Source: Yuukianura sp. NJ FZ-2021 (Eukaryota). From it: a stretch of 64,000 bases of DNA. A program made the position numbers and the translations under genes. Shown here piece by piece: positions 1 to 64,000 of this stretch (the stretch's first letter is position 1; every line of letters begins with the position of its first letter). The stretch spans positions 7,688,001 to 7,752,000 of the forward strand of contig CM102289.1 of the NCBI GenBank assembly GCA_046563655.1, in the 5' to 3' direction. The notes below the pieces were generated by a model, which was not told the DNA's origin, made no database searches, and saw only the letters and a list, made by a program, of their open reading frames with translations.

Positions 1-249
1 TAGTTTCTGTGCAAAATTTGGGTGTGAAAATTTTTGTTAAAGATTTGCTGTTTCTTAGTAACTCGAGAACTGGATTGTGGGGCAAAAAATTTTTGTCAGT
101 GGTAAAATTTTCTATTTTCCTCAAAAAATTTTTTCGTCGGCAGAGCAAAGTAGAAATGTTAATGTTAAGTTGGTAGTAAACGTTATGTAAATTTTTAAAT
201 CAGAAAAATGTATATAAAAACTGATGTAAAAATTTTGAGAAGTTGTTAC

Positions 250-1322
250 CTAGCAACCAGGGAGCCACGGATTCGTCTGTTTCGGTTGACTTGAGAATAG
301 TTTCAGGTAGCGGTAAGGAATGTCTGACCATTGCCCCGTAGAGACCATACTCAGCCATTATTGTGGAACGACCCCAACACTTCTCCGTTTTGCGCCATTT
401 GGCACGCCGATTTTGAAACCAAACCTGGAAGTAGATTTCGGAATAACTATTTACTTAAGTGGCCCGACGTGGCGCTGTGACCTTTGACCTCCATCTCTAA
501 TTTCCTATTGTTACTTTGATTTTTTGGCTACAGTACCTGGATCCTGTCTTCCGGTAAGTCTGTTTTCAAACTAAGCATTTCCCTGGCATAGACGTCTGGA
601 TAATGTGCTTCCTTGAAGGACTTTTCCAGTTCGTCCAATTGGTAGGAAGTGAAGATTGTCCTGTGTCGTCTTTTCTTTTTCTTCTTCTTACTCGTATGCT
701 CTCCCTGATAATTCGGCGGTGGCTGATTGTTGTAATTGAACCCTAATTAAAAAAAAATTCAAGAATAACATTGTGGCTTAAAATCTCCTTCGGTGAAAGC
801 ATAGGAAGATAAGCTAGACCGGCGACGCTTCTGAACAGGCAAAAAGTTTTTAGACTGAAAGTTATCAATTTTTTTTCCATTACATTTTCACTTGTACGTT
901 CATTACAAAATTTCATTTCAAAAAAATTGACTTTAATTTAAAAAGATGTCCTGGTGCCAGACTGTAGTACAATCGTAACTACAACTTTAAAAAATGTTTT
1001 TTTCTTTAAAACTCACAATACAAAAGGAATTGGAAAAATCATCTCTATTTTTTCTATTAGTCTTTTGTCTAACCTTGCCCAACGATTATGCAATTCACAC
1101 AAACTAAAGTTATCTGAATTAGTTCCAAGTTTTACTCAACTCAAAAATCTTACGTTTCAAAAATTTAACCAATTTAATTGCTGGATTAAAATCAGATTGA
1201 CAGTTACCTATGTTATAGTATCCTTTCGTTGAATTCGTTGGCGAGTCATTAAGTCCTAGTAGTTCCTGTATTGCAAATGGAGTCCGTTGTATATAATTCG
1301 TTGCTTCCATTGGTTTGTACAT
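250..1322 (-). CDS. Vsx: Visual system homeobox protein (Vsx/Chx10 family, paired-like homeodomain plus CVC domain); 3' end probably beyond the left edge
   Basis: Exons 1208-1322, 537-742 and 250-424 splice in frame with GT-AG. They encode the octapeptide FAIQELLGL, the homeodomain [57 protein letters not shown] and the CVC domain [30 protein letters not shown]...APWLLG. Confidence 0.95.
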
Positions 1323-4300
1323 TGAACTCCGCTTCACCTCATAACACAACTTATACAAAAACACTAACTACACTTTTACTTAAAATTATCCATTTCGCAC
1401 TAAATGATCTGAACGCAATCAAATATTTCTTCCAACTCTTTCTTTAGAACTCTAACTTTAGCAGTGTTGAAGCTGTGTCAAAAGCACTGAAAGTTAGTAA
1501 TTGCCCCAAGAGTTGTGCAGGTAATTGTGTTGAAATCTGTAGTAAGAGTCTTCCGTCGGTTTGATCCGACTAGTTGAGCCTCTAAAACCTAATTGAGCTA
1601 GTTGTGTTTCTGGTGGTGGCCTGGATAGGATCCCTATAAGTCCTCTTGTGCAGTAGCCTCCTGGTCCCACGGTAGCAAGTTCTTGGGTTCCAAGTGGCGG
1701 GTAGGCATGGCGTTCCCGCATTCTCCGGCTCCCTCATTCTGATTTCGGTAAGATGAAGTGGATGGTTGAAGTGGGCCTTAATGGTTTCCTAGAATTGAGT
1801 CAAGGGAGGGCTTAGCCACCCAAGCCGAAGGAAGGGAGGCGGGTATCCTGGGCGGGAATGAAGGACGTAAGGGCGGGACTTTGAATTTTCCTGTAGAACA
1901 AGCTTGAGGCTTGAGTATCCCGGGGAATAGAACCCGGAAGAATTGAACGGAGGTTGGGGACCATGATTAAGTTTTGATGGTAATGATAAGTGTTGCGTAC
2001 GAAGGAAGAGTTTCTGTGTCGTTGATGGACTCTTGATTGAAAATTGGATTCAAGCGTCCTTAGGGTATAACGTCAACGCTAACGGCCATCATGGTCGCAT
2101 TTTTTGAATTAGGAAGGGGTTGTTCACTTCAGTAAAAGTCTGGAGTGAAAGTCGTAAAAATAAAATTGTAATTGCAAGTTCATTGTGTTAAAGTAGTTAC
2201 TAATTTAAAAAAAATGGAACTGATGAGATTGGAAACAAAGTTGGAAGATGGAGTGAATTTTTTTTGTAGTTTTAGACATAGAGCATTGCGTAAGTGACAA
2301 CATTTTTCAAAGATTTACGCATCGTAAGGAGATTAACTTTTAACTACACTTACATTATGCTGAACTAAAATTTAAGTCTTGATTTTTAGCAAACGAGTAA
2401 GTTGACATCTTTGGGTAGAAGAAGAGAAATGTAAAAATTTGAAGACGCTTTCCATGCATGGCACGACTCGATTAATTTTTCCCTATGCAAAATGCCAGTG
2501 AATAGTTTTTTCATATAACTACTGTGTTAGTTATTGAGAGTAACCTTAAATTAGGTATCGATGTGTACACTTTCCAAATGTTCATAAAGAAATCGACGAA
2601 CACAATTTAGCTAATTCAAAAATGGGGCATTGCGAGACAAATAAAGAACGCTCAAAATACACTTTTCTTTGAAAAAAAAAATGGATGATTTGAAATCAAA
2701 ATAATAATAATTGATCTGTTCGTTTCAATTCGTTATTTGTGTAACTATATTTCAGATTAGACTCCAAATTTGAAATGACCACAAACAGCCCAAGGAAATT
2801 TGGAAATTCGTTCACAATTTTGAAAATGTGGAACACAACTTTCCTTTTTCATGAAATTGTCTAAAGTTGCCGTTTTACCAAATTTTTCGTCTAACTAAAA
2901 GCCAAACTCTACACGTTCACGTAATTTTCTCTTTTTTCACTTTCACAAATGACTTCATTTTCAAATTCAGATTTCCTTTGTCCAAAAATTCCAACTGCTT
3001 CCATGTTGTCTCATTTGTTTAGCCGCCATTTTGAAATGGTTAACAAAGTAAAGTACCAAAGCAGGGGGTACTGTATTGAATTATTCCAATTTCCATTGAA
3101 GTGTTAACAGTCTATTTGAGGCAGATGAGAAAGTTGAAGGAAAAAGTTCAAGCGAATAAACCAACCCCCATCCCAAAACTAAATGTTTTACAAGAAGTAG
3201 CAGTAAATGGCACCGAATTTGACAGCAACGGCAGCAGCGTTAGTGGTCGCTACAACACGTTTGAACAGTAGTGGTCGAACATTGAACAAAAAAATTCTGT
3301 CTCCAATTCCTTGGTTTCCTCTTTCAAAAAACCCCCTAACACAAAAATTTCTTTTTCGAAAAGCAAGTTGCGGAACCAGCAGCAGCATTCCCACCAAAAA
3401 AGTTTTTTTTTAAATTGAAAAAGTTGCGTTGCCTGTCGTCTAAAAAGTATTGTTAGTTGTCTTTTGTTCTGCTTCTGTTAGGTTAACCTAACCATTTTCC
3501 ATTTCCTCCTTGTGATTCTTTTGGATCTGGTTGTGACACTTTAGACATTCCCTATCATCATCCCTTCGTTCCTTTCACAACAGCATGGACTTGTGTACAG
3601 AATGTACAGAAGGCTGGATGTTGAATGTACAGAATGCTTGAATGGACTGATTCTGAAGATGATGATGATGAAAAGGAAAGTAGGCGTGAAGGTCCCCCAC
3701 TACGTTTCGTCAATCGACTTGGGAAGTCTCACAGCAGGGGAAAACAAGCTTAGAAAATTGAAATTACATAATTATTACTTTCTCCACTTTTCCCCTTACA
3801 AATTTACTTTAATTTATTAATTGCTTCTCTTTACTCATATTAATCCAATTTAAAAGAACTGCTGGAGATCCCCTTATACTGGCAGTAGTTTTGTACTGAC
3901 TACTGCCGAGACCGAATCTAATCTACCGAAACGGATCGACTTTTTTCTTTTCCAAAATCCAAAAGGTCCAACGAGATCTAAATTCTCTGGGGACTTCGGA
4001 TCTCATAGATTTAAGCCATAAATTCTCAATTATGAGGAAATGTTAGGTTTATATACATAGTATGTTAGGTTAGACTGTAAGCTTGTAAATGGGGATGTTG
4101 ATATGTCGGGTTTTATCAAATCAAAACGGGACTGGATTCTGGACGTTATGAAACACAAGTATACAAGTTCCCCTTGTCTAATCGGATGGAATAAACCGAA
4201 TCTTCTTCGCATCTGTACACATTTCAGAGAGATCGATTACAAAAGTCGTTATATAAATCTTGGTAAGGAGACTTCGGAGTGACTTGTTTCACCAGTAACT

Positions 4301-4678
4301 TGTTCAGTTAGGCACAAAGTCGACTGGAGAAAGTCGATTTTATAGAAACTTTTCTTTTGTATCACAACAGGCTCCTAACATTGTTAAATTTGTTTTTCAA
4401 AGCGAGTGAAAGTTTTGAAAAAGTTCAAAGTTGAAACAGAAGTTGACTTTGATAGGAAAAAAAAACTTAAAAAAAAAAAACATTCGCGATTTTTTTTTGT
4501 GTGAAATCCAAGTTTTAGGTTTTTTTTCCGAATAAGACTGACTACGATTTCCGCTTTTAGTAAAATTTTAAGCTCTTTTCTAGTAAGTACATTTCAGAAA
4601 GCCATATTTTTGCAACTAATGTTAGCGTAAATCTATACTTATCTATTCAATAAGAATTGTTGAATAATTATTAATCAA

Positions 4679-7600
4679 TTACTTGAGCAGATTTACGAGT
4701 GTGGGGATCATGTCATAACAGGGAAGGAGGAGTCTCACGAATTTGTCACACTCTTGTCTGGGGTGAAAGTGGACAAAATTTTTGACAAAGTAGAAACAGG
4801 CTCCCAAATCGTCATCTTGCTTCGTCGTCGTAGTGCTATTTCGAAGTTGAACAATATATGAATTTATGAAATGACAAATACTTGATAGGAAAGCTAATGT
4901 CGCTTCTTGGTGTAGTTGCATCAAAAATGTTGAAACTCCAATAACAAACGGAACTCCGTCTACTCCTTGTGCTCCCTTACGACTTGTCAGAGTCGCTAGA
5001 ATTTGGAGGAATAATAAATTAGCACAAAATTTTTACTTTTTAAGTTTTCAAACCATATTTTTAAAACTTACAAAGTGTTTTGGAAAATTGGAGTTTCTTG
5101 GTCTGCTGAAGCGTGAAAAGAGCCAGAAGCTGAGCAACGAATTGAATTGGTTTTGAAGTTACATAAATCTTGCTCAATGGCTCATACATCCCGAATGGTT
5201 CCGAGAAAGTTGGAACCTCCGACGCATGCTCAGCAGATCCTTTCCCGTCATTTAGCGAAAGACATAGCAATCTTCAAGAGCATTTCGTATCTTATTACAA
5301 TATAAAACTTTTTTTTTTAATTTTTGTTTTCACTAACTTGTTTGAAACTTTCAAAGAGCAGTACATTTGCTTCGAACTCAAGCTTCCGGAAACCTGAAGC
5401 TGGTACTGGATCCTTCTGCGCAGTAGTTGAAGTTGACCTATGCGCATTAGCACTTGTGGAATGATTGAACGTGCAAAACGCGGCAAGTATGAAACATAAG
5501 AGCTCATTTGTTGGGAAGTGGATGGATACTGAAGTTTGTTGTGAAAGTTACTCAAAAACTCCAAATTAGACGAACTTTCCGATTGGCAAAGTCTGATTAC
5601 TTTCTAAAATCACACAAACGCGAAACAATTAGTTAAAACACAAACGCTCAATTAAAAATTTCCATTTCCGTTTCTTGAAAGCTAAATTTTCAAGGTCACC
5701 TGAAGCTCTGACGAGCAATGGAATGACAGCAATTTATCAACTCCGACGAGTCCAGTAATTCCAATTGCACCTTCCAGCAACTTTGGAGGAAAAAATAATT
5801 TTCAAAATTGAAACCGAAACAAAAAAGTACGGCTTTCATTGCTTAACTTCCAATTTTACCTTGAAAGTGTCTGGTGTCATCATAGGCAGTTGTGTTTTTA
5901 GATCGTACCAAGTACTTGTCTCGTTCAAGTAAATTGTTGACTTAACCTCAGTCAAGGTCAGCAACTCACCCAAAATCTTTCCAAGAAATGTCGCTGCTAG
6001 TGGATCCTCTGACATTGGCAAATGTATAGGAACTTCTTTTGATTGATAAGAAGAATTAAATGGCAGTATTTTCACTTTACGCCAAGCATTTGATTCTTGC
6101 TCAGTTGCAAAGTTCAGTAACCTGCACACTTCTTCCTGGAAGATATTTATGCCATTGGAATTGACGTAGTCTCCAATGTACTCAAAAGAACGACGGATTC
6201 CGTCGATACTTGCAGAGATTTGTTTCAGTTTATACTCCAGTGTAGTTCGTGGTATTGCCAACCCTCCGGTGATTGTCAGGATTAGTTGACGCAGCAGTTC
6301 TTTTCTAATCCCGCGTTCCAGAAGAACTTGAGAGTCAATCCGGATTATACCAACTAAAGTTGTCTTCATCGTCAAAATTCCTTCGGTTAACACCGACATG
6401 TCATGGGTGAGTCGAGCCACCTAGAAAATGCCATCATAAATAGCAACTTATAAACTTTTGAATTCGTAACGAACAATTTTTTTTTCATTTTGAAAATGTA
6501 CCTGATGGCGTGCTTCCAACTGAGCAAAATCTTTGGCTTTGTCTTTGTCTAGACGCGTTGGAAGTTCTTTGACAGAATTTGTTTGCAGTTCAATGATTTC
6601 ATGTAACAGAGAAAACACGGATTCGGGTATTATCTGCAGAACGCTTTGGACGTATGAAACTAGCTCGCCGGAGTAATAGGATGAGACGGATACAAGTTCC
6701 GAGGACTTGGCTTGGTTTAACCGCATCAAAGGAATGTCCATTGCTGAGGCCAGCTAGAAAAAAAAGCGAGCCTTCAGCCTTATAAAGTGCGAAAAAATTT
6801 TAAAAATATGAAAATCGTAATAACAAATTACCTTGAGAAAAACTGCTCGAAGTTTTGAGACAGCTGAAGGGTCTTTTTGAATTAGTTCTCTCATTTGTGG
6901 TGTGTAAATGTCGATAAGGCCGCCCCAAGCATATCCCAGGTCACCGATTATCTGGAGTGTCACTAGCGTATCTAAACACAGGAACAATAGCATGTTTATT
7001 AGTACTTTTCTAAACTAGGTAGTGCGTGCAATTACTACTCACCTTCATTTATGGAACCAGTTCGCAACATTCGATGGAGGCATTCTGTCGTTTCCTTTAC
7101 CCAATCACGTACCTGGGCTTGACTTTCCAAATTATGGTACTCTGCAACGCAAAACAAAAATTCATAAAACGTTTTTTTTAAATACTTGTTGCGGAGTTGT
7201 TTTTTTTTTTTACCAAGCATGTCATTCAAAGCCCGAATAAGTTCAATAATTTTCCGTCCAGAGTAATTCAGTTTCTGGTAATCCAAAGCATCAATCTGTT
7301 TGGATTTTGTCTGAAGCCATTGAGACAGATTTGGATTGGTTGGGACAGTGGTCAATGGCTTGTTGCCACTGAAAACTTCAGCGAGTTCGTCAATTCTTTC
7401 TTTCGCTTCCTTCCGGAAACTCAACCAGTTGGATTCCTTGTCTTTTAGCAACTATTTTCAAGAAAATGAAACAAATTCTTGAAAAAACTAAGGATTGTAC
7501 TTTGTGTTATACCTGGGTGTATAGATTCTTCAAATGGAGTTCCAGTTGAGCAATGTATAGAAGTAGTGTCAATGTCGTTTCAATATCGAAGTTTGTTTCT

Positions 7601-9192
7601 TGCAAAATGTGGTCTCTTGCTTGCCTAGATTTCTTGGTGCTGTATTCTAAATAGACAACAAAATACGTATCAGACTGTTCCAGTGTTATGATAAAAATTG
7701 AGTTTAGAAATGGTTACCCTGGTTTAATGGTGCTGTGTGCAGCATCACCCAACGAAGAGTGACATTACTGTTTTTGAGCAAAGCAATTACTTTATTTGCT
7801 TTTTCCAGGACATTTTCAGAAACAAGGACACCTTCTTTGAGCACCTTCGTCAATTCTTCCAGTAAAGCTTTGATTTTGGTTCCGTTTGTTTTTATAGTAC
7901 TTTTACAAACTTCAAGGGCAGCCCGTGCGGCTCTAAAGCCTTCCCAATAGTCAATCAAGTTCAGGCTGAATCCCATATAAACTGGAACCACGAAATTGTC
8001 GTTGAAAAACTTGTCACAGATTTCTCTCATGGTTGCTGTTTCATTCTGAAGAATTCTTGGCGCAAAGCTCAGAATCACCTGTATAAAATCATAACGTATA
8101 ATGCAAGGACATCATGCTACTTAATGATTAATTTAGACTTACAACAAGCATTGACGCTTGACTTGCAAGGGCCGTAGTTCTATGTTCTGGCAATGGATAA
8201 CTCCCCAGTAAATTATAAACGTCGTCTGAACGTAATCGGCCGATTACCAGTTGAACAAATTCAAAATTGGGTTCGACTCGGCTGGAACAAAATTGAAGTC
8301 AAAATTGGCCAAAATTGATAACAGAAAACAAAAAAGTCACCTAAAGTAATCCTGAGGATAAGTTGGAATCTTCTTTGTCGATCGCAGCAGCTTGCACACA
8401 TCGTCGACATTTGTGTCCGAATGCTGCGAACCAGAGTAACGATAGAAGGATGTCATGATTCTCTCACGCACTGGTCCCTCAAAGTGGTAGTCCACAAGGA
8501 GTAAAATTACACCATACAAATACAGTGATTCAATCTAGTGCAAAATCAACAAAGTCATGAAATTAACGATATTTTATTAAGAACATCAGAGAAATGTTGC
8601 AAACGTTACCAATAGTTGTTTTCCTTCAGTATCTGACAATATTTCTTCCAGTGTCATCTGGATGTAAAATCCCTCCTGTACATCTTCCACGAATTTGTTC
8701 AACCCGATAGCATACTTATAAATATCTTCAAAACATGAATAAAATTCAGACAGGAGATCGATGTAGCTCTCTCGGATTTCGTCGTCCAGGTCTTTGAGCA
8801 CCTAAATTATTGCAAATTACTAATCCAACATGAACATAACAAAGGAACATATCCATTTATCCATAGTACAAGAGCATACAGGATTTTGTTGAATTTTATT
8901 CTCAAATGCTTCTGCCTCAGAAAAGTATCGCAGGTCAACAATGATTTCTCCATACTTTGCCACATCTACCTTCGACTCCAACCTTGAAAAAATTGAACAC
9001 CGTATGTAAAATTAATTGAGTTGTATAAATTGTTTCTATCTATACTTCTATAACCACAAAAACTTACCGGAAAATTGGTGGCAAACTCTCCCTGAGTATA
9101 AACAATTTTGCAATAATTGCATTTCCCTTTGACACAATACTCAACAACGTTTGTCCGCAGAGGTTATTTTCGGCTAAAAAATCAGATGACAT
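4679..9192 (-). CDS. WASHC5: WASH complex subunit 5 (strumpellin), multi-exon
   Basis: N-terminus [28 protein letters not shown]. Internal motifs [84 protein letters not shown] and [17 protein letters not shown] match strumpellin. Confidence 0.95.
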
Positions 9193-9752
9193 TGCAACGA
9201 CCAATTAAAGACAATGTAAAAACAATTGACGATTCTTGGCGATTACTCTCAGTAATGAAAGTTTACAAACAAAAATCAGCTGATATGAACATCTGTAACA
9301 TGTTTTTAAGAATTCGCGGTGTATAGTACCAGCGCTAGGTTAGACCCACCTTATAAACGCGAATGTAATTTGACTGCGTTTGGCTTTTCAACAATGTTGA
9401 TCCCTTGAACCGATTGTTTTTAATTAGGAACTGAATTAATGATTAGCCAAGTCTACAAAATAATTTGTGTTGGGATTAGGTCCAGAATTTCAGGGAGTTT
9501 AAACTCGAAACAAGTATTATTAAAATTTTACTTTATTTCAGAAACGCTATAAAATTTTTGGCTCCAAACCTTGCATTGGTTTGTTTGTGATTTAATATCA
9601 ACAATATAATTTCAATTTACGCTTAACAAAACTGCTCATCACAGTTAGAAAACTACGCACGGCTACTGTTTAGGTTTCAATTAAGTAAAAGTTAACATTG
9701 CGTCATAACTTTGCATTGGATGGAATGAGCTAAAATATAAATTAGTATTGAC

Positions 9753-12749
9753 TTAGGTTCTGTCGCGAGACGGTGATGTCCTAACCCTAGTCGGTGGGTT
9801 ATAGTTCAAATTTTGTCGTAAAATGTATAACGTTAGCAGGACAACTCCAAGAACTCCGAAAATAGCACAGCCTGAAAATTAAAAATTATTGTAAGTTCTG
9901 TTCGCATTAGGGCGTAACATTTAACTTCTGTGATTCCTCTAGTTTCTTACCGCCAACCGAGTAGGCTACCACGTCCTTGTAATACACAACGTTTGCATCT
10001 AAGTTGCAGAAACTTTCAGGACCAGGGGTACCTCTGAATAAGAATTCGTTAAAATTAAAAAGTTGTACCTAAAAATATATATCTTGTGAAGTACTTACGG
10101 ACAAGGCACAAGTGAATCAACCAGTACAATGGCCAATCCGCAGGAAACTTTGTCACAAAAACTCATCGCGCCGTATACAAATGCACCACTTTCAATGTTA
10201 TTTCCAATCAGATCCGCAGTTATGGAAAGACTTGTGACTAGAATCGCCGATGCTCCGGCACCTAAAGAAAAAAACAAATCGAATGAATTTGTTCAGAAAT
10301 AACTTCTAAAGTAACCAAATCATGTTCATGACCACTTTTGCTGTTTTACCAAGAAGAACAGCGACACCATAAATGACATAATTCTTGAGAATCTCAGAGT
10401 TAGGACCATCCCAATTCAAAGTGAGGATAAGTAGACAACCGGTGACTTCTAGTGTCATTCCGAAGGCATAAGAAAGTTGGCGTCCAAAATATTTGTTAAG
10501 TACTTTGACAATAAATGATGTAACGAATCCAGAGATGTACATTGTCAATGGAATGAGAGCCACACTGGTACATTCAATCTGCAGTGAGTCTTGCAGATAA
10601 AACGGAATGTAAACTTGTCCTAAATTGATTGACAAGCGAGTTGACATGTAGATGAAGGCAACCTGTAACAAATAAAATCATATCTAAAAACATTGCGCAA
10701 CTAAAAAGTGATGGTGTTGGAAATTGCGTAACATCTTACGATATATGTCTGCGGTAGAGACAGCCAATCCTTGATGGTCATCACATCTTTGCCAATACTC
10801 AGAGACTTTGTACTGAAAATTGAAGGTTTCGACGTAACTGCAATCTGTGTCGCTTCTTCAATTTCCGAAAGTGCACTTTGCACAATCAGTAGCCTTTCTT
10901 CAACACTGTGTTCGTCGAACAGGGCTCTTTGTGATCCAAAATCATCATCTCGTTGAGATGTCGAAGCAATGCTCGGTCGTGTTCCGATCGAAGACGTTAG
11001 AGCATGCGTTACAAGCTCAGGATCCGAATTTTCTATTATACTCAGACGTCGAATTAGAGCTGTTCGAGAATTAATTTCAGCCACTTTTTCTTTGATGTCT
11101 TTGTCATTCTCTTCTTTGACTCCAAAGTGAAAGAGTAGGGTGGTCATAATTCCAAGGCCGACTGCTGCAACAGAAATAATCTGAAAATTGAACAAATCTG
11201 GTCTGTTTGTTTCCAATTCTTGTGATGTTTGCGGAAGTTTGGAAAAATCTTAAGTTAAAAATACATGATGAGTCACGCATATGCTATGACTCATAAAAGC
11301 TATTGAATGAACATTAAAACTAACCATAAAGGTTCCAGTGTCATCAGTGTCAACTTCACACTTTGCTTTAGACGTTTCTTCCATTTGTTGCTGGCGAAGT
11401 TTGAACCAGGTCATAAGAAAAATGGTAATATTGGCCACGACTGTAAATGCATATCTGAAAATTGAAAATGTCAATTGATTTTGAACATCAATCATGAAAC
11501 AACTGATATTTTGACTTACCGAATAGAAAACAGTTCGGTACGAACAAGTTCATCAGGATGCATCTTTGGAATGATTGCTAAATGAGAAATCTGTACTGAT
11601 GCCCAACCAATTTGAAAGATGGCAATAAATGGTACATAGTAGATGAATTTGGCCAACGCAGAAGTAGCCACAGATCCACCGATTACTGGCGAAAATATAA
11701 ACGGGAAACTGAGTAACACCATGGCTGAACCTAAAAATTAAAAAAAAAAGGATAAAAACTTCAACAATTTTTAAGCACATTTTCGGTTTTTGTTTTACCC
11801 CAAAGGTGCCAAGATTTACAACGACCGTAGTTGTAAGGCCAAATGTTGGTATGGTCCACTTCATACCCAACAAGAGGAGTAGAGATTCCGTCTACAACCT
11901 GAGTTTAAAACGTAATTTTAATCGTTAACTTCACACAAATTGTAGTTCAGTTAGTAAGGCGAGTAACCATTTCACCTGTCCAATGAGCATCAGTGTTCCT
12001 GAAAAAATTCACAAAAAATTCTCAATTCCAGTAAACTGAATTTGTAAACAACGAAAACTCACCGGGAAAGTTATTGATGGTGGTTCCAGTAGTAAAACCG
12101 ACGACTTTTTCAAAGTACAGTAAAAGATACGAAAACCACAGAGCAGCGCAAAGATCATTTTGGAAATGACCGCTTGCAATTGCAAACTTCTGGAACAGAG
12201 TCAGACGAATCGATGGAATCCTTTCAACCGGCGAAATAGTTCCGATTTCCCTGGTTTCTTCATGACGTTCAGGTTCCTTCGTGTTTTCATTCTGAGCAGG
12301 ATTGAGATTTGTGTCGGTTTCGGTATTCGGATTATCATTGTTTTCCGGGAGTGTCTCCCGACTCTGAGGAACCGAATTTCTTGGAACCCTTTGTACTGGA
12401 CTAATAGAACCTGTAAGTAAAGAAAAATTGAATACAAACCTTGAAAGGACTTAGCAGTGCTAAGCGTGTAATTCCCCAAATTTCAGTAGTAAGACATCAC
12501 AAAAAGCCCGAAAGCAACGTCCAGCATCAGCAGTACAAGAAGTTGTTCTTCTTCTTGACCCTCACCTTCTACCACCGTAGGAAGCAAATCTTTGCTCTGG
12601 TTACCGTAAGATCCACTGGCCGTCCCCGGCTGAACTAATGGCGTTTGTACTTCGTCACCTCCAGACAGACGTTCACGGCGCGTTGAGTCCGCGTCCTCCG
12701 ACCCAGACACAGAGTCTTGCCCAGGAACGGTTTCTGGAACACCACCCAT
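9753..12749 (-). CDS. MFSD12: Major facilitator superfamily transporter, MFSD12-like, multi-exon
   Basis: Spliced translation contains [69 protein letters not shown] and [24 protein letters not shown]. Multiple transmembrane segments. Confidence 0.9.
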
Positions 12750-14122
12750 TGCCTGCAAAAGATAAAGTAGATTTTGAATTAGTTGCTTAAAACGAATGTT
12801 GCTGAATGTCTTCTCTAGAACTAGTGAATCCGTTTTTGGGATTTAGGGCAATGCTATCAAAAATCAAAGGTTCTTCCAAGGCGGATGACGCTCAACTGGT
12901 AAAATCCGCCCACATGTAAAAACTCAAACAACACATGTCGGCACTTTTTTCACGTGGTTCGGTCCCAGAAACCGCTCCACTTCAACTATGTAATCTGAAT
13001 AATATCCATATATTATTATTATTATTAAATTATTATTTTAATGCCGGAAACTTACGTTTACACTCGGCATTTACAACATTTATAAGAAAAAAATAAAATA
13101 CGTTATAAACCTTCTGCCTAGTATCCTAGTTTGTGCTAGGTTATTTATAAAATTATATGAATCCGTATCATTATCATATTTATCAAAATCATCAAAAATG
13201 TAGCACGAGTCACTAAAGTGTAAACAAATTAAAAGTTTTGAGCGTTGACTTTACGTTTACATCAGGAACTGGGAGTTCCAGCGAAGACAAACTATAAGTG
13301 TGAAACGGATGCCGATGTTTGAACTCAGCGCTGAATCATATGTTGTTTACTTCGCATTCCTCTCACCACAAGCAAGGAGCAATTTTGTTCTACTCCGACG
13401 TTCCTATTGTTCTTGATTTCACAGAGTTGGACGCGTTCCCTTCAATGTTGTGGCTAATCGTCATCTTCAAATGTCAACATTCCAATTACTAACAGAAAAG
13501 TGTGGTTTTGGGTTCCACTTTAACTTAACTTAACGTAAGTACCATACTGATAAGTTCACTTTTAAAAACAAGTTCATGGAAAAGGGAACGGGGAAGGAAT
13601 CTCCCCGTTTCCAAGAGGAGGGGACAGGAAAGGGGTGATGAATGGTATGTATTGAATTGGGTTATGGTCATAGCAGGGTTACAAGTTGGTTGAATTTCGG
13701 TATGCTGGTGCCAATAGACGACAAAGGGGAATGGAAAGACGTCTTTCGTAGTGTTGAACTCTTCTGATAAAACGAAGCAGGAGACACTGGTTTTCAGCAG
13801 TACAACTTCTCGCAATTAACAATTTTCAAGGGGATTCGTATCACCTTTTTGGTTTTAGTTGAACTGTGTATTACTATTTTCGCAACTTGATTAGTGAATG
13901 CATGCTTTGACTTTCAGGTTTCGCACTCGACTGTCACTAAAAAACATCAGGACCACACGAGAAAAGAAAGGGTAGACTAAACACTTCCAGTCATTCCGTT
14001 AATCGATAAATTAGATGTTAAATGGTTTCGACGTGTTGAAAACTCGGATATGCTGCTAAATGGACGTTTATTTTCAGGAATACGACAAGATCAGTGCTTA
14101 GTAGCAGACACATCTAACGATA

Positions 14123-15705
14123 ATGGGGTTTATCTGCGCCATTTGCAGCGATTCCTTGGAGAACACTCACGTTGGGGATTCAGACTCTGATGGTGATGGA
14201 AAACGGTCTAGGTCCAACCTATCGGCTGTACCTTGCGGGCATATATTTCACACTTACTGCATAAACACTTGGACAAGGTAACTTGGCAGCAAATATTGTT
14301 AACTCTTCATGTGATTGTTTTAAAAACAAATACTAGTAAATATGATTGATTTCCACTCTTCTTCAGCTCTGGTGTACCGTCCAGCAACCTTTGTCCTAAC
14401 TGTCGAAAATGCATTCCACGACGAACCTGCATTGAGTTGTTTCCAGACTCCTACGATGAAAATACCTCGCCAAGTTCCCCCAATTCCGAGGACAAGCAAA
14501 AATCTGAACGTGAGCAGTACGAAAAGGACGTTGAAGCCCTAAAATCCAAAATCTACAGAGTTGAAGCCGATTTCAAGATACAGTTATCTCTTTACGAGTT
14601 GCTTACGTAAGTTTTAGAACGAAACGCCAAAATTATTGAATTTTTCATAGTATAACAAAAACGTTTCCCTCTTCAAATAGCCGAGATCATCAAGCTAACA
14701 TCAAGTTATTCAACGACCAATGTCGGCTGAAGGATGCAGAAATTGCTAGTTTGAGATCAGATGCTACTAACGCGAAACAGCAACTTGAACTAGAAGTCCA
14801 AAAACTTAAGTCGTAAGTTACAACTATTAGTTCGTTGGCAAACCAATTCATCATAGAGTAATTCCAATTCCATACTCACGAATTTTCAGGGAGTTGTGGC
14901 TAACACATCATAAGTTGGAGGCTGAACGAAATGGACGCAACGATGATCGCAAGAAGCAAGTGGAGTTTTGTGAACGGTTTGCTGCACAAATTAACTCTCA
15001 ACGATTAGAACTCCTTTCGCATTCCCTTCAATTCCAACGTGACAGTGCTTTGCAGAAACCTGAAATCGACCTAAAAGTGGTCAGTGTTATCATAATATGA
15101 TGAAGATGATGATTTTTAGTTTAAGTAAATTTTAATTGTGTTCCGAATTCCAGGAAACTGTACGCCACGGTAAAGGTAAACCAAGCAAGTCTCGTCCGAT
15201 CAATAGTATCTACGGTATGGGAAAGCCCAAACGCGGAAAGAAAATGGTATATGAAAAAGGCCCTGATTCGGAACCAGAGATTGAGGAGCTTCAAGTGGAT
15301 GACTCGGATGATGACAACGACATTGACATCACTTCTGGTCAACTTGATCCTCGCAAACGAAAACTTCCACGACTTCGACCCGCTAATCCTGAAATTCCGA
15401 AACAGAAAATCAAACGAATGCCGCCCACTGAATTATCCTTGTCTCCAATTACACTTACGCTTTCTTCTGACAGTGAGGACGAAGTAAGTTCTCCGAATCC
15501 ATTCAATTACTTCTAAAACTTAAACTAAACTTAAACGCTGAAATCACTGAAGATATTGCGTTTCTGTCATTCAAAGGTCCACGCTGCAGGAACATCAGGG
15601 TCAAATCCAGCTGAACCAATTCCGGGTATAGGCGACATGCCTACAACTTCCAGCTCCACTCCCAATACTCCAGCCGAGCCCGTTACCATGGACACAACTG
15701 CATGA
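14123..15705 (+). CDS. N-terminal RING-H2 plus coiled-coil protein (TRAIP/NOPO-like E3 ubiquitin ligase), multi-exon
   Basis: MGFICAICSD...AVPCGHIFHTYCINTW...LCPNCRK is a C3H2C3 RING split by an intron near 14278-14366. It is followed by a heptad-rich region (EQYEKDVEALKSKIYRVEADFK...) and a low-complexity acidic/basic tail. Orthology is uncertain. Confidence 0.75.
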
Positions 15706-16554
15706 TTGGGCATAAAATACATGTCGATATCACAATGCCCACTCACTGTTGAATCGTTGTATGTAAAACGATGTACAGTGATACGAACAACTCCACTTCT
15801 TCACTAGGAAAGGCGAAATACAAAGTACGAACACGAAGTAGGCTTATAGTTAAAAATAACTAATAAAATAGGATTATATTTAATTCATTTTGTAAATAAA
15901 AAACCCTCGCTTTTTTCTGTGTAAACGAATGTCTAACGTTTAGTCTCGGATCGAACGGAAAACGTTTCCATTTTTTAAAAGAACGTCCAAAGCCGAATCT
16001 TGAATCGAATGCAAAACGTTTCCGTTGTTTTTTTCACCTTAGTTAAAATTAACGTTAAAAAAGTTAACGTTTTCCTTAGGCTGGCAAAGTGAAAACACAT
16101 GTTTATTTTCTACAAAAGGTAATTTATTATATAATTCTGCAGTGGCAAAACCTCACTACAAAAAAGTCAAAATTAATTAATTAAATTACAAGGTTCACAT
16201 GATTTTTTATAACTTAAATTACCTAAAGTGAAAAAAAAATGACGTCGTGTGGCGAGTTTATTTACAAGTGGGGGGCGTAACGTAACAAGAATTAAGTGAG
16301 AACAAAAGTGAGATGAGGCTAACACGGCCAAACTACTTAAGCCGAAAGCTAAGCTAATTAAGTTGTACGGTTCGTTTGGGCATGGGATTTGTCATAAGAG
16401 AATGACTTGCTTACTTGCTTGCTGCAATTGCCGCTGGCAAGATTTAGCATATGATTTGAACTGTGAGCTTTTGCCTTGTTGCTGTTGTTGTCAACTTACA
16501 AGTATTATTTTAGCTGCTGAGATTCAGGGCTGTGTTGGTGCGTGAAGGAGCTCC

Positions 16555-18580
16555 TTATGACAAGTATGTTCTTACAACGGCTTTGATCGGTTGTCTGCAC
16601 AGAGCACAGGATGAGAGGGCCGTGGCACAGCGGACACAGGAGACGAGATGACCGCAGGGCAAAAAGACAACGCCCACTTCATCGTCCATACATATCTTGC
16701 ATTGTCGAGCTTCTTTCAACTGTCTCAGTTCTTCAGCCATATCGTGACCTGCAAGTGATACAAACGTTTCATCGATTCCTTTGGATGATCCTAATTCATA
16801 AGGAGATTGTCGTGAAACTAAAAATTTACCTTCAGTCTTCACACATTTTGATTCCTGTAGACAAAAAATACAACCAGCCATTTAGTAAATGAATGTAAAC
16901 GAATGAAATGAATAACGAAAGAAATGAATGAATAGTAATTGATAGATTGGAGTTAATCCGGAAGGAGGATTATGATTACTTACATCCATTGGTTGGGCAA
17001 CTTGACATTCTAATGGTTTTGTAGACTCTTTGACAGGTTTGGTGACCGTAATATCTTCGTCCGAGTCAGAACCAGAACCGACACCCTAAAAACGAAGATC
17101 AGATGTCGTTTAGTATTACAGTAAAATTTAAATTTTAGTTGACTTAATTTGAGATTAAAACTTACGGAGGTTGAGGATGATGGAGATTCGGAGTCTGGGT
17201 TGGGGACATCCGCACTACCGGATGCTACACTTGAAGTTGTGGATGAAACTTCGTCATCCTCTGATGATTGCGAGCTAACTGAAGTCTTGGGCTTCTGAAA
17301 AGCAAAACAAGTCAATTGTATTTTATTAATTCAAATACGTAGTAAGTTAAAAAATGTTTTGTAAGTAATACTCACCTCTGGTTTTGAACTAATTGCTTTC
17401 TCAACGTAGTGACGCCCTTTGCTGAGCAGAACATACGGGCAATTTCCAAACCACCGGGCATGTTCGTGCCACGGATCGTCACACTGCTCCCAATTCCGAA
17501 GGCCACCGTCGCAGTAGAAACATTTAACATGGTCCTCACATCCGATGTAATAAAACCCAGCATCCGCCATCTTGTCCGGACTCTGTCCCGTGCTCTGTGG
17601 CCATTCCGCAAAAGTTTTAAGCCGAGCGTCGACAGTGACTAAGTTCTTTCTCAGTGGTCCTCTCCCAGTTCTAATCGCGAGGCTGGTAACATCTTCTTTT
17701 TCGCCAGCCAATGGTAAAGCTCCTCTCACATGTACTGTAAACAAAATAAATATTTATTAATTTCAAAAAAAGATTTTAGTTCAATATTTTTTACTGACTA
17801 TTTTGGTAGGAAATGTGAGAAAAAATAAAACTTGTGGCCTTCAATCAATCAGTTACCTTGGTGTCTGGTCCGATAAGCCTCTTCTGAAGCAATCATGGAG
17901 TCCTCGAATGGTCCACAAACATCATATCCATAACTTTCATTTACATGAGGTGGTTCCTCTATGTGTAGAGGCGCCGCTGCATCCTCCTCTCCATCCCGGG
18001 GAATCGGAATATTCCCCACTGGCAAATTACAGATGAATGGACACCGTGGGAAGTGCTTCTTGTGTTCTACCGAAGGAATATCACCCTCATCCCACTCGCC
18101 TGCGACGCCTCTGCAAAATGCACACTGTACCTGAGGAAATAAAATAAAAACAACATTGGTTAAGATTTTGAATTATGATAGTACTTTACTTCGATTTGTA
18201 TTACAATAAATAACAACTACAAAACCATCTCGTGTATGCAAATTTTGTCTTTGAGTCTGACGATTTCAAAAATTCGAATTTGAATCGATTTAACTTGCCT
18301 TGTCTCCGTCCTTGAGAAAAAAGAATCCTGATTTCGCGCAATCTGCTGGACTGACGAATGAAATTGGCCAAGGACAGTCTGCAGTGTAAAATGTATTCAA
18401 ACGAGCTTGTTCTGACTTCAGGGGTTCGAAGTTTATTGTTGAAGGATGGTACAAACTGCTTGTGTTGTCCACTCTGGTATTTACTGAAGGTTCATATGGA
18501 ATTCGATGGGGAGAAAAATTGGTCGTGTCTAGTCTTCTTGTTGCTACTACACACTCCCTTCCAGTTCCAGTGGAGTCCAT
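16555..18580 (-). CDS. Inhibitor of apoptosis protein with two BIR domains and a C-terminal RING (DIAP1-type architecture)
   Basis: BIR1 is ARLNTF...GFFFLKDGDK|VQCAFCRG...W...EHKKHFPRCP. BIR2 is ARLKTF...GFYYIG...VKCFYCDGGLRNW...EHARWFGNCPYV. The RING is CKICMD...FLPCGHLVSCVRCA...CALCR...VRTYLS*. Confidence 0.95.
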
Positions 18581-19641
18581 GTCAACAATTTTGCGTATTT
18601 CTTTCTCTTCTTTGTTGTTACGTTTGTCCAGAGATCAGTTCCTCCCTTTGAATTATGCCAAACAAGGAGGGTCCAAAGTTCAGACTCCAATAGTCAAAGT
18701 CCAAGCACAGAGGACGCGTATGGACACGCGGAGATCTGAAAACGGATGCAAAACTTTAGCGAAGTTGCAAATGAATTTGCAAATTATGTGTAGCCAATAG
18801 TCAGATCACCGTAAAAATTAATTAAACTTTACTTACTGTTAACTTTTAGTTGACTAACTTTAGAAACTAAACCTTCTTGAATCCTCTACTTCATTTCCGT
18901 TTTGAGTGAAACAAATATGGCAGAACCAAGGCGTAGAACAAGGCAGGAGACGAAAACACCCAGAGAGAAGGGGAGGAAGGGTAGACGGGGCGGAAAATTC
19001 TCATTAAAAATTGACTCATTCTCAAACAGAGGTGCGCAAAACGATTTTATCACGCCGCGCGGAATCGAAACAACACACTTATTAACTGTGTTTAAAATCT
19101 AACTAACGATAAAACAACGTGCCCACAGTTCCAAACGTTTACTTATCTACTTCTATAATTACTTATACATAGCAGCTGTTACATGCATTATAATATGCAT
19201 CGTAGTTGTAAAACCCCGTATTAATACACGTATTATACGAATTATACATATTAATACAACTAATATGTATATCTATATACGTATTGCACATACGAAAATA
19301 CGTATTAACGTGCGTTTTATAGCATTAAATATGCTCATTAGTATTAATACGCATTTATACGTAATTTTGCAAGCTTTGTGAAAAAAAGCAACATTTGAGT
19401 ATGGAAATTTTTGAGAGGTGCGGGAAAAGACATTAAGTTTGGAGACGAGTGATATCGACCAGTTCTTAAAATAACACAAATTCCAAAGGGGGAATAATGG
19501 ACTCTTCCCCCTTGTTCATGTTCTTGTGTCGTGATGAATTCCTACGTGACTGACGCTGTTTGCTTATAACTACTTAAGCTAATGCAAGAGGGACTTAAAA
19601 AGTTTGACCTTGTTCCTTATTCGTCCTCTTCATATACGGAT

Positions 19642-20216
19642 TTAACAATAGACCAACTCCTCCAGCCGTATCCAATTGCTTGAAGGTGACATCATGAAGT
19701 GGGAGTCACTCAAATCCTCGTGACCATATATACCTATGACCTTAATTGATTCTGGTTGATCTTCATAAAGGCTAAAATCGTTTGACTCAAATATCTGTAC
19801 GTCAGAGGTTTGGAAACGAAACAATTCCAGGAAAAAAATTTCGAACTATGGATTTCAGGTCCAACTTCCAGAAAATCACGCGTAGTACCTTTGAAGTATT
19901 TTTGGAATTTTCTGCATGATAAACTACATGATGAAATGAAACTTTTGATCGGATCGGGATTCGGGAGTGCGAAAACGAAAATGTGTAGGAAAATAACCAA
20001 CAACAACAGACGTTATTGTAGCAGAATTCGTTTGACATGTCGATTTGTAATTGTAAACCAATCAAAACGAAAACATGATATTGATAAAGTCAGGTTCAAA
20101 ATGAATTGAAAATGAATTGATAAAAATTCTCTAGTGTTACTTCGTAAACAAACCGTAACTGATATCTCGTTTGAATGGAGATTACCAGAGATAACTCTCG
20201 CAAATTGCGATCCCAT
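19642..20216 (-). CDS. Candidate 3-exon orphan small protein (72 aa), hypothetical
   Basis: Exons 20186-20216, 19889-19923 and 19642-19794 join through GT-AG introns with matching phases into an ATG-to-stop frame. No recognisable domain. Confidence 0.25.
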
Positions 20217-20853
20217 TCGATTGCCAATTTCTGCACTAATGTGAATTTCAATGCGACAAATTTTAGATTTGCTTTGTTTACATATCTAAAATACTACAAC
20301 GCGTGTCGATAAGTCCATAGGATTAGTACTTGTACCATTTGCATTTGATTTTGATTACTACTAAAATTGTTTCGCAAATTGAGTTTCTAATTTGCGAATT
20401 CCAATTCAATAGCAGCTGAGTTTTCATTTTCCTGTTTGTGTTTTGTAGTGATTTTGGATTTGGATTTTGACTTGCATTTTGAAATTTGAATTTTTGAATT
20501 CCCAACTCCCGCGAGATTCAGCTGTGCGGTGCCCAATGTATGAAATGTGACGACAACAACTCGTGTGGTTTAGTAGCCAGCCAATCATATCGGCTCACAC
20601 CCCCACACGTCCCACCATCTGATCAGCTGATCTTGTTCTCTTTTTCTTGTCCGTCTGTGTGGTCGTTTTGTCTCTGGCCACTTTACTTTGACTGCTTGTT
20701 TCGGGAATCGTAATCGTCGCGTGTCACTGCACCGGGTAAGGATTAAGTAATCAATAAATTATTAATAGTGTGACATTTGATTCGAAAGTTAAAACTTCGT
20801 AATTCTGTTTTTAATCAAAAGGTTACCTGCAGGTTGCTGTAAAGACTTTGACC

Positions 20854-22766
<1,913 letters not shown>

Positions 22767-23017
22767 AACAAATAGTTACCTCAGCAAACGATGAAACTGA
22801 TCTGGTCAACTAGAATTCAAGAGTCAATATATATTTGATATTTAGCCGAAACGGACGTGAAATGTAAAATCAACTACTAATAGAAATTATAGACTTGCCA
22901 GATTCCGATTATCTCAGCAAAACTAAAATGTATTTTATTAATTTAAAAAATTGCGTTGTTTGTAAAAATTCATAAACCTCCAAGCACCGATTCAATCTAA
23001 TTTCTTCCTAAGACTTT

Positions 23018-26000
23018 TTAAACTCTTTCCGTTGAAATTGAATAAACACAACCAATACGCAGAAAGTATTGCTTGAGGAGGCGTTTCACTTCCGGATCCA
23101 CATCAACTGTCATCAAATCGCATAGCAGCGGATAGTACATTGTCGTGTGAATTTGGAACTACAAAAGGAAAACAAAGTTTCACATGTGTTAGTGTGATAT
23201 TCTGATATTGGCAATAGTACTGGCGATACTGGCAGTACCTTTTCATTTGTAAGTTGACCCAGTCTCTGTAAAGCTAAGCAGAGGAGACTCGTCCATTCTG
23301 GTTGTTTCAGGATCTTGGCATTGAGACTCATGAGACGTCGCTCTATTTCTCCCTGGATTCCAGCCTGGAGAGGATCCTCATAAATTCGAAAAAGTAGTCG
23401 GAGGCTTGTATTCATGGCATCGAGGAGTCTGTGCGGTTCCTGAAATAGACAACGATCACTGCATTTTCTCTCACATCATCATTTTCTTGTCCAACCGTTG
23501 AAGCTTACCTCACTAAAGCAGTCCAACGTATCCAAAACGATTATTAGATTTTCATCATTCAGGTAAGGATACATTCCTTGTTCTTGATTATAATCTTGGG
23601 GGGCTTGAATCTGAAAACCAAAAAAGAAGAGCCTTACCGTGACCCTGACCGCCGCACTCCAGCAACTTTAGGTAAGAATTTAATTTACCTTGTCTTCGTT
23701 ACTGCGACTTCCGTTTGATTGATAGAAAACGATGTTGTCAATGGTCAGAATCAGTTCATTTGGGAATGACATTTGTTTGGGCGTTCTCTTCGTCTTAGAC
23801 GTCGGAACATTTGGACTCTGCAAACACTGAAGAGACAACACAAACAAATTAACTCCTTAAGTAATCAACTTTTTAATTAAATTAAACCTAATTTAATTTT
23901 GAGTAGTTTTAATAACTTTACCATCCATTGAGCAATTCCTCTCAAAAACTCAACAGTACTTTTCCAAACACCAGGATTGAATTTGGATCCATTCGAAAGC
24001 ACGAGATGTTCTAAACAATGAATGGCGGAAATCGATAGTTGACAACTAGGATCTGGAATGAAAGAAGAATCTATTCAGACATTTGACGAACGTTCGTAAC
24101 GAAGGCGTAGCCAGATTAATCACCTCCTTCGATACACCATTGAAGCTGCTTGAACAGATCATCCATAAGCAGAGGTCCCAAAATATCGTAGTATTGCGTA
24201 AAAACGTCGATGATTGCAAATAAAGCATGATTGCATGTCGTCGTCATCCATTCTTTCTTCTACGAAAAAAATTCAATTACAAATTAGAAATTACTCAATT
24301 TTTAGATTGTGGGGTTAAATCAGCTGAGCTTCCATACAACTGCTTACTTCATTTAGTTGTTCTGGTAGCTTCATGTTATCAAAAATTCTAAAAATGATTT
24401 GAAACAAGTCTTTCCACCAATGCGGCTGGAATGAATACCCGTAAGTTTTGATTATCTCGAACATCACCTACAAAACACATGGAAAATGACTTAATAGTGC
24501 TGGATTCATTCAGCAATGTAATCAGTAATTCGTGTGCATTAAAGGATTAAACTTACAGTTAATCCACGGGTTCTGACGTCTAAGTTGCACCGGCCAATGA
24601 TACATGACAGTTCAAACAGAATTGGAAACCATCCTCTCACCCAGATTCTGTCAGCGTGTGGAATGTTTAGTTCATCCATACACTCAATCAAGAGCTAAAA
24701 CGAAATTCAAACGATAAAAACAATAAAACTATACTTTTCTAAAGTACTAACAGCAGAAATTGCAACTTGAACTTACATCTGGCTGTTTGTCGACAAACGT
24801 AGCGCAGTATCGGATGAGCCGAATGGATTCCATGCTAATGTCAGGATAATTTGTATTGCAGGCAAATTCAGAGAGGCATTTGATCCCGTTTCTTCAAACA
24901 GAAAATACTTTACCGAGTTAGGAAGTTATTTCACACTAAAAATCAACTATACCAGTAAAACGACCTCCTTACCCAAACGAATCCAACAGAATTGTTGGAT
25001 TACTGGAATAAAGCTCACCTATTGAAAAAAAAAGAGTAAAGAATTGTAGGTAAGTCAAACTTTTTCAAAAGCATAAATTAGAATCATTTGGAATCTCTTC
25101 ATACTTACCAATGATTCGGTTTGTAGTGATAAAGCACATTTCCACAATATTTGGATCCAAGTCGTTAGCACCAAGCGATAAGACACTAAAAATGTTCTTC
25201 CAGCCTGATCGAATCTTCCCTGACTGGTGGATCATTTGAGTGATACAACGCACAATCATATCTCGAATTGATGGTGACCTAAGTTAAACAGTCGCAAATG
25301 AACATCACCAACAGCATCTCTACGTAGGTTTAAACTTACGAATTCTTCTTCATGATATACTCAAATGGCCTCAAGAAGTCTTTCTGAAATCTGAAATTAG
25401 TAAACTCTCCTTTTTCAATAAACTTCATACTGAGTTGTCGCAAAGAATCAATTGCAAAGAACGCTATTTCATCAGTCAGACATCCTACGTGGTTAAAGTG
25501 GTCTCCTAGCACCTAAGCACGAATGACAAACATTTAGTGAACTGCCAATACATTCAGTTTGACTTATCAAGAAGGCTTGTACTTTCTGAGTATAAACTGA
25601 ACCTACCTCCCAGATTCTGGACCATTCCAACCGAATACGGGACATGTTGTAGTACGAGATTTCAACAATCTTTTGCAAACTGAACATCCGAGGATGATTT
25701 GAAGTAAGTTCATCCAATGAAACCGTGCACAACGCACGAACGAAATGGACAATACTGTCACCATCAAGCAGTGTCGATCCCGTAAATATTCTGTCCACGG
25801 CCACCAGAATTGACTGAGAAGATGTCGAGGTGATGGATTCCTTTACGCTGGCTGAAAACGATTAACACAATTCAGTATAAGAAATTCAATAAGGAAAAGG
25901 CGGGAAAAAGCAACACTTACGATCTAAGTGGTTCAAGTTGATATTCATAGGATTATGTGAATGTTGTTGCGACTGTGATTCCAGCATGGCAAAAGACTTG

Positions 26001-29000
26001 AGTCCACCGAGAGCACTGCTGACACCACTCACGTCTTTGCTTCTTGTTCCAACTAACTGTGCCAGTTCCAGTGAAGAAATGGCTTTCAAAATATCCAACC
26101 ACGCTGTGTCCAAGTAGTTCCCTTCCAACTGTCCAATTATTATCAGCGTCTTGATGGAATTGATATTCTTTGATTTCATTTCCGTTAGAGATGATGTATT
26201 CAGCAGAGTGAATCTCGCCAGGGCTTGAATATAAGCATCCCGTTCCAATCGCATTTGAAAAATACAAGCAATGTGTATGGCCAGTCGAATTCCTTCAAGG
26301 CACAACGTAGAAATGTTCTGTTCGTTGGAGTCCTGCAGTCCGACACTGAATGAAGCCAGAAACGGCGTCCAGGCCAACTAAACACCCAAAAAAATTTCTT
26401 TTTCAACTTCAATTTTATAAAAACGTTTGAGTGAATTTAGAATTACCTTGAACATTGGTCTGATATGCTCCAAGTGCTTTCCTTCAGTGAAATTTTGTTC
26501 TTCCTTTCCAATCGTAGTAGAGCCAATAAGACCCTTACTCCCGCTAGATTTCTTCGGAATATTTTTCATCTTGATTTCATTTCCAGCAATCTCGTCGTAA
26601 ATCCCAGACAGGTAAGCTTCCGGCAGATCTCTGCTGTCGTTGATTCCACGGTTCATCCGAATGTATTGCTCTTTGGTCATTTTCGTTTTCACCTGAAAAT
26701 GTATCACTAACTTCACTTCGAGTTCAACCAACTTCAATTGACAAAGAACTACGTGAATCGACGTTATAAAAAGGTTTAACAATGATTTAGTACGAACCTG
26801 TGGGCTATGTAAGTCCGTCGTTAGCATTATAATCGAGTACGCTAAGACGTATGCTGTATCCGCAGAGGTGAAAATTCCATTCCTGAAACAAACCCACAAA
26901 CAAAATCAGAATTTTTTTCCGAAAATCGAAAATGGCGGCTGCAATTGAAGCTACTAACGTTGGATTGCATTCACAGTAACGGGACGCAAACTTTTCCATG
27001 AGCCTATCAATCTTCTGTGCTTCTCCGGGAAGACGGAATCCTTGTAGGAAATATCGGAGAGCAGTAACAAAGTCTTGATCCTTAAAATTAAATTGGTCCA
27101 CATATGCGTGCATAACCTGCAAAAACGTTCAAAAGTTAAAACAAACATTCCTGTTTTTGAAATACCAGTAAAAACTGGACCTGCTTGTGCAGTGTGTCTG
27201 GATCTCCTAAATATTCCCCTATTCCCGTTTTGTCAACTCGGTCATCAGTGTGGAAAAATATTGCAATTTCAGTGGCCGTGTGACCTAGAAGATTATTTGC
27301 TTGCATGAACTTGATGCCTTCACTCGGTTTCCGGTTGAATCTGTAAACACACAAGCATTTAGCCAGCTGATTCTAAAAATTTTGAAGTACTATCACGAGT
27401 AACACTTACAGAAATAGCCCTTGTTCCCAAGTATTTTTGTGTGACTTCATCACTTCAAACTGCATAGGATTATCGACAACAACTTCCTCAATGTCCTCCT
27501 TCGGGCGACTCCATTCATCCATACATTGCAAAATCCCGACAAGTCCTCGTATCCCGTCGATTCTTAGGTCGGTCGAGTCCGTTGCGATTTTGCTCAAGTC
27601 GTTGACCAGCCTCTCGTAAATATTTACAGAGCCCAAATCACAGTCATAGTTTAGGTACAAATCTACAATGATTTGAGCATTCGAACAAATTGAAATCAGG
27701 GAGTTGAGAGTAAGGAGCTTGTGCGGATTTGAGCTGTGGGACGAAGCCTCCAAAATCGGGAAAATTATTTCCTTGAAGAAAAACTGCAAATTCAAAGAAC
27801 AACGCATTTGAGGGCTTAAACATCTCCAATGTTAATTCCAAGAGTAAAAAGAGTTACTAACCTCAATTTGAGAACGTAAGTGTTGTCGGAAATGAATAAG
27901 AAGATGAACAAATATTTTCATGGACAGCTCGAAAACGACAGGAACAGGACTGAGACCGTTCTTGTTCAATGAGATACACAGATATTGCTTGATCGCCGTA
28001 ATGAAAACGGGATTAGTTTTGAAAACTTGTCCAGGTTCTTGAACGATGCTCAGCAGAAGTTGGAGTGAAAGAATCTTTGAGCGGAGTTCGTGTGACCTGC
28101 AATGATAACAACATATAGATAGGTTAACTAAAATACTTGGCAGCATTTGTCTAAAACACACACCAACACTAATATTAACATATGATAATACTTAGGATCG
28201 TTGGGACTATTTTCCGGTAAAGGCTTCATACTCAACTTGCAGAGTGCACGGAATATGAGAAAGGCATCTTTTTGGAGAATGTGATTGAAAGCAGGCACGG
28301 GATGTGGTAAAGCATTGGGATTCTGCGGATCCAGAACGTAGCTTGTCGAGTCTGTCGGCGTTTCCAGTCCGTTTGCACTGGTTAGACTCTCCTATTCAAA
28401 AAATATAAGTTCATAAACATAAGTTTTTTCAAAGAAAAAAATATTTTTGAATTTTTCAAAAAGAGAATAGGACTCACTTGTGAAGGAATTCGACTGACCG
28501 GTTTCTCTTCAACATGCTTAGCGGTTTTCAGTGAAGAAGGTGGGTGCTGCTTTGTGCCGGTTTCAACAGCATTCGGTTTTGGTATCGATGCTTGCGGAGA
28601 AGTAATTTTCGTTTCCGGTTCTGGCGACTCAGAACCACCATTGATGCTGATTGGACGTTGCTCATGTTGATCACTAGAAGTATCAGCTGATTCCTGAGCC
28701 TTGGCACGTTCTTCGTTAGTATCGTTTTCAACTTCAATTGACTCTTCAAACGGATTTTTGCTGAGATTACTGTCACCTTGTTCAAAGCTTTCTGGCGGAA
28801 CAGCACTTCCAGAATGTTGCTCATCTTCAGAGTCTTCGAAAGGATTTTTGCTAGGTGGACGTTCTATTTCTTCAGGTTCATCAAATGGATTTCCATTCGT
28901 ATCGCCAGCTTCTACTTCAGATGCCGGTGGTGGCACTATTTCAACAGTAGGAGTAGGAGTACTGACTCCACCCCCTTCAGCTTCTTTGTCAACATTACCC

Positions 29001-30182
29001 TGCTCTTCAGTGATTTTGTGTGACGTTATTTCGACTTCAGGAGTCTGGGGAAAGGTGTCGCCGTTGACAACGGTAGCAGATAGTTCCGAGGATTCAGATT
29101 TGATTGATCCAATTACATCTTCGCTTTCGAAAGGATCCGGTTCTGTATCAATTGAGTCATTTTCCAAATCATAAGAAGCAGCATCTGATGGACATGTTTG
29201 GACATCACCATTCAAACCCTCAGTTCCAGCAAATTTTCCACTAACTTCTGATTTTGTAATGTCAGCAGTCTGTTCACATTCTACGTGATTCGTCTTGCCC
29301 TCAGCTTCAATTTCCTTCAATCCATTTTTTATAATGGTGCCTAAAGGTGATTCCTCATCTGAAGCTTTTCCAGAGTCTGTTCCGTAATCTTCACTTTCCA
29401 TCCGAATGTAAATAACATTCAACATTTGACTAAGGGTTCCCTTAGCCGTTGTGCTGTTGATAGACGATTTGCTTGCTAAGTAGATATTGTACACTGTTCG
29501 GATGGTCAGTAGAACAGTTCCTTCATGGATGGAAATGTGTGGTGAAGTGACTATAGTCAAAAGGGCTTTGATGATTTGTAATTGCACGCCTTCATCAGTA
29601 GTTGGGCCGGTGAAACAGGAACAAATTGATTCGACGAGGCGGTTGAGGAGATGTGTCGTGCTGATTATGACTTCGGTGCTGGTGGTGTGGACATCCGCTT
29701 TTGAGTAGTTGTTCCTCAAGTGTCCATATGCAATAAGTTTCTGAAACGATTCTCAACATAAACTAAACTTGAAAAGAAAATTATACACAAATAGGGGTAT
29801 ACCTGCAAGCAGTCAAGAGCAGTACAAACAATTCTTGGACTTCTCGATGTACATGCTTTCTCAAATGGTAAAAAATAATGTTCAGGAATGATGGCTGGTG
29901 TCGATGACGGTGGAAGCGGAAGTGCTGATGGTGTCGGAGAAGGGGATGATCCGGATTCATCTTCAGCCTGTTCAGACCCTTTCTTTAGTTCCTCTAAAAA
30001 CAAATCACAGTTCATCAACTTATGACACAGTAAAACTACATTTTAAATTATATGGCAGTCCTACCCAGCACACTTTCGCAGCTCGCCTTTAGATCCGAGT
30101 GATAAGATTTTCGGATGTCTCGCTCTTTCAAGATCTTTTCTAAGCTCCGTGCTAGAAAGGACTGGAGATTTGCCGATTGCAT
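23018..30182 (-). CDS. ARFGEF: Brefeldin A-inhibited Arf guanine nucleotide exchange factor (BIG1/BIG2/Sec71 type), multi-exon
   Basis: DCB domain (YFLPFEKAC...[25 protein letters not shown]), HUS box (YLNYDCD), Sec7 domain with the glutamic finger [22 protein letters not shown], and HDS motifs ([49 protein letters not shown]). Confidence 0.96.
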
Positions 30183-31044
30183 GTTCACGTTTCGATTTTA
30201 GAACAGAATGTTGTCCTCGCAGATCTAAACAGATCAAGTAAGGTAAAACATAATGTAAAGGTTCAATAAATTGACAAAACACTCATACATATAGAATAGA
30301 AGGTGTCGAGTCGATAAAAACTAGAAATAAAATGACCGTACCTTATCTACACTGGCACGCATACACTGATTCACAGTGCTTAGATTCGATTCACTGACAA
30401 GATGAGTCAATGAAACCCGGTAACTTCAGTTCTGGTTGAACCTTGATTACGAAACCACTAATTACTAACTGGTTAATTACAAATTAATCTAAGATAAGGC
30501 CTGTAACATTTGTAAAAGTGAACTGCTGTCGCGGGTTTATCACTCGTCAAACTCCGTTCGGATTTCCGTTTACTCTCACCTGCTGTTTATGTACTGTCAG
30601 TTTATAGGCTAGGCCAACACTTCAATCTCGAGATTGCGGATTTTGGGGTGCCACCATTCCTCTGAATTAGCAGATTCCGAGAAGTTGTTTGACAGCTTGG
30701 AACAAATGAATGAGTGGACACAATACGTTATCAAGATGTCAGCGTCATCCGGCGTCTGACTCTGACCTGTAGCCTCCAACAACATAAAAAATGGCGACGG
30801 TGACAACATCAAATATACAGGAAAATACTGGAGCCGCTTGTAGTTTTGCAAGTTGCTGGGTTTGAGATTGGATTTGCAAGTTGACTTGAAATATCCCTTT
30901 TTAATGATACTGATCTTGTAACGATTAACAAACTATGATGGTTAGGGTATCACAAATGAAGTTTTAGTAGAAACCACTATAAATAAACTGTTTATAATTT
31001 AAAAAAGAGGAAAGATGTGTTGCATTTTAAGTGATACAAATTGT

Positions 31045-32319
<1,275 letters not shown>

Positions 32320-33218
32320 CACAGTGTGAAGAATTTCAGAAAATGGAATGAAGTGTGTCCCTGAAAATAATCAGAGTAATTAAAATTACAACATACATGA
32401 TATGTAGTTCATGACATAATATCCTTTAAAATGTAGATAATACCTGAAATGTATCAATGCCGCCGCTGTATACAAAATAAATTGAAATGTACCGTTAACA
32501 GGTAGTACTTGAACAGGCTATGAAATATCCACGCGATCCAACTAAAGTCTGACAGAGCAATCTGGTTCGGTGTCTACGTTCTCACAACCTGTGTAGAAAA
32601 CAGCTGTTTAATGTCACTTTCCGAAATTATCTGCTAACAATACCGTTTCTGTTAATTGCTTACCGGGATACGCTCAGCGAGACAAATGTGTTAAGAACCT
32701 GTCTGATACAAGTCTAACTAACCAGTTAACCGGGCTACCCCAATGGTCTTCTCTTGATGAGCTTTCTAGTAGCGGTATTAAATCAATCGATTACTCACTA
32801 ACAAAATTTGGAGAAAAAAGAAAGAAAAAACCTCATTTCTCTGCCTATCCAGACAGATGTCATACGTCGGCATTCAAACTATCACTCAGCTTTTGTCTCC
32901 GCTCCACTCCACGTCATTACTTTTACTCGCCAGTTCTTGCATTTTACTTAACAAATTTTCCAGTTTATTGCCAATTAACTAACAATTAATTGAAAATTAA
33001 TTAACAGCACTATATGATACGCTTACGGCAATGGCGGTAAATCAACCATGTTGGACGACAAGTACCCCGGCAAAAAAAAATTAGTAACGATCTTGATCAA
33101 CTGTTTTCTAATAACTGAATTTTATATAATTGAAACCAATTACAGTACATGAAGTGTGTTAAGATAAATTAAGTTATTATAATATTACAGTTGAATTCGC
33201 GTCTAGGAAAGTTGTTAG

Positions 33219-35654
33219 TTAAATTGCAGTTCGAAATATTCGCATAAATCCTGGAAGTTGTTCTCTGAGCGGTGTAAAAATTTCTTTTTGAAATAATTCC
33301 AGAGGTGGTGACGTATACTGTTGAATTCGGATTGCCGAATGCCATTCTGCCAAAGTTCTAAAATGGAGGACATGTATCATTTTCCGACACGGGAATTCAT
33401 CAGTGACGGGATGTGTCCAGTCTTTTTCAAGTTTGAGTAGTTGAGTCAAGTCTCCCAGGCCAACACCAATGAAAATTATGCTCAGCGGTAACTTGGCCAG
33501 GTTTAGTATCACCTACAGTCGGCAAGAAAAGTCAATCTTCGGTCTCAACAAATTATAAATTTTCTTTGAAAATTTTACTTTCATAACGGGTTCGACGTCT
33601 GATATTTGTCCATCCGTGAATATGAATACAATATGGTAGTCAAAAGCGTCGGCTCGGAAGGTGACAAGGGAAGAGATATCGTTGAGCACTGGAGCGAGGA
33701 GACAATTTTGCGAATTTTGTCCAGCGGCAGACAGGGACCCAATTCTGTTTCTGCTGCTGTCCATTGCGTTCATGACTTGCGCTCCTTCCAGTGCATCTCT
33801 GCAAAATTCCAGCGATTACGGTAACCGGATAACGGTCAAGAATCATGTTCAGCGCTTGTCTTACTTGTAATTGGCTAGCAGAGTTTGAACATGATTGTCC
33901 TCTCCGAACGTTGTGATGTAGTGTTCTTTAAGCGTATTTCCAAATCCAATGAAAACTGAGTCTCCATTTGCAGCGTCGCCTACTGCCGTTGCAGTCATGA
34001 TAATGGCTTCCTCGTAGGCCGTTCTGCCACAGTCCCTTTCGTGAAGCGATTGACGCTGATGGACTTGGACGTTCCAATTGGAAGCTGGAATTCAAAAAAA
34101 TTTAGCTTACGACTATTATTTGCAAAATTTTGAAATTTTGAAAATTTCGTTACAGGAGTAGTCCACAGCATAGATTCGACGCAGTGTCAATCCCTTGTTC
34201 AAGTAGTAGTGAAATGGATGCAAAGGTACTTCATGGCAGAGTGGAGCATATAAGCAGATTTTGTTTGAAATCTGTTCAGAACATTGAAAACACATTTTCA
34301 AAATTTCTTAAATATTTTTCAAAACGTCAGAAATGTAAATTTACTTTTCCGTCAGGCCTCGTAATAGGAATGACAAGCTCTCGTTCTATCAGCATTTTTC
34401 TGGAAACAAAGCAATTTCTTGTTGAAATTTTTAAGTGTTGTCTGTCATATTGGAATTTTGAAATGTATGTATTGAAATTTTGTCAAAGAATTTGTAAAGC
34501 GTTACCTCAAATTTGTTAGTGCGAATCCTCTAGGCATGTTGGGGTGATCCGCCTGATACACTTCCAGCTTGATGACTCTTCCCATGTCTCCGTTACAAAT
34601 TCTAGCTACTGGCAGAACGATGTGATTCCAACAATCATCCTCCCCACCAGCATGATTAATCAATTCACTTCTATGAACTAGTGTATAGGGATGTGAAATT
34701 TCAAATAACGTTTGATCATTCAGTTTGTACATTTCAAAGTAGTAGGGAAACACGGCTGGGCGGAAGAAACATTTTGGAGAACTTCGACGTAAACCTAGTT
34801 TAAGAATTACCTGGAAACATGTTCAATTTTGTTAAAAAACTTATCAAAAAATTAAAATATTTTTAAAATTGGGTTTACAAGTACCGTGTAGTCGAATGTT
34901 TTGAGAATTTCAGCTCGAATGAAAAGGCGACCAAGCTGAATAACATTTCTGTATCTACTGGACCTCTGTTTGTAGGGTTCAGTGAGTGGGGCAACGGGCA
35001 GTTCCAGCCCAGTTGACCCCGAACTCAAAAGTCGATCGAGTTTGACCTCAACGCTTCCCAGAAGTGCTGAATGAATTGAGTCTTCGTGAAAGACGTCATG
35101 AACTTCAAATTTTATGAGAATGGCTCCGCTGTCTTGATTTTCAAATTGGAAGCAGAGCTACAAAAATATGACCAAATAGAAAATTTTTAAATTAAAAAGG
35201 TTGAAATATTTTTGTCCAAAAATTTGTTTTCACCTTTGTTGAAAATATCGGACTTTTTTCCCTAAAAACTGTTTCGGTTGTACACTTTTCAACCCACTGA
35301 AGTGATCCTGAAAATTTAGAACGTATATGATAAATTAACTAATTCAAATTCAAATTCAACAGTTAATTACTTGTTAATTACCAGGAGGTCGCAGGAAGGC
35401 CACAATTTTCCTAGCAACGCTTTTCCTCGATGTTTTCACTGGACAATTATCCTTGGCCGAGAAGTGGTAGTCAACGTTTCTAAATAAAAATTGATAACAT
35501 TTTCAAGTTCTGAATGTTAGTAATTTCGAAAACCAAAATGAATTTGCTTTGTAACAGACCTTAACGCTAAAAAAATTTCGACAGTAGTTGAGTACGCCGG
35601 CCAAATTTCGTTGTAAGCTTCAGGAACTACTACATCACCCGGTAGCGTACCCAT
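33219..35654 (-). CDS. Divergent copine-family protein (C2A-C2B-vWA), multi-exon
   Basis: STTVEIFLALRN, WVEKCTTETVFREKSPIFSTK, IKFEVHDV, LVHRSELI...ICNGDMGRVIKLEVY, YAVDYSSSN, YHIVFIFTDGQISD and AKLPLSIIFIGVG follow the copine layout. Confidence 0.85.
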
Positions 35655-36842
35655 TTCTTATGTACAAACACTTTGATATTTTCAAATTGCTGCTACAAAT
35701 TCTCCATGATTCTACAACCACATTGAGCTGGAAGATCGCTTTTGATCAATTTCCTGTTCTAAGCATAACTCAAAAGCGTTCAACACTACTTTCACAAACA
35801 CTTTTTACTTTTTTCTAAACATTTTGAAAACAATTGGCCTGTGTAGCTGAAACTAATCAAAAAAAACTAGTAAGTAGGTATTATGTTGATAGGTCAAGGA
35901 TTCAGACAAGTATCTTTTGAAGGAAAAGAGATACAGGAGCGATTTCCTGGAACAAAGTATTGATCTACTTTCTCCCCACTTTCACTTGCACCAAACACAC
36001 CTTTCCCTTTCAAAATGTAAACTTTACACTTCCAGGATACTTCCAGCAGACCAAAAATACTCCAGATTCCCAGCAACCAACGAACCAGTCCAATTCACAC
36101 CGAAAACTTACTTTCCAACCGCATTCCAATCTTAAGTTTGCGCTTTCTAAAAAGAACTGTATCATTTGCAGTATGTAATGACAATGAGTATCCTACTTTA
36201 AGCTTTACTTTAAGCTAAACTTTCAGCTTAAATGCTGCTCAACTATAATATGCAATAAGATGTACATGAATACGGCATATGATTTACGTTAACCTAACGT
36301 TTATACCTATGATACCCAATATTGTAGTTTAGGTAATTCTTGAACCAACATTCAAGGACAATGTACTAAGAGTTGCTTGCAAAAATTTATCAGGTTTGAA
36401 TAATACTAAATACATAACATTATATTACGTAATCCTAAGTTTTAAAAAATTTACATGTAGATTAATTTCCTATTCTCATTAAATTTATTTGTTGTTACAA
36501 TACGGGTTGTTGTTGTAAAGATGTTGATGGTAAAACTTTCCTGTACTCAAAACCGGGAGAAATTTTAGTCGAATTTAGTAATTAAAAGAAAAACAAGCAA
36601 AGTAAATATTTAGACAAAACATTAAATTAATTGGTTTACTTTACAGTATTTTTCAATTAATTAGTAAAAAACGTGTTGGACAAAGCCAACGTTCAAGTAA
36701 AACTACACAAACTTGCTTTCAACTGATTACCAACTTACCAAGTAGTACGTAAGTTTTGTGCATTTTGAAAATTCACGGAATATTTATGAGAACTTAATAT
36801 AATATTGTTATTTTTATTTTGTTTAACGTAGGTAACGCAGGA

Positions 36843-38579
36843 ATGCGAGAGGTACAATTTATTCGGGGTTTCAGTCAAGGGAACATTTACTCTACGTCAA
36901 GATTTGGAAAAGTCACACTTACGGCTTCTGGAAATTATGGCAGAGTACTGGCCCACGTAAATTCTACTACGCTGCTTGAATTGTCCCTTTCCAGTATACC
37001 ACGTAAGATTGAACTTAAGTTTGTACGTTAGTTTAATTGCAATAGCTAGTTTCAATTAATTTTGTTTCCAGACGGGTCGGATATACTTGCCATCGATACT
37101 ACCCAGGATGAACACCACATAATTGCAGTCACATTCATTCAGGTTAGATTCATACATTTTGCTGTAGTCAATGTCGTAAGCCGTATCATCACATGATACT
37201 CTTAAATGTCTAATTCCAGTCAACGCAAATGGGAATAGAAGAAATGAGAACTCCGTATATGAATTTCTACGCCGTTTGGAATCCAGAATCCCACGAAGGA
37301 ACTCCGAATGTATCAACGTCTTCGTCTTCCAGAACTTCAGATTCAAGTCTAACGTCTAAATCCTCCGCATCTTCAACAACAATGCGAATCAGGAACCTGT
37401 CCAGAGACAACTTTCATCTACGTCCATTGGAAGCCATTGGACAAAAGTGCGTTCAGTTCAAGCTAAACTTCATTCCATACCACTTGTCACACCTCCGGGT
37501 TCAAACTGCTACTGGAACACATGTAAAACGACAGACTAACGATTATGTATAAAATTTTGATTATTATATTCCGGCTGTTTCAGGAAACATTGTTTCTGCT
37601 AACTGGCTCCGATTGTCGCATTCACGCTTACAAACCAACTCCAGAAACGGAAAGCTTTACACAAGTCCCCATACATGTCCACTTTCCTGAACTACATGGT
37701 ATCTTTCCAGCAGTTGTCACCAGACTTAAAATTGTCAACCTTCCAGATCCAAATACACGTCTCACACTTTGTGGATGCGAAGATGGGCACTTACGGAGTT
37801 TCATAACGTCCAAATCAGAAATCATCCGAACTTTAACCCAGTTACCCATGATTTACTACAAGAAAAAGTCCAGTGCAGAATCAGACAGAGTCTTTGACGA
37901 AGCAGAGGAAGATAAGTCATCTGAAGATGAAAAGGCCGAGAAGAAAGTCGGGAGCAGAAATTCCTTGGAATCCATGTCATACTTAAACGATGACATGGAC
38001 TTTGGTCCATTTGTTCAAAGAGTCACAACTAATTTTGAGGGAATGATTACTGCAATTGAACCGTACTGGAACGGCTCTACGCTGAATGTCGTCGTGTCGT
38101 CAGCAAATTCACCAGTCTATGTTTTCACGTAAGAATTTTGAAATTAGCTAACGTACTAGTAGGTTTGGTTTTTACTGATTTTTTTATTTCAATTAGCGAT
38201 CCAGTGAATGAATCTTTCCAGAAAGGACTATCGCTTAAATTCAGTTCAAGGTGGGACGCTGTTCAAGCTCTTTGTGTTGCTGATGTGGATTTTGACGGGG
38301 AATTTGAAATCGTCATTGGAACGTTTGGCTGCGTACGTTGTTCATTCGAAAAAAAAAAACACAGCTAAAGCCTTCAGCCGGAATAATGAACTGTTTCAAT
38401 TTTAGACGCTGATCATGTACAAATTCATGGACGAAATTGGCCAGTGGGTGATCGTAGCCTTTCATAAAGTTTCCAGTGCCATTTTTGCTGTTGAATTCGT
38501 GGATTCTAACCTCTCTGTGATTACATCAAGTGGCCTCCATGTTATTGATTGTTCTCCTAGTAAAGATGAGGACTGTTAA
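36843..38579 (+). CDS. KPTN: Kaptin (KICSTOR complex subunit), multi-exon
   Basis: FSQGNIY, IPHGSDILAID, PYMNFY, EAIGQKCVQFKLNFIPYHLSH, ETLFLLTGSD, FPEL, LCGCEDGHLR and ADVDFDGEFEIVIGTFG parallel conserved kaptin blocks. Confidence 0.85.
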
Positions 38580-39420
38580 TTTGGAATACAAAAAAAACGT
38601 CGACATTGTAAGTCATTAACATGTACAGAAAATATAAAAAACTTAAATCGCATAAAAATCGGTTGTCGTTGTTCAGCAATTGGTGAAGTTTTTCTGTTCT
38701 GCAAAAGTGCTAAACTCTGCAAACTTTCAAGAAGATGACAATTTTCATGGTAAATTCAAGTTTAGAGATGAGCACGTTTCCCATCACGGTCTCTATTTCA
38801 TGAGATCCACCAAAGTAATTAGTTTCGGTAGAGAAAATACCATGATGGTCTGAAATGGTTAAACAAAGCATTTCAAATTGGGACAAAATACGGGATGTCA
38901 TGGCTAGGCTTTTGATGTCTTTTTTTTCTGTGTAGTTTTTTACATGTAGAAAAAAGTCAACATTAATTTACTAAATTCTCATCACGACTGCTGCATATAA
39001 CCACCACAACCGCACGCTTTCTCTTAAAGTAAATTTGTCTAACAGGATTTCTAGGTTAGATTATTGACATTGATGTACAACGGTACTTCAAGATGCAAAA
39101 AATGGTGCTAACATCTCTGGCATGTCACAGTTTGATGTTGCCTACTTTACTGTCAGTCTGCTCAAAATTTTGTGAATCGAAGCAGTGGAGACTGCGTGTC
39201 TCAGCGTTATTGATTTTTAGTACAAACGTCACGTTCTTTTTAGCCCACGCAATTAAGGCTTTGAACTGTGGTGAAAGTTTACTTTCTCCTGGACAAATCC
39301 TGTCCAACATACGGACACAAATTCCGGAGTTACATTCTTTTCAATGCAGTAACATTCAAGATTGGCGATAAAGTTTTTCAATTGCTGCCGACATTTGATT
39401 TGACATTTGTATTTCGAAAG

Positions 39421-41815
39421 ATGTCACGCAAATTTCTGCTAGCGTTTTGCGTTCAACAGTTTCTGTGGAATTGGAATTTCGTTTTGGTCAATGGATTTGA
39501 GAAAGAGTCGTTTTCAATTTCTATGCCGAATGTTCAACCTACGAAGGTAAGTGAATCTAAAAATCAATTTCAATTAAAAAAAATGAAATAATTTCAAAAT
39601 TTTGTTTTTGAAATAATAGCCAGAATCATATCTGTGTACTCCAGTTCGAGTAGATCCATCGCAGGAGTATTATATAGGTAAGAAAATGTTTAACATTTAA
39701 TGCATCCTTTAATTTTCAAGTTTTAGAATAATGTTTCGAAGAAATTTTCAGAAAATTTTGAAAAATTAACTTAACTGTTTTTACAGTGGGATTTGAGCCA
39801 AACGCTACAATGTAAGTTGACTATACAAACTACTAGTTAACTAATTTCGAATTATACATCGTATTAATACATAACAGATAGTAATTACATTTTAATTACC
39901 AGTGAATTTCTTTCACACAACATTATAATCAAAAATTATGTAAACGATTTGGTATTTCACCGAATCGGACGCTTAAAATTTTGGTTCACGTACTACAGCA
40001 TTGGCATCTTCCTGGACCACCATAGTTTCCGCGTACCATTCCACGTCCAGTACAAAGATTGCTACAAATTTCCTGACTTCCTGGATAAAGTATTTGTAGG
40101 TTTCCGCCCAAGTCGTAGCACCAAGAATCCACGCAATCCAAAACCAGCAGTATGGAAACCAATGCCACAAAAATTTTGACGCTTGAACTAAATTTCGCCA
40201 TTTTTCGTAGAAGAAATTTAACCTCAACCAAAATTTTCTGTTTCTTCACAAAAATTTGCAACTGACTGAAACTCTTGTGATTTATATGAGCATCAATCGT
40301 CAATTGACTAAATTTTTTCCAGGAAAAACCACATCACATCCTCTTTTGCGCTTCAAATGTTGATTAGTTCGCAGTGTAAACTTTGAATTGATTAAAAATT
40401 CATGGAAAAAGTAGTGAATCATGTTGGAAAATAAATGTAATTTCGACTATTTGTATATTTTTTTACAGGGATGTGGCTCATCACATGCTTCTGTACGGAT
40501 GTGAAGAGCCAGGTCAGAAGGAAGATGTGTACAATTGCAATGAAATGGCGTCGGCCAATGAACCTGGTCTTAAGACTGCAAATCCATGTGGAAAGGGGAC
40601 AAAGATCATCTACGCATGGGCAAGAGATGCACCGCAGTTGCAGCTTCCGGAGGGCGTCGGATTCAAAGTCGGTGGAAACACTGAAATTCAGTACCTTGTT
40701 CTACAAGTTCATTATGCTGATGTCTCCACATTTGTGGAAGGTGATTAAATTTTGGAAATTTAAAATTGTTTGAAATATGAAAAAAAATGAAAAATATATT
40801 TTCTAACTTTGCAGGAGGAAATACTGATGCTTCTGGAGTGTCACTGATTTATACTGAAACTCCGTAAGCCAATCCTTGTCTTGCTTCAATGTCAGAGGCT
40901 AATTGTGAATGTGTGATTCGTTTGACCTTGAGTTTGACCTCAACCTTCATTGTTAGTAATTCAATGTATTGTTTCTAGGCAACCGAAAGCCGCTGGTGTA
41001 TATTTTCTCGGAACGAATGGATTTATTCCGCCGAAAAGTACAGAGTACATGGAGGCTGCTTGCAGAATAAACGAAGACGTCGTTCTACATCCATTTGCAT
41101 TCAGGGTACACACGCATTCGCTAGGTAAATGTTGGTTTTGATCACTAAAATGAGCGGGAAAATTTTAAAAATTCAATAGAGTTTTGAATGTCACTTTTGT
41201 TTGAACAGGACGCGTAGTCTCGGGATACCGTGTCAGACGAGGCATTGGTGGCGGTGGTGATAAATGGCAACTAATTGGCAAGAAAAATGTAAGTGGGACG
41301 TTGAAATTAGCAGCAACGAAGAAAGTTATTTGCGTTCTCATTAATTTTCACTTTTTAATTTTTTGATTTGTAGCCCATGAGACCTCAAATGTTTTACCCT
41401 GTCGAAACTGAAATGACGATCAAGAAGGGCGACATATTGGTAAAAACAAAATTTGATCGGCTTTTTGGAAATTTTGAAACTGTGGAAGTGAAAGTTTCGA
41501 TCAACAGTTTCTGGAATATTTTTAGGCATCGAGATGCACCATGGTCAGTGACAGGTTCAGATTCACAAGAGTCGGGTACTAAAAATTTCTTTCTAGATTT
41601 TAAAAATTTAAGTTTCTAAATTCCTAAAAAATTATTTTTTTGGTAGTGCTACAAATGAGGATGAAATGTGTAACTTCTACATAATGTACTGGATGCATGG
41701 AGATCAACCATTCAAAGAGAGGCACTGTTTTACTATGGGACCACCGATTTACCGGTGGGGCCGTGGTGGCTTACCGTTGAGCAACATTCCGGACAAAGAC
41801 GCATCATCAATTTGA
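39421..41815 (+). CDS. Phm: Peptidylglycine alpha-hydroxylating monooxygenase (monofunctional PHM), multi-exon
   Basis: Signal peptide, then MPNVQPT and YLCTPVRV. Copper ligands lie in AHHMLLYGC, LQVHY, FRVHTHSLG and DEMCNFYIMY; also IYAWARDAP and PQMFYP. The frame stops after the PHM domain, so there is no PAL domain. Confidence 0.95.
39986..40201 (-). CDS. Secreted cysteine-rich defensin/drosomycin-like peptide (71 aa precursor) nested antisense in a PHM intron
   Basis: Single-exon ORF MAKFSSSVKIFVALVSILLVLDCVDS-WCYDLGGNLQILYPGSQEICSNLCTGRGMVRGNYGGPGRCQCCST. It has a hydrophobic signal peptide and a 6-Cys mature region with CxxxC and CxC motifs. It lies wholly inside the PHM intron at about 39812-40468. 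Confidence 0.75.
   Translation of the reverse strand: MAKFSSSVKIFVALVSILLVLDCVDSWCYDLGGNLQILYPGSQEICSNLCTGRGMVRGNYGGPGRCQCCST
40260..40407 (-). promoter_or_regulatory. Putative promoter of the nested peptide gene: TATA, Inr-like, STAT-like and kB-like motifs
   Basis: On the minus strand, TATAAA at 40281-40286 and TCAGTT at 40260-40265. TTCN3GAA motifs occur at 40317-40325 (TTCCAGGAA) and 40399-40407 (TTCATGGAA). GGAAAAACC is at 40322-40330. Confidence 0.4.
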
Positions 41816-42283
41816 AATTGGAATTGAACTAACAAGTATTTATTCTCCTCTTTTCCAAATATTATTTTCCACTCACAAAGCATAGATGAAATGGATGTGT
41901 ACAATTTTTCCTGTTTACCGAGATACTGCAGCTCTCCTAATTAGTTTCATACGGTGCTATTCACACTTTGCTAACATTTTAGTGTTATTTACTTATTTTT
42001 TTTATAATTATCTATAGACGAAAATATTATATTCACCAGCACTATCAATTTCATCGAATTCTTCCCTCTAACAGTATTAAAAGCTAGCATATTATACATA
42101 GCTCGGAACATTTTTCCTGAAGTACGCAAACATTGTCAGTCTAATGTTCTCCAAAAAGAATAAAATTTTTATTTTGTTTCGAATTTCTGAAGCATTTTGA
42201 AAACCAAACGTTGTAGCCACAATTTTGAATTGATTTGAATTAATTTACTTTTGATTTTGGAAATGACTTGAAATTTGTCATTT

Positions 42284-43593
42284 TCAACTTTTGTAGTTAT
42301 GTAAATTGGTTCCCTTGAACGAATTGTCTTTCTCACAAGTGGCCCTAAACGTATGTCCACTTTGTGGTCCAGGAGTTACACGGTCAGACCAGTTTGGCAA
42401 GGTCACGTGACAAGTCGTCACAAACAATTCGTTTAGCTGTTCACCTCCGAAGCAAAGCGATGTTGTTAGCGGTTCCTCAAAGGAAATTTCTTTCACAATT
42501 TTGCCTGAAATTGCCAAAGACAAAATTACTCATGCTAAAACTTACTTAGTAAAACTATATGCAGTAATCCTATTCTAAAATTTTGAACTTACCAGTTTGA
42601 ACATCAATATTCAAAACTTTGCCGGCCATGTAAATTGCTGTCCACAAATTTCCTTTGGCATCGACCACCATTCCATCCAGAATTGCTTTCGGATGATAAT
42701 TCAGTTTGGCTTGATCCAGTTCAAAGACAATTTTCTTCTCATTGCTCACGCTGCCTTCTTCAGCATTAAATTCTTGACCAATGACTTTCGATTCCGCTGA
42801 ATCCACAGTGTAGATTATAGTTTCATCCGGAGAAAAACATATTCCGTTCGGTCCGGTAAGTCCTGCCGTATGTCTCCGGAATCCGTTCGTTGAATCGAAG
42901 CTACAGAGACTTCCTGCGAAATCCATAAAAAAGTGACACAAAATTTTTTTTTAATCCCTGCGTTTTCTAAATTCTGATGCACAAGACCTTCGAAGCGTGC
43001 CGCCAATTCCATCGCGTCCGCATTTGAACCTGGCGCAGGCGCAGGGCCGTCTTTCCACTCTCCAACCCAAAGTCTCCCTTTGGAGTCACATGTAGCATCG
43101 TTGAAGTGGGTGTCATGAACTTGGTGAAGTAATGTAACTGGTTGGTTTGCTACATTCACGAAGAAAGATTCAGTTAGAATTTCAGTTTTCAATTAACCGA
43201 AATGTTTTTTGAAAGTTTACAATTTGGAGAGAACATTGCCAATTTGTCCTTTGCAATGACAATAAAATCTTTGTCGTTTCCGCCATTGTTATCAATTGGA
43301 ATGGCTGCCGAAATGTACTCCACATCCACGTCAATTGGAAAGCTAGTTTGATGTGGCTGCCCTCGACTGGAAAAGTCCAACTTTGTCAAACTTTGTCCAA
43401 AACAATCAACATAGTACAACACTTTTTCAGTAGCATCCCAATGCGGCCCTGGTTACATCAATAAGACATAACTATTTATATACGTTTCAATTTGAAAATA
43501 ATTTAGTACTTTGGATTTAAAAAATGCTTTAATCCAACCTTCTCCAAAGCCAACTGGTTCCAACGATGCTACTGAAACGTCAAATGCTGGCAT
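42284..43593 (-). CDS. Regucalcin/SMP-30/gluconolactonase family protein, copy 1
   Basis: FGEGPHWD, LYYVDC, HFNDATCDSKGRLWVG, GPNGICFSPDE, LDGMVVDAKGNLW and TTSLCFGG...LFVTT across five exons. Confidence 0.92.
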
Positions 43594-45812
43594 CCTTTGG
43601 ATATTTCCACTCCAAAAATAACACTGTTATAAGAATGTTCAGATCAGCAATAATTTGAGCACAAACTCCAAGTTTGCCGATGAAAATTGAACAAGTAAAC
43701 AAGAAAACACTCGTAATCTGCACAAAAAGCTTACTAAAGCGGATTGTAGCCAGGAAAGAAGACAAGATCCACTTTGACATGAGTAGAGATGCTATAAAAA
43801 GTAATTGAATTTACCATTCATGCATTCACACTTCAACATTGACCTTGTAACTGTCACACTTCAAAAAGAAAACTTATTCATAAGAAGAGATTCAACCTTT
43901 AACATTTTGAGTTTTCTGTTTTGTCAATTATATACTCTACACTTCACAATACATAATAAACGAATTTTGTTAATTTAAAAATCTTTTTATAAATTCTTCA
44001 AGACGTTTTAAATTCAAAATCGGTAGAAACACGTAAATTCAGTACCTTACAAGTCCAAAACCCAAAAGTTTTAGCCCAATTTTTAATTGGTTTTTAAGTT
44101 AAATGTAATTTTTGATGAATAAAATTTCAAATTTTGAAATGAATAGAAAATTTTCATTTAGAGCCCTGGTAGTTATGTAAAATGGTTCCCTTGAACGAAT
44201 TGTCTTTTTCACAAGTAGCTCTAAACGTATGTCCACTTTGTGGTCCAAGAGTCATGCGGTCTGACCAGTTTGGCAAGGGCACGTGACATGTCGTCACAAA
44301 CAATTCGTTTAGTTGTTCACCTCCGAAGCACAGCGATGTTGTTAGCGGCGCCTCAAAAGAAATTTCGTTCACAATTTTGCCTGAAATTGCAAAAAAAAAA
44401 ATTACTCACGCTAAAACTTGCTTTGTAAAACTATATATTGTAATTCTATTCTAAAATTTTGAGCTTACCAGTTTGAACATCAATGTTCAAAACTTTGCCT
44501 TCCATGTAAATTGCTGCCCACAAATTCCCTTTGGCGTCGACCACCATTCCATCCAGAATTGCTTTTGGATGATAATTTAGCTTAGCTTGATGAAGTTCAA
44601 AGACAATTTTCTCTTCTGTGCCGACGCTGCCTTCTTCAACATTAAATTCTTGACCAATGACTTTCGATTCCACGCAATCTACAGTGTAGATCATAGTTTC
44701 ATCCGGAGAAAAACAAATTCCGTTCGGCCCGGAAATTCCTGTCGTGCGTCTTTGGAATCCATTTGCCGAATCGAAGCTGCAGAGACCTCCTGCAGAATTA
44801 ATAAAAACAGTAAAAAGTAGTTTTAGTTCCTAGATTTTTAAAATTCTGAAGCATGAGACCTTCAAAGCGTGCCGCGAATTCCTCCATGAAGTCCAGATTT
44901 GAACCTGGCGCAGGCGCAGGGCCGTCCTTCCACTCTCCAACCCAAAATCTCCCTTTGGAGTCACATGTAGCATCGTGCAAGTGACCGCCATGAACTTGGT
45001 GAAGTAATTCAACTGGTTGCGTTGCTACATTTTGCAAAACAAAAAATTAGTTAACACAATTTTAATTTTTAAGTTAGAAAAACATTTTGTAAGTTTACAA
45101 TTTGGAGAGAACATTATCAATTTTTCCTTCGCACTGACAATAAAATCTTTGTCATTTCCGCCATTGTTGTCAGTAGGAATGGCTGCCGAGATGAATTCAA
45201 CATCCACGTCAATTGGAAAGCTAGTTTGACATGGCTTTCCTCGACTTAAAAAGTCCAACTTTGTCACACTTTTTTCAAAACAATCAACGTAGTACAGGAC
45301 TTTTTCTGTAGCTTCCCAATGAGGCCCTGGTTACATAAAGAAAACAGTATTATTTATATTCTTTTAAATTTGAAAATAATTCAGTATTTTGAATTTGAAT
45401 TTCATTTTAATCCAACCTTCCCCAAAACCAACTCGTTCTAACGATGCTGTCGTAACTTCAAACGCTGACATCTTCAGGATATTTCGACTCCAAAAATAGA
45501 ACTGAAATAAAAATGTGCAGATCACAAATAGTTCGAGACAAACTCCAAGGAAAGTTTACTTATGAAAATACAAATCGAATAAGTAAACAAGAAAGCACAC
45601 GTAATGTACACAGAAAGCTTACTCAAAGCAGTTGTATTCAAAAACGGAGACAAGATCCACTTTGACATGAGTGGAAGATGCTATAAAGAGTAATTGAATT
45701 TACAATTCATACAATCACACTTTCAACATCGACCTTGTAACTGTCACACTTCAAAAGAAATTTATTGCTAAAGAAAGATTCAACCTTTAACATTTTCAGT
45801 TTTCTGTTTTGT
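42300..45812. repeat. Tandem segmental duplication (about 42300-43925 and 44175-45812) carrying the regucalcin gene plus about 330 bp of upstream sequence
   Basis: Similarity is visible in exons, introns and upstream DNA. For example, agacaagatccactttgacatgagt, gaccttgtaactgtcacacttcaaaa and agattcaacctttaacatttt occur in both copies. Confidence 0.9.
44154..45471 (-). CDS. Regucalcin/SMP-30/gluconolactonase family protein, copy 2 (tandem paralogue)
   Basis: Same five-exon structure and motifs as copy 1: FGEGPHWE, HLHDATCDSKGRFWVG, GPNGICFSPDE, LDGMVVDAKGNLW and TTSLCFGG. Confidence 0.92.
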
Positions 45813-47577
45813 CGAAGATTCTACACTACTTTTTTCAGAAAAAAAAGGATAAAAACTATGAAAATAAGAATATAAATCGATAAAAAATGTAGTTAAATGC
45901 TGCATAAGTTATCGTGTAGTTTCAAAAAATGTTGCGTTTTTTACATTTTTCAAAACTTTTGAAGTTCAAGCAAGCTGAAATACAAACTTTGTTTGTAAAG
46001 TGGATTTGTTTTATTTGTCTTGTCTAGCCTAACCTAAAAGGCCTGTACAAAGTCAAATATTTGTGAGTGGTTTATTGCTGAATAAATTTGTGTTGTGATT
46101 ACTCAAATTTAATTAACTTTATAACTAATTAAGGATGAGCGAGTATTTTAATAAGTATCACCAACCCAAGGGTACGCATTACTCTAAATATTTTACTAAA
46201 GCTAATCTACAGTTTAGGTATTTCGAATATTTTTGTTTAATTGTGGTGCTATGTTTTTCTAAATATTTTTTAAAATTTAAGGTGTTTATTATCTCAGACT
46301 GTGGAGGTTAAGTGTGCAAAAGTTTGAAGTTTTAGAACACTTACAAGTTCTGGCCTAAAAATCTTTCGAACTAAATTTTAGTGCCTTCAATTTAAAAATT
46401 TTTTCACCCACTTTTAAAGCTAAATACTTTTTTCTCAAGTTGATTCGAAAACTATTTCTACGTATAGAAAGATGTTTACTTTTTCGTTTGAAAAATTGAA
46501 GAGAAGTGTTTTTTTTTGTCTTGCGTTGGTTTTGTGTTATACGACTTTACACCGCCAATTTTCAAAAAAGTTATTGAAATAAGCAAATGTTTATAGGAAA
46601 GAAGTGTAAAAGATGTTCACAGCCATCATCGGTTCACACAACCATTTTTTGCAATATTTTTTTGGCAATGCCAGAAACGCTTGAAATGTTTTATACTAAA
46701 AGCTTTGGGTAGACCAAAAGTAAAAAGTTTTTTTTTCAAAATAAGTAGATACAAAGAAACACTTTCTAAAAAGTTTGTGATCGAAAAGAAAAGATGAAAA
46801 TCTTAAAGTTTTCGTCTTTTTTGTCCAAGTTTGTCCATAGACCGACTCTTTTTTTTCGTTTTTGACATGCCGAATAAACGGAAATCGTTACCAGATAAGT
46901 TTGTATGCTGTCATGTTCAAAGTTTTGATCCAATTGTTGTTGTTTTCTTTTGTTATGTCCGAAATATACCGGAAATGAAAATTTCATTGTTCCAAATTTT
47001 GAAAATCTAAGACTACTATTATGCTAGTTTTCTGTTTAAGAATTATAGCAACAGTCTAAGTGTAATCTAATCTGAAACGTAATCTAAAAGTGTCGGGCTT
47101 TTGATTTGCTTTCTCCGTATTTCCTTTTAAGATAAAAATGACTTATAAGCTTTCACTTTGTTAAGAAAACGGAAATCTCCAAAAGCCTAACAACTTTTAT
47201 AGTCTAAGTCTAATGGCCAGTGTCAACGTTTCTAGGACTCGTGATTTTCTTGGTTCCAAGGCACCGTGACTAATTCCTATTAAAATTGTTGTTTCTAATT
47301 TAAACGGCTTTTCATTAAGTGCTTTTACAAATGATAGATTTGACCTACTAAGCTTGGAAAAGCTAAAACTACTTTCTCTTAGATTTCTAAATTCTATGTT
47401 TCTAAAAACTTCGTTTAAGTTTCAGATTCTATGTTACTAAAAACTTCGTTTTTTGTCTGTTCGTAAGCAACATGTTTTCAGTTTCGTTTCCATTTGATCA
47501 CTTTAGGTTTCATTTTGTTCGAGTTTTTTATAAAAGAAAAAAAATTGGAAAAAGGTAAATTTGAAATTTTAGCAAGA

Positions 47578-50065
47578 TCACAAATTTGGATTTGGACTGG
47601 GCCGTGGAGGTTTGGCACCACAACAGAGTGAACCAAACCTGCGATAGAGCGGATGCTTTCGACGTCGTCGAGCCCATTTGGAAAGCATGTCATCCTGGGC
47701 AAGTGTAAGTGGTTGTTGAGTATTTTCCTTGGGCATAAACTCTTGCATTTCGTTCAGAAGATCCAAAATGTCGGATGTATCCTTGTCAACGGAACAGAGC
47801 TCTTCGGAATTAAAATCGGGATTGATTTGGCGGCAAAGAATGATTTGAGAAAGCACTCCGCCCAAATTGGAAGGGCCCGGGCGTTGATCCGCTAAAAATT
47901 TAAAAAATTTTTACAAAATTTAAATTATAATACTAAGAAAATCTGGGATATGTGTGTGTGTCCGCAATGTCGGACTGTATTTGACTTTGATTAATTTATG
48001 AAACAATTCGTATAGAAACAAACTCGATGAAGATTTACCAAAAGTTAAAAAAAATGCAAAATAATTTTGCTACCAAAAAAATATTCTTTTGTAGTTAGAA
48101 AAAAAAATGTCAGGATTTGTAGAATGATGATTGTTTGCGCGAGGCGTAGCCCCAGCGAGAATGTCAAGCATTCTGGTTTAAACCAAATTTTTTTATTTTC
48201 AATTTAAAAAAATTTTTTTTTTGAAATTTTGAAAACTTACCGTAGTAGTTGGTCATGTCCATGGGAAGAGCCATAACCAAACGCCGACACTTCTTGAGTT
48301 CCCTTAGCAGCAGTTGCGTGCAGAAGAATAATAGGACCAATTGTGGACTGTAGTCCACTGGAATTTCTTCGGTCACGTCACTGTAATAAATGATATACAC
48401 AAACGCTTGAATTTGAGTAGCATAGATTAGGTTTCGTGTGCTAATTAAGCATAGTGTAGTGTAACACAATTTGAGAGAGTCATGGGTTCAAATCCTCCTG
48501 GGTTGTTAAAATTTTAAGCATTAGTTACAAAAAGCATTTCTTAGACACAGGAGGATCGATCCAAGAGTCGAATCGATACAGAAAAGTCTAACATACCCTA
48601 AGTATACGCTGGTAAGTGTGTAACACAACATAAATTTTGGAGGCCAAGAAAGTTTACAAAATTTCCCCTGACAGTGGACTTTATGAGTGGAAATAATTCC
48701 ATGTCTAGTCCGCTTTTACTTTCTCTCTCTCTTTCTCCCTACTTTTGCACATGAATAAACAAGTTTTAGGTTTTGAACAAGATTTGCCATTTTGAGCAAT
48801 AAAATTACTCAGAATTTTTCTCCTTAAACTTTCAATTCTCAAAATAAATTCTGCGTCTCGTCCAGAATTCAAATTTGGTCCAAAAATTTTACTCCCTCAC
48901 ATTTTTTCCTTTTCCCCCAAGAAAAGAAAACTTTTTCCAAATTCTATTTTCTTTTTCCCCAAAAGCAAAGAAGAAGAAAAAGTTTTAACCTCCGAATTTG
49001 TTGAAGAAGGAGGTGAACGGCTTGTCGACAGGATTCGATACATGAGCGCCTGATTCGTCTAACTTTTTCTCTCATCTCGGGTCGATCCTTGGATTGTCCG
49101 ATATGAATCAAGGAATCACGGAATTGGGCCACGTAGTAGTTCACTTCACTAACTGCCTACAGATCAGAACAGACAAAAGTTTAGTTAAACCTACAACGAA
49201 GGAAAATTATTCCAGAAAAACTTTGGGATTGGATCAATATTTGTGTAAAAGAATCTGGAGGGAATGAATTAAACTTTTCTTGATTACCAAGAGAAAGTTT
49301 TAATCTAAGCTGAAGGAAAACTTCACTCAAAGAAAAAAAATACAACTTAAACCTACTATCTAACATAAAGAAAAAAACACAGTCTAAACCTAATATCAAA
49401 CATAAAAAAAGTTTTCTAAAAGCAAGTTAATGAATTTTGAAAGAGCTTCTGCAAAAAAGTGAAAGTCAGCAGTGGAAAATTTAAGCTTCCAAGAATGAAA
49501 CGGCAAAAACTGTAGATATTCTCGGATTAACTCGAGTCAGGCTTGGTTAAACTAAAAGTAGACTGTAAAAGTTAGGCTAGCCGAATTTTAACTACGTTGG
49601 ACAAGGTTGCAACTACGTTATAGACTACGTGCGGGAATAAATTTTTGAAAAATTTAGTATTTCAAGGTTAGGTCACCGTATTCTCACCCTGTTTGTTTCT
49701 TCGGCATCAGTATGGGAGATGCCCATGCTGAACCGTCTAGCAATGGAACTCCACTTGATAGAAGCGAGACTCCTTCGCCTTCGGACGTTTGGACTCATAA
49801 CGAGATTGCTTTTACTTTGGTGGTGTGAACCAGGCGTATTCGTAGAGTAGCGCCTTGGTTTGGCCACTCCACTTTCTTCGTCCACCATCATTCCCAATTC
49901 CGAATCCAGTGCTGGAGCTGACAACAACTGCATTTGAATTTCCGACGACCCCACGGATGGTGGTGAAGGTTCACAAACATTGACTCGAATGCGGGTAGCT
50001 GGTGGTGGTCCGGAATCTTCAAGTGACATGGTGGAGCTACGTTGTTTTTGAATTGTCATTGTCAT
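47578..50065 (-). CDS. Regulator of G-protein signalling 7-binding protein-like (R7BP/R9AP family membrane anchor)
   Basis: Helical block EVNYYVAQFRDSLIHIGQSKDRPEMREKVRRIRRSC, then QLLLRELKKCRRLV and EELCSVDKDTSDILDLLNEMQE. The C-terminus has a polybasic RRRRK...RR stretch followed by a CC palmitoylation-type motif. Confidence 0.75.
48452..48562 (+). repeat. Degenerate tRNA-like (A-box/B-box) fragment with an inverted partial copy, in an R7BP-like intron
   Basis: TAGTGTAGTGTAACAC forms a D-arm-like GTGT/ACAC stem and is followed by GGGTTCAAATCC. ATCCTCCTG (48492-48500) is complementary to CAGGAGGAT (48548-48556). Confidence 0.3.
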
Positions 50066-52016
50066 TCAAGACTTTACTGGAAAAAAAAATAAAGGAAATG
50101 AAAGTTTTCTCGAAAACGAATTTGTTTAGGTGTCAAATAACACTTTCCAAATTGAATGATCTGTTTCGAACCTGCCATTCAACTCAACGTTACCAGTTCC
50201 CTGACACATGAAAACAACCAAATCCTAATGAAAAAGCAACAGTTGAATAATTAGTGGGTAAATCGAACCGTCATAAATTTTTGATTGCTGCTCGTTAGGT
50301 TCGGCGATTGTATTTTGTGTAACCCTCTAATTAAAAGTCGTTAAACATTTTCAATATAATTTCAAGCATTCAAAAAATTTCCAATCGATCTAAAAACCAC
50401 CACCAGCATCGTTTTTTGCTTTTCAAGCCCAGTTTAAGCCAAATTCGACAAGTTTAACTTACGTTTTGGTTGTTTTAAAACAGTCATTCAAAAAAAAAAC
50501 TAGCGTGCCATCATGTTGTATCGATTAAAAAAATTTCAATAAAAATTTCGATACAGAAAAAATATTCGTGTTCATGCGTAGGTAAGATTTTTTTTTTGAA
50601 ATCGATCAAATGAAGTTATTTTTCGCACCTAAGATATTTTTCGTGAGATAAAAGCGACATGGACTCTAAAGCTGAAGTTTTCAAGTTAAATGTTATGTTT
50701 TTGCAACAGAAAACACCATAAACGTTAGGTTTAGCTGAAAATTGAGTACCCCTTGTTTGTAATTCTGTTAAACACGAAATTTTCACTCGTTCTACTCACT
50801 GCCTAATTATGTTTGCTTTGCCCAAATTAGTGAAAGCTAGTCCTTCTCTCAATCTGTCGCTGTAATGGCTAATGTCTATTGACTTTTCATATAAAATTGG
50901 TAAAGTGAAAGCAGATTCAGAGCCACAGCAAAGGAAAGGAAATCCGTAAATGTGATTTTCCTGTTTTATGACTAGTTTCCTCTGCTACAAACTACAGTTG
51001 AGGTAGAGTGGAGAAAGCTGATAAACCTTTGCGTGTCATTTTTCACACTTTATGGCTAAGCCCTTACGTTGGAACTTTCACTTTTTGATCATTGATCCCT
51101 CAAGTCATCTTCCTAACTAAAAAAGAGAAAGTAACTCACCTGATTTATGAATCTCTGCGTTGACTTTTGGCACAAATTTAACACTTTTAGGTCACTTTCG
51201 ACTGAAAGAAAAGGTTAACTTAAAAGTTTTCACGACAGGCTGAACCAGCAGCACTCATCTACAATTCTTGAAAGTTTAAAGGAACAATTTGTATTCATTA
51301 TGTCCCGGAGGAAGAAGAAAAGAAAGATGTTAGGCTACTAATAGAACTTTTATGTCAGTAAAGTTTTGTTAGAAAACTGTTCTAGTCGTAGTACTTGTTT
51401 TAGTCAAGAGTTGTAAATGACTGAGAGACTGACTTTGTTCAGAGGCAAAGAACAGAATGAATTGGGAATGAAATAATTCGTGGCCTGTGTAAGTTGAAAG
51501 GTGTAAGTACCTATTCCCCGCAGATGTTTGGGGATTCGGATAGAATTACTTCTTGGCAACACAAGAGAGAATTTCTGTACTTGTTCTGTGGAAAGAACTT
51601 CGGTGGATAAGACCAAAGGATATACTGTAACTTCCACTGGTTCAGCAGAATGCTTGTGCTAAAGCGGAGGAAGAAACTATCCATGCTCGTGGATCCATTC
51701 CCTGTCCATTGAGCTTCCTCATTCATCTTGGGAGGAGTGGAGAAAGCACACCTTTCACTCTCCATCTCCCAGGGCACCTCTGCAACCTAATACTGTAATA
51801 CTGCCAGTACTACCTACACAATCAATTTCAATTCCAGCACAATCCAGAACAATTTCAGAAGAAGGAAGTAGGTCAAGTGGTGTCTGCACTACTGGAAACG
51901 ACAAATATTACATTTTGATTAAATTTGAGTCACAAGCAAAACTATTGTTAGACCAAAAGTTAATTAAATTCTATTATTTAATGACGTCAGTAGAAATTGG
52001 AAAGCATAACTATTGC

Positions 52017-52210
52017 AAAATAAAAGTTTGGTTTCATAAAAAAGTAAGTTTTTGGAAAAACAAAGCCTTGATTTTGCAAGATAAAAGTTTGCCTTTTATA
52101 AAAATAAAACTTGACTTTTAGAAAAATAAAAGTTGGCTTTTTTAGACAAATAAAAGTTGGATTTTTACTAAACAAAATTTGGATTTTTATAAAATAAAAG
52201 TTTACTTTTC
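52017..52210. repeat. Degenerate AT-rich minisatellite, unit about 22-24 bp (consensus near AAAATAAAAGTTGGATTTTTAT)
   Basis: About 8-9 successive variants, for example aaaataaaagtttggtttcat, aaaataaaacttgactttt, aaaataaaagttggctttttt and aaataaaagttggattttt. Confidence 0.75.
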
Positions 52211-53683
52211 ACTCGAATGAAAAGTTGATAATTGTGGTTATGAAAACTAACTTTTTCGTTAAGCTAAAAAAACACTTGAAACTTCAAACTTCATAAAAAA
52301 CTTTTTCAAACATAACAATTAAAACAAAAAGTAACCGCAAAAATTTGGTCTGGCGCAGCCACTCCGCAAAATTTTTTGAAACCACAACTCATAAAAGGAT
52401 GTTTTTTCAGTTTTTCAACTAAATGTATAACTTTTATATAATTTATTATTTTCTCATGCCTCTCCTGAAGTAATTATTTGTGAGTATTTAGTTTTACGTA
52501 TTATTGCGAGCCATGTCTCTAGCAATTTTTGTAATAATTTCCTCAGATCTTAACTCCGAAATTAAACAAGACTCGATTTGTATGAAATTGGACTGGACTT
52601 TACGGATGAGACATAAAATTGTAACAGAAATTTTGTCTTTTGGAGATATTTGGAGTAAAGACATAAAAAATTCGTTAGACACTATGCCTTCCTTAACAAG
52701 ATTATTTAGCTGAGTACGCTTCAATTGCTTTCTGGTAGTGTTCTGTAATTCGATTATTGAATAACACGGTCCATATCATCTCATTCTCAGAAGTAGTAAC
52801 AAGAACATCCATAAAACTACACCATTCTAATTAATAACATTGTTTATAACTCCGGGAAGTTAATTAATCCTCCAGGACAATTCTTGACTCTACAAAATTT
52901 AATTTCTAGAAAACTAAACTTAATTTGTGAAATGAATACATATGGAATGCTACTTTCTCAGGAAGTACTAACATAGGAATCAGTTTTCAGGAATGTACGA
53001 GGTTGAATCTGTCGTAGTCTATCGAATTTTGAGCAAGTAACTAACAAATTTCGTAGTCGCTTTGTAGAAGAGTCGAATTAACTGAAGTCGGTGGAGTACT
53101 TAAACATTTAACCTATGCATAATTCATTAGTTTGAAATGTTTGAAAAAAACATTTTGAAAAAGTTTTCAAACAGAACCGCTAAGTTCAAGCCCTTGTCTT
53201 CTCAAAATGCTACCGGCGCGGAAGTCTAAGGGAATATCTAAGTATCTAACAATTTAAATGGTAAACTTATTGAAGATTCCTCCCCTAATCACCTAAATTC
53301 AAAAAGTTTAACAATTTTTTTTAAATTCCTGCCAAAAGTGTCATTACCAATTCCCTTATACACTAATTAGAGTTAACTACGTTCAAAATGAGAATTTTAC
53401 AACCCTAATGTGCGTTCTAAACAAACTACAGGAACGAATACCGCGACTCGTAACAAAACCCGCTAAAATTTTCAGTTTTACGTTCCGGTTACATTCCCCT
53501 AGTAAACTATTTTTTTCGGAAGCTAAAAAATCTAGTCGATTCTTGAGTAATTATATTTTTTGCGTCGCCATTTTACCTTCCATTTGTTAAACATCAAAGG
53601 ATTGCCGATGGAATGGTATCCATTACAAGAAATTTCTTTGACATTTCGATTACGAAATGGGAGAAAGAATTTCTCTCTTCTGC

Positions 53684-56152
53684 TTACTGTTGTTCCTTTC
53701 TGAGTAAATAGGCAGACCAATACGCTAAATGAGAAAAAAGAGAAAGTAAATACACTGGAACTAGGACGCTGTAAATATCATCTTACACTTTCCTCAAACA
53801 GTCTTGATAGTAATGAGATACTTTACTTACCTAAATTAAAAAGAGCAAAGATAAGTGGAAATACAATCCTGGAGATGACATCAATTCGTTTGGAGCGAGA
53901 AGGAAACTTTGCAAGCCACGTCTTGCAACAGCCTGCTTGATTCCGTCCAGCGAAATTAATTTCACATTGCTTCTCGCGTGCTTTCTCCAGTGCCACTCCC
54001 AGTGCGTCACCTTTTCGATTGATTCCTTCCTGCAAAACAACAAGATCATCTTCACTCCATTTAAAAAAAAAACGCGGCGAAATTAAAATCAATGGTGAGA
54101 AACTATGGCGTTTGGGAACAGTCCCACTTAGCACAGGATGAGAGCGTGATAGCTCAAGGGTTAGAGTGCTTCCCGGAGAGAAGAGATGTGGGTTCGAATC
54201 CCACTCGGTCCTGTATTTTTTCTACACTCTCGCTCTTTGTCTCTCAAGCCATGTGACCCCTGAACTTCACAAAACTTACGATTCGCACGGGTTCCTTGAG
54301 GGTATCATCGGAAGCGGCGACAACCAAAGCAGCTTCCAGAGCAGCTCCTTGTTCCAGCTCCCACTGACGCCTTCGCTTCTTAAGTGCTTCCCGATGTTGA
54401 TCGGATCTTGAGGCGTAGTTGACAAGTGCAAATTCCATAAGAGCACCGAAAACAAACATGAGACAAACGCCTGTCCAAACGTCTAGAGCTTTCTGTGACG
54501 GTGACAAATGATTCAATTACTTCGACTCCACAATGCCACCAAATGATAAATAAATATTGCTGGAGAAAATATTTTCTTTGGCGTAACTTACCATGTAGCT
54601 CACAGGAGGGAGCTTTTGGTTGGTCGAAGAAGTTTGAGTTGCCATTGTGAGCAGCGTTGTAACGCCGAGACTGACCTGCATTCCAAATATTCTGTTAAAA
54701 AGTTTTTGGTAAACTCTTTTTTGAAAACTTGGAAAAATTTACTCACCCTTGCCGGAACAGCGCTTTGGTCTAACCAGAAGGAAACCCACGAGACAATTAC
54801 CAACATACAACACGGAATGTATATTTGAAGGAGATAGTAGGAAAATTGTCGCTTGAAAAGCAAATCCACACGCAGGCAACTATAAATTCCTGAAATCAAC
54901 AAACGAAAGTTAAAATTAACAAATTTGCGAGTTGTGACTAGTTAGTGCTGATATAAATTTTAAACTTGCCAGTATTTGTGTGACTATCACAGTAGTCAGT
55001 AGCAAATTGCTGAAGAGCAAATTTGGGCAGATGTAGGTTGTCAGTAACTTGTACCGGTCTATGATTCTTCCATTGAAATATTAAATCTGCTGTTGTCCAT
55101 CCATCTACAATCAGAAAACATTTCATTAGAAAAATTCCACCAATCGGAAACAAGTATTCACCGCAATATCTCGATAAGCTTACAACTGGCCATGCGCAAC
55201 GAGCACGTTTGAGAATCAAGCGGATACAATTTGAGAACCATTGGACAGGCAAGTGTCAGGGAAATCCTAAATCCAAAACAAAAAATCCGTTGACCTTCTA
55301 CTATTTTGAATTCAGTGCGAAAATTTTTTGTTTTACCGAATGCTATAAAGTACTTCGCCGGTAGGGTATATACGAATGTACACATTTGGCATAATAATTT
55401 CATGGAGATGACCTTGTTTTTCATTTGAAAAGAACAAGTCAGGCATCCAAACTTTCTTGGAATCCGTTAGCGTCAAGTACGGAATAGTTCCTGAAATAGG
55501 CACCCAAGAAATGCTTTAGTTCAGCAGAAATTCAAAATTCTTCTAAAAATTAATTACTTTTCAGAACTTACTTGTAGGAGGTATGAGATGATTAAATTTG
55601 AGTCGCTCGTCTGTCCATTCTTCTCTAAATGTAAGCTGAACACTGTACTCCTAACATTACAAAATTCAAAAGTCAAACCAAAAACTACTAAAAGCTAATT
55701 TCAGAAATTCATTTACAAAAATATTTGAAATTGGGTCATACCATTTTGATGTCGTCAATTGTGGCTATACTTCGCACAAACAAATTAACGCTGACGATTG
55801 TTGCAGCTAGAAACATATCATAAAATGTAAAAGTAAACAAAATTAATATAATATAAATTCATTAATTTGAATCACTTACTACTTCCGTTTACTCCGGACG
55901 GTCGGATTTTGCTGTCGTAGACCTTACCTCCAAGGATTTTGTCCAGCACTTCTTTTTCTACTTCTCGACTATTTTTGTCTCCACTAAACAACAAAAATGG
56001 ATCCAAAAAATACAACCTATGTTACAACCCAATTCTTTAAAAATTTCAACTTACTGTGTCGAGACACTGGTGAAAGTGAATGAAAATATGAAAAGAGTCA
56101 CTAAAATTTGAAAGATCAGTTCCACACAACCTCCGGGTATCCGAGAATACAT
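53684..56152 (-). CDS. GluCl: Glutamate-gated chloride channel subunit (Cys-loop ligand-gated anion channel), multi-exon
   Basis: Signal peptide, [37 protein letters not shown], Cys-loop [15 protein letters not shown], loop [16 protein letters not shown]2 [16 protein letters not shown]3 [23 protein letters not shown] and TM4 [13 protein letters not shown]. Confidence 0.93.
54133..54221 (+). ncRNA. tRNA-like Pol III element (pseudo-tRNA or tRNA-derived SINE head) antisense within a GluCl intron
   Basis: A-box TAGCTCAAGGG (54150-54160), D-stem GCTC/GAGT, CTTC/GAAG stem with a 7-nt loop, perfect T-arm GTGGG-TTCGAAT-CCCAC and a T6 terminator (54216-54221). The acceptor stem is irregular. Confidence 0.6.
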
Positions 56153-57779
56153 AAGTAATGCTAATTCAACGAAATTTAACAACGAAAAATAATGTATGCA
56201 GTGACCTTCAAAACACAATTTTGATTTCTGAGTTGCTAAATACTGCTACTATCCCAAAGAACCTTCAAAATTCAAAAAACTTCGGTTTGACACCTCAAAA
56301 ACTTTGTTTTAAAAAGTTAATCGTCCATTTTCACTTTCCCTTAAGCTTGAATAACAGCGGACGTCACTCAATTCGCTTTAAAAGTGAAAGGTAGCACACT
56401 CTGGAGATGGGATTTCTAAGTCTCCAGCAGCTTCTCCATTGTAAATTTTATAGGTTGTATACTATAACAAATTCTAAGGTTTCCAAACAGCCTAGAGAAC
56501 GACGTAACACTCCTGGAAGGAGAATATTTTACTATGATAGTCCTTATAGAAGTGCCGTTTGAGCTCAAATCTGTTACAGGATCGAACCAGCCCAGGCACT
56601 CCGAGACTTTCACTTTGACCTACAATGCTCTTGCGTTCTCTTCTTTGCGCTTTCTCTTCTGCCACATCCTCCCTTTATGCCATTGATTTTCTGTATAAGA
56701 GGCTCACAGCCCAGATTCTGGATTCTGAAAGATCAGAATTACCCAAAATGGTTCGTTGCCCTGGGAAAATGCATCTGAACCAACAACTAGTACAAGAAGT
56801 GACTTTCACTCAAGTGACTACTTTCTCTAGAAACATGAGATTGCATGGATCCTGACACATGTAAAGCATATCACTTATCGTTTCATAGAAATTGCTAATA
56901 TAATAACCATATTTTCAATTTTCGTGTTTTCACTTTTCCTTTCTTCGGGCTAAAGATCTAAGCTAAGCTATTTAAACAAAAAAGCTAAAATTTAAAAAAA
57001 AAACGAATCGATTGTAAAGAAAATTGAGTATAAAATCTGGAGTACATAAATGAAAAAACGCCAAGTTTTTGCAATGCTTGTGCCAAATTGTTTTATGGTG
57101 TCTGATTATTTTAATGAATTATGTACATCGACACGAACATAAATTGGTCTAAAATTTTAAAACTAATCCAATGAAAGTTAAAATCATGTTACTAAAATGA
57201 TTACTAATGCTAAACAACATTCGTTACACAATTGAAACAACTTACCCAACATGGCTATAGGTATTTAAGTTTTGGAAAGTGGTAAAGCCCAAATAATTCA
57301 AATGCATCTTCTTGCATTACTAAAAATTTGTATGATTTGATTGAATCATTGAATCTCAAGTTACTTAATCGGAAATATAGAAGACTTTGGCAGCAACGTA
57401 GTAATTTCTTAAAATCCTTGTTCTAAAAGCATTGCCAAAGTCAACATCATTTTCCCTGTTAATGGTGGTGACAAATTCCACATGTAAGACCTTCCAGAAG
57501 GTATTTTTTGTACATGTTTTCCTAAAGCATTTTGTTGTAGTAATTAACTTAAGTGCTAACCAATTTAATTCCAAATGTACCTCAGTAGAAGGAGATGAAA
57601 AGATGACAGTGGAACTTCCTAGATCTTATGTAAACAACGTATTTGCCAAATGGTACATACGGTTCCCTGCATTTTCCAATTTCCAATTGCAAATGATTCC
57701 AATTTCCAATTTGAGTACTTATGAAGGTGCGTAATAATGCTTCATGTTATAAGGTTATGCCAACATGCCAATCTCCGGA

Positions 57780-59870
57780 TCAATATCTTCTCTGTATGAA
57801 AAAATAAGAGGATTGTGTAGTAAGTAGAAAGCAAACAATGTACCAAATACCCAGAATTAGTCAACCGTCACGTATCCATTGACACACAGCCTCAATGAAT
57901 TGTAAAACTAATTGATCTGTGAAAGGTATGCTCATGTAGTAGAAGCTCCATGAATCCTAAAATGTTAATTGAAGTGTTTTGCTTACCTTTATTTCGTGTA
58001 AATCCCCCTTTCCGTATCCACCTCCCCCTCCACCGCCCATTCCATGTCCAGAATCGTACGCACTAAAAATAAGACAATCCAAAACATAAATGCGACATTC
58101 TGATGAGTTTGATTTGCAGTTTTCCATTTTAAAATCATGAGCCTTACTTTCGGTTTGGTCCACCTCCATGTTGAAATTTGTTCATAAACATTCCATCTTG
58201 ACCTGGATTATTCCATCCTTCGTTTCCACTCCCGCGGTCCATACCACCACCACCATACCCTCCGCTAACATTCCCACCAGCGTGTCCAGCGTAGTTCCCA
58301 TTTCCAGGCATCGTATTGAATGGATTGGTGGTTTGGAGTTGCGTTGTATTGAAGATGGCGATGTTTCCAGGTTTAAGTACGCCATAGGAAGCCAAAATAT
58401 TGGAAGCTGCAATAATCTCTTGTGTTGCTTTTGGAGGATAACCGACGTTAAGGAGATAGGCCTTCATGCCTTCCAGCATATGGGGAGGAGGTGTGTGTCC
58501 GTCTGGAAACAAGAAGTTCATACACCGTCATTTAGCACATGGAGAATTTCAAGATTTGAATACAGATATCGTACTCACTTGCAATTGGAGGTCCGGAATA
58601 TGTACACCAAAAATGTACTTGCGGTGGGAAGGTGTTCGTGGAAATGCCAATTCCGTTGCCTCCAGGCACTGCTGGAGAAGGTTCATTCCCTCGGCCTTCT
58701 CTTGCACTCATCATCTCACCACGTCCGCCACCCTTGTCCCAATGTCGTCCTGAATTTGAGTTAACACAACTTTAATTCATTCCGAGTTCATAATCGAATT
58801 GAAATTAATCAATTACTTACGTGGAGGCGGCTCCTCGTAGTAGTCGTCCTGGTAATCGTCCCGCCTTGACCCACGACCGTGATGCATTTCACGTCGTTCC
58901 GTATCCGAGCCAGAATAATTTATAATTAAGCAAGATCCGCTGGAAGGATCAGTCTTGATAACGTCCAGAATCAGTTTCAGTCCCTTTTCGATGTGTTCAG
59001 CGCTACCTGTGAACAAGAATGTATAACTACAACGCCGTCGCGACTCACGAGACGACTGCCTAGAACTTTGTATAGAAGTGGTTCACAGCATGTATTCAAC
59101 TTACTATTGTTGTTATGAATTGTGACAATCCTTTCATTGGAAGGAACGTGATCTGTTTTTTGGGTTAGGGTAATATGGCACCCAGATTCCTCTTGGATAC
59201 TTTTGACCCGACTTCCTCCTTTGCCGATGATTAATCCAGCCGTAGTTTGTGGTACAACCAACGAAATCTGGAAATGAGAACAAATATGTTAAACAAACGT
59301 TTCATTACCATTTTAGAATTACTTTACTTCTTTATCCGAAACAGACTTTGGACGGGAATTTTTAGGAAAAAGATCCGAAGGCGATGTCATCCGCTTGAAA
59401 ATGATCATCGTAGCGGTCAACATGTTATTCACGCTACCCGACATCAGAGCCACACGACTGTCTGTCCCTGAATTTATAAGATTGAAAGAAAAACATCAGA
59501 TATTGATATTATGCCCCACTTTTAATAAATTCCTTAAATTCGTACCTGGAAAAACATCATTTGCTTTTGACATTCGAATATGGACATTATATTCTTTCTG
59601 CAATTCCGAAATATTGGCTCCTCCTTTGCCAATGACAGATCCAGCAGTGGCTTGCGGTACCAAAAACTTCAAATACAGTGCTTCCGAATCTAGTTTCAAG
59701 GGTCAGATATAAAAAACTTAAGTTTTACATCGTATCCACTTCTAAAACAGAAAATCAATAAATCTTAATTTACCTTCGTTGTGTGATCTTTTTTGTGGAG
59801 CTCGTTCTCCAGCATCGTCCCCATCATTGTTGTTAGCCCGTTTCCTGGAATTATTGCCGTCTTCCTCCAT
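57780..59870 (-). CDS. Nova/pasilla-like KH-domain RNA-binding protein, multi-exon
   Basis: N-terminal SRKR...QKRS NLS-like segment. KH1 is LKFLVPQATAGSVIGKGG...RMSKANDVFPGT and KH2 is VVPQTTAGLIIGKGG. The Nova-type DPSSGSCLIINY follows, then a Gly/Asn-rich tail. The terminal exon is inferred. Confidence 0.8.
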
Positions 59871-60624
59871 TCTTTAAGTAGACAACTTCGATTCCTGAAT
59901 AACGTAATCTCCTTTAGTGACACTAACAAAAGCGTTTGTACAAATGACCAAATCAGTTTCACTTCCGGTGTTCCGGTACCGGTAGCTTTATTCTGCAAAA
60001 CTAAAAAAAAATCCCATATGGTTTGTGTTTCAACATATTTTGAATAACGAAAAACTTACCGAAGAAGGTTCTCAACAACAGGGGAAGCGGAAATACAAAG
60101 GAAATAATTTGATAGATTATAAAAAACGATACTCAATTCGGCACGCACTGCAAATCATCTGATCTCTCAAGTGAACGCAATTGAAAATTAAAAGTGAAAT
60201 CAGGGTTGACTATTCCACAGAATTGGCAGAAAATTTAGCGTCAATAATTTAAATGTCATATGCTAAACCGCGCGAATTTTGAAAAATGGCAAAATACCTT
60301 TTGTTTTTGTTGCATTTGAGATTTAGCATTTGCATGACAAAATACTAAACTACAAAATGTGTCCTTTTACTTAGCATTACGGAGTTTTGGAATTCACATT
60401 TTGTAATGCCGTTTTGCTGCATTTCGTAGTGGCATTTGGCAAAATCTAAACATGTGATTTTGTTATTGTTTTTTTGACAAGCTGCGTTACCGGTTTTTAT
60501 TTACGATGCTTAATTATTGTTTAATTATTAATTAATTAAAGTATTCTGTGATATCAAGTAATTGACGAACGGGGATTTTTGACCTGACAAATGTGTTTTA
60601 CTTAATACCTTGAACTTGAAGGAA

Positions 60625-63600
60625 ATGGAAATGGAGTCAGACAATCCCAAAGGTGAAGGTCACCGTGTTTTACGGGTCTTACCGCAAGAAAGTTCTTCGT
60701 TCTACCTCCAACATTGTACACAACTTCCAGAAAGCATACTGCAAATCGTTAATCCCTACAGCACTGGGTTGGAAGAATACATAAGCCTTTGTGTCACTCG
60801 AAATGAAAGCGGGCGTGCAAATGATGTAAAGCATAGAACTAACATTCTTCTAAGGATTTCAGCGTTTGAAACAAATTCTGGAGTTACTGCTGATGAAAGC
60901 TCAATCACTTGCGATATTAGAGTCCAGGAAATACACCTTGAAAATTCAGCAGATCTGGCAAGGTTCCCACAATTGAATGAAGTGGATATACTGGTCGCGT
61001 GTTCAATCAGAGACATGTTGTGTAACTACTGGGATCGACATAGAAACATTTATGTTAAGGTAATCCTCCATCACGATTTTGTAATGCAAATGATTAACGA
61101 GATTTTGCTATGATATTCGTATGATTTGCAGATGCCGATGATATCGGATCACTCAACTTTAGATGATGACTTCCCTGTGCACAAACTGAAGTGCAGCACT
61201 ATTCGAACCATGTCAGTGACTGTAATTTTTGAAGATTTGAGTCATAATCAACCGGATAGGGATTTTTCCGGTGATTTTTCTAAACAGCTACTGAAGGATG
61301 CTTTCAAGGCGTATGGAGTTCATGTCAAAGGAAATACAGTAATTGACTTTCGGGAATGCCCGTTCCTCTCCGCCTTCCAGTGGAAGTTAAACTTTGTTTT
61401 TGTTCATGACTGTGTGATGTCCAATTCTCAAGCGGACATTGGCAGACTGAACAGTCAAACTCAGATTACGATTCGGAGAAATCACGACGTACCTTACTTT
61501 CGGAGGATTCTGGACGCAGTATCAACCATTAGGGACGATTCCTTTCCTGGACTTGAACCGGCATATGCTGGATTGAAGTCTTGTTTTGAGATTCATCCTC
61601 CATCTATCACGAAGCAATTGTCGAAGAAACACTATTATTCGGGAGTTCTACTTGGAGGTCCTTCAGGATCAGGCAAGAGGAATCTGGTTCTGCAAATTGC
61701 CAAGATGTACTGTGCTAGAATATTTTCAAGCAACTTGGGCGTTGAGGAGCAGAAGATACGACAAAGTCCAAAAACAGTAATTGAAAAGATGACGAAAATT
61801 TTTGAAGATGCAAGTTATAGCAGTGCAGTCTGCGGCTACCCAGTTTTAATTCTTCTAGAAAACTTGGAAGTACTTCGAGCGGATGACGCTGCGTTGACCT
61901 CTCGGACCCGCCATAACAAAGAGGCTATTACAAACCATATTTGTGATCTGTTGGATGTCGCTGGGACGGACGTGAGGCTAAACGTTCCATTTGTTGTAGT
62001 GGCCACCACATCCAAACCGTACTTGATTCCAGAAAAATTAAGAATCTGTTCCAGGCTAAGTCAAGAGGTATGACATTCTACTGCCAAGTACTTGCATTGT
62101 TAACATTCGAACTAATTTATAATTGCATTTCACTTTCTTCTAGATATTTATCAACGTGCCTGATTTAGCCGAGCGAGTCGAGATTCTAAAGTCTATGCAA
62201 GCCGAGAATTCAGAACTTTCATCACTGAACATTGAATTCTTAGCGAGAAGAACTCCGGGATACGTTCGCTCTGACCTAATTCGATTAATCAATCTGGCGC
62301 TACTCAAATCCCATGTTAGTCAATGCGACTTTTACTCATGATATCATTATGATTTTATAATTTAAATCTTAAACTTATTAATTTTACATAGGAAACAAAC
62401 GACTGTCAAAGTTTTGAGAAACATCTCAAGTTTGCCCTCTCTCGTGTCCTTCCTTCTGTACTGCAAGGTGGCATTGGTGTAATAAGCAGCAAAGTTTCTG
62501 AAGGTTTGGAACGCATTTCTGGGCTCGACGCTGTCAAAATGGAGCTAGTGCAAACAATTGTTTGGCCATTGGTCATTCCAGAAGCGCTGGAACGGATGGG
62601 AATTCAGCCTCAGAAAGGTATGCTGAAGTTTTTTTTGTGCAGATTATGGAGAATGTTGGAAGTAAAAATTAGTTTGTTTGCAGGAATAATCTTGTACGGT
62701 CCTTCAGGATGTGGGAAAACATCGCTAGTACGAGCTATAGCCAGCAGTCATCATACCAATTTCATCTCTGTTTCTTCCGCAGAATTATTTTCTTGTGGTG
62801 TTGGAGACAGTGAAAAAATAATTTCTCATTTATTTCATTTAGCGAGACAAGCATCTCCTTGTGTCCTCTTCATAGATGAACTTGGTAAAAAATAATTTTT
62901 TTTTAAATTTATGTCAACACTGTGATCTAAAAATAATTTTTTTTAATTCCAATTTAGACGCGATTGTTGGCTCAAGGGATTCGAAATCTTCCGGTGGGAA
63001 AGGAGTGAATGACATGATACTTTCAATGCTTTTGACTGAGATGGACGGAATTGGACAACGGAACTCATTTGCCGTTCAAGGACATGATAAAGTAAGTAAT
63101 AAAAGCTATTTATTGTAGGTCTTTTTGCGAAAATCTGATAATAATGAAATATTTTTATCTTAAGAAATCGCCAGCATTTGGGCAGCGATTTGTAGTCGTT
63201 GGAGCCACCAACCGTCCGGAGATGATAGATTCGGCATTACTCCGCCCAGGACGCTTCGATCGCCTTGTCCCTGTACCTCCGCCAAACGAAACTGATCGAC
63301 TAAAGTTGTTGAAGAACTGTACCCGGAATACTGCTTTAGGCAATGATGTGATACTTGAAAGCATCGCTAAAAGAACAGAGCGCTTCTCTGGTGCGGATAT
63401 TGTCAACCTTTGCAGAGAGGTAGGGAAACTCGACATGTAAAGTTAATAATTTCTTCAACCTGGTACAAATTAAGTTTGTTTTACTTGCAGGCGGGACTTC
63501 GTGCTCTTTCCGAAAATATCGACGCTACTTGTGTATCAATGAAGCACTATGAAGATGCTTTAAGTGGATGTTCTCCTTCGATATCTAACCAATATCTAGA

Positions 63601-63676
63601 TTCCTTTTACAAATATTCCTCCCGAGAAGCTGCCAGCACACTGCATATCGAACTGAACTCTCTGAACATTAATTGA
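60625..63676 (+). CDS. Double AAA+ ATPase of the CDC48/AFG2 group, probably SPATA5L1/AFG2B-like
   Basis: D1 has Walker A GPSGSGK with a degenerate Walker B (LILLENLE). D2 has Walker A GPSGCGKT, Walker B VLFIDE, LLTEMDG and the SRH ATNRPEMIDSALLRPGRFD. Confidence 0.8.
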
Positions 63677-64000
63677 TCATTACAATTATTTTAACTTTGC
63701 GAAGACTTAATTCAATTGTAATTGGAATGTCGAAACATTATGGCTTTATGTAAACAAGTATTTTTATAAATTACTTTTTTACGTAAATGAACCTTCGTCA
63801 CCAATCATTAAAACATTTTTGTCAAGCCAACGGGAGGCAAGTTTTCAAAAATCTTTAAAAACAATTTGAAAACGTCACCAACTTGCGGAGCAGCCGCTGC
63901 TGCCGCATCTATCAGAGACGGAGACGTTGGAAGACGCTGCTGCTAATGCAGCTTTTATTATTATAAGAATTATGTAATTTCATTACTTCAATTCTCCCCA

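Follow-up and report, generated by a model that had tools for sequence, protein, structure and literature searches.

Drosomycin contains eight cysteines, at positions 2, 11, 19, 23, 33, 39, 41 and 44, which pair as 2-44, 11-33, 19-39 and 23-41. This topology has been described as a terminal wrapper bond (C1-C8) together with three core bonds (C2-C5, C3-C6 and C4-C7; PMC4999892), and the true drosomycins have eight Cys and match the Pfam family PF00304 (PMC7712779). In the known three-disulfide drosomycins, the terminal wrapper bond was lost and not an internal one (PMC4999892). The CxxxC...CxC pattern is the cysteine-stabilised-helix (CSH) motif, which is common to the cis-defensins (PMC5116183, PMC11561630), and the gamma-core GxC was found in all of the bacterial defensins covered by PMC11561630. 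In springtails, three defensins of Sminthurus viridis have been reported under the classical motif C-x5-6-C-x3-C-x9-10-C-x7-C-x-C; the diapausins (C-x3-C-x9-14-CC-x9-11-C-x6-9-C) are the commonest springtail family of Cys-rich antimicrobial peptides (AMPs) in the same survey (PMC10051947). A 2026 preprint (10.64898/2026.03.03.709459) also reports the Drosomycin family in two Collembola species, and argues for its horizontal movement among insects.

The locus described here lies in a 64-kb stretch of DNA (the window) from the springtail Yuukianura sp. NJ FZ-2021. In a strumpellin tree, the window groups with springtails. The host gene is an intact PHM gene on the plus strand, which extends beyond exon 4 to a stop codon near position 41815. 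The relevant part of its gene model is as follows:

39421-39546, plus strand: PHM exon
39620-39677, plus strand: PHM exon
39787-39811, plus strand: PHM exon 3, 25 nt
39812-40468, plus strand: PHM intron 3, 657 nt, with GTAAGT...TTTTTACAG ends; holds the minus-strand ORF
40469-40741, plus strand: PHM exon 4, with the Cu2_monooxygen N-terminal domain (PF01082, E 1.3e-17)

The unusual length of intron 3, pointed out in the original prediction, was borne out at 657 nt; whereas the remaining eight PHM introns are about 70-115 nt long (boundaries +/-1-2 nt). Intron 3 interrupts the Met codon in ...NATM/DVAHHM.... Related PHM loci were collected from metagenomes (27 loci), and 13 of them span this junction. 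The intron is absent in all 13, and the PHM homologues are contiguous over NATM/DVAHHM with zero extra residues. The 13 loci are not close relatives, because their PHM identity is at most 84%. Intron 3 is lineage-specific in this comparison.

On the minus strand of intron 3 there is an intronless ORF of 71 codons from ATG to TGA, and its translation is MAKFSSSVKIFVALVSILLVLDCVDSWCYDLGGNLQILYPGSQEICSNLCTGRGMVRGNYGGPGRCQCCST. The ORF coordinates and this translation agree with the original prediction of such a frame within the PHM intron. The parts of the precursor are:

39986-40201, minus strand: peptide precursor ORF including the TGA stop, from ORF reading; GC 0.44
40124-40201, minus strand: predicted signal peptide, residues 1-26, from sequence reading and a crude cleavage rule
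39989-40123, minus strand: predicted mature peptide, residues 27-71, 45 aa; GC 0.467

In the predicted signal peptide, K3 and K9 lie in the n-region, the hydrophobic core spans 12 residues (I10-L21), and positions -3 to -1 are V-D-S. The precursor N-terminus thus shows n, h and c regions and conforms to the (-3,-1) rule, and a small mature domain follows. The call was made with a crude in-house rule, which permits cleavage after residue 23 or 26, and either site would leave all six Cys in the mature peptide. The earlier division into a 26-aa signal peptide and a 45-aa mature peptide is consistent with this reading of the sequence.

The mature peptide carries Cys at positions 2, 20, 24, 40, 42 and 43 (C-x17-C-x3-C-x15-C-x-CC), with no Cys in the C2-C20 or C24-C40 intervals. 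The CSH motif is present as C20-x3-C24-x15-C40-x-C42; Cys2 and Cys43 occupy the N- and C-terminal wrapper positions, and by elimination these two may pair with each other. G32-N33-Y34 occupies the position of the gamma-core GxC, and Leu and Tyr stand at the positions equivalent to C2 and C5 of drosomycin. The peptide contains nine Gly, with a glycine-rich loop of seven Gly in 14 residues, and ends in S-T with no C-terminal Gly. Its computed mass is 4832.5 Da in the reduced form, with a pI of 7.77 and a net charge of about +0.7. The six Cys positions, the replacement of GxC by G-N-Y, the loss of both partners of the drosomycin-type C2-C5 bond and the missing C-terminal Gly had all been claimed beforehand, and the translation confirmed them. 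The CxxxC-x15-CxC core claimed at the same time is the CSH motif of the cis-defensins as described in PMC5116183 and PMC11561630, and the remark that three-disulfide relatives lose the terminal bond instead agrees with PMC4999892.

Comparison with the known peptide families showed both similarities and differences. Drosomycin and the eight-Cys plant defensins (PF00304) are likewise made as precursors of about 70 aa with a signal peptide, the mature part being about 45 aa long; they share the near-neutral charge, a Cys beside each terminus and, by the drosomycin numbering, the 15-residue gap in CxxxC...CxC. However, the peptide here has six Cys and not eight; neither the Cys of the n-loop nor that of the gamma-core GxC is present, the C-terminal Cys adjoins the CxC (CxCC), and there is no PF00304 match or sequence similarity. 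The peptides DtDRS-9 to -11 of Drosophila takahashii derive naturally from a CS-alpha-beta scaffold with four disulfides and have three of them left (PMC4999892). In those peptides the wrapper C1-C8 is gone and all three core bonds are kept; whereas here the wrapper positions would be kept and one core bond would be missing. The classical six-Cys arthropod defensins, which are present in springtails (PMC10051947), are also secreted and share the six Cys, the CxxxC and the CxC. In the present peptide, the first Cys lies 17 residues before CxxxC, rather than 5-6; moreover, CxxxC and CxC have no Cys between them, and CxC is followed by an extra one. The non-CSH pair therefore falls at other structural positions than in the classical defensins. 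The scorpion long-chain sodium-channel toxins (Toxin_3), which appeared among the ESM and Foldseek neighbours, combine a CS-alpha-beta core with a terminal wrapper; they are, however, peptides of 60-70 residues with four disulfides, in which a long C-terminal extension precedes the last Cys (PMC5116183). No sequence match was found between the peptide and the Toxin_3 toxins.

Other six-Cys or CSH peptides are more distant. The collembolan diapausins have six Cys with both CxxxC and CC; whereas their CC is central, with two more Cys after it (PMC10051947). In the present peptide, the CC stands at the C-terminal end and a single Cys lies 17 residues before CxxxC. Membership of the collembolan diapausins or of the Alo (knottin) peptides was considered and rejected, the cysteine motifs given for them in PMC10051947 not matching C-x17-C-x3-C-x15-C-x-CC. 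Zhu has proposed, as cited in PMC11561630, that defensins descend from myxobacterial CSH peptides with two disulfides; these, too, contain the CSH core and lack the third bond of CS-alpha-beta peptides. They are bacterial and have two disulfides; whereas here there is a third Cys pair at the termini and a predicted eukaryotic signal peptide. The six-Cys defensin-like PDFL peptides of Arabidopsis retain the gamma-core (PMC8460643), the Cys of which is missing here, and the cremycins have the insect-defensin spacing (PMC5116183), unlike this peptide.

The base composition of the ORF was compared with that of its surroundings. The ORF has a GC content of 0.44; the parts of the intron on either side have 0.264 and 0.295, and PHM exon 4 has 0.478. 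This GC island lies about 5 SD over its flanks by a binomial estimate from the GC figures. The third-codon-position use of the ORF (A.28, C.20, G.18, T.34) was set beside that of 2,614 Pfam-supported codons (A.28, C.19, G.21, T.32), and is exon-like. The synonymous-codon log-likelihood ratio (LLR) of the ORF is 9.7 bits, which falls among the values of exons (2.6-20.8 per 71 codons). The full-codon log-likelihood gave no discrimination: the ORF ranked 53rd among 173, scoring 0.26 in its own frame and -0.14 in frame +1, and known exons were not set apart either (0.05-0.17 bit per codon). The start codon lies in the context gaaaaATGg, with A(-3)/G(+4), and three candidate signals were found around the ORF:

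40281-40286, minus strand: TATAAA, candidate TATA box, 80-85 nt upstream of the ATG
40261-40269, minus strand: TCAGTCAGT, two overlapping initiator-like TCAGT motifs, from motif reading
39891-39896, minus strand: ATTAAA, candidate poly(A) signal, 90 nt downstream of the stop codon

The TATAAA is the sole one on the minus strand of the intron, which is weak evidence given the AT-rich DNA. TCAGT is the arthropod initiator consensus, and the two motifs lie 19-23 nt past the start of the TATA box, too near for a textbook core promoter. No AATAAA occurs within PHM intron 3.

The chance expectation was estimated by simulating 300 windows of 64 kb under an order-3 Markov model and reading both strands, with rules that are post hoc, written once the candidate had been seen. 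The simulated windows contained 30,211 ORFs of 50-120 aa, and 127 of these were signal-peptide-like. Among the 127, a single ORF had at least six and an even number of Cys, and none had the CxxxC...CxC core as well. In the real window, the signal-peptide rule was passed by 1 of 161 first-ATG ORFs of 50-120 aa, which is the ORF at 39986-40201. When the mature peptide was shuffled 200,000 times, the core arose in 2.6% of the shuffles, and the core together with Cys near both termini in 0.034%. When the window and the 27 related loci were scanned with a relaxed pattern, the same ORF was the only match. The whole scan covered about 250,000 windows, and a handful of chance cases across it is possible.

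These figures bear on the possibility that the ORF is non-functional, a chance or decaying frame in GC-richer foreign DNA which was inserted or has grown in the PHM intron, and which yields no stable product. This is rather unlikely. Such frames are common in themselves (about 100 chance ORFs of 50-120 aa per window, and 0.42 signal-peptide-like ones per window), and the look-elsewhere effect of so large a scan favours the idea; the codon LLR of about 0 and the opening of both strands over the GC island point the same way. The host intron is lineage-specific, so that the entire 657 nt may be a young insertion. However, start, signal peptide, even Cys, CSH spacing and stop never combined in any simulated window, and the Cys arrangement is rare for its composition. 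The exon-like third positions and the GC island also argue against a non-functional frame in inserted DNA, as does the lack of intron copies in the window or the related loci and of terminal inverted repeats. It is suggested by these sequence features that 39986-40201 is probably a real, lineage-restricted gene for a secreted peptide, which would be expressed.

The plus-strand frame antisense to the ORF is likewise open, for 92 codons (39901-40176) with no ATG. The GC island might accordingly be read as a plus-strand alternative PHM exon or as an intronic non-coding RNA, which is hardly credible. The open frame has no Pfam match, and the continuity of the PHM homologues over the junction speaks against an exon. 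An Rfam search of the island gave nothing at E<=1, and its RNA fold z of 0.15 indicates no excess structure.

Homologues of the peptide were searched for widely. None was found by a word index over 5.8 billion protein clusters, and phmmer against 1.84 billion representative proteins gave 0 matches at E<=0.001. The original prediction had proposed tBLASTn for paralogues and for the same nested position in related genomes. No paralogue was detected in the 64-kb window, and no homologue in the 27 related PHM loci, where the best match (E 0.11) covered 13 residues of the signal peptide. The viral contigs gave 67 pattern matches, with no relative among them. An hmmscan run at E<=10, with the precursor, the extended frame and the mature peptide as queries, listed neither PF00304 nor Defensin_2 nor any of the Toxin families; the peptide also had no match to CBM_14 or other Cys-rich Pfam families, and no defensin was found by phmmer in the PDB at E<=10. 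Kinship to drosomycin or the plant defensins found no support at the sequence level, and the lack of homologues and paralogues counts in favour of a non-functional frame. The sole PDB sequence match was 8in3_A, a 25 kDa polyphenol-binding protein (E 0.081). Only a local ...NLC...GNY..P..C stretch is shared with this protein, which has another Cys framework, and the match was judged a chance or convergent motif.

The language model gave some leads. The ESM Atlas cluster nearest to the precursor was a drosomycin-like one (score 0.86, with 179 of 256 features shared). The mature part alone lay nearest to gamma-thionin and scorpion-toxin clusters (0.75-0.82, gamma-thionin 0.82); the trust level is 0.9, and these lower scores serve as a lead only, which leaves room for a non-functional frame. 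The ten best family-bearing matches of the precursor all fell within one defensin clan, as they also do for a third of shuffled proteins. The recognition score was 2882, and a score of 2300 is reached by 91% of known-family proteins and by 9% of shuffled ones, which argues against a non-functional frame.

With such neighbours, the peptide could be a strongly diverged true member of the Drosomycin family, the Cys2-Cys5 pair of which has since been lost. The top ESM cluster, the Cys spacing, which parallels the drosomycin numbering, and the position in a lineage-specific insertion would fit this idea, which is nevertheless very unlikely. The true members have eight Cys and PF00304 (PMC7712779); whereas no PF00304 was detected here at E<=10, and phmmer finds no member in the PDB or in the library of 1.84 billion proteins. 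Moreover, the high similarity of the transferred Drs genes, as reported in the preprint (10.64898/2026.03.03.709459), is absent here. The peptide is not demonstrable as a member of the drosomycin family.

Structure prediction was of low confidence. The AlphaFold2 model of the precursor (pLDDT 63.7) has a helix at residues 42-52 over CxxxC and a strand at residues 65-69 over CxCC; the model of the mature peptide alone (pLDDT 58.7) has a helix only, and is worse than the precursor model. Foldseek placed plant defensins and scorpion alpha-toxins in its top rows, the best defensin at E 0.25 and TM 0.51 by target length, and found nothing at E<=0.001 with this low-confidence query model. In VIA-align, the defensins reached Z 2.4-3.1, with an rmsd of 2.3-3.2 over 41-45 residues, and stood among unrelated folds. 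The APP copper-binding domain (Z 4.7) and assorted alpha/beta folds headed the matches, and nothing was found at Z>=5, including the wide search. No published peptide with this Cys framework was found in a limited literature look. That the variant is undescribed, as the original prediction proposed, is plausible; the fold matches to defensins were insignificant.

The insignificance of the fold evidence would also suit a real secreted Cys-rich peptide that is not a CS-alpha-beta defensin but differs in fold or in disulfide pairing, and which might act in signalling as a ligand, in the cuticle or gut, or as a toxin-like molecule. The real-gene features (GC, third position, simulations and signals) apply equally to such a peptide; the adjacent C-terminal CC and the Gly-rich loop are atypical of defensins, and the only PDB sequence match is the polyphenol-binding protein. 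It is considered unlikely. The exact CxxxC...CxC motif is present, and the ESM neighbours all belong to cis-defensin or scorpion-toxin families, with or without the signal peptide. The spacing of the beta-defensins is also unmatched, only one residue separating Cys40 from the CC. The other Cys-rich candidates named above, the diapausins and Alo knottins (PMC10051947) and the CBM_14 family among them, do not fit either. The peptide is plausibly, as judged from its cysteines, a cis-defensin variant with the CSH core and a possible end-to-end bridge, and without the usual third bond.

The origin of intron 3 was examined in the same sequence. A transposon origin found no support, the test for terminal inverted repeats being not significant (p 0.16 and 0.33). 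Further copies of the intron were found neither in the 64-kb window nor in the related PHM loci, and there is no target-site duplication apart from one ambiguous G. Short repeats also occur in the intron, among them an inverted pair (17 nt, 88%) on either side of the ORF; they are indistinguishable from AT-rich chance. The literature look for published intron gain in Collembola gave nothing relevant. The gain of the intron and that of the gene could have been a single event, in which a complete gene for a secreted peptide, promoter and poly(A) signal included, was inserted antisense into a PHM coding exon and split the Met codon before the copper-binding HHM. The 657-nt insert would now be spliced as a new intron, and its cargo would be a cis-defensin with an undescribed framework (CSH core and wrapper, without the gamma-core bond). 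As a whole, this scenario is quite improbable.

The best explanation, which is put forward tentatively, is a self-contained minus-strand intronic gene that encodes the 71-aa precursor of a cis-defensin-type peptide. Transcription would start about 25-30 nt downstream of the TATAAA (40286-40281) and end soon after the ATTAAA (39896-39891), and the whole unit of about 390 nt would lie within PHM intron 3. The signal peptide would be cut off after Ser26, and the 45-aa glycine-rich, nearly neutral peptide might then fold on its CSH core. Cys20-Cys40 and Cys24-Cys42 would staple the helix (mature residues 16-25 in the AlphaFold models) to the C-terminal strand, and Cys2 and Cys43 would link the two termini. 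Such a product, of cis-defensin type, would retain both wrapper positions, which are C1 and C10 in Tarr's reference array, and would lack the C2-C6 gamma-core bond. Its most likely role would be that of a secreted host-defence effector, antifungal or antibacterial, of a soil animal. A functional link to PHM is not indicated, because there is no C-terminal Gly to amidate.

The locus is a clean and datable new intron in a conserved enzyme gene, which coincides with a nested gene-like insert. Sequences from close relatives could therefore test the origin of both. Without expression of the ORF, the finding would be no more than an oddity in a young intron. A real gene would give the springtails a lineage-restricted and unannotated host-defence-type peptide. 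A homology survey of five collembolan species found 5-13 AMP genes in each and defensins in one species, and its authors suspected hidden novel peptides (PMC10051947). If the proposed framework is true, the cis-defensin scaffold can lose the gamma-core disulfide and yet keep the terminal bridge. This would be the reverse of the known three-disulfide drosomycins, and would bear on how much of the scaffold folding and activity require.

The plus strand encodes a monofunctional PHM around the minus-strand open reading frame (ORF) studied here, and this PHM could be aligned without disruption to that of Orchesella cincta (P0007) from residue 49 to the C-terminus. PHM intron 3 ends GTAAGT...TTTTTACAG and has a measured length of 657 nt, whereas the remaining eight introns are each about 70-115 nt; the unusual length (about 650 nt) noted in the original prediction was thus confirmed, as was an intronless 71-codon ORF within it. 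The features are as follows.

39421-39546, 39620-39677, 39787-39811 and 40469-40741, plus strand: PHM exons, followed by five more, with the stop near 41815
39812-40468, plus strand: PHM intron 3, 657 nt, containing the ORF
39986-40201, minus strand: ORF from ATG to TGA, 71 codons, by direct translation

The ORF translates to MAKFSSSVKIFVALVSILLVLDCVDSWCYDLGGNLQILYPGSQEICSNLCTGRGMVRGNYGGPGRCQCCST. Precursor residues 1-26 form a predicted signal peptide, with two lysines in the n-region, a hydrophobic core of 12 residues, and V-D-S before the proposed cut. Our own crude rule permits cleavage after residue 23 or 26, which allows the 26-residue signal peptide claimed originally, and six cysteines remain in the mature peptide whichever cut is taken. 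The mature peptide predicted from the 26/27 cut has 45 residues (4832.5 Da reduced, pI 7.77, nine glycines), and the translation agreed with the earlier cysteine positions 2, 20, 24, 40, 42 and 43. It ends in S-T, lacking a C-terminal glycine as was first stated, and is therefore no amidation substrate.

The spacing C20-x3-C24-x15-C40-x-C42 corresponds to the cysteine-stabilised-helix (CSH) motif, the CS-alpha-beta core (CxxxC-x15-CxC) of the original prediction, which is common to all cis-defensins according to PMC5116183 (section 5) and PMC11561630. In Tarr's ten-cysteine reference array, the peptide would fill C1, C3, C4, C8, C9 and C10; the place of the gamma-core GxC reads G-N-Y, as noticed before. 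The known three-disulfide drosomycins have lost C1-C8 (PMC4999892), in line with the earlier remark that familiar relatives lack the terminal bond; whereas this peptide would keep the terminal cysteine positions without the third core bond. The cysteine motifs of springtail defensins (only from Sminthurus viridis), of diapausins and of Alo peptides do not fit (PMC10051947), the Blattella drosomycins have eight cysteines and PF00304 (PMC7712779) rather than six cysteines, and the six-cysteine PDFLs of Arabidopsis retain the gamma-core (PMC8460643) that is missing here.

Homologue searches with the peptide yielded no relative. The word index returned no candidate, none of 1.84 billion representatives matched in phmmer at E<=0.001, and viral contigs contained no relative. 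The proposed tBLASTn check for paralogues returned only the ORF itself in the window, and none was found in 27 metagenome loci encoding PHM relatives (best match E 0.11, over 13 signal-peptide residues). Pfam at E<=10 revealed no defensin or toxin family, and nothing beyond a BphX match below threshold (E 0.053). The single PDB match in phmmer at E<=10, 8in3_A (E 0.081), is marginal and unrelated. Residues 12-42 and 85-109 of this '25 kDa polyphenol-binding protein' locally resemble mature residues 11-41 through a repeated ...NLC...GNY..P..C motif; the cysteine framework is different.

The ESM Atlas recognition score of the precursor was 2882 (2300 is reached by 91% of known-family and 9% of shuffled proteins). 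Its nearest cluster was 'drosomycin-like' (0.86, 179/256 features shared), and its ten best family-bearing matches all belong to one defensin clan; the mature part alone was closest to clusters of gamma-thionins (0.82) and scorpion short toxins (0.80), where scores below 0.9 are leads only by the tool's own rating. AlphaFold2 without alignment gave weak models, placing a helix at CxxxC and a strand at CxCC in the precursor (pLDDT 63.7), and a helix alone in the mature peptide (pLDDT 58.7). Plant defensins and scorpion alpha-toxins ranked top in Foldseek, but with E values of 0.25-2; VIA-align placed defensins at Z 2.4-3.1 amid unrelated folds, with no match at Z>=5. The defensin fold predicted earlier is therefore compatible with these weak models, but not established, and a real secreted peptide with a fold other than that of cis-defensins is an unlikely alternative.

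The peptide has the CSH motif of the cis-defensin superfamily without its third bond. It has no profile match to the drosomycin or gamma-thionin family, no eight-cysteine framework and no gamma-core, and is not a demonstrable member of either. The earlier label 'drosomycin-like' is supported in part, by the CSH core and by the nearest ESM cluster as a lead; PF00304 is unmatched, and the cysteines number six instead of eight. A true drosomycin that has strongly diverged is very improbable. A 2026 preprint (10.64898/2026.03.03.709459) reports drosomycin (Drs) genes in two Collembola species and the horizontal gain of Drs loci; however, it stresses their high similarity, which is absent here.

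The length of the ORF alone is insufficient evidence: counting first-ATG ORFs of 50-120 aa gave 161 for the window and about 100 for each simulated window. The signal-peptide rule was passed by 1/161 real ORFs, namely this one, and by 127 of the 30,211 ORFs from 300 order-3 Markov windows, only one of which also had an even number of at least six cysteines. None of the 30,211 combined a signal peptide, 6 or 8 cysteines and the CxxxC...CxC core. When the window and all 27 loci were scanned with a relaxed pattern, only this ORF matched; in 200,000 shuffles of the mature peptide, the core appeared in 2.6%, and together with cysteines near both ends in 0.034%. The combination is rare, though the rules followed sight of the candidate; since they were set post hoc and about 250,000 windows were scanned, the scan as a whole may still contain a few chance cases.

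The ORF also coincides with a compositional GC island (GC 0.44, mature part 0.467): the intron is at 0.264 and 0.295 on the two sides of the ORF, and PHM exon 4 is at 0.478. Its base frequencies at third codon positions are close to those in the window's Pfam-supported exons (2,614 codons), and its synonymous codons gave a log-likelihood of 9.7 bits against local intron composition (exons, 2.6-20.8 per 71 codons); scoring by full codon usage was uninformative (rank 53/173 ORFs). The candidate signals, each weak evidence in AT-rich DNA, are listed below.

40286-40281, minus strand: TATAAA, the only one on this strand of the intron
40269-40261, minus strand: two initiator-like TCAGT motifs, rather too near the TATA box
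ATG of the ORF, minus strand: start context gaaaaATGg
39896-39891, minus strand: ATTAAA, the only one on this strand of the intron, 90 nt past the stop

From the positions of TATAAA, ATG and ATTAAA, the intron would have room for an entire transcription unit, about 390 nt long. A 17-nt inverted repeat (88% complementary, 39975-39991 / 40221-40237) brackets the ORF almost exactly, past the stop and before the ATG, and could be AT-rich chance or a remnant of the ends of an inserted unit. The opposite plus-strand frame is open for 92 codons (39901-40176); it has no ATG or Pfam match, Rfam gave nothing at E<=1 for the island, and RNA structure showed no excess (z 0.15), so that a plus-strand or RNA feature is the least probable explanation of all. 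As judged from sequence, the ORF is probably a real coding gene, or was one until recently.

The best PHM match among 5.8 billion protein clusters, which do not include the window's own PHM, came from a metagenome contig (83% identity; named matches, at most 69%). In a search with a strumpellin exon, the leading matches were springtails (Orchesella 52-53%, Folsomia 49%, Allacma 47% identity). In a quick maximum-likelihood tree (24 rows, 1,168 columns) built from 23/29 hits, omitting P0132, P0135, P0142, P0144, P0148 and P0149 as fragments or duplicates, the window's strumpellin nested within the clade of the four Collembola (SH-aLRT 100) and was sister to Folsomia + Orchesella (support 84); its branch is long (0.83). 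The window therefore belongs to a springtail, of a lineage without a representative among annotated genomes.

The spliced N-terminal PHM translation was aligned to the 27 loci, of which 13 (L001-L009, L012, L023, L025 and L026) cover the junction ...NATM/DVAHHM... and the other 14 fall short. Coding sequence was contiguous there in all 13, and eight of them (L001, L003, L004, L005, L012, L023, L025 and L026) are genomic DNA, because they have introns elsewhere. In the nearest, L001 (84% identity over 101 aa), about 134 nt separate exon 2 from the fused exon 3+4, versus 790 nt in the window. The 657-nt intron was therefore gained in the window's lineage or lost in all sampled relatives; the missing counterpart and the fused exons point to a gain. 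Exons 3 and 4 are fused in L001 (336-469), L004 (3557-3696) and L005 (77-389). L003 has an intron of its own of about 70 nt (2831-2901), which follows ...AHHML some seven codons downstream from where the window has its intron; the placing of introns near the copper-binding HHM motif thus varies among these PHM genes.

The ORF occupies the middle of this lineage-specific intron. A transposon origin of the intron is not supported: inverted repeats at its ends were not significant (p 0.16 and 0.33), the only sign of a target-site duplication is one ambiguous G, and neither the window nor the related loci contained a further copy. A non-functional ORF within a young insert is an alternative that we regard as unlikely, yet less so than the others; since the sampled PHM relatives are not close, their absence of the ORF counts neither for nor against conservation.

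Other genes of the window appear ordinary.

4691-9186, minus strand: strumpellin (WASH complex subunit 5)
17334-17753, minus strand: BIR-domain protein
21715-22543, plus strand: thiolase
23116-29752, minus strand: BIG/Sec7-type ARF-GEF
60583-63440, plus strand: AAA ATPase

Just downstream of PHM, two neighbouring SMP-30/gluconolactonase/LRE-like genes (PF08450; 42570-43192 and 44446-44829, minus) have very similar exon translations and appear to be a tandem duplicate. A partial Rfam tRNA match (54148-54206, plus; 34.8 bits, model positions 6-65), uncalled by ARAGORN, overlaps a minus-strand open frame of 132 codons without Pfam match and may be a tRNA-derived repeat. An open frame at 58144-58527 (minus) has a glycine-rich stretch, GGYGGGG...GSGNEGW, and no Pfam match.

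About two thirds of the probability of a real gene was assigned to a cis-defensin-type fold, and the main explanation is accordingly weighted as their product: tentatively, and with rather less confidence than the gene itself, the ORF may encode a CSH peptide that would be secreted via its predicted signal peptide, with three disulfides comprising the CSH core and a probable N-to-C bridge, and likely a role in host defence. If real, the peptide would have a cysteine framework for which a limited literature search found no published match, and the suggestion of an undescribed variant is plausible on condition that the gene is real. What makes the locus noteworthy is that a new intron and a gene-like insert coincide, and that the arrangement of cysteines is unusual.
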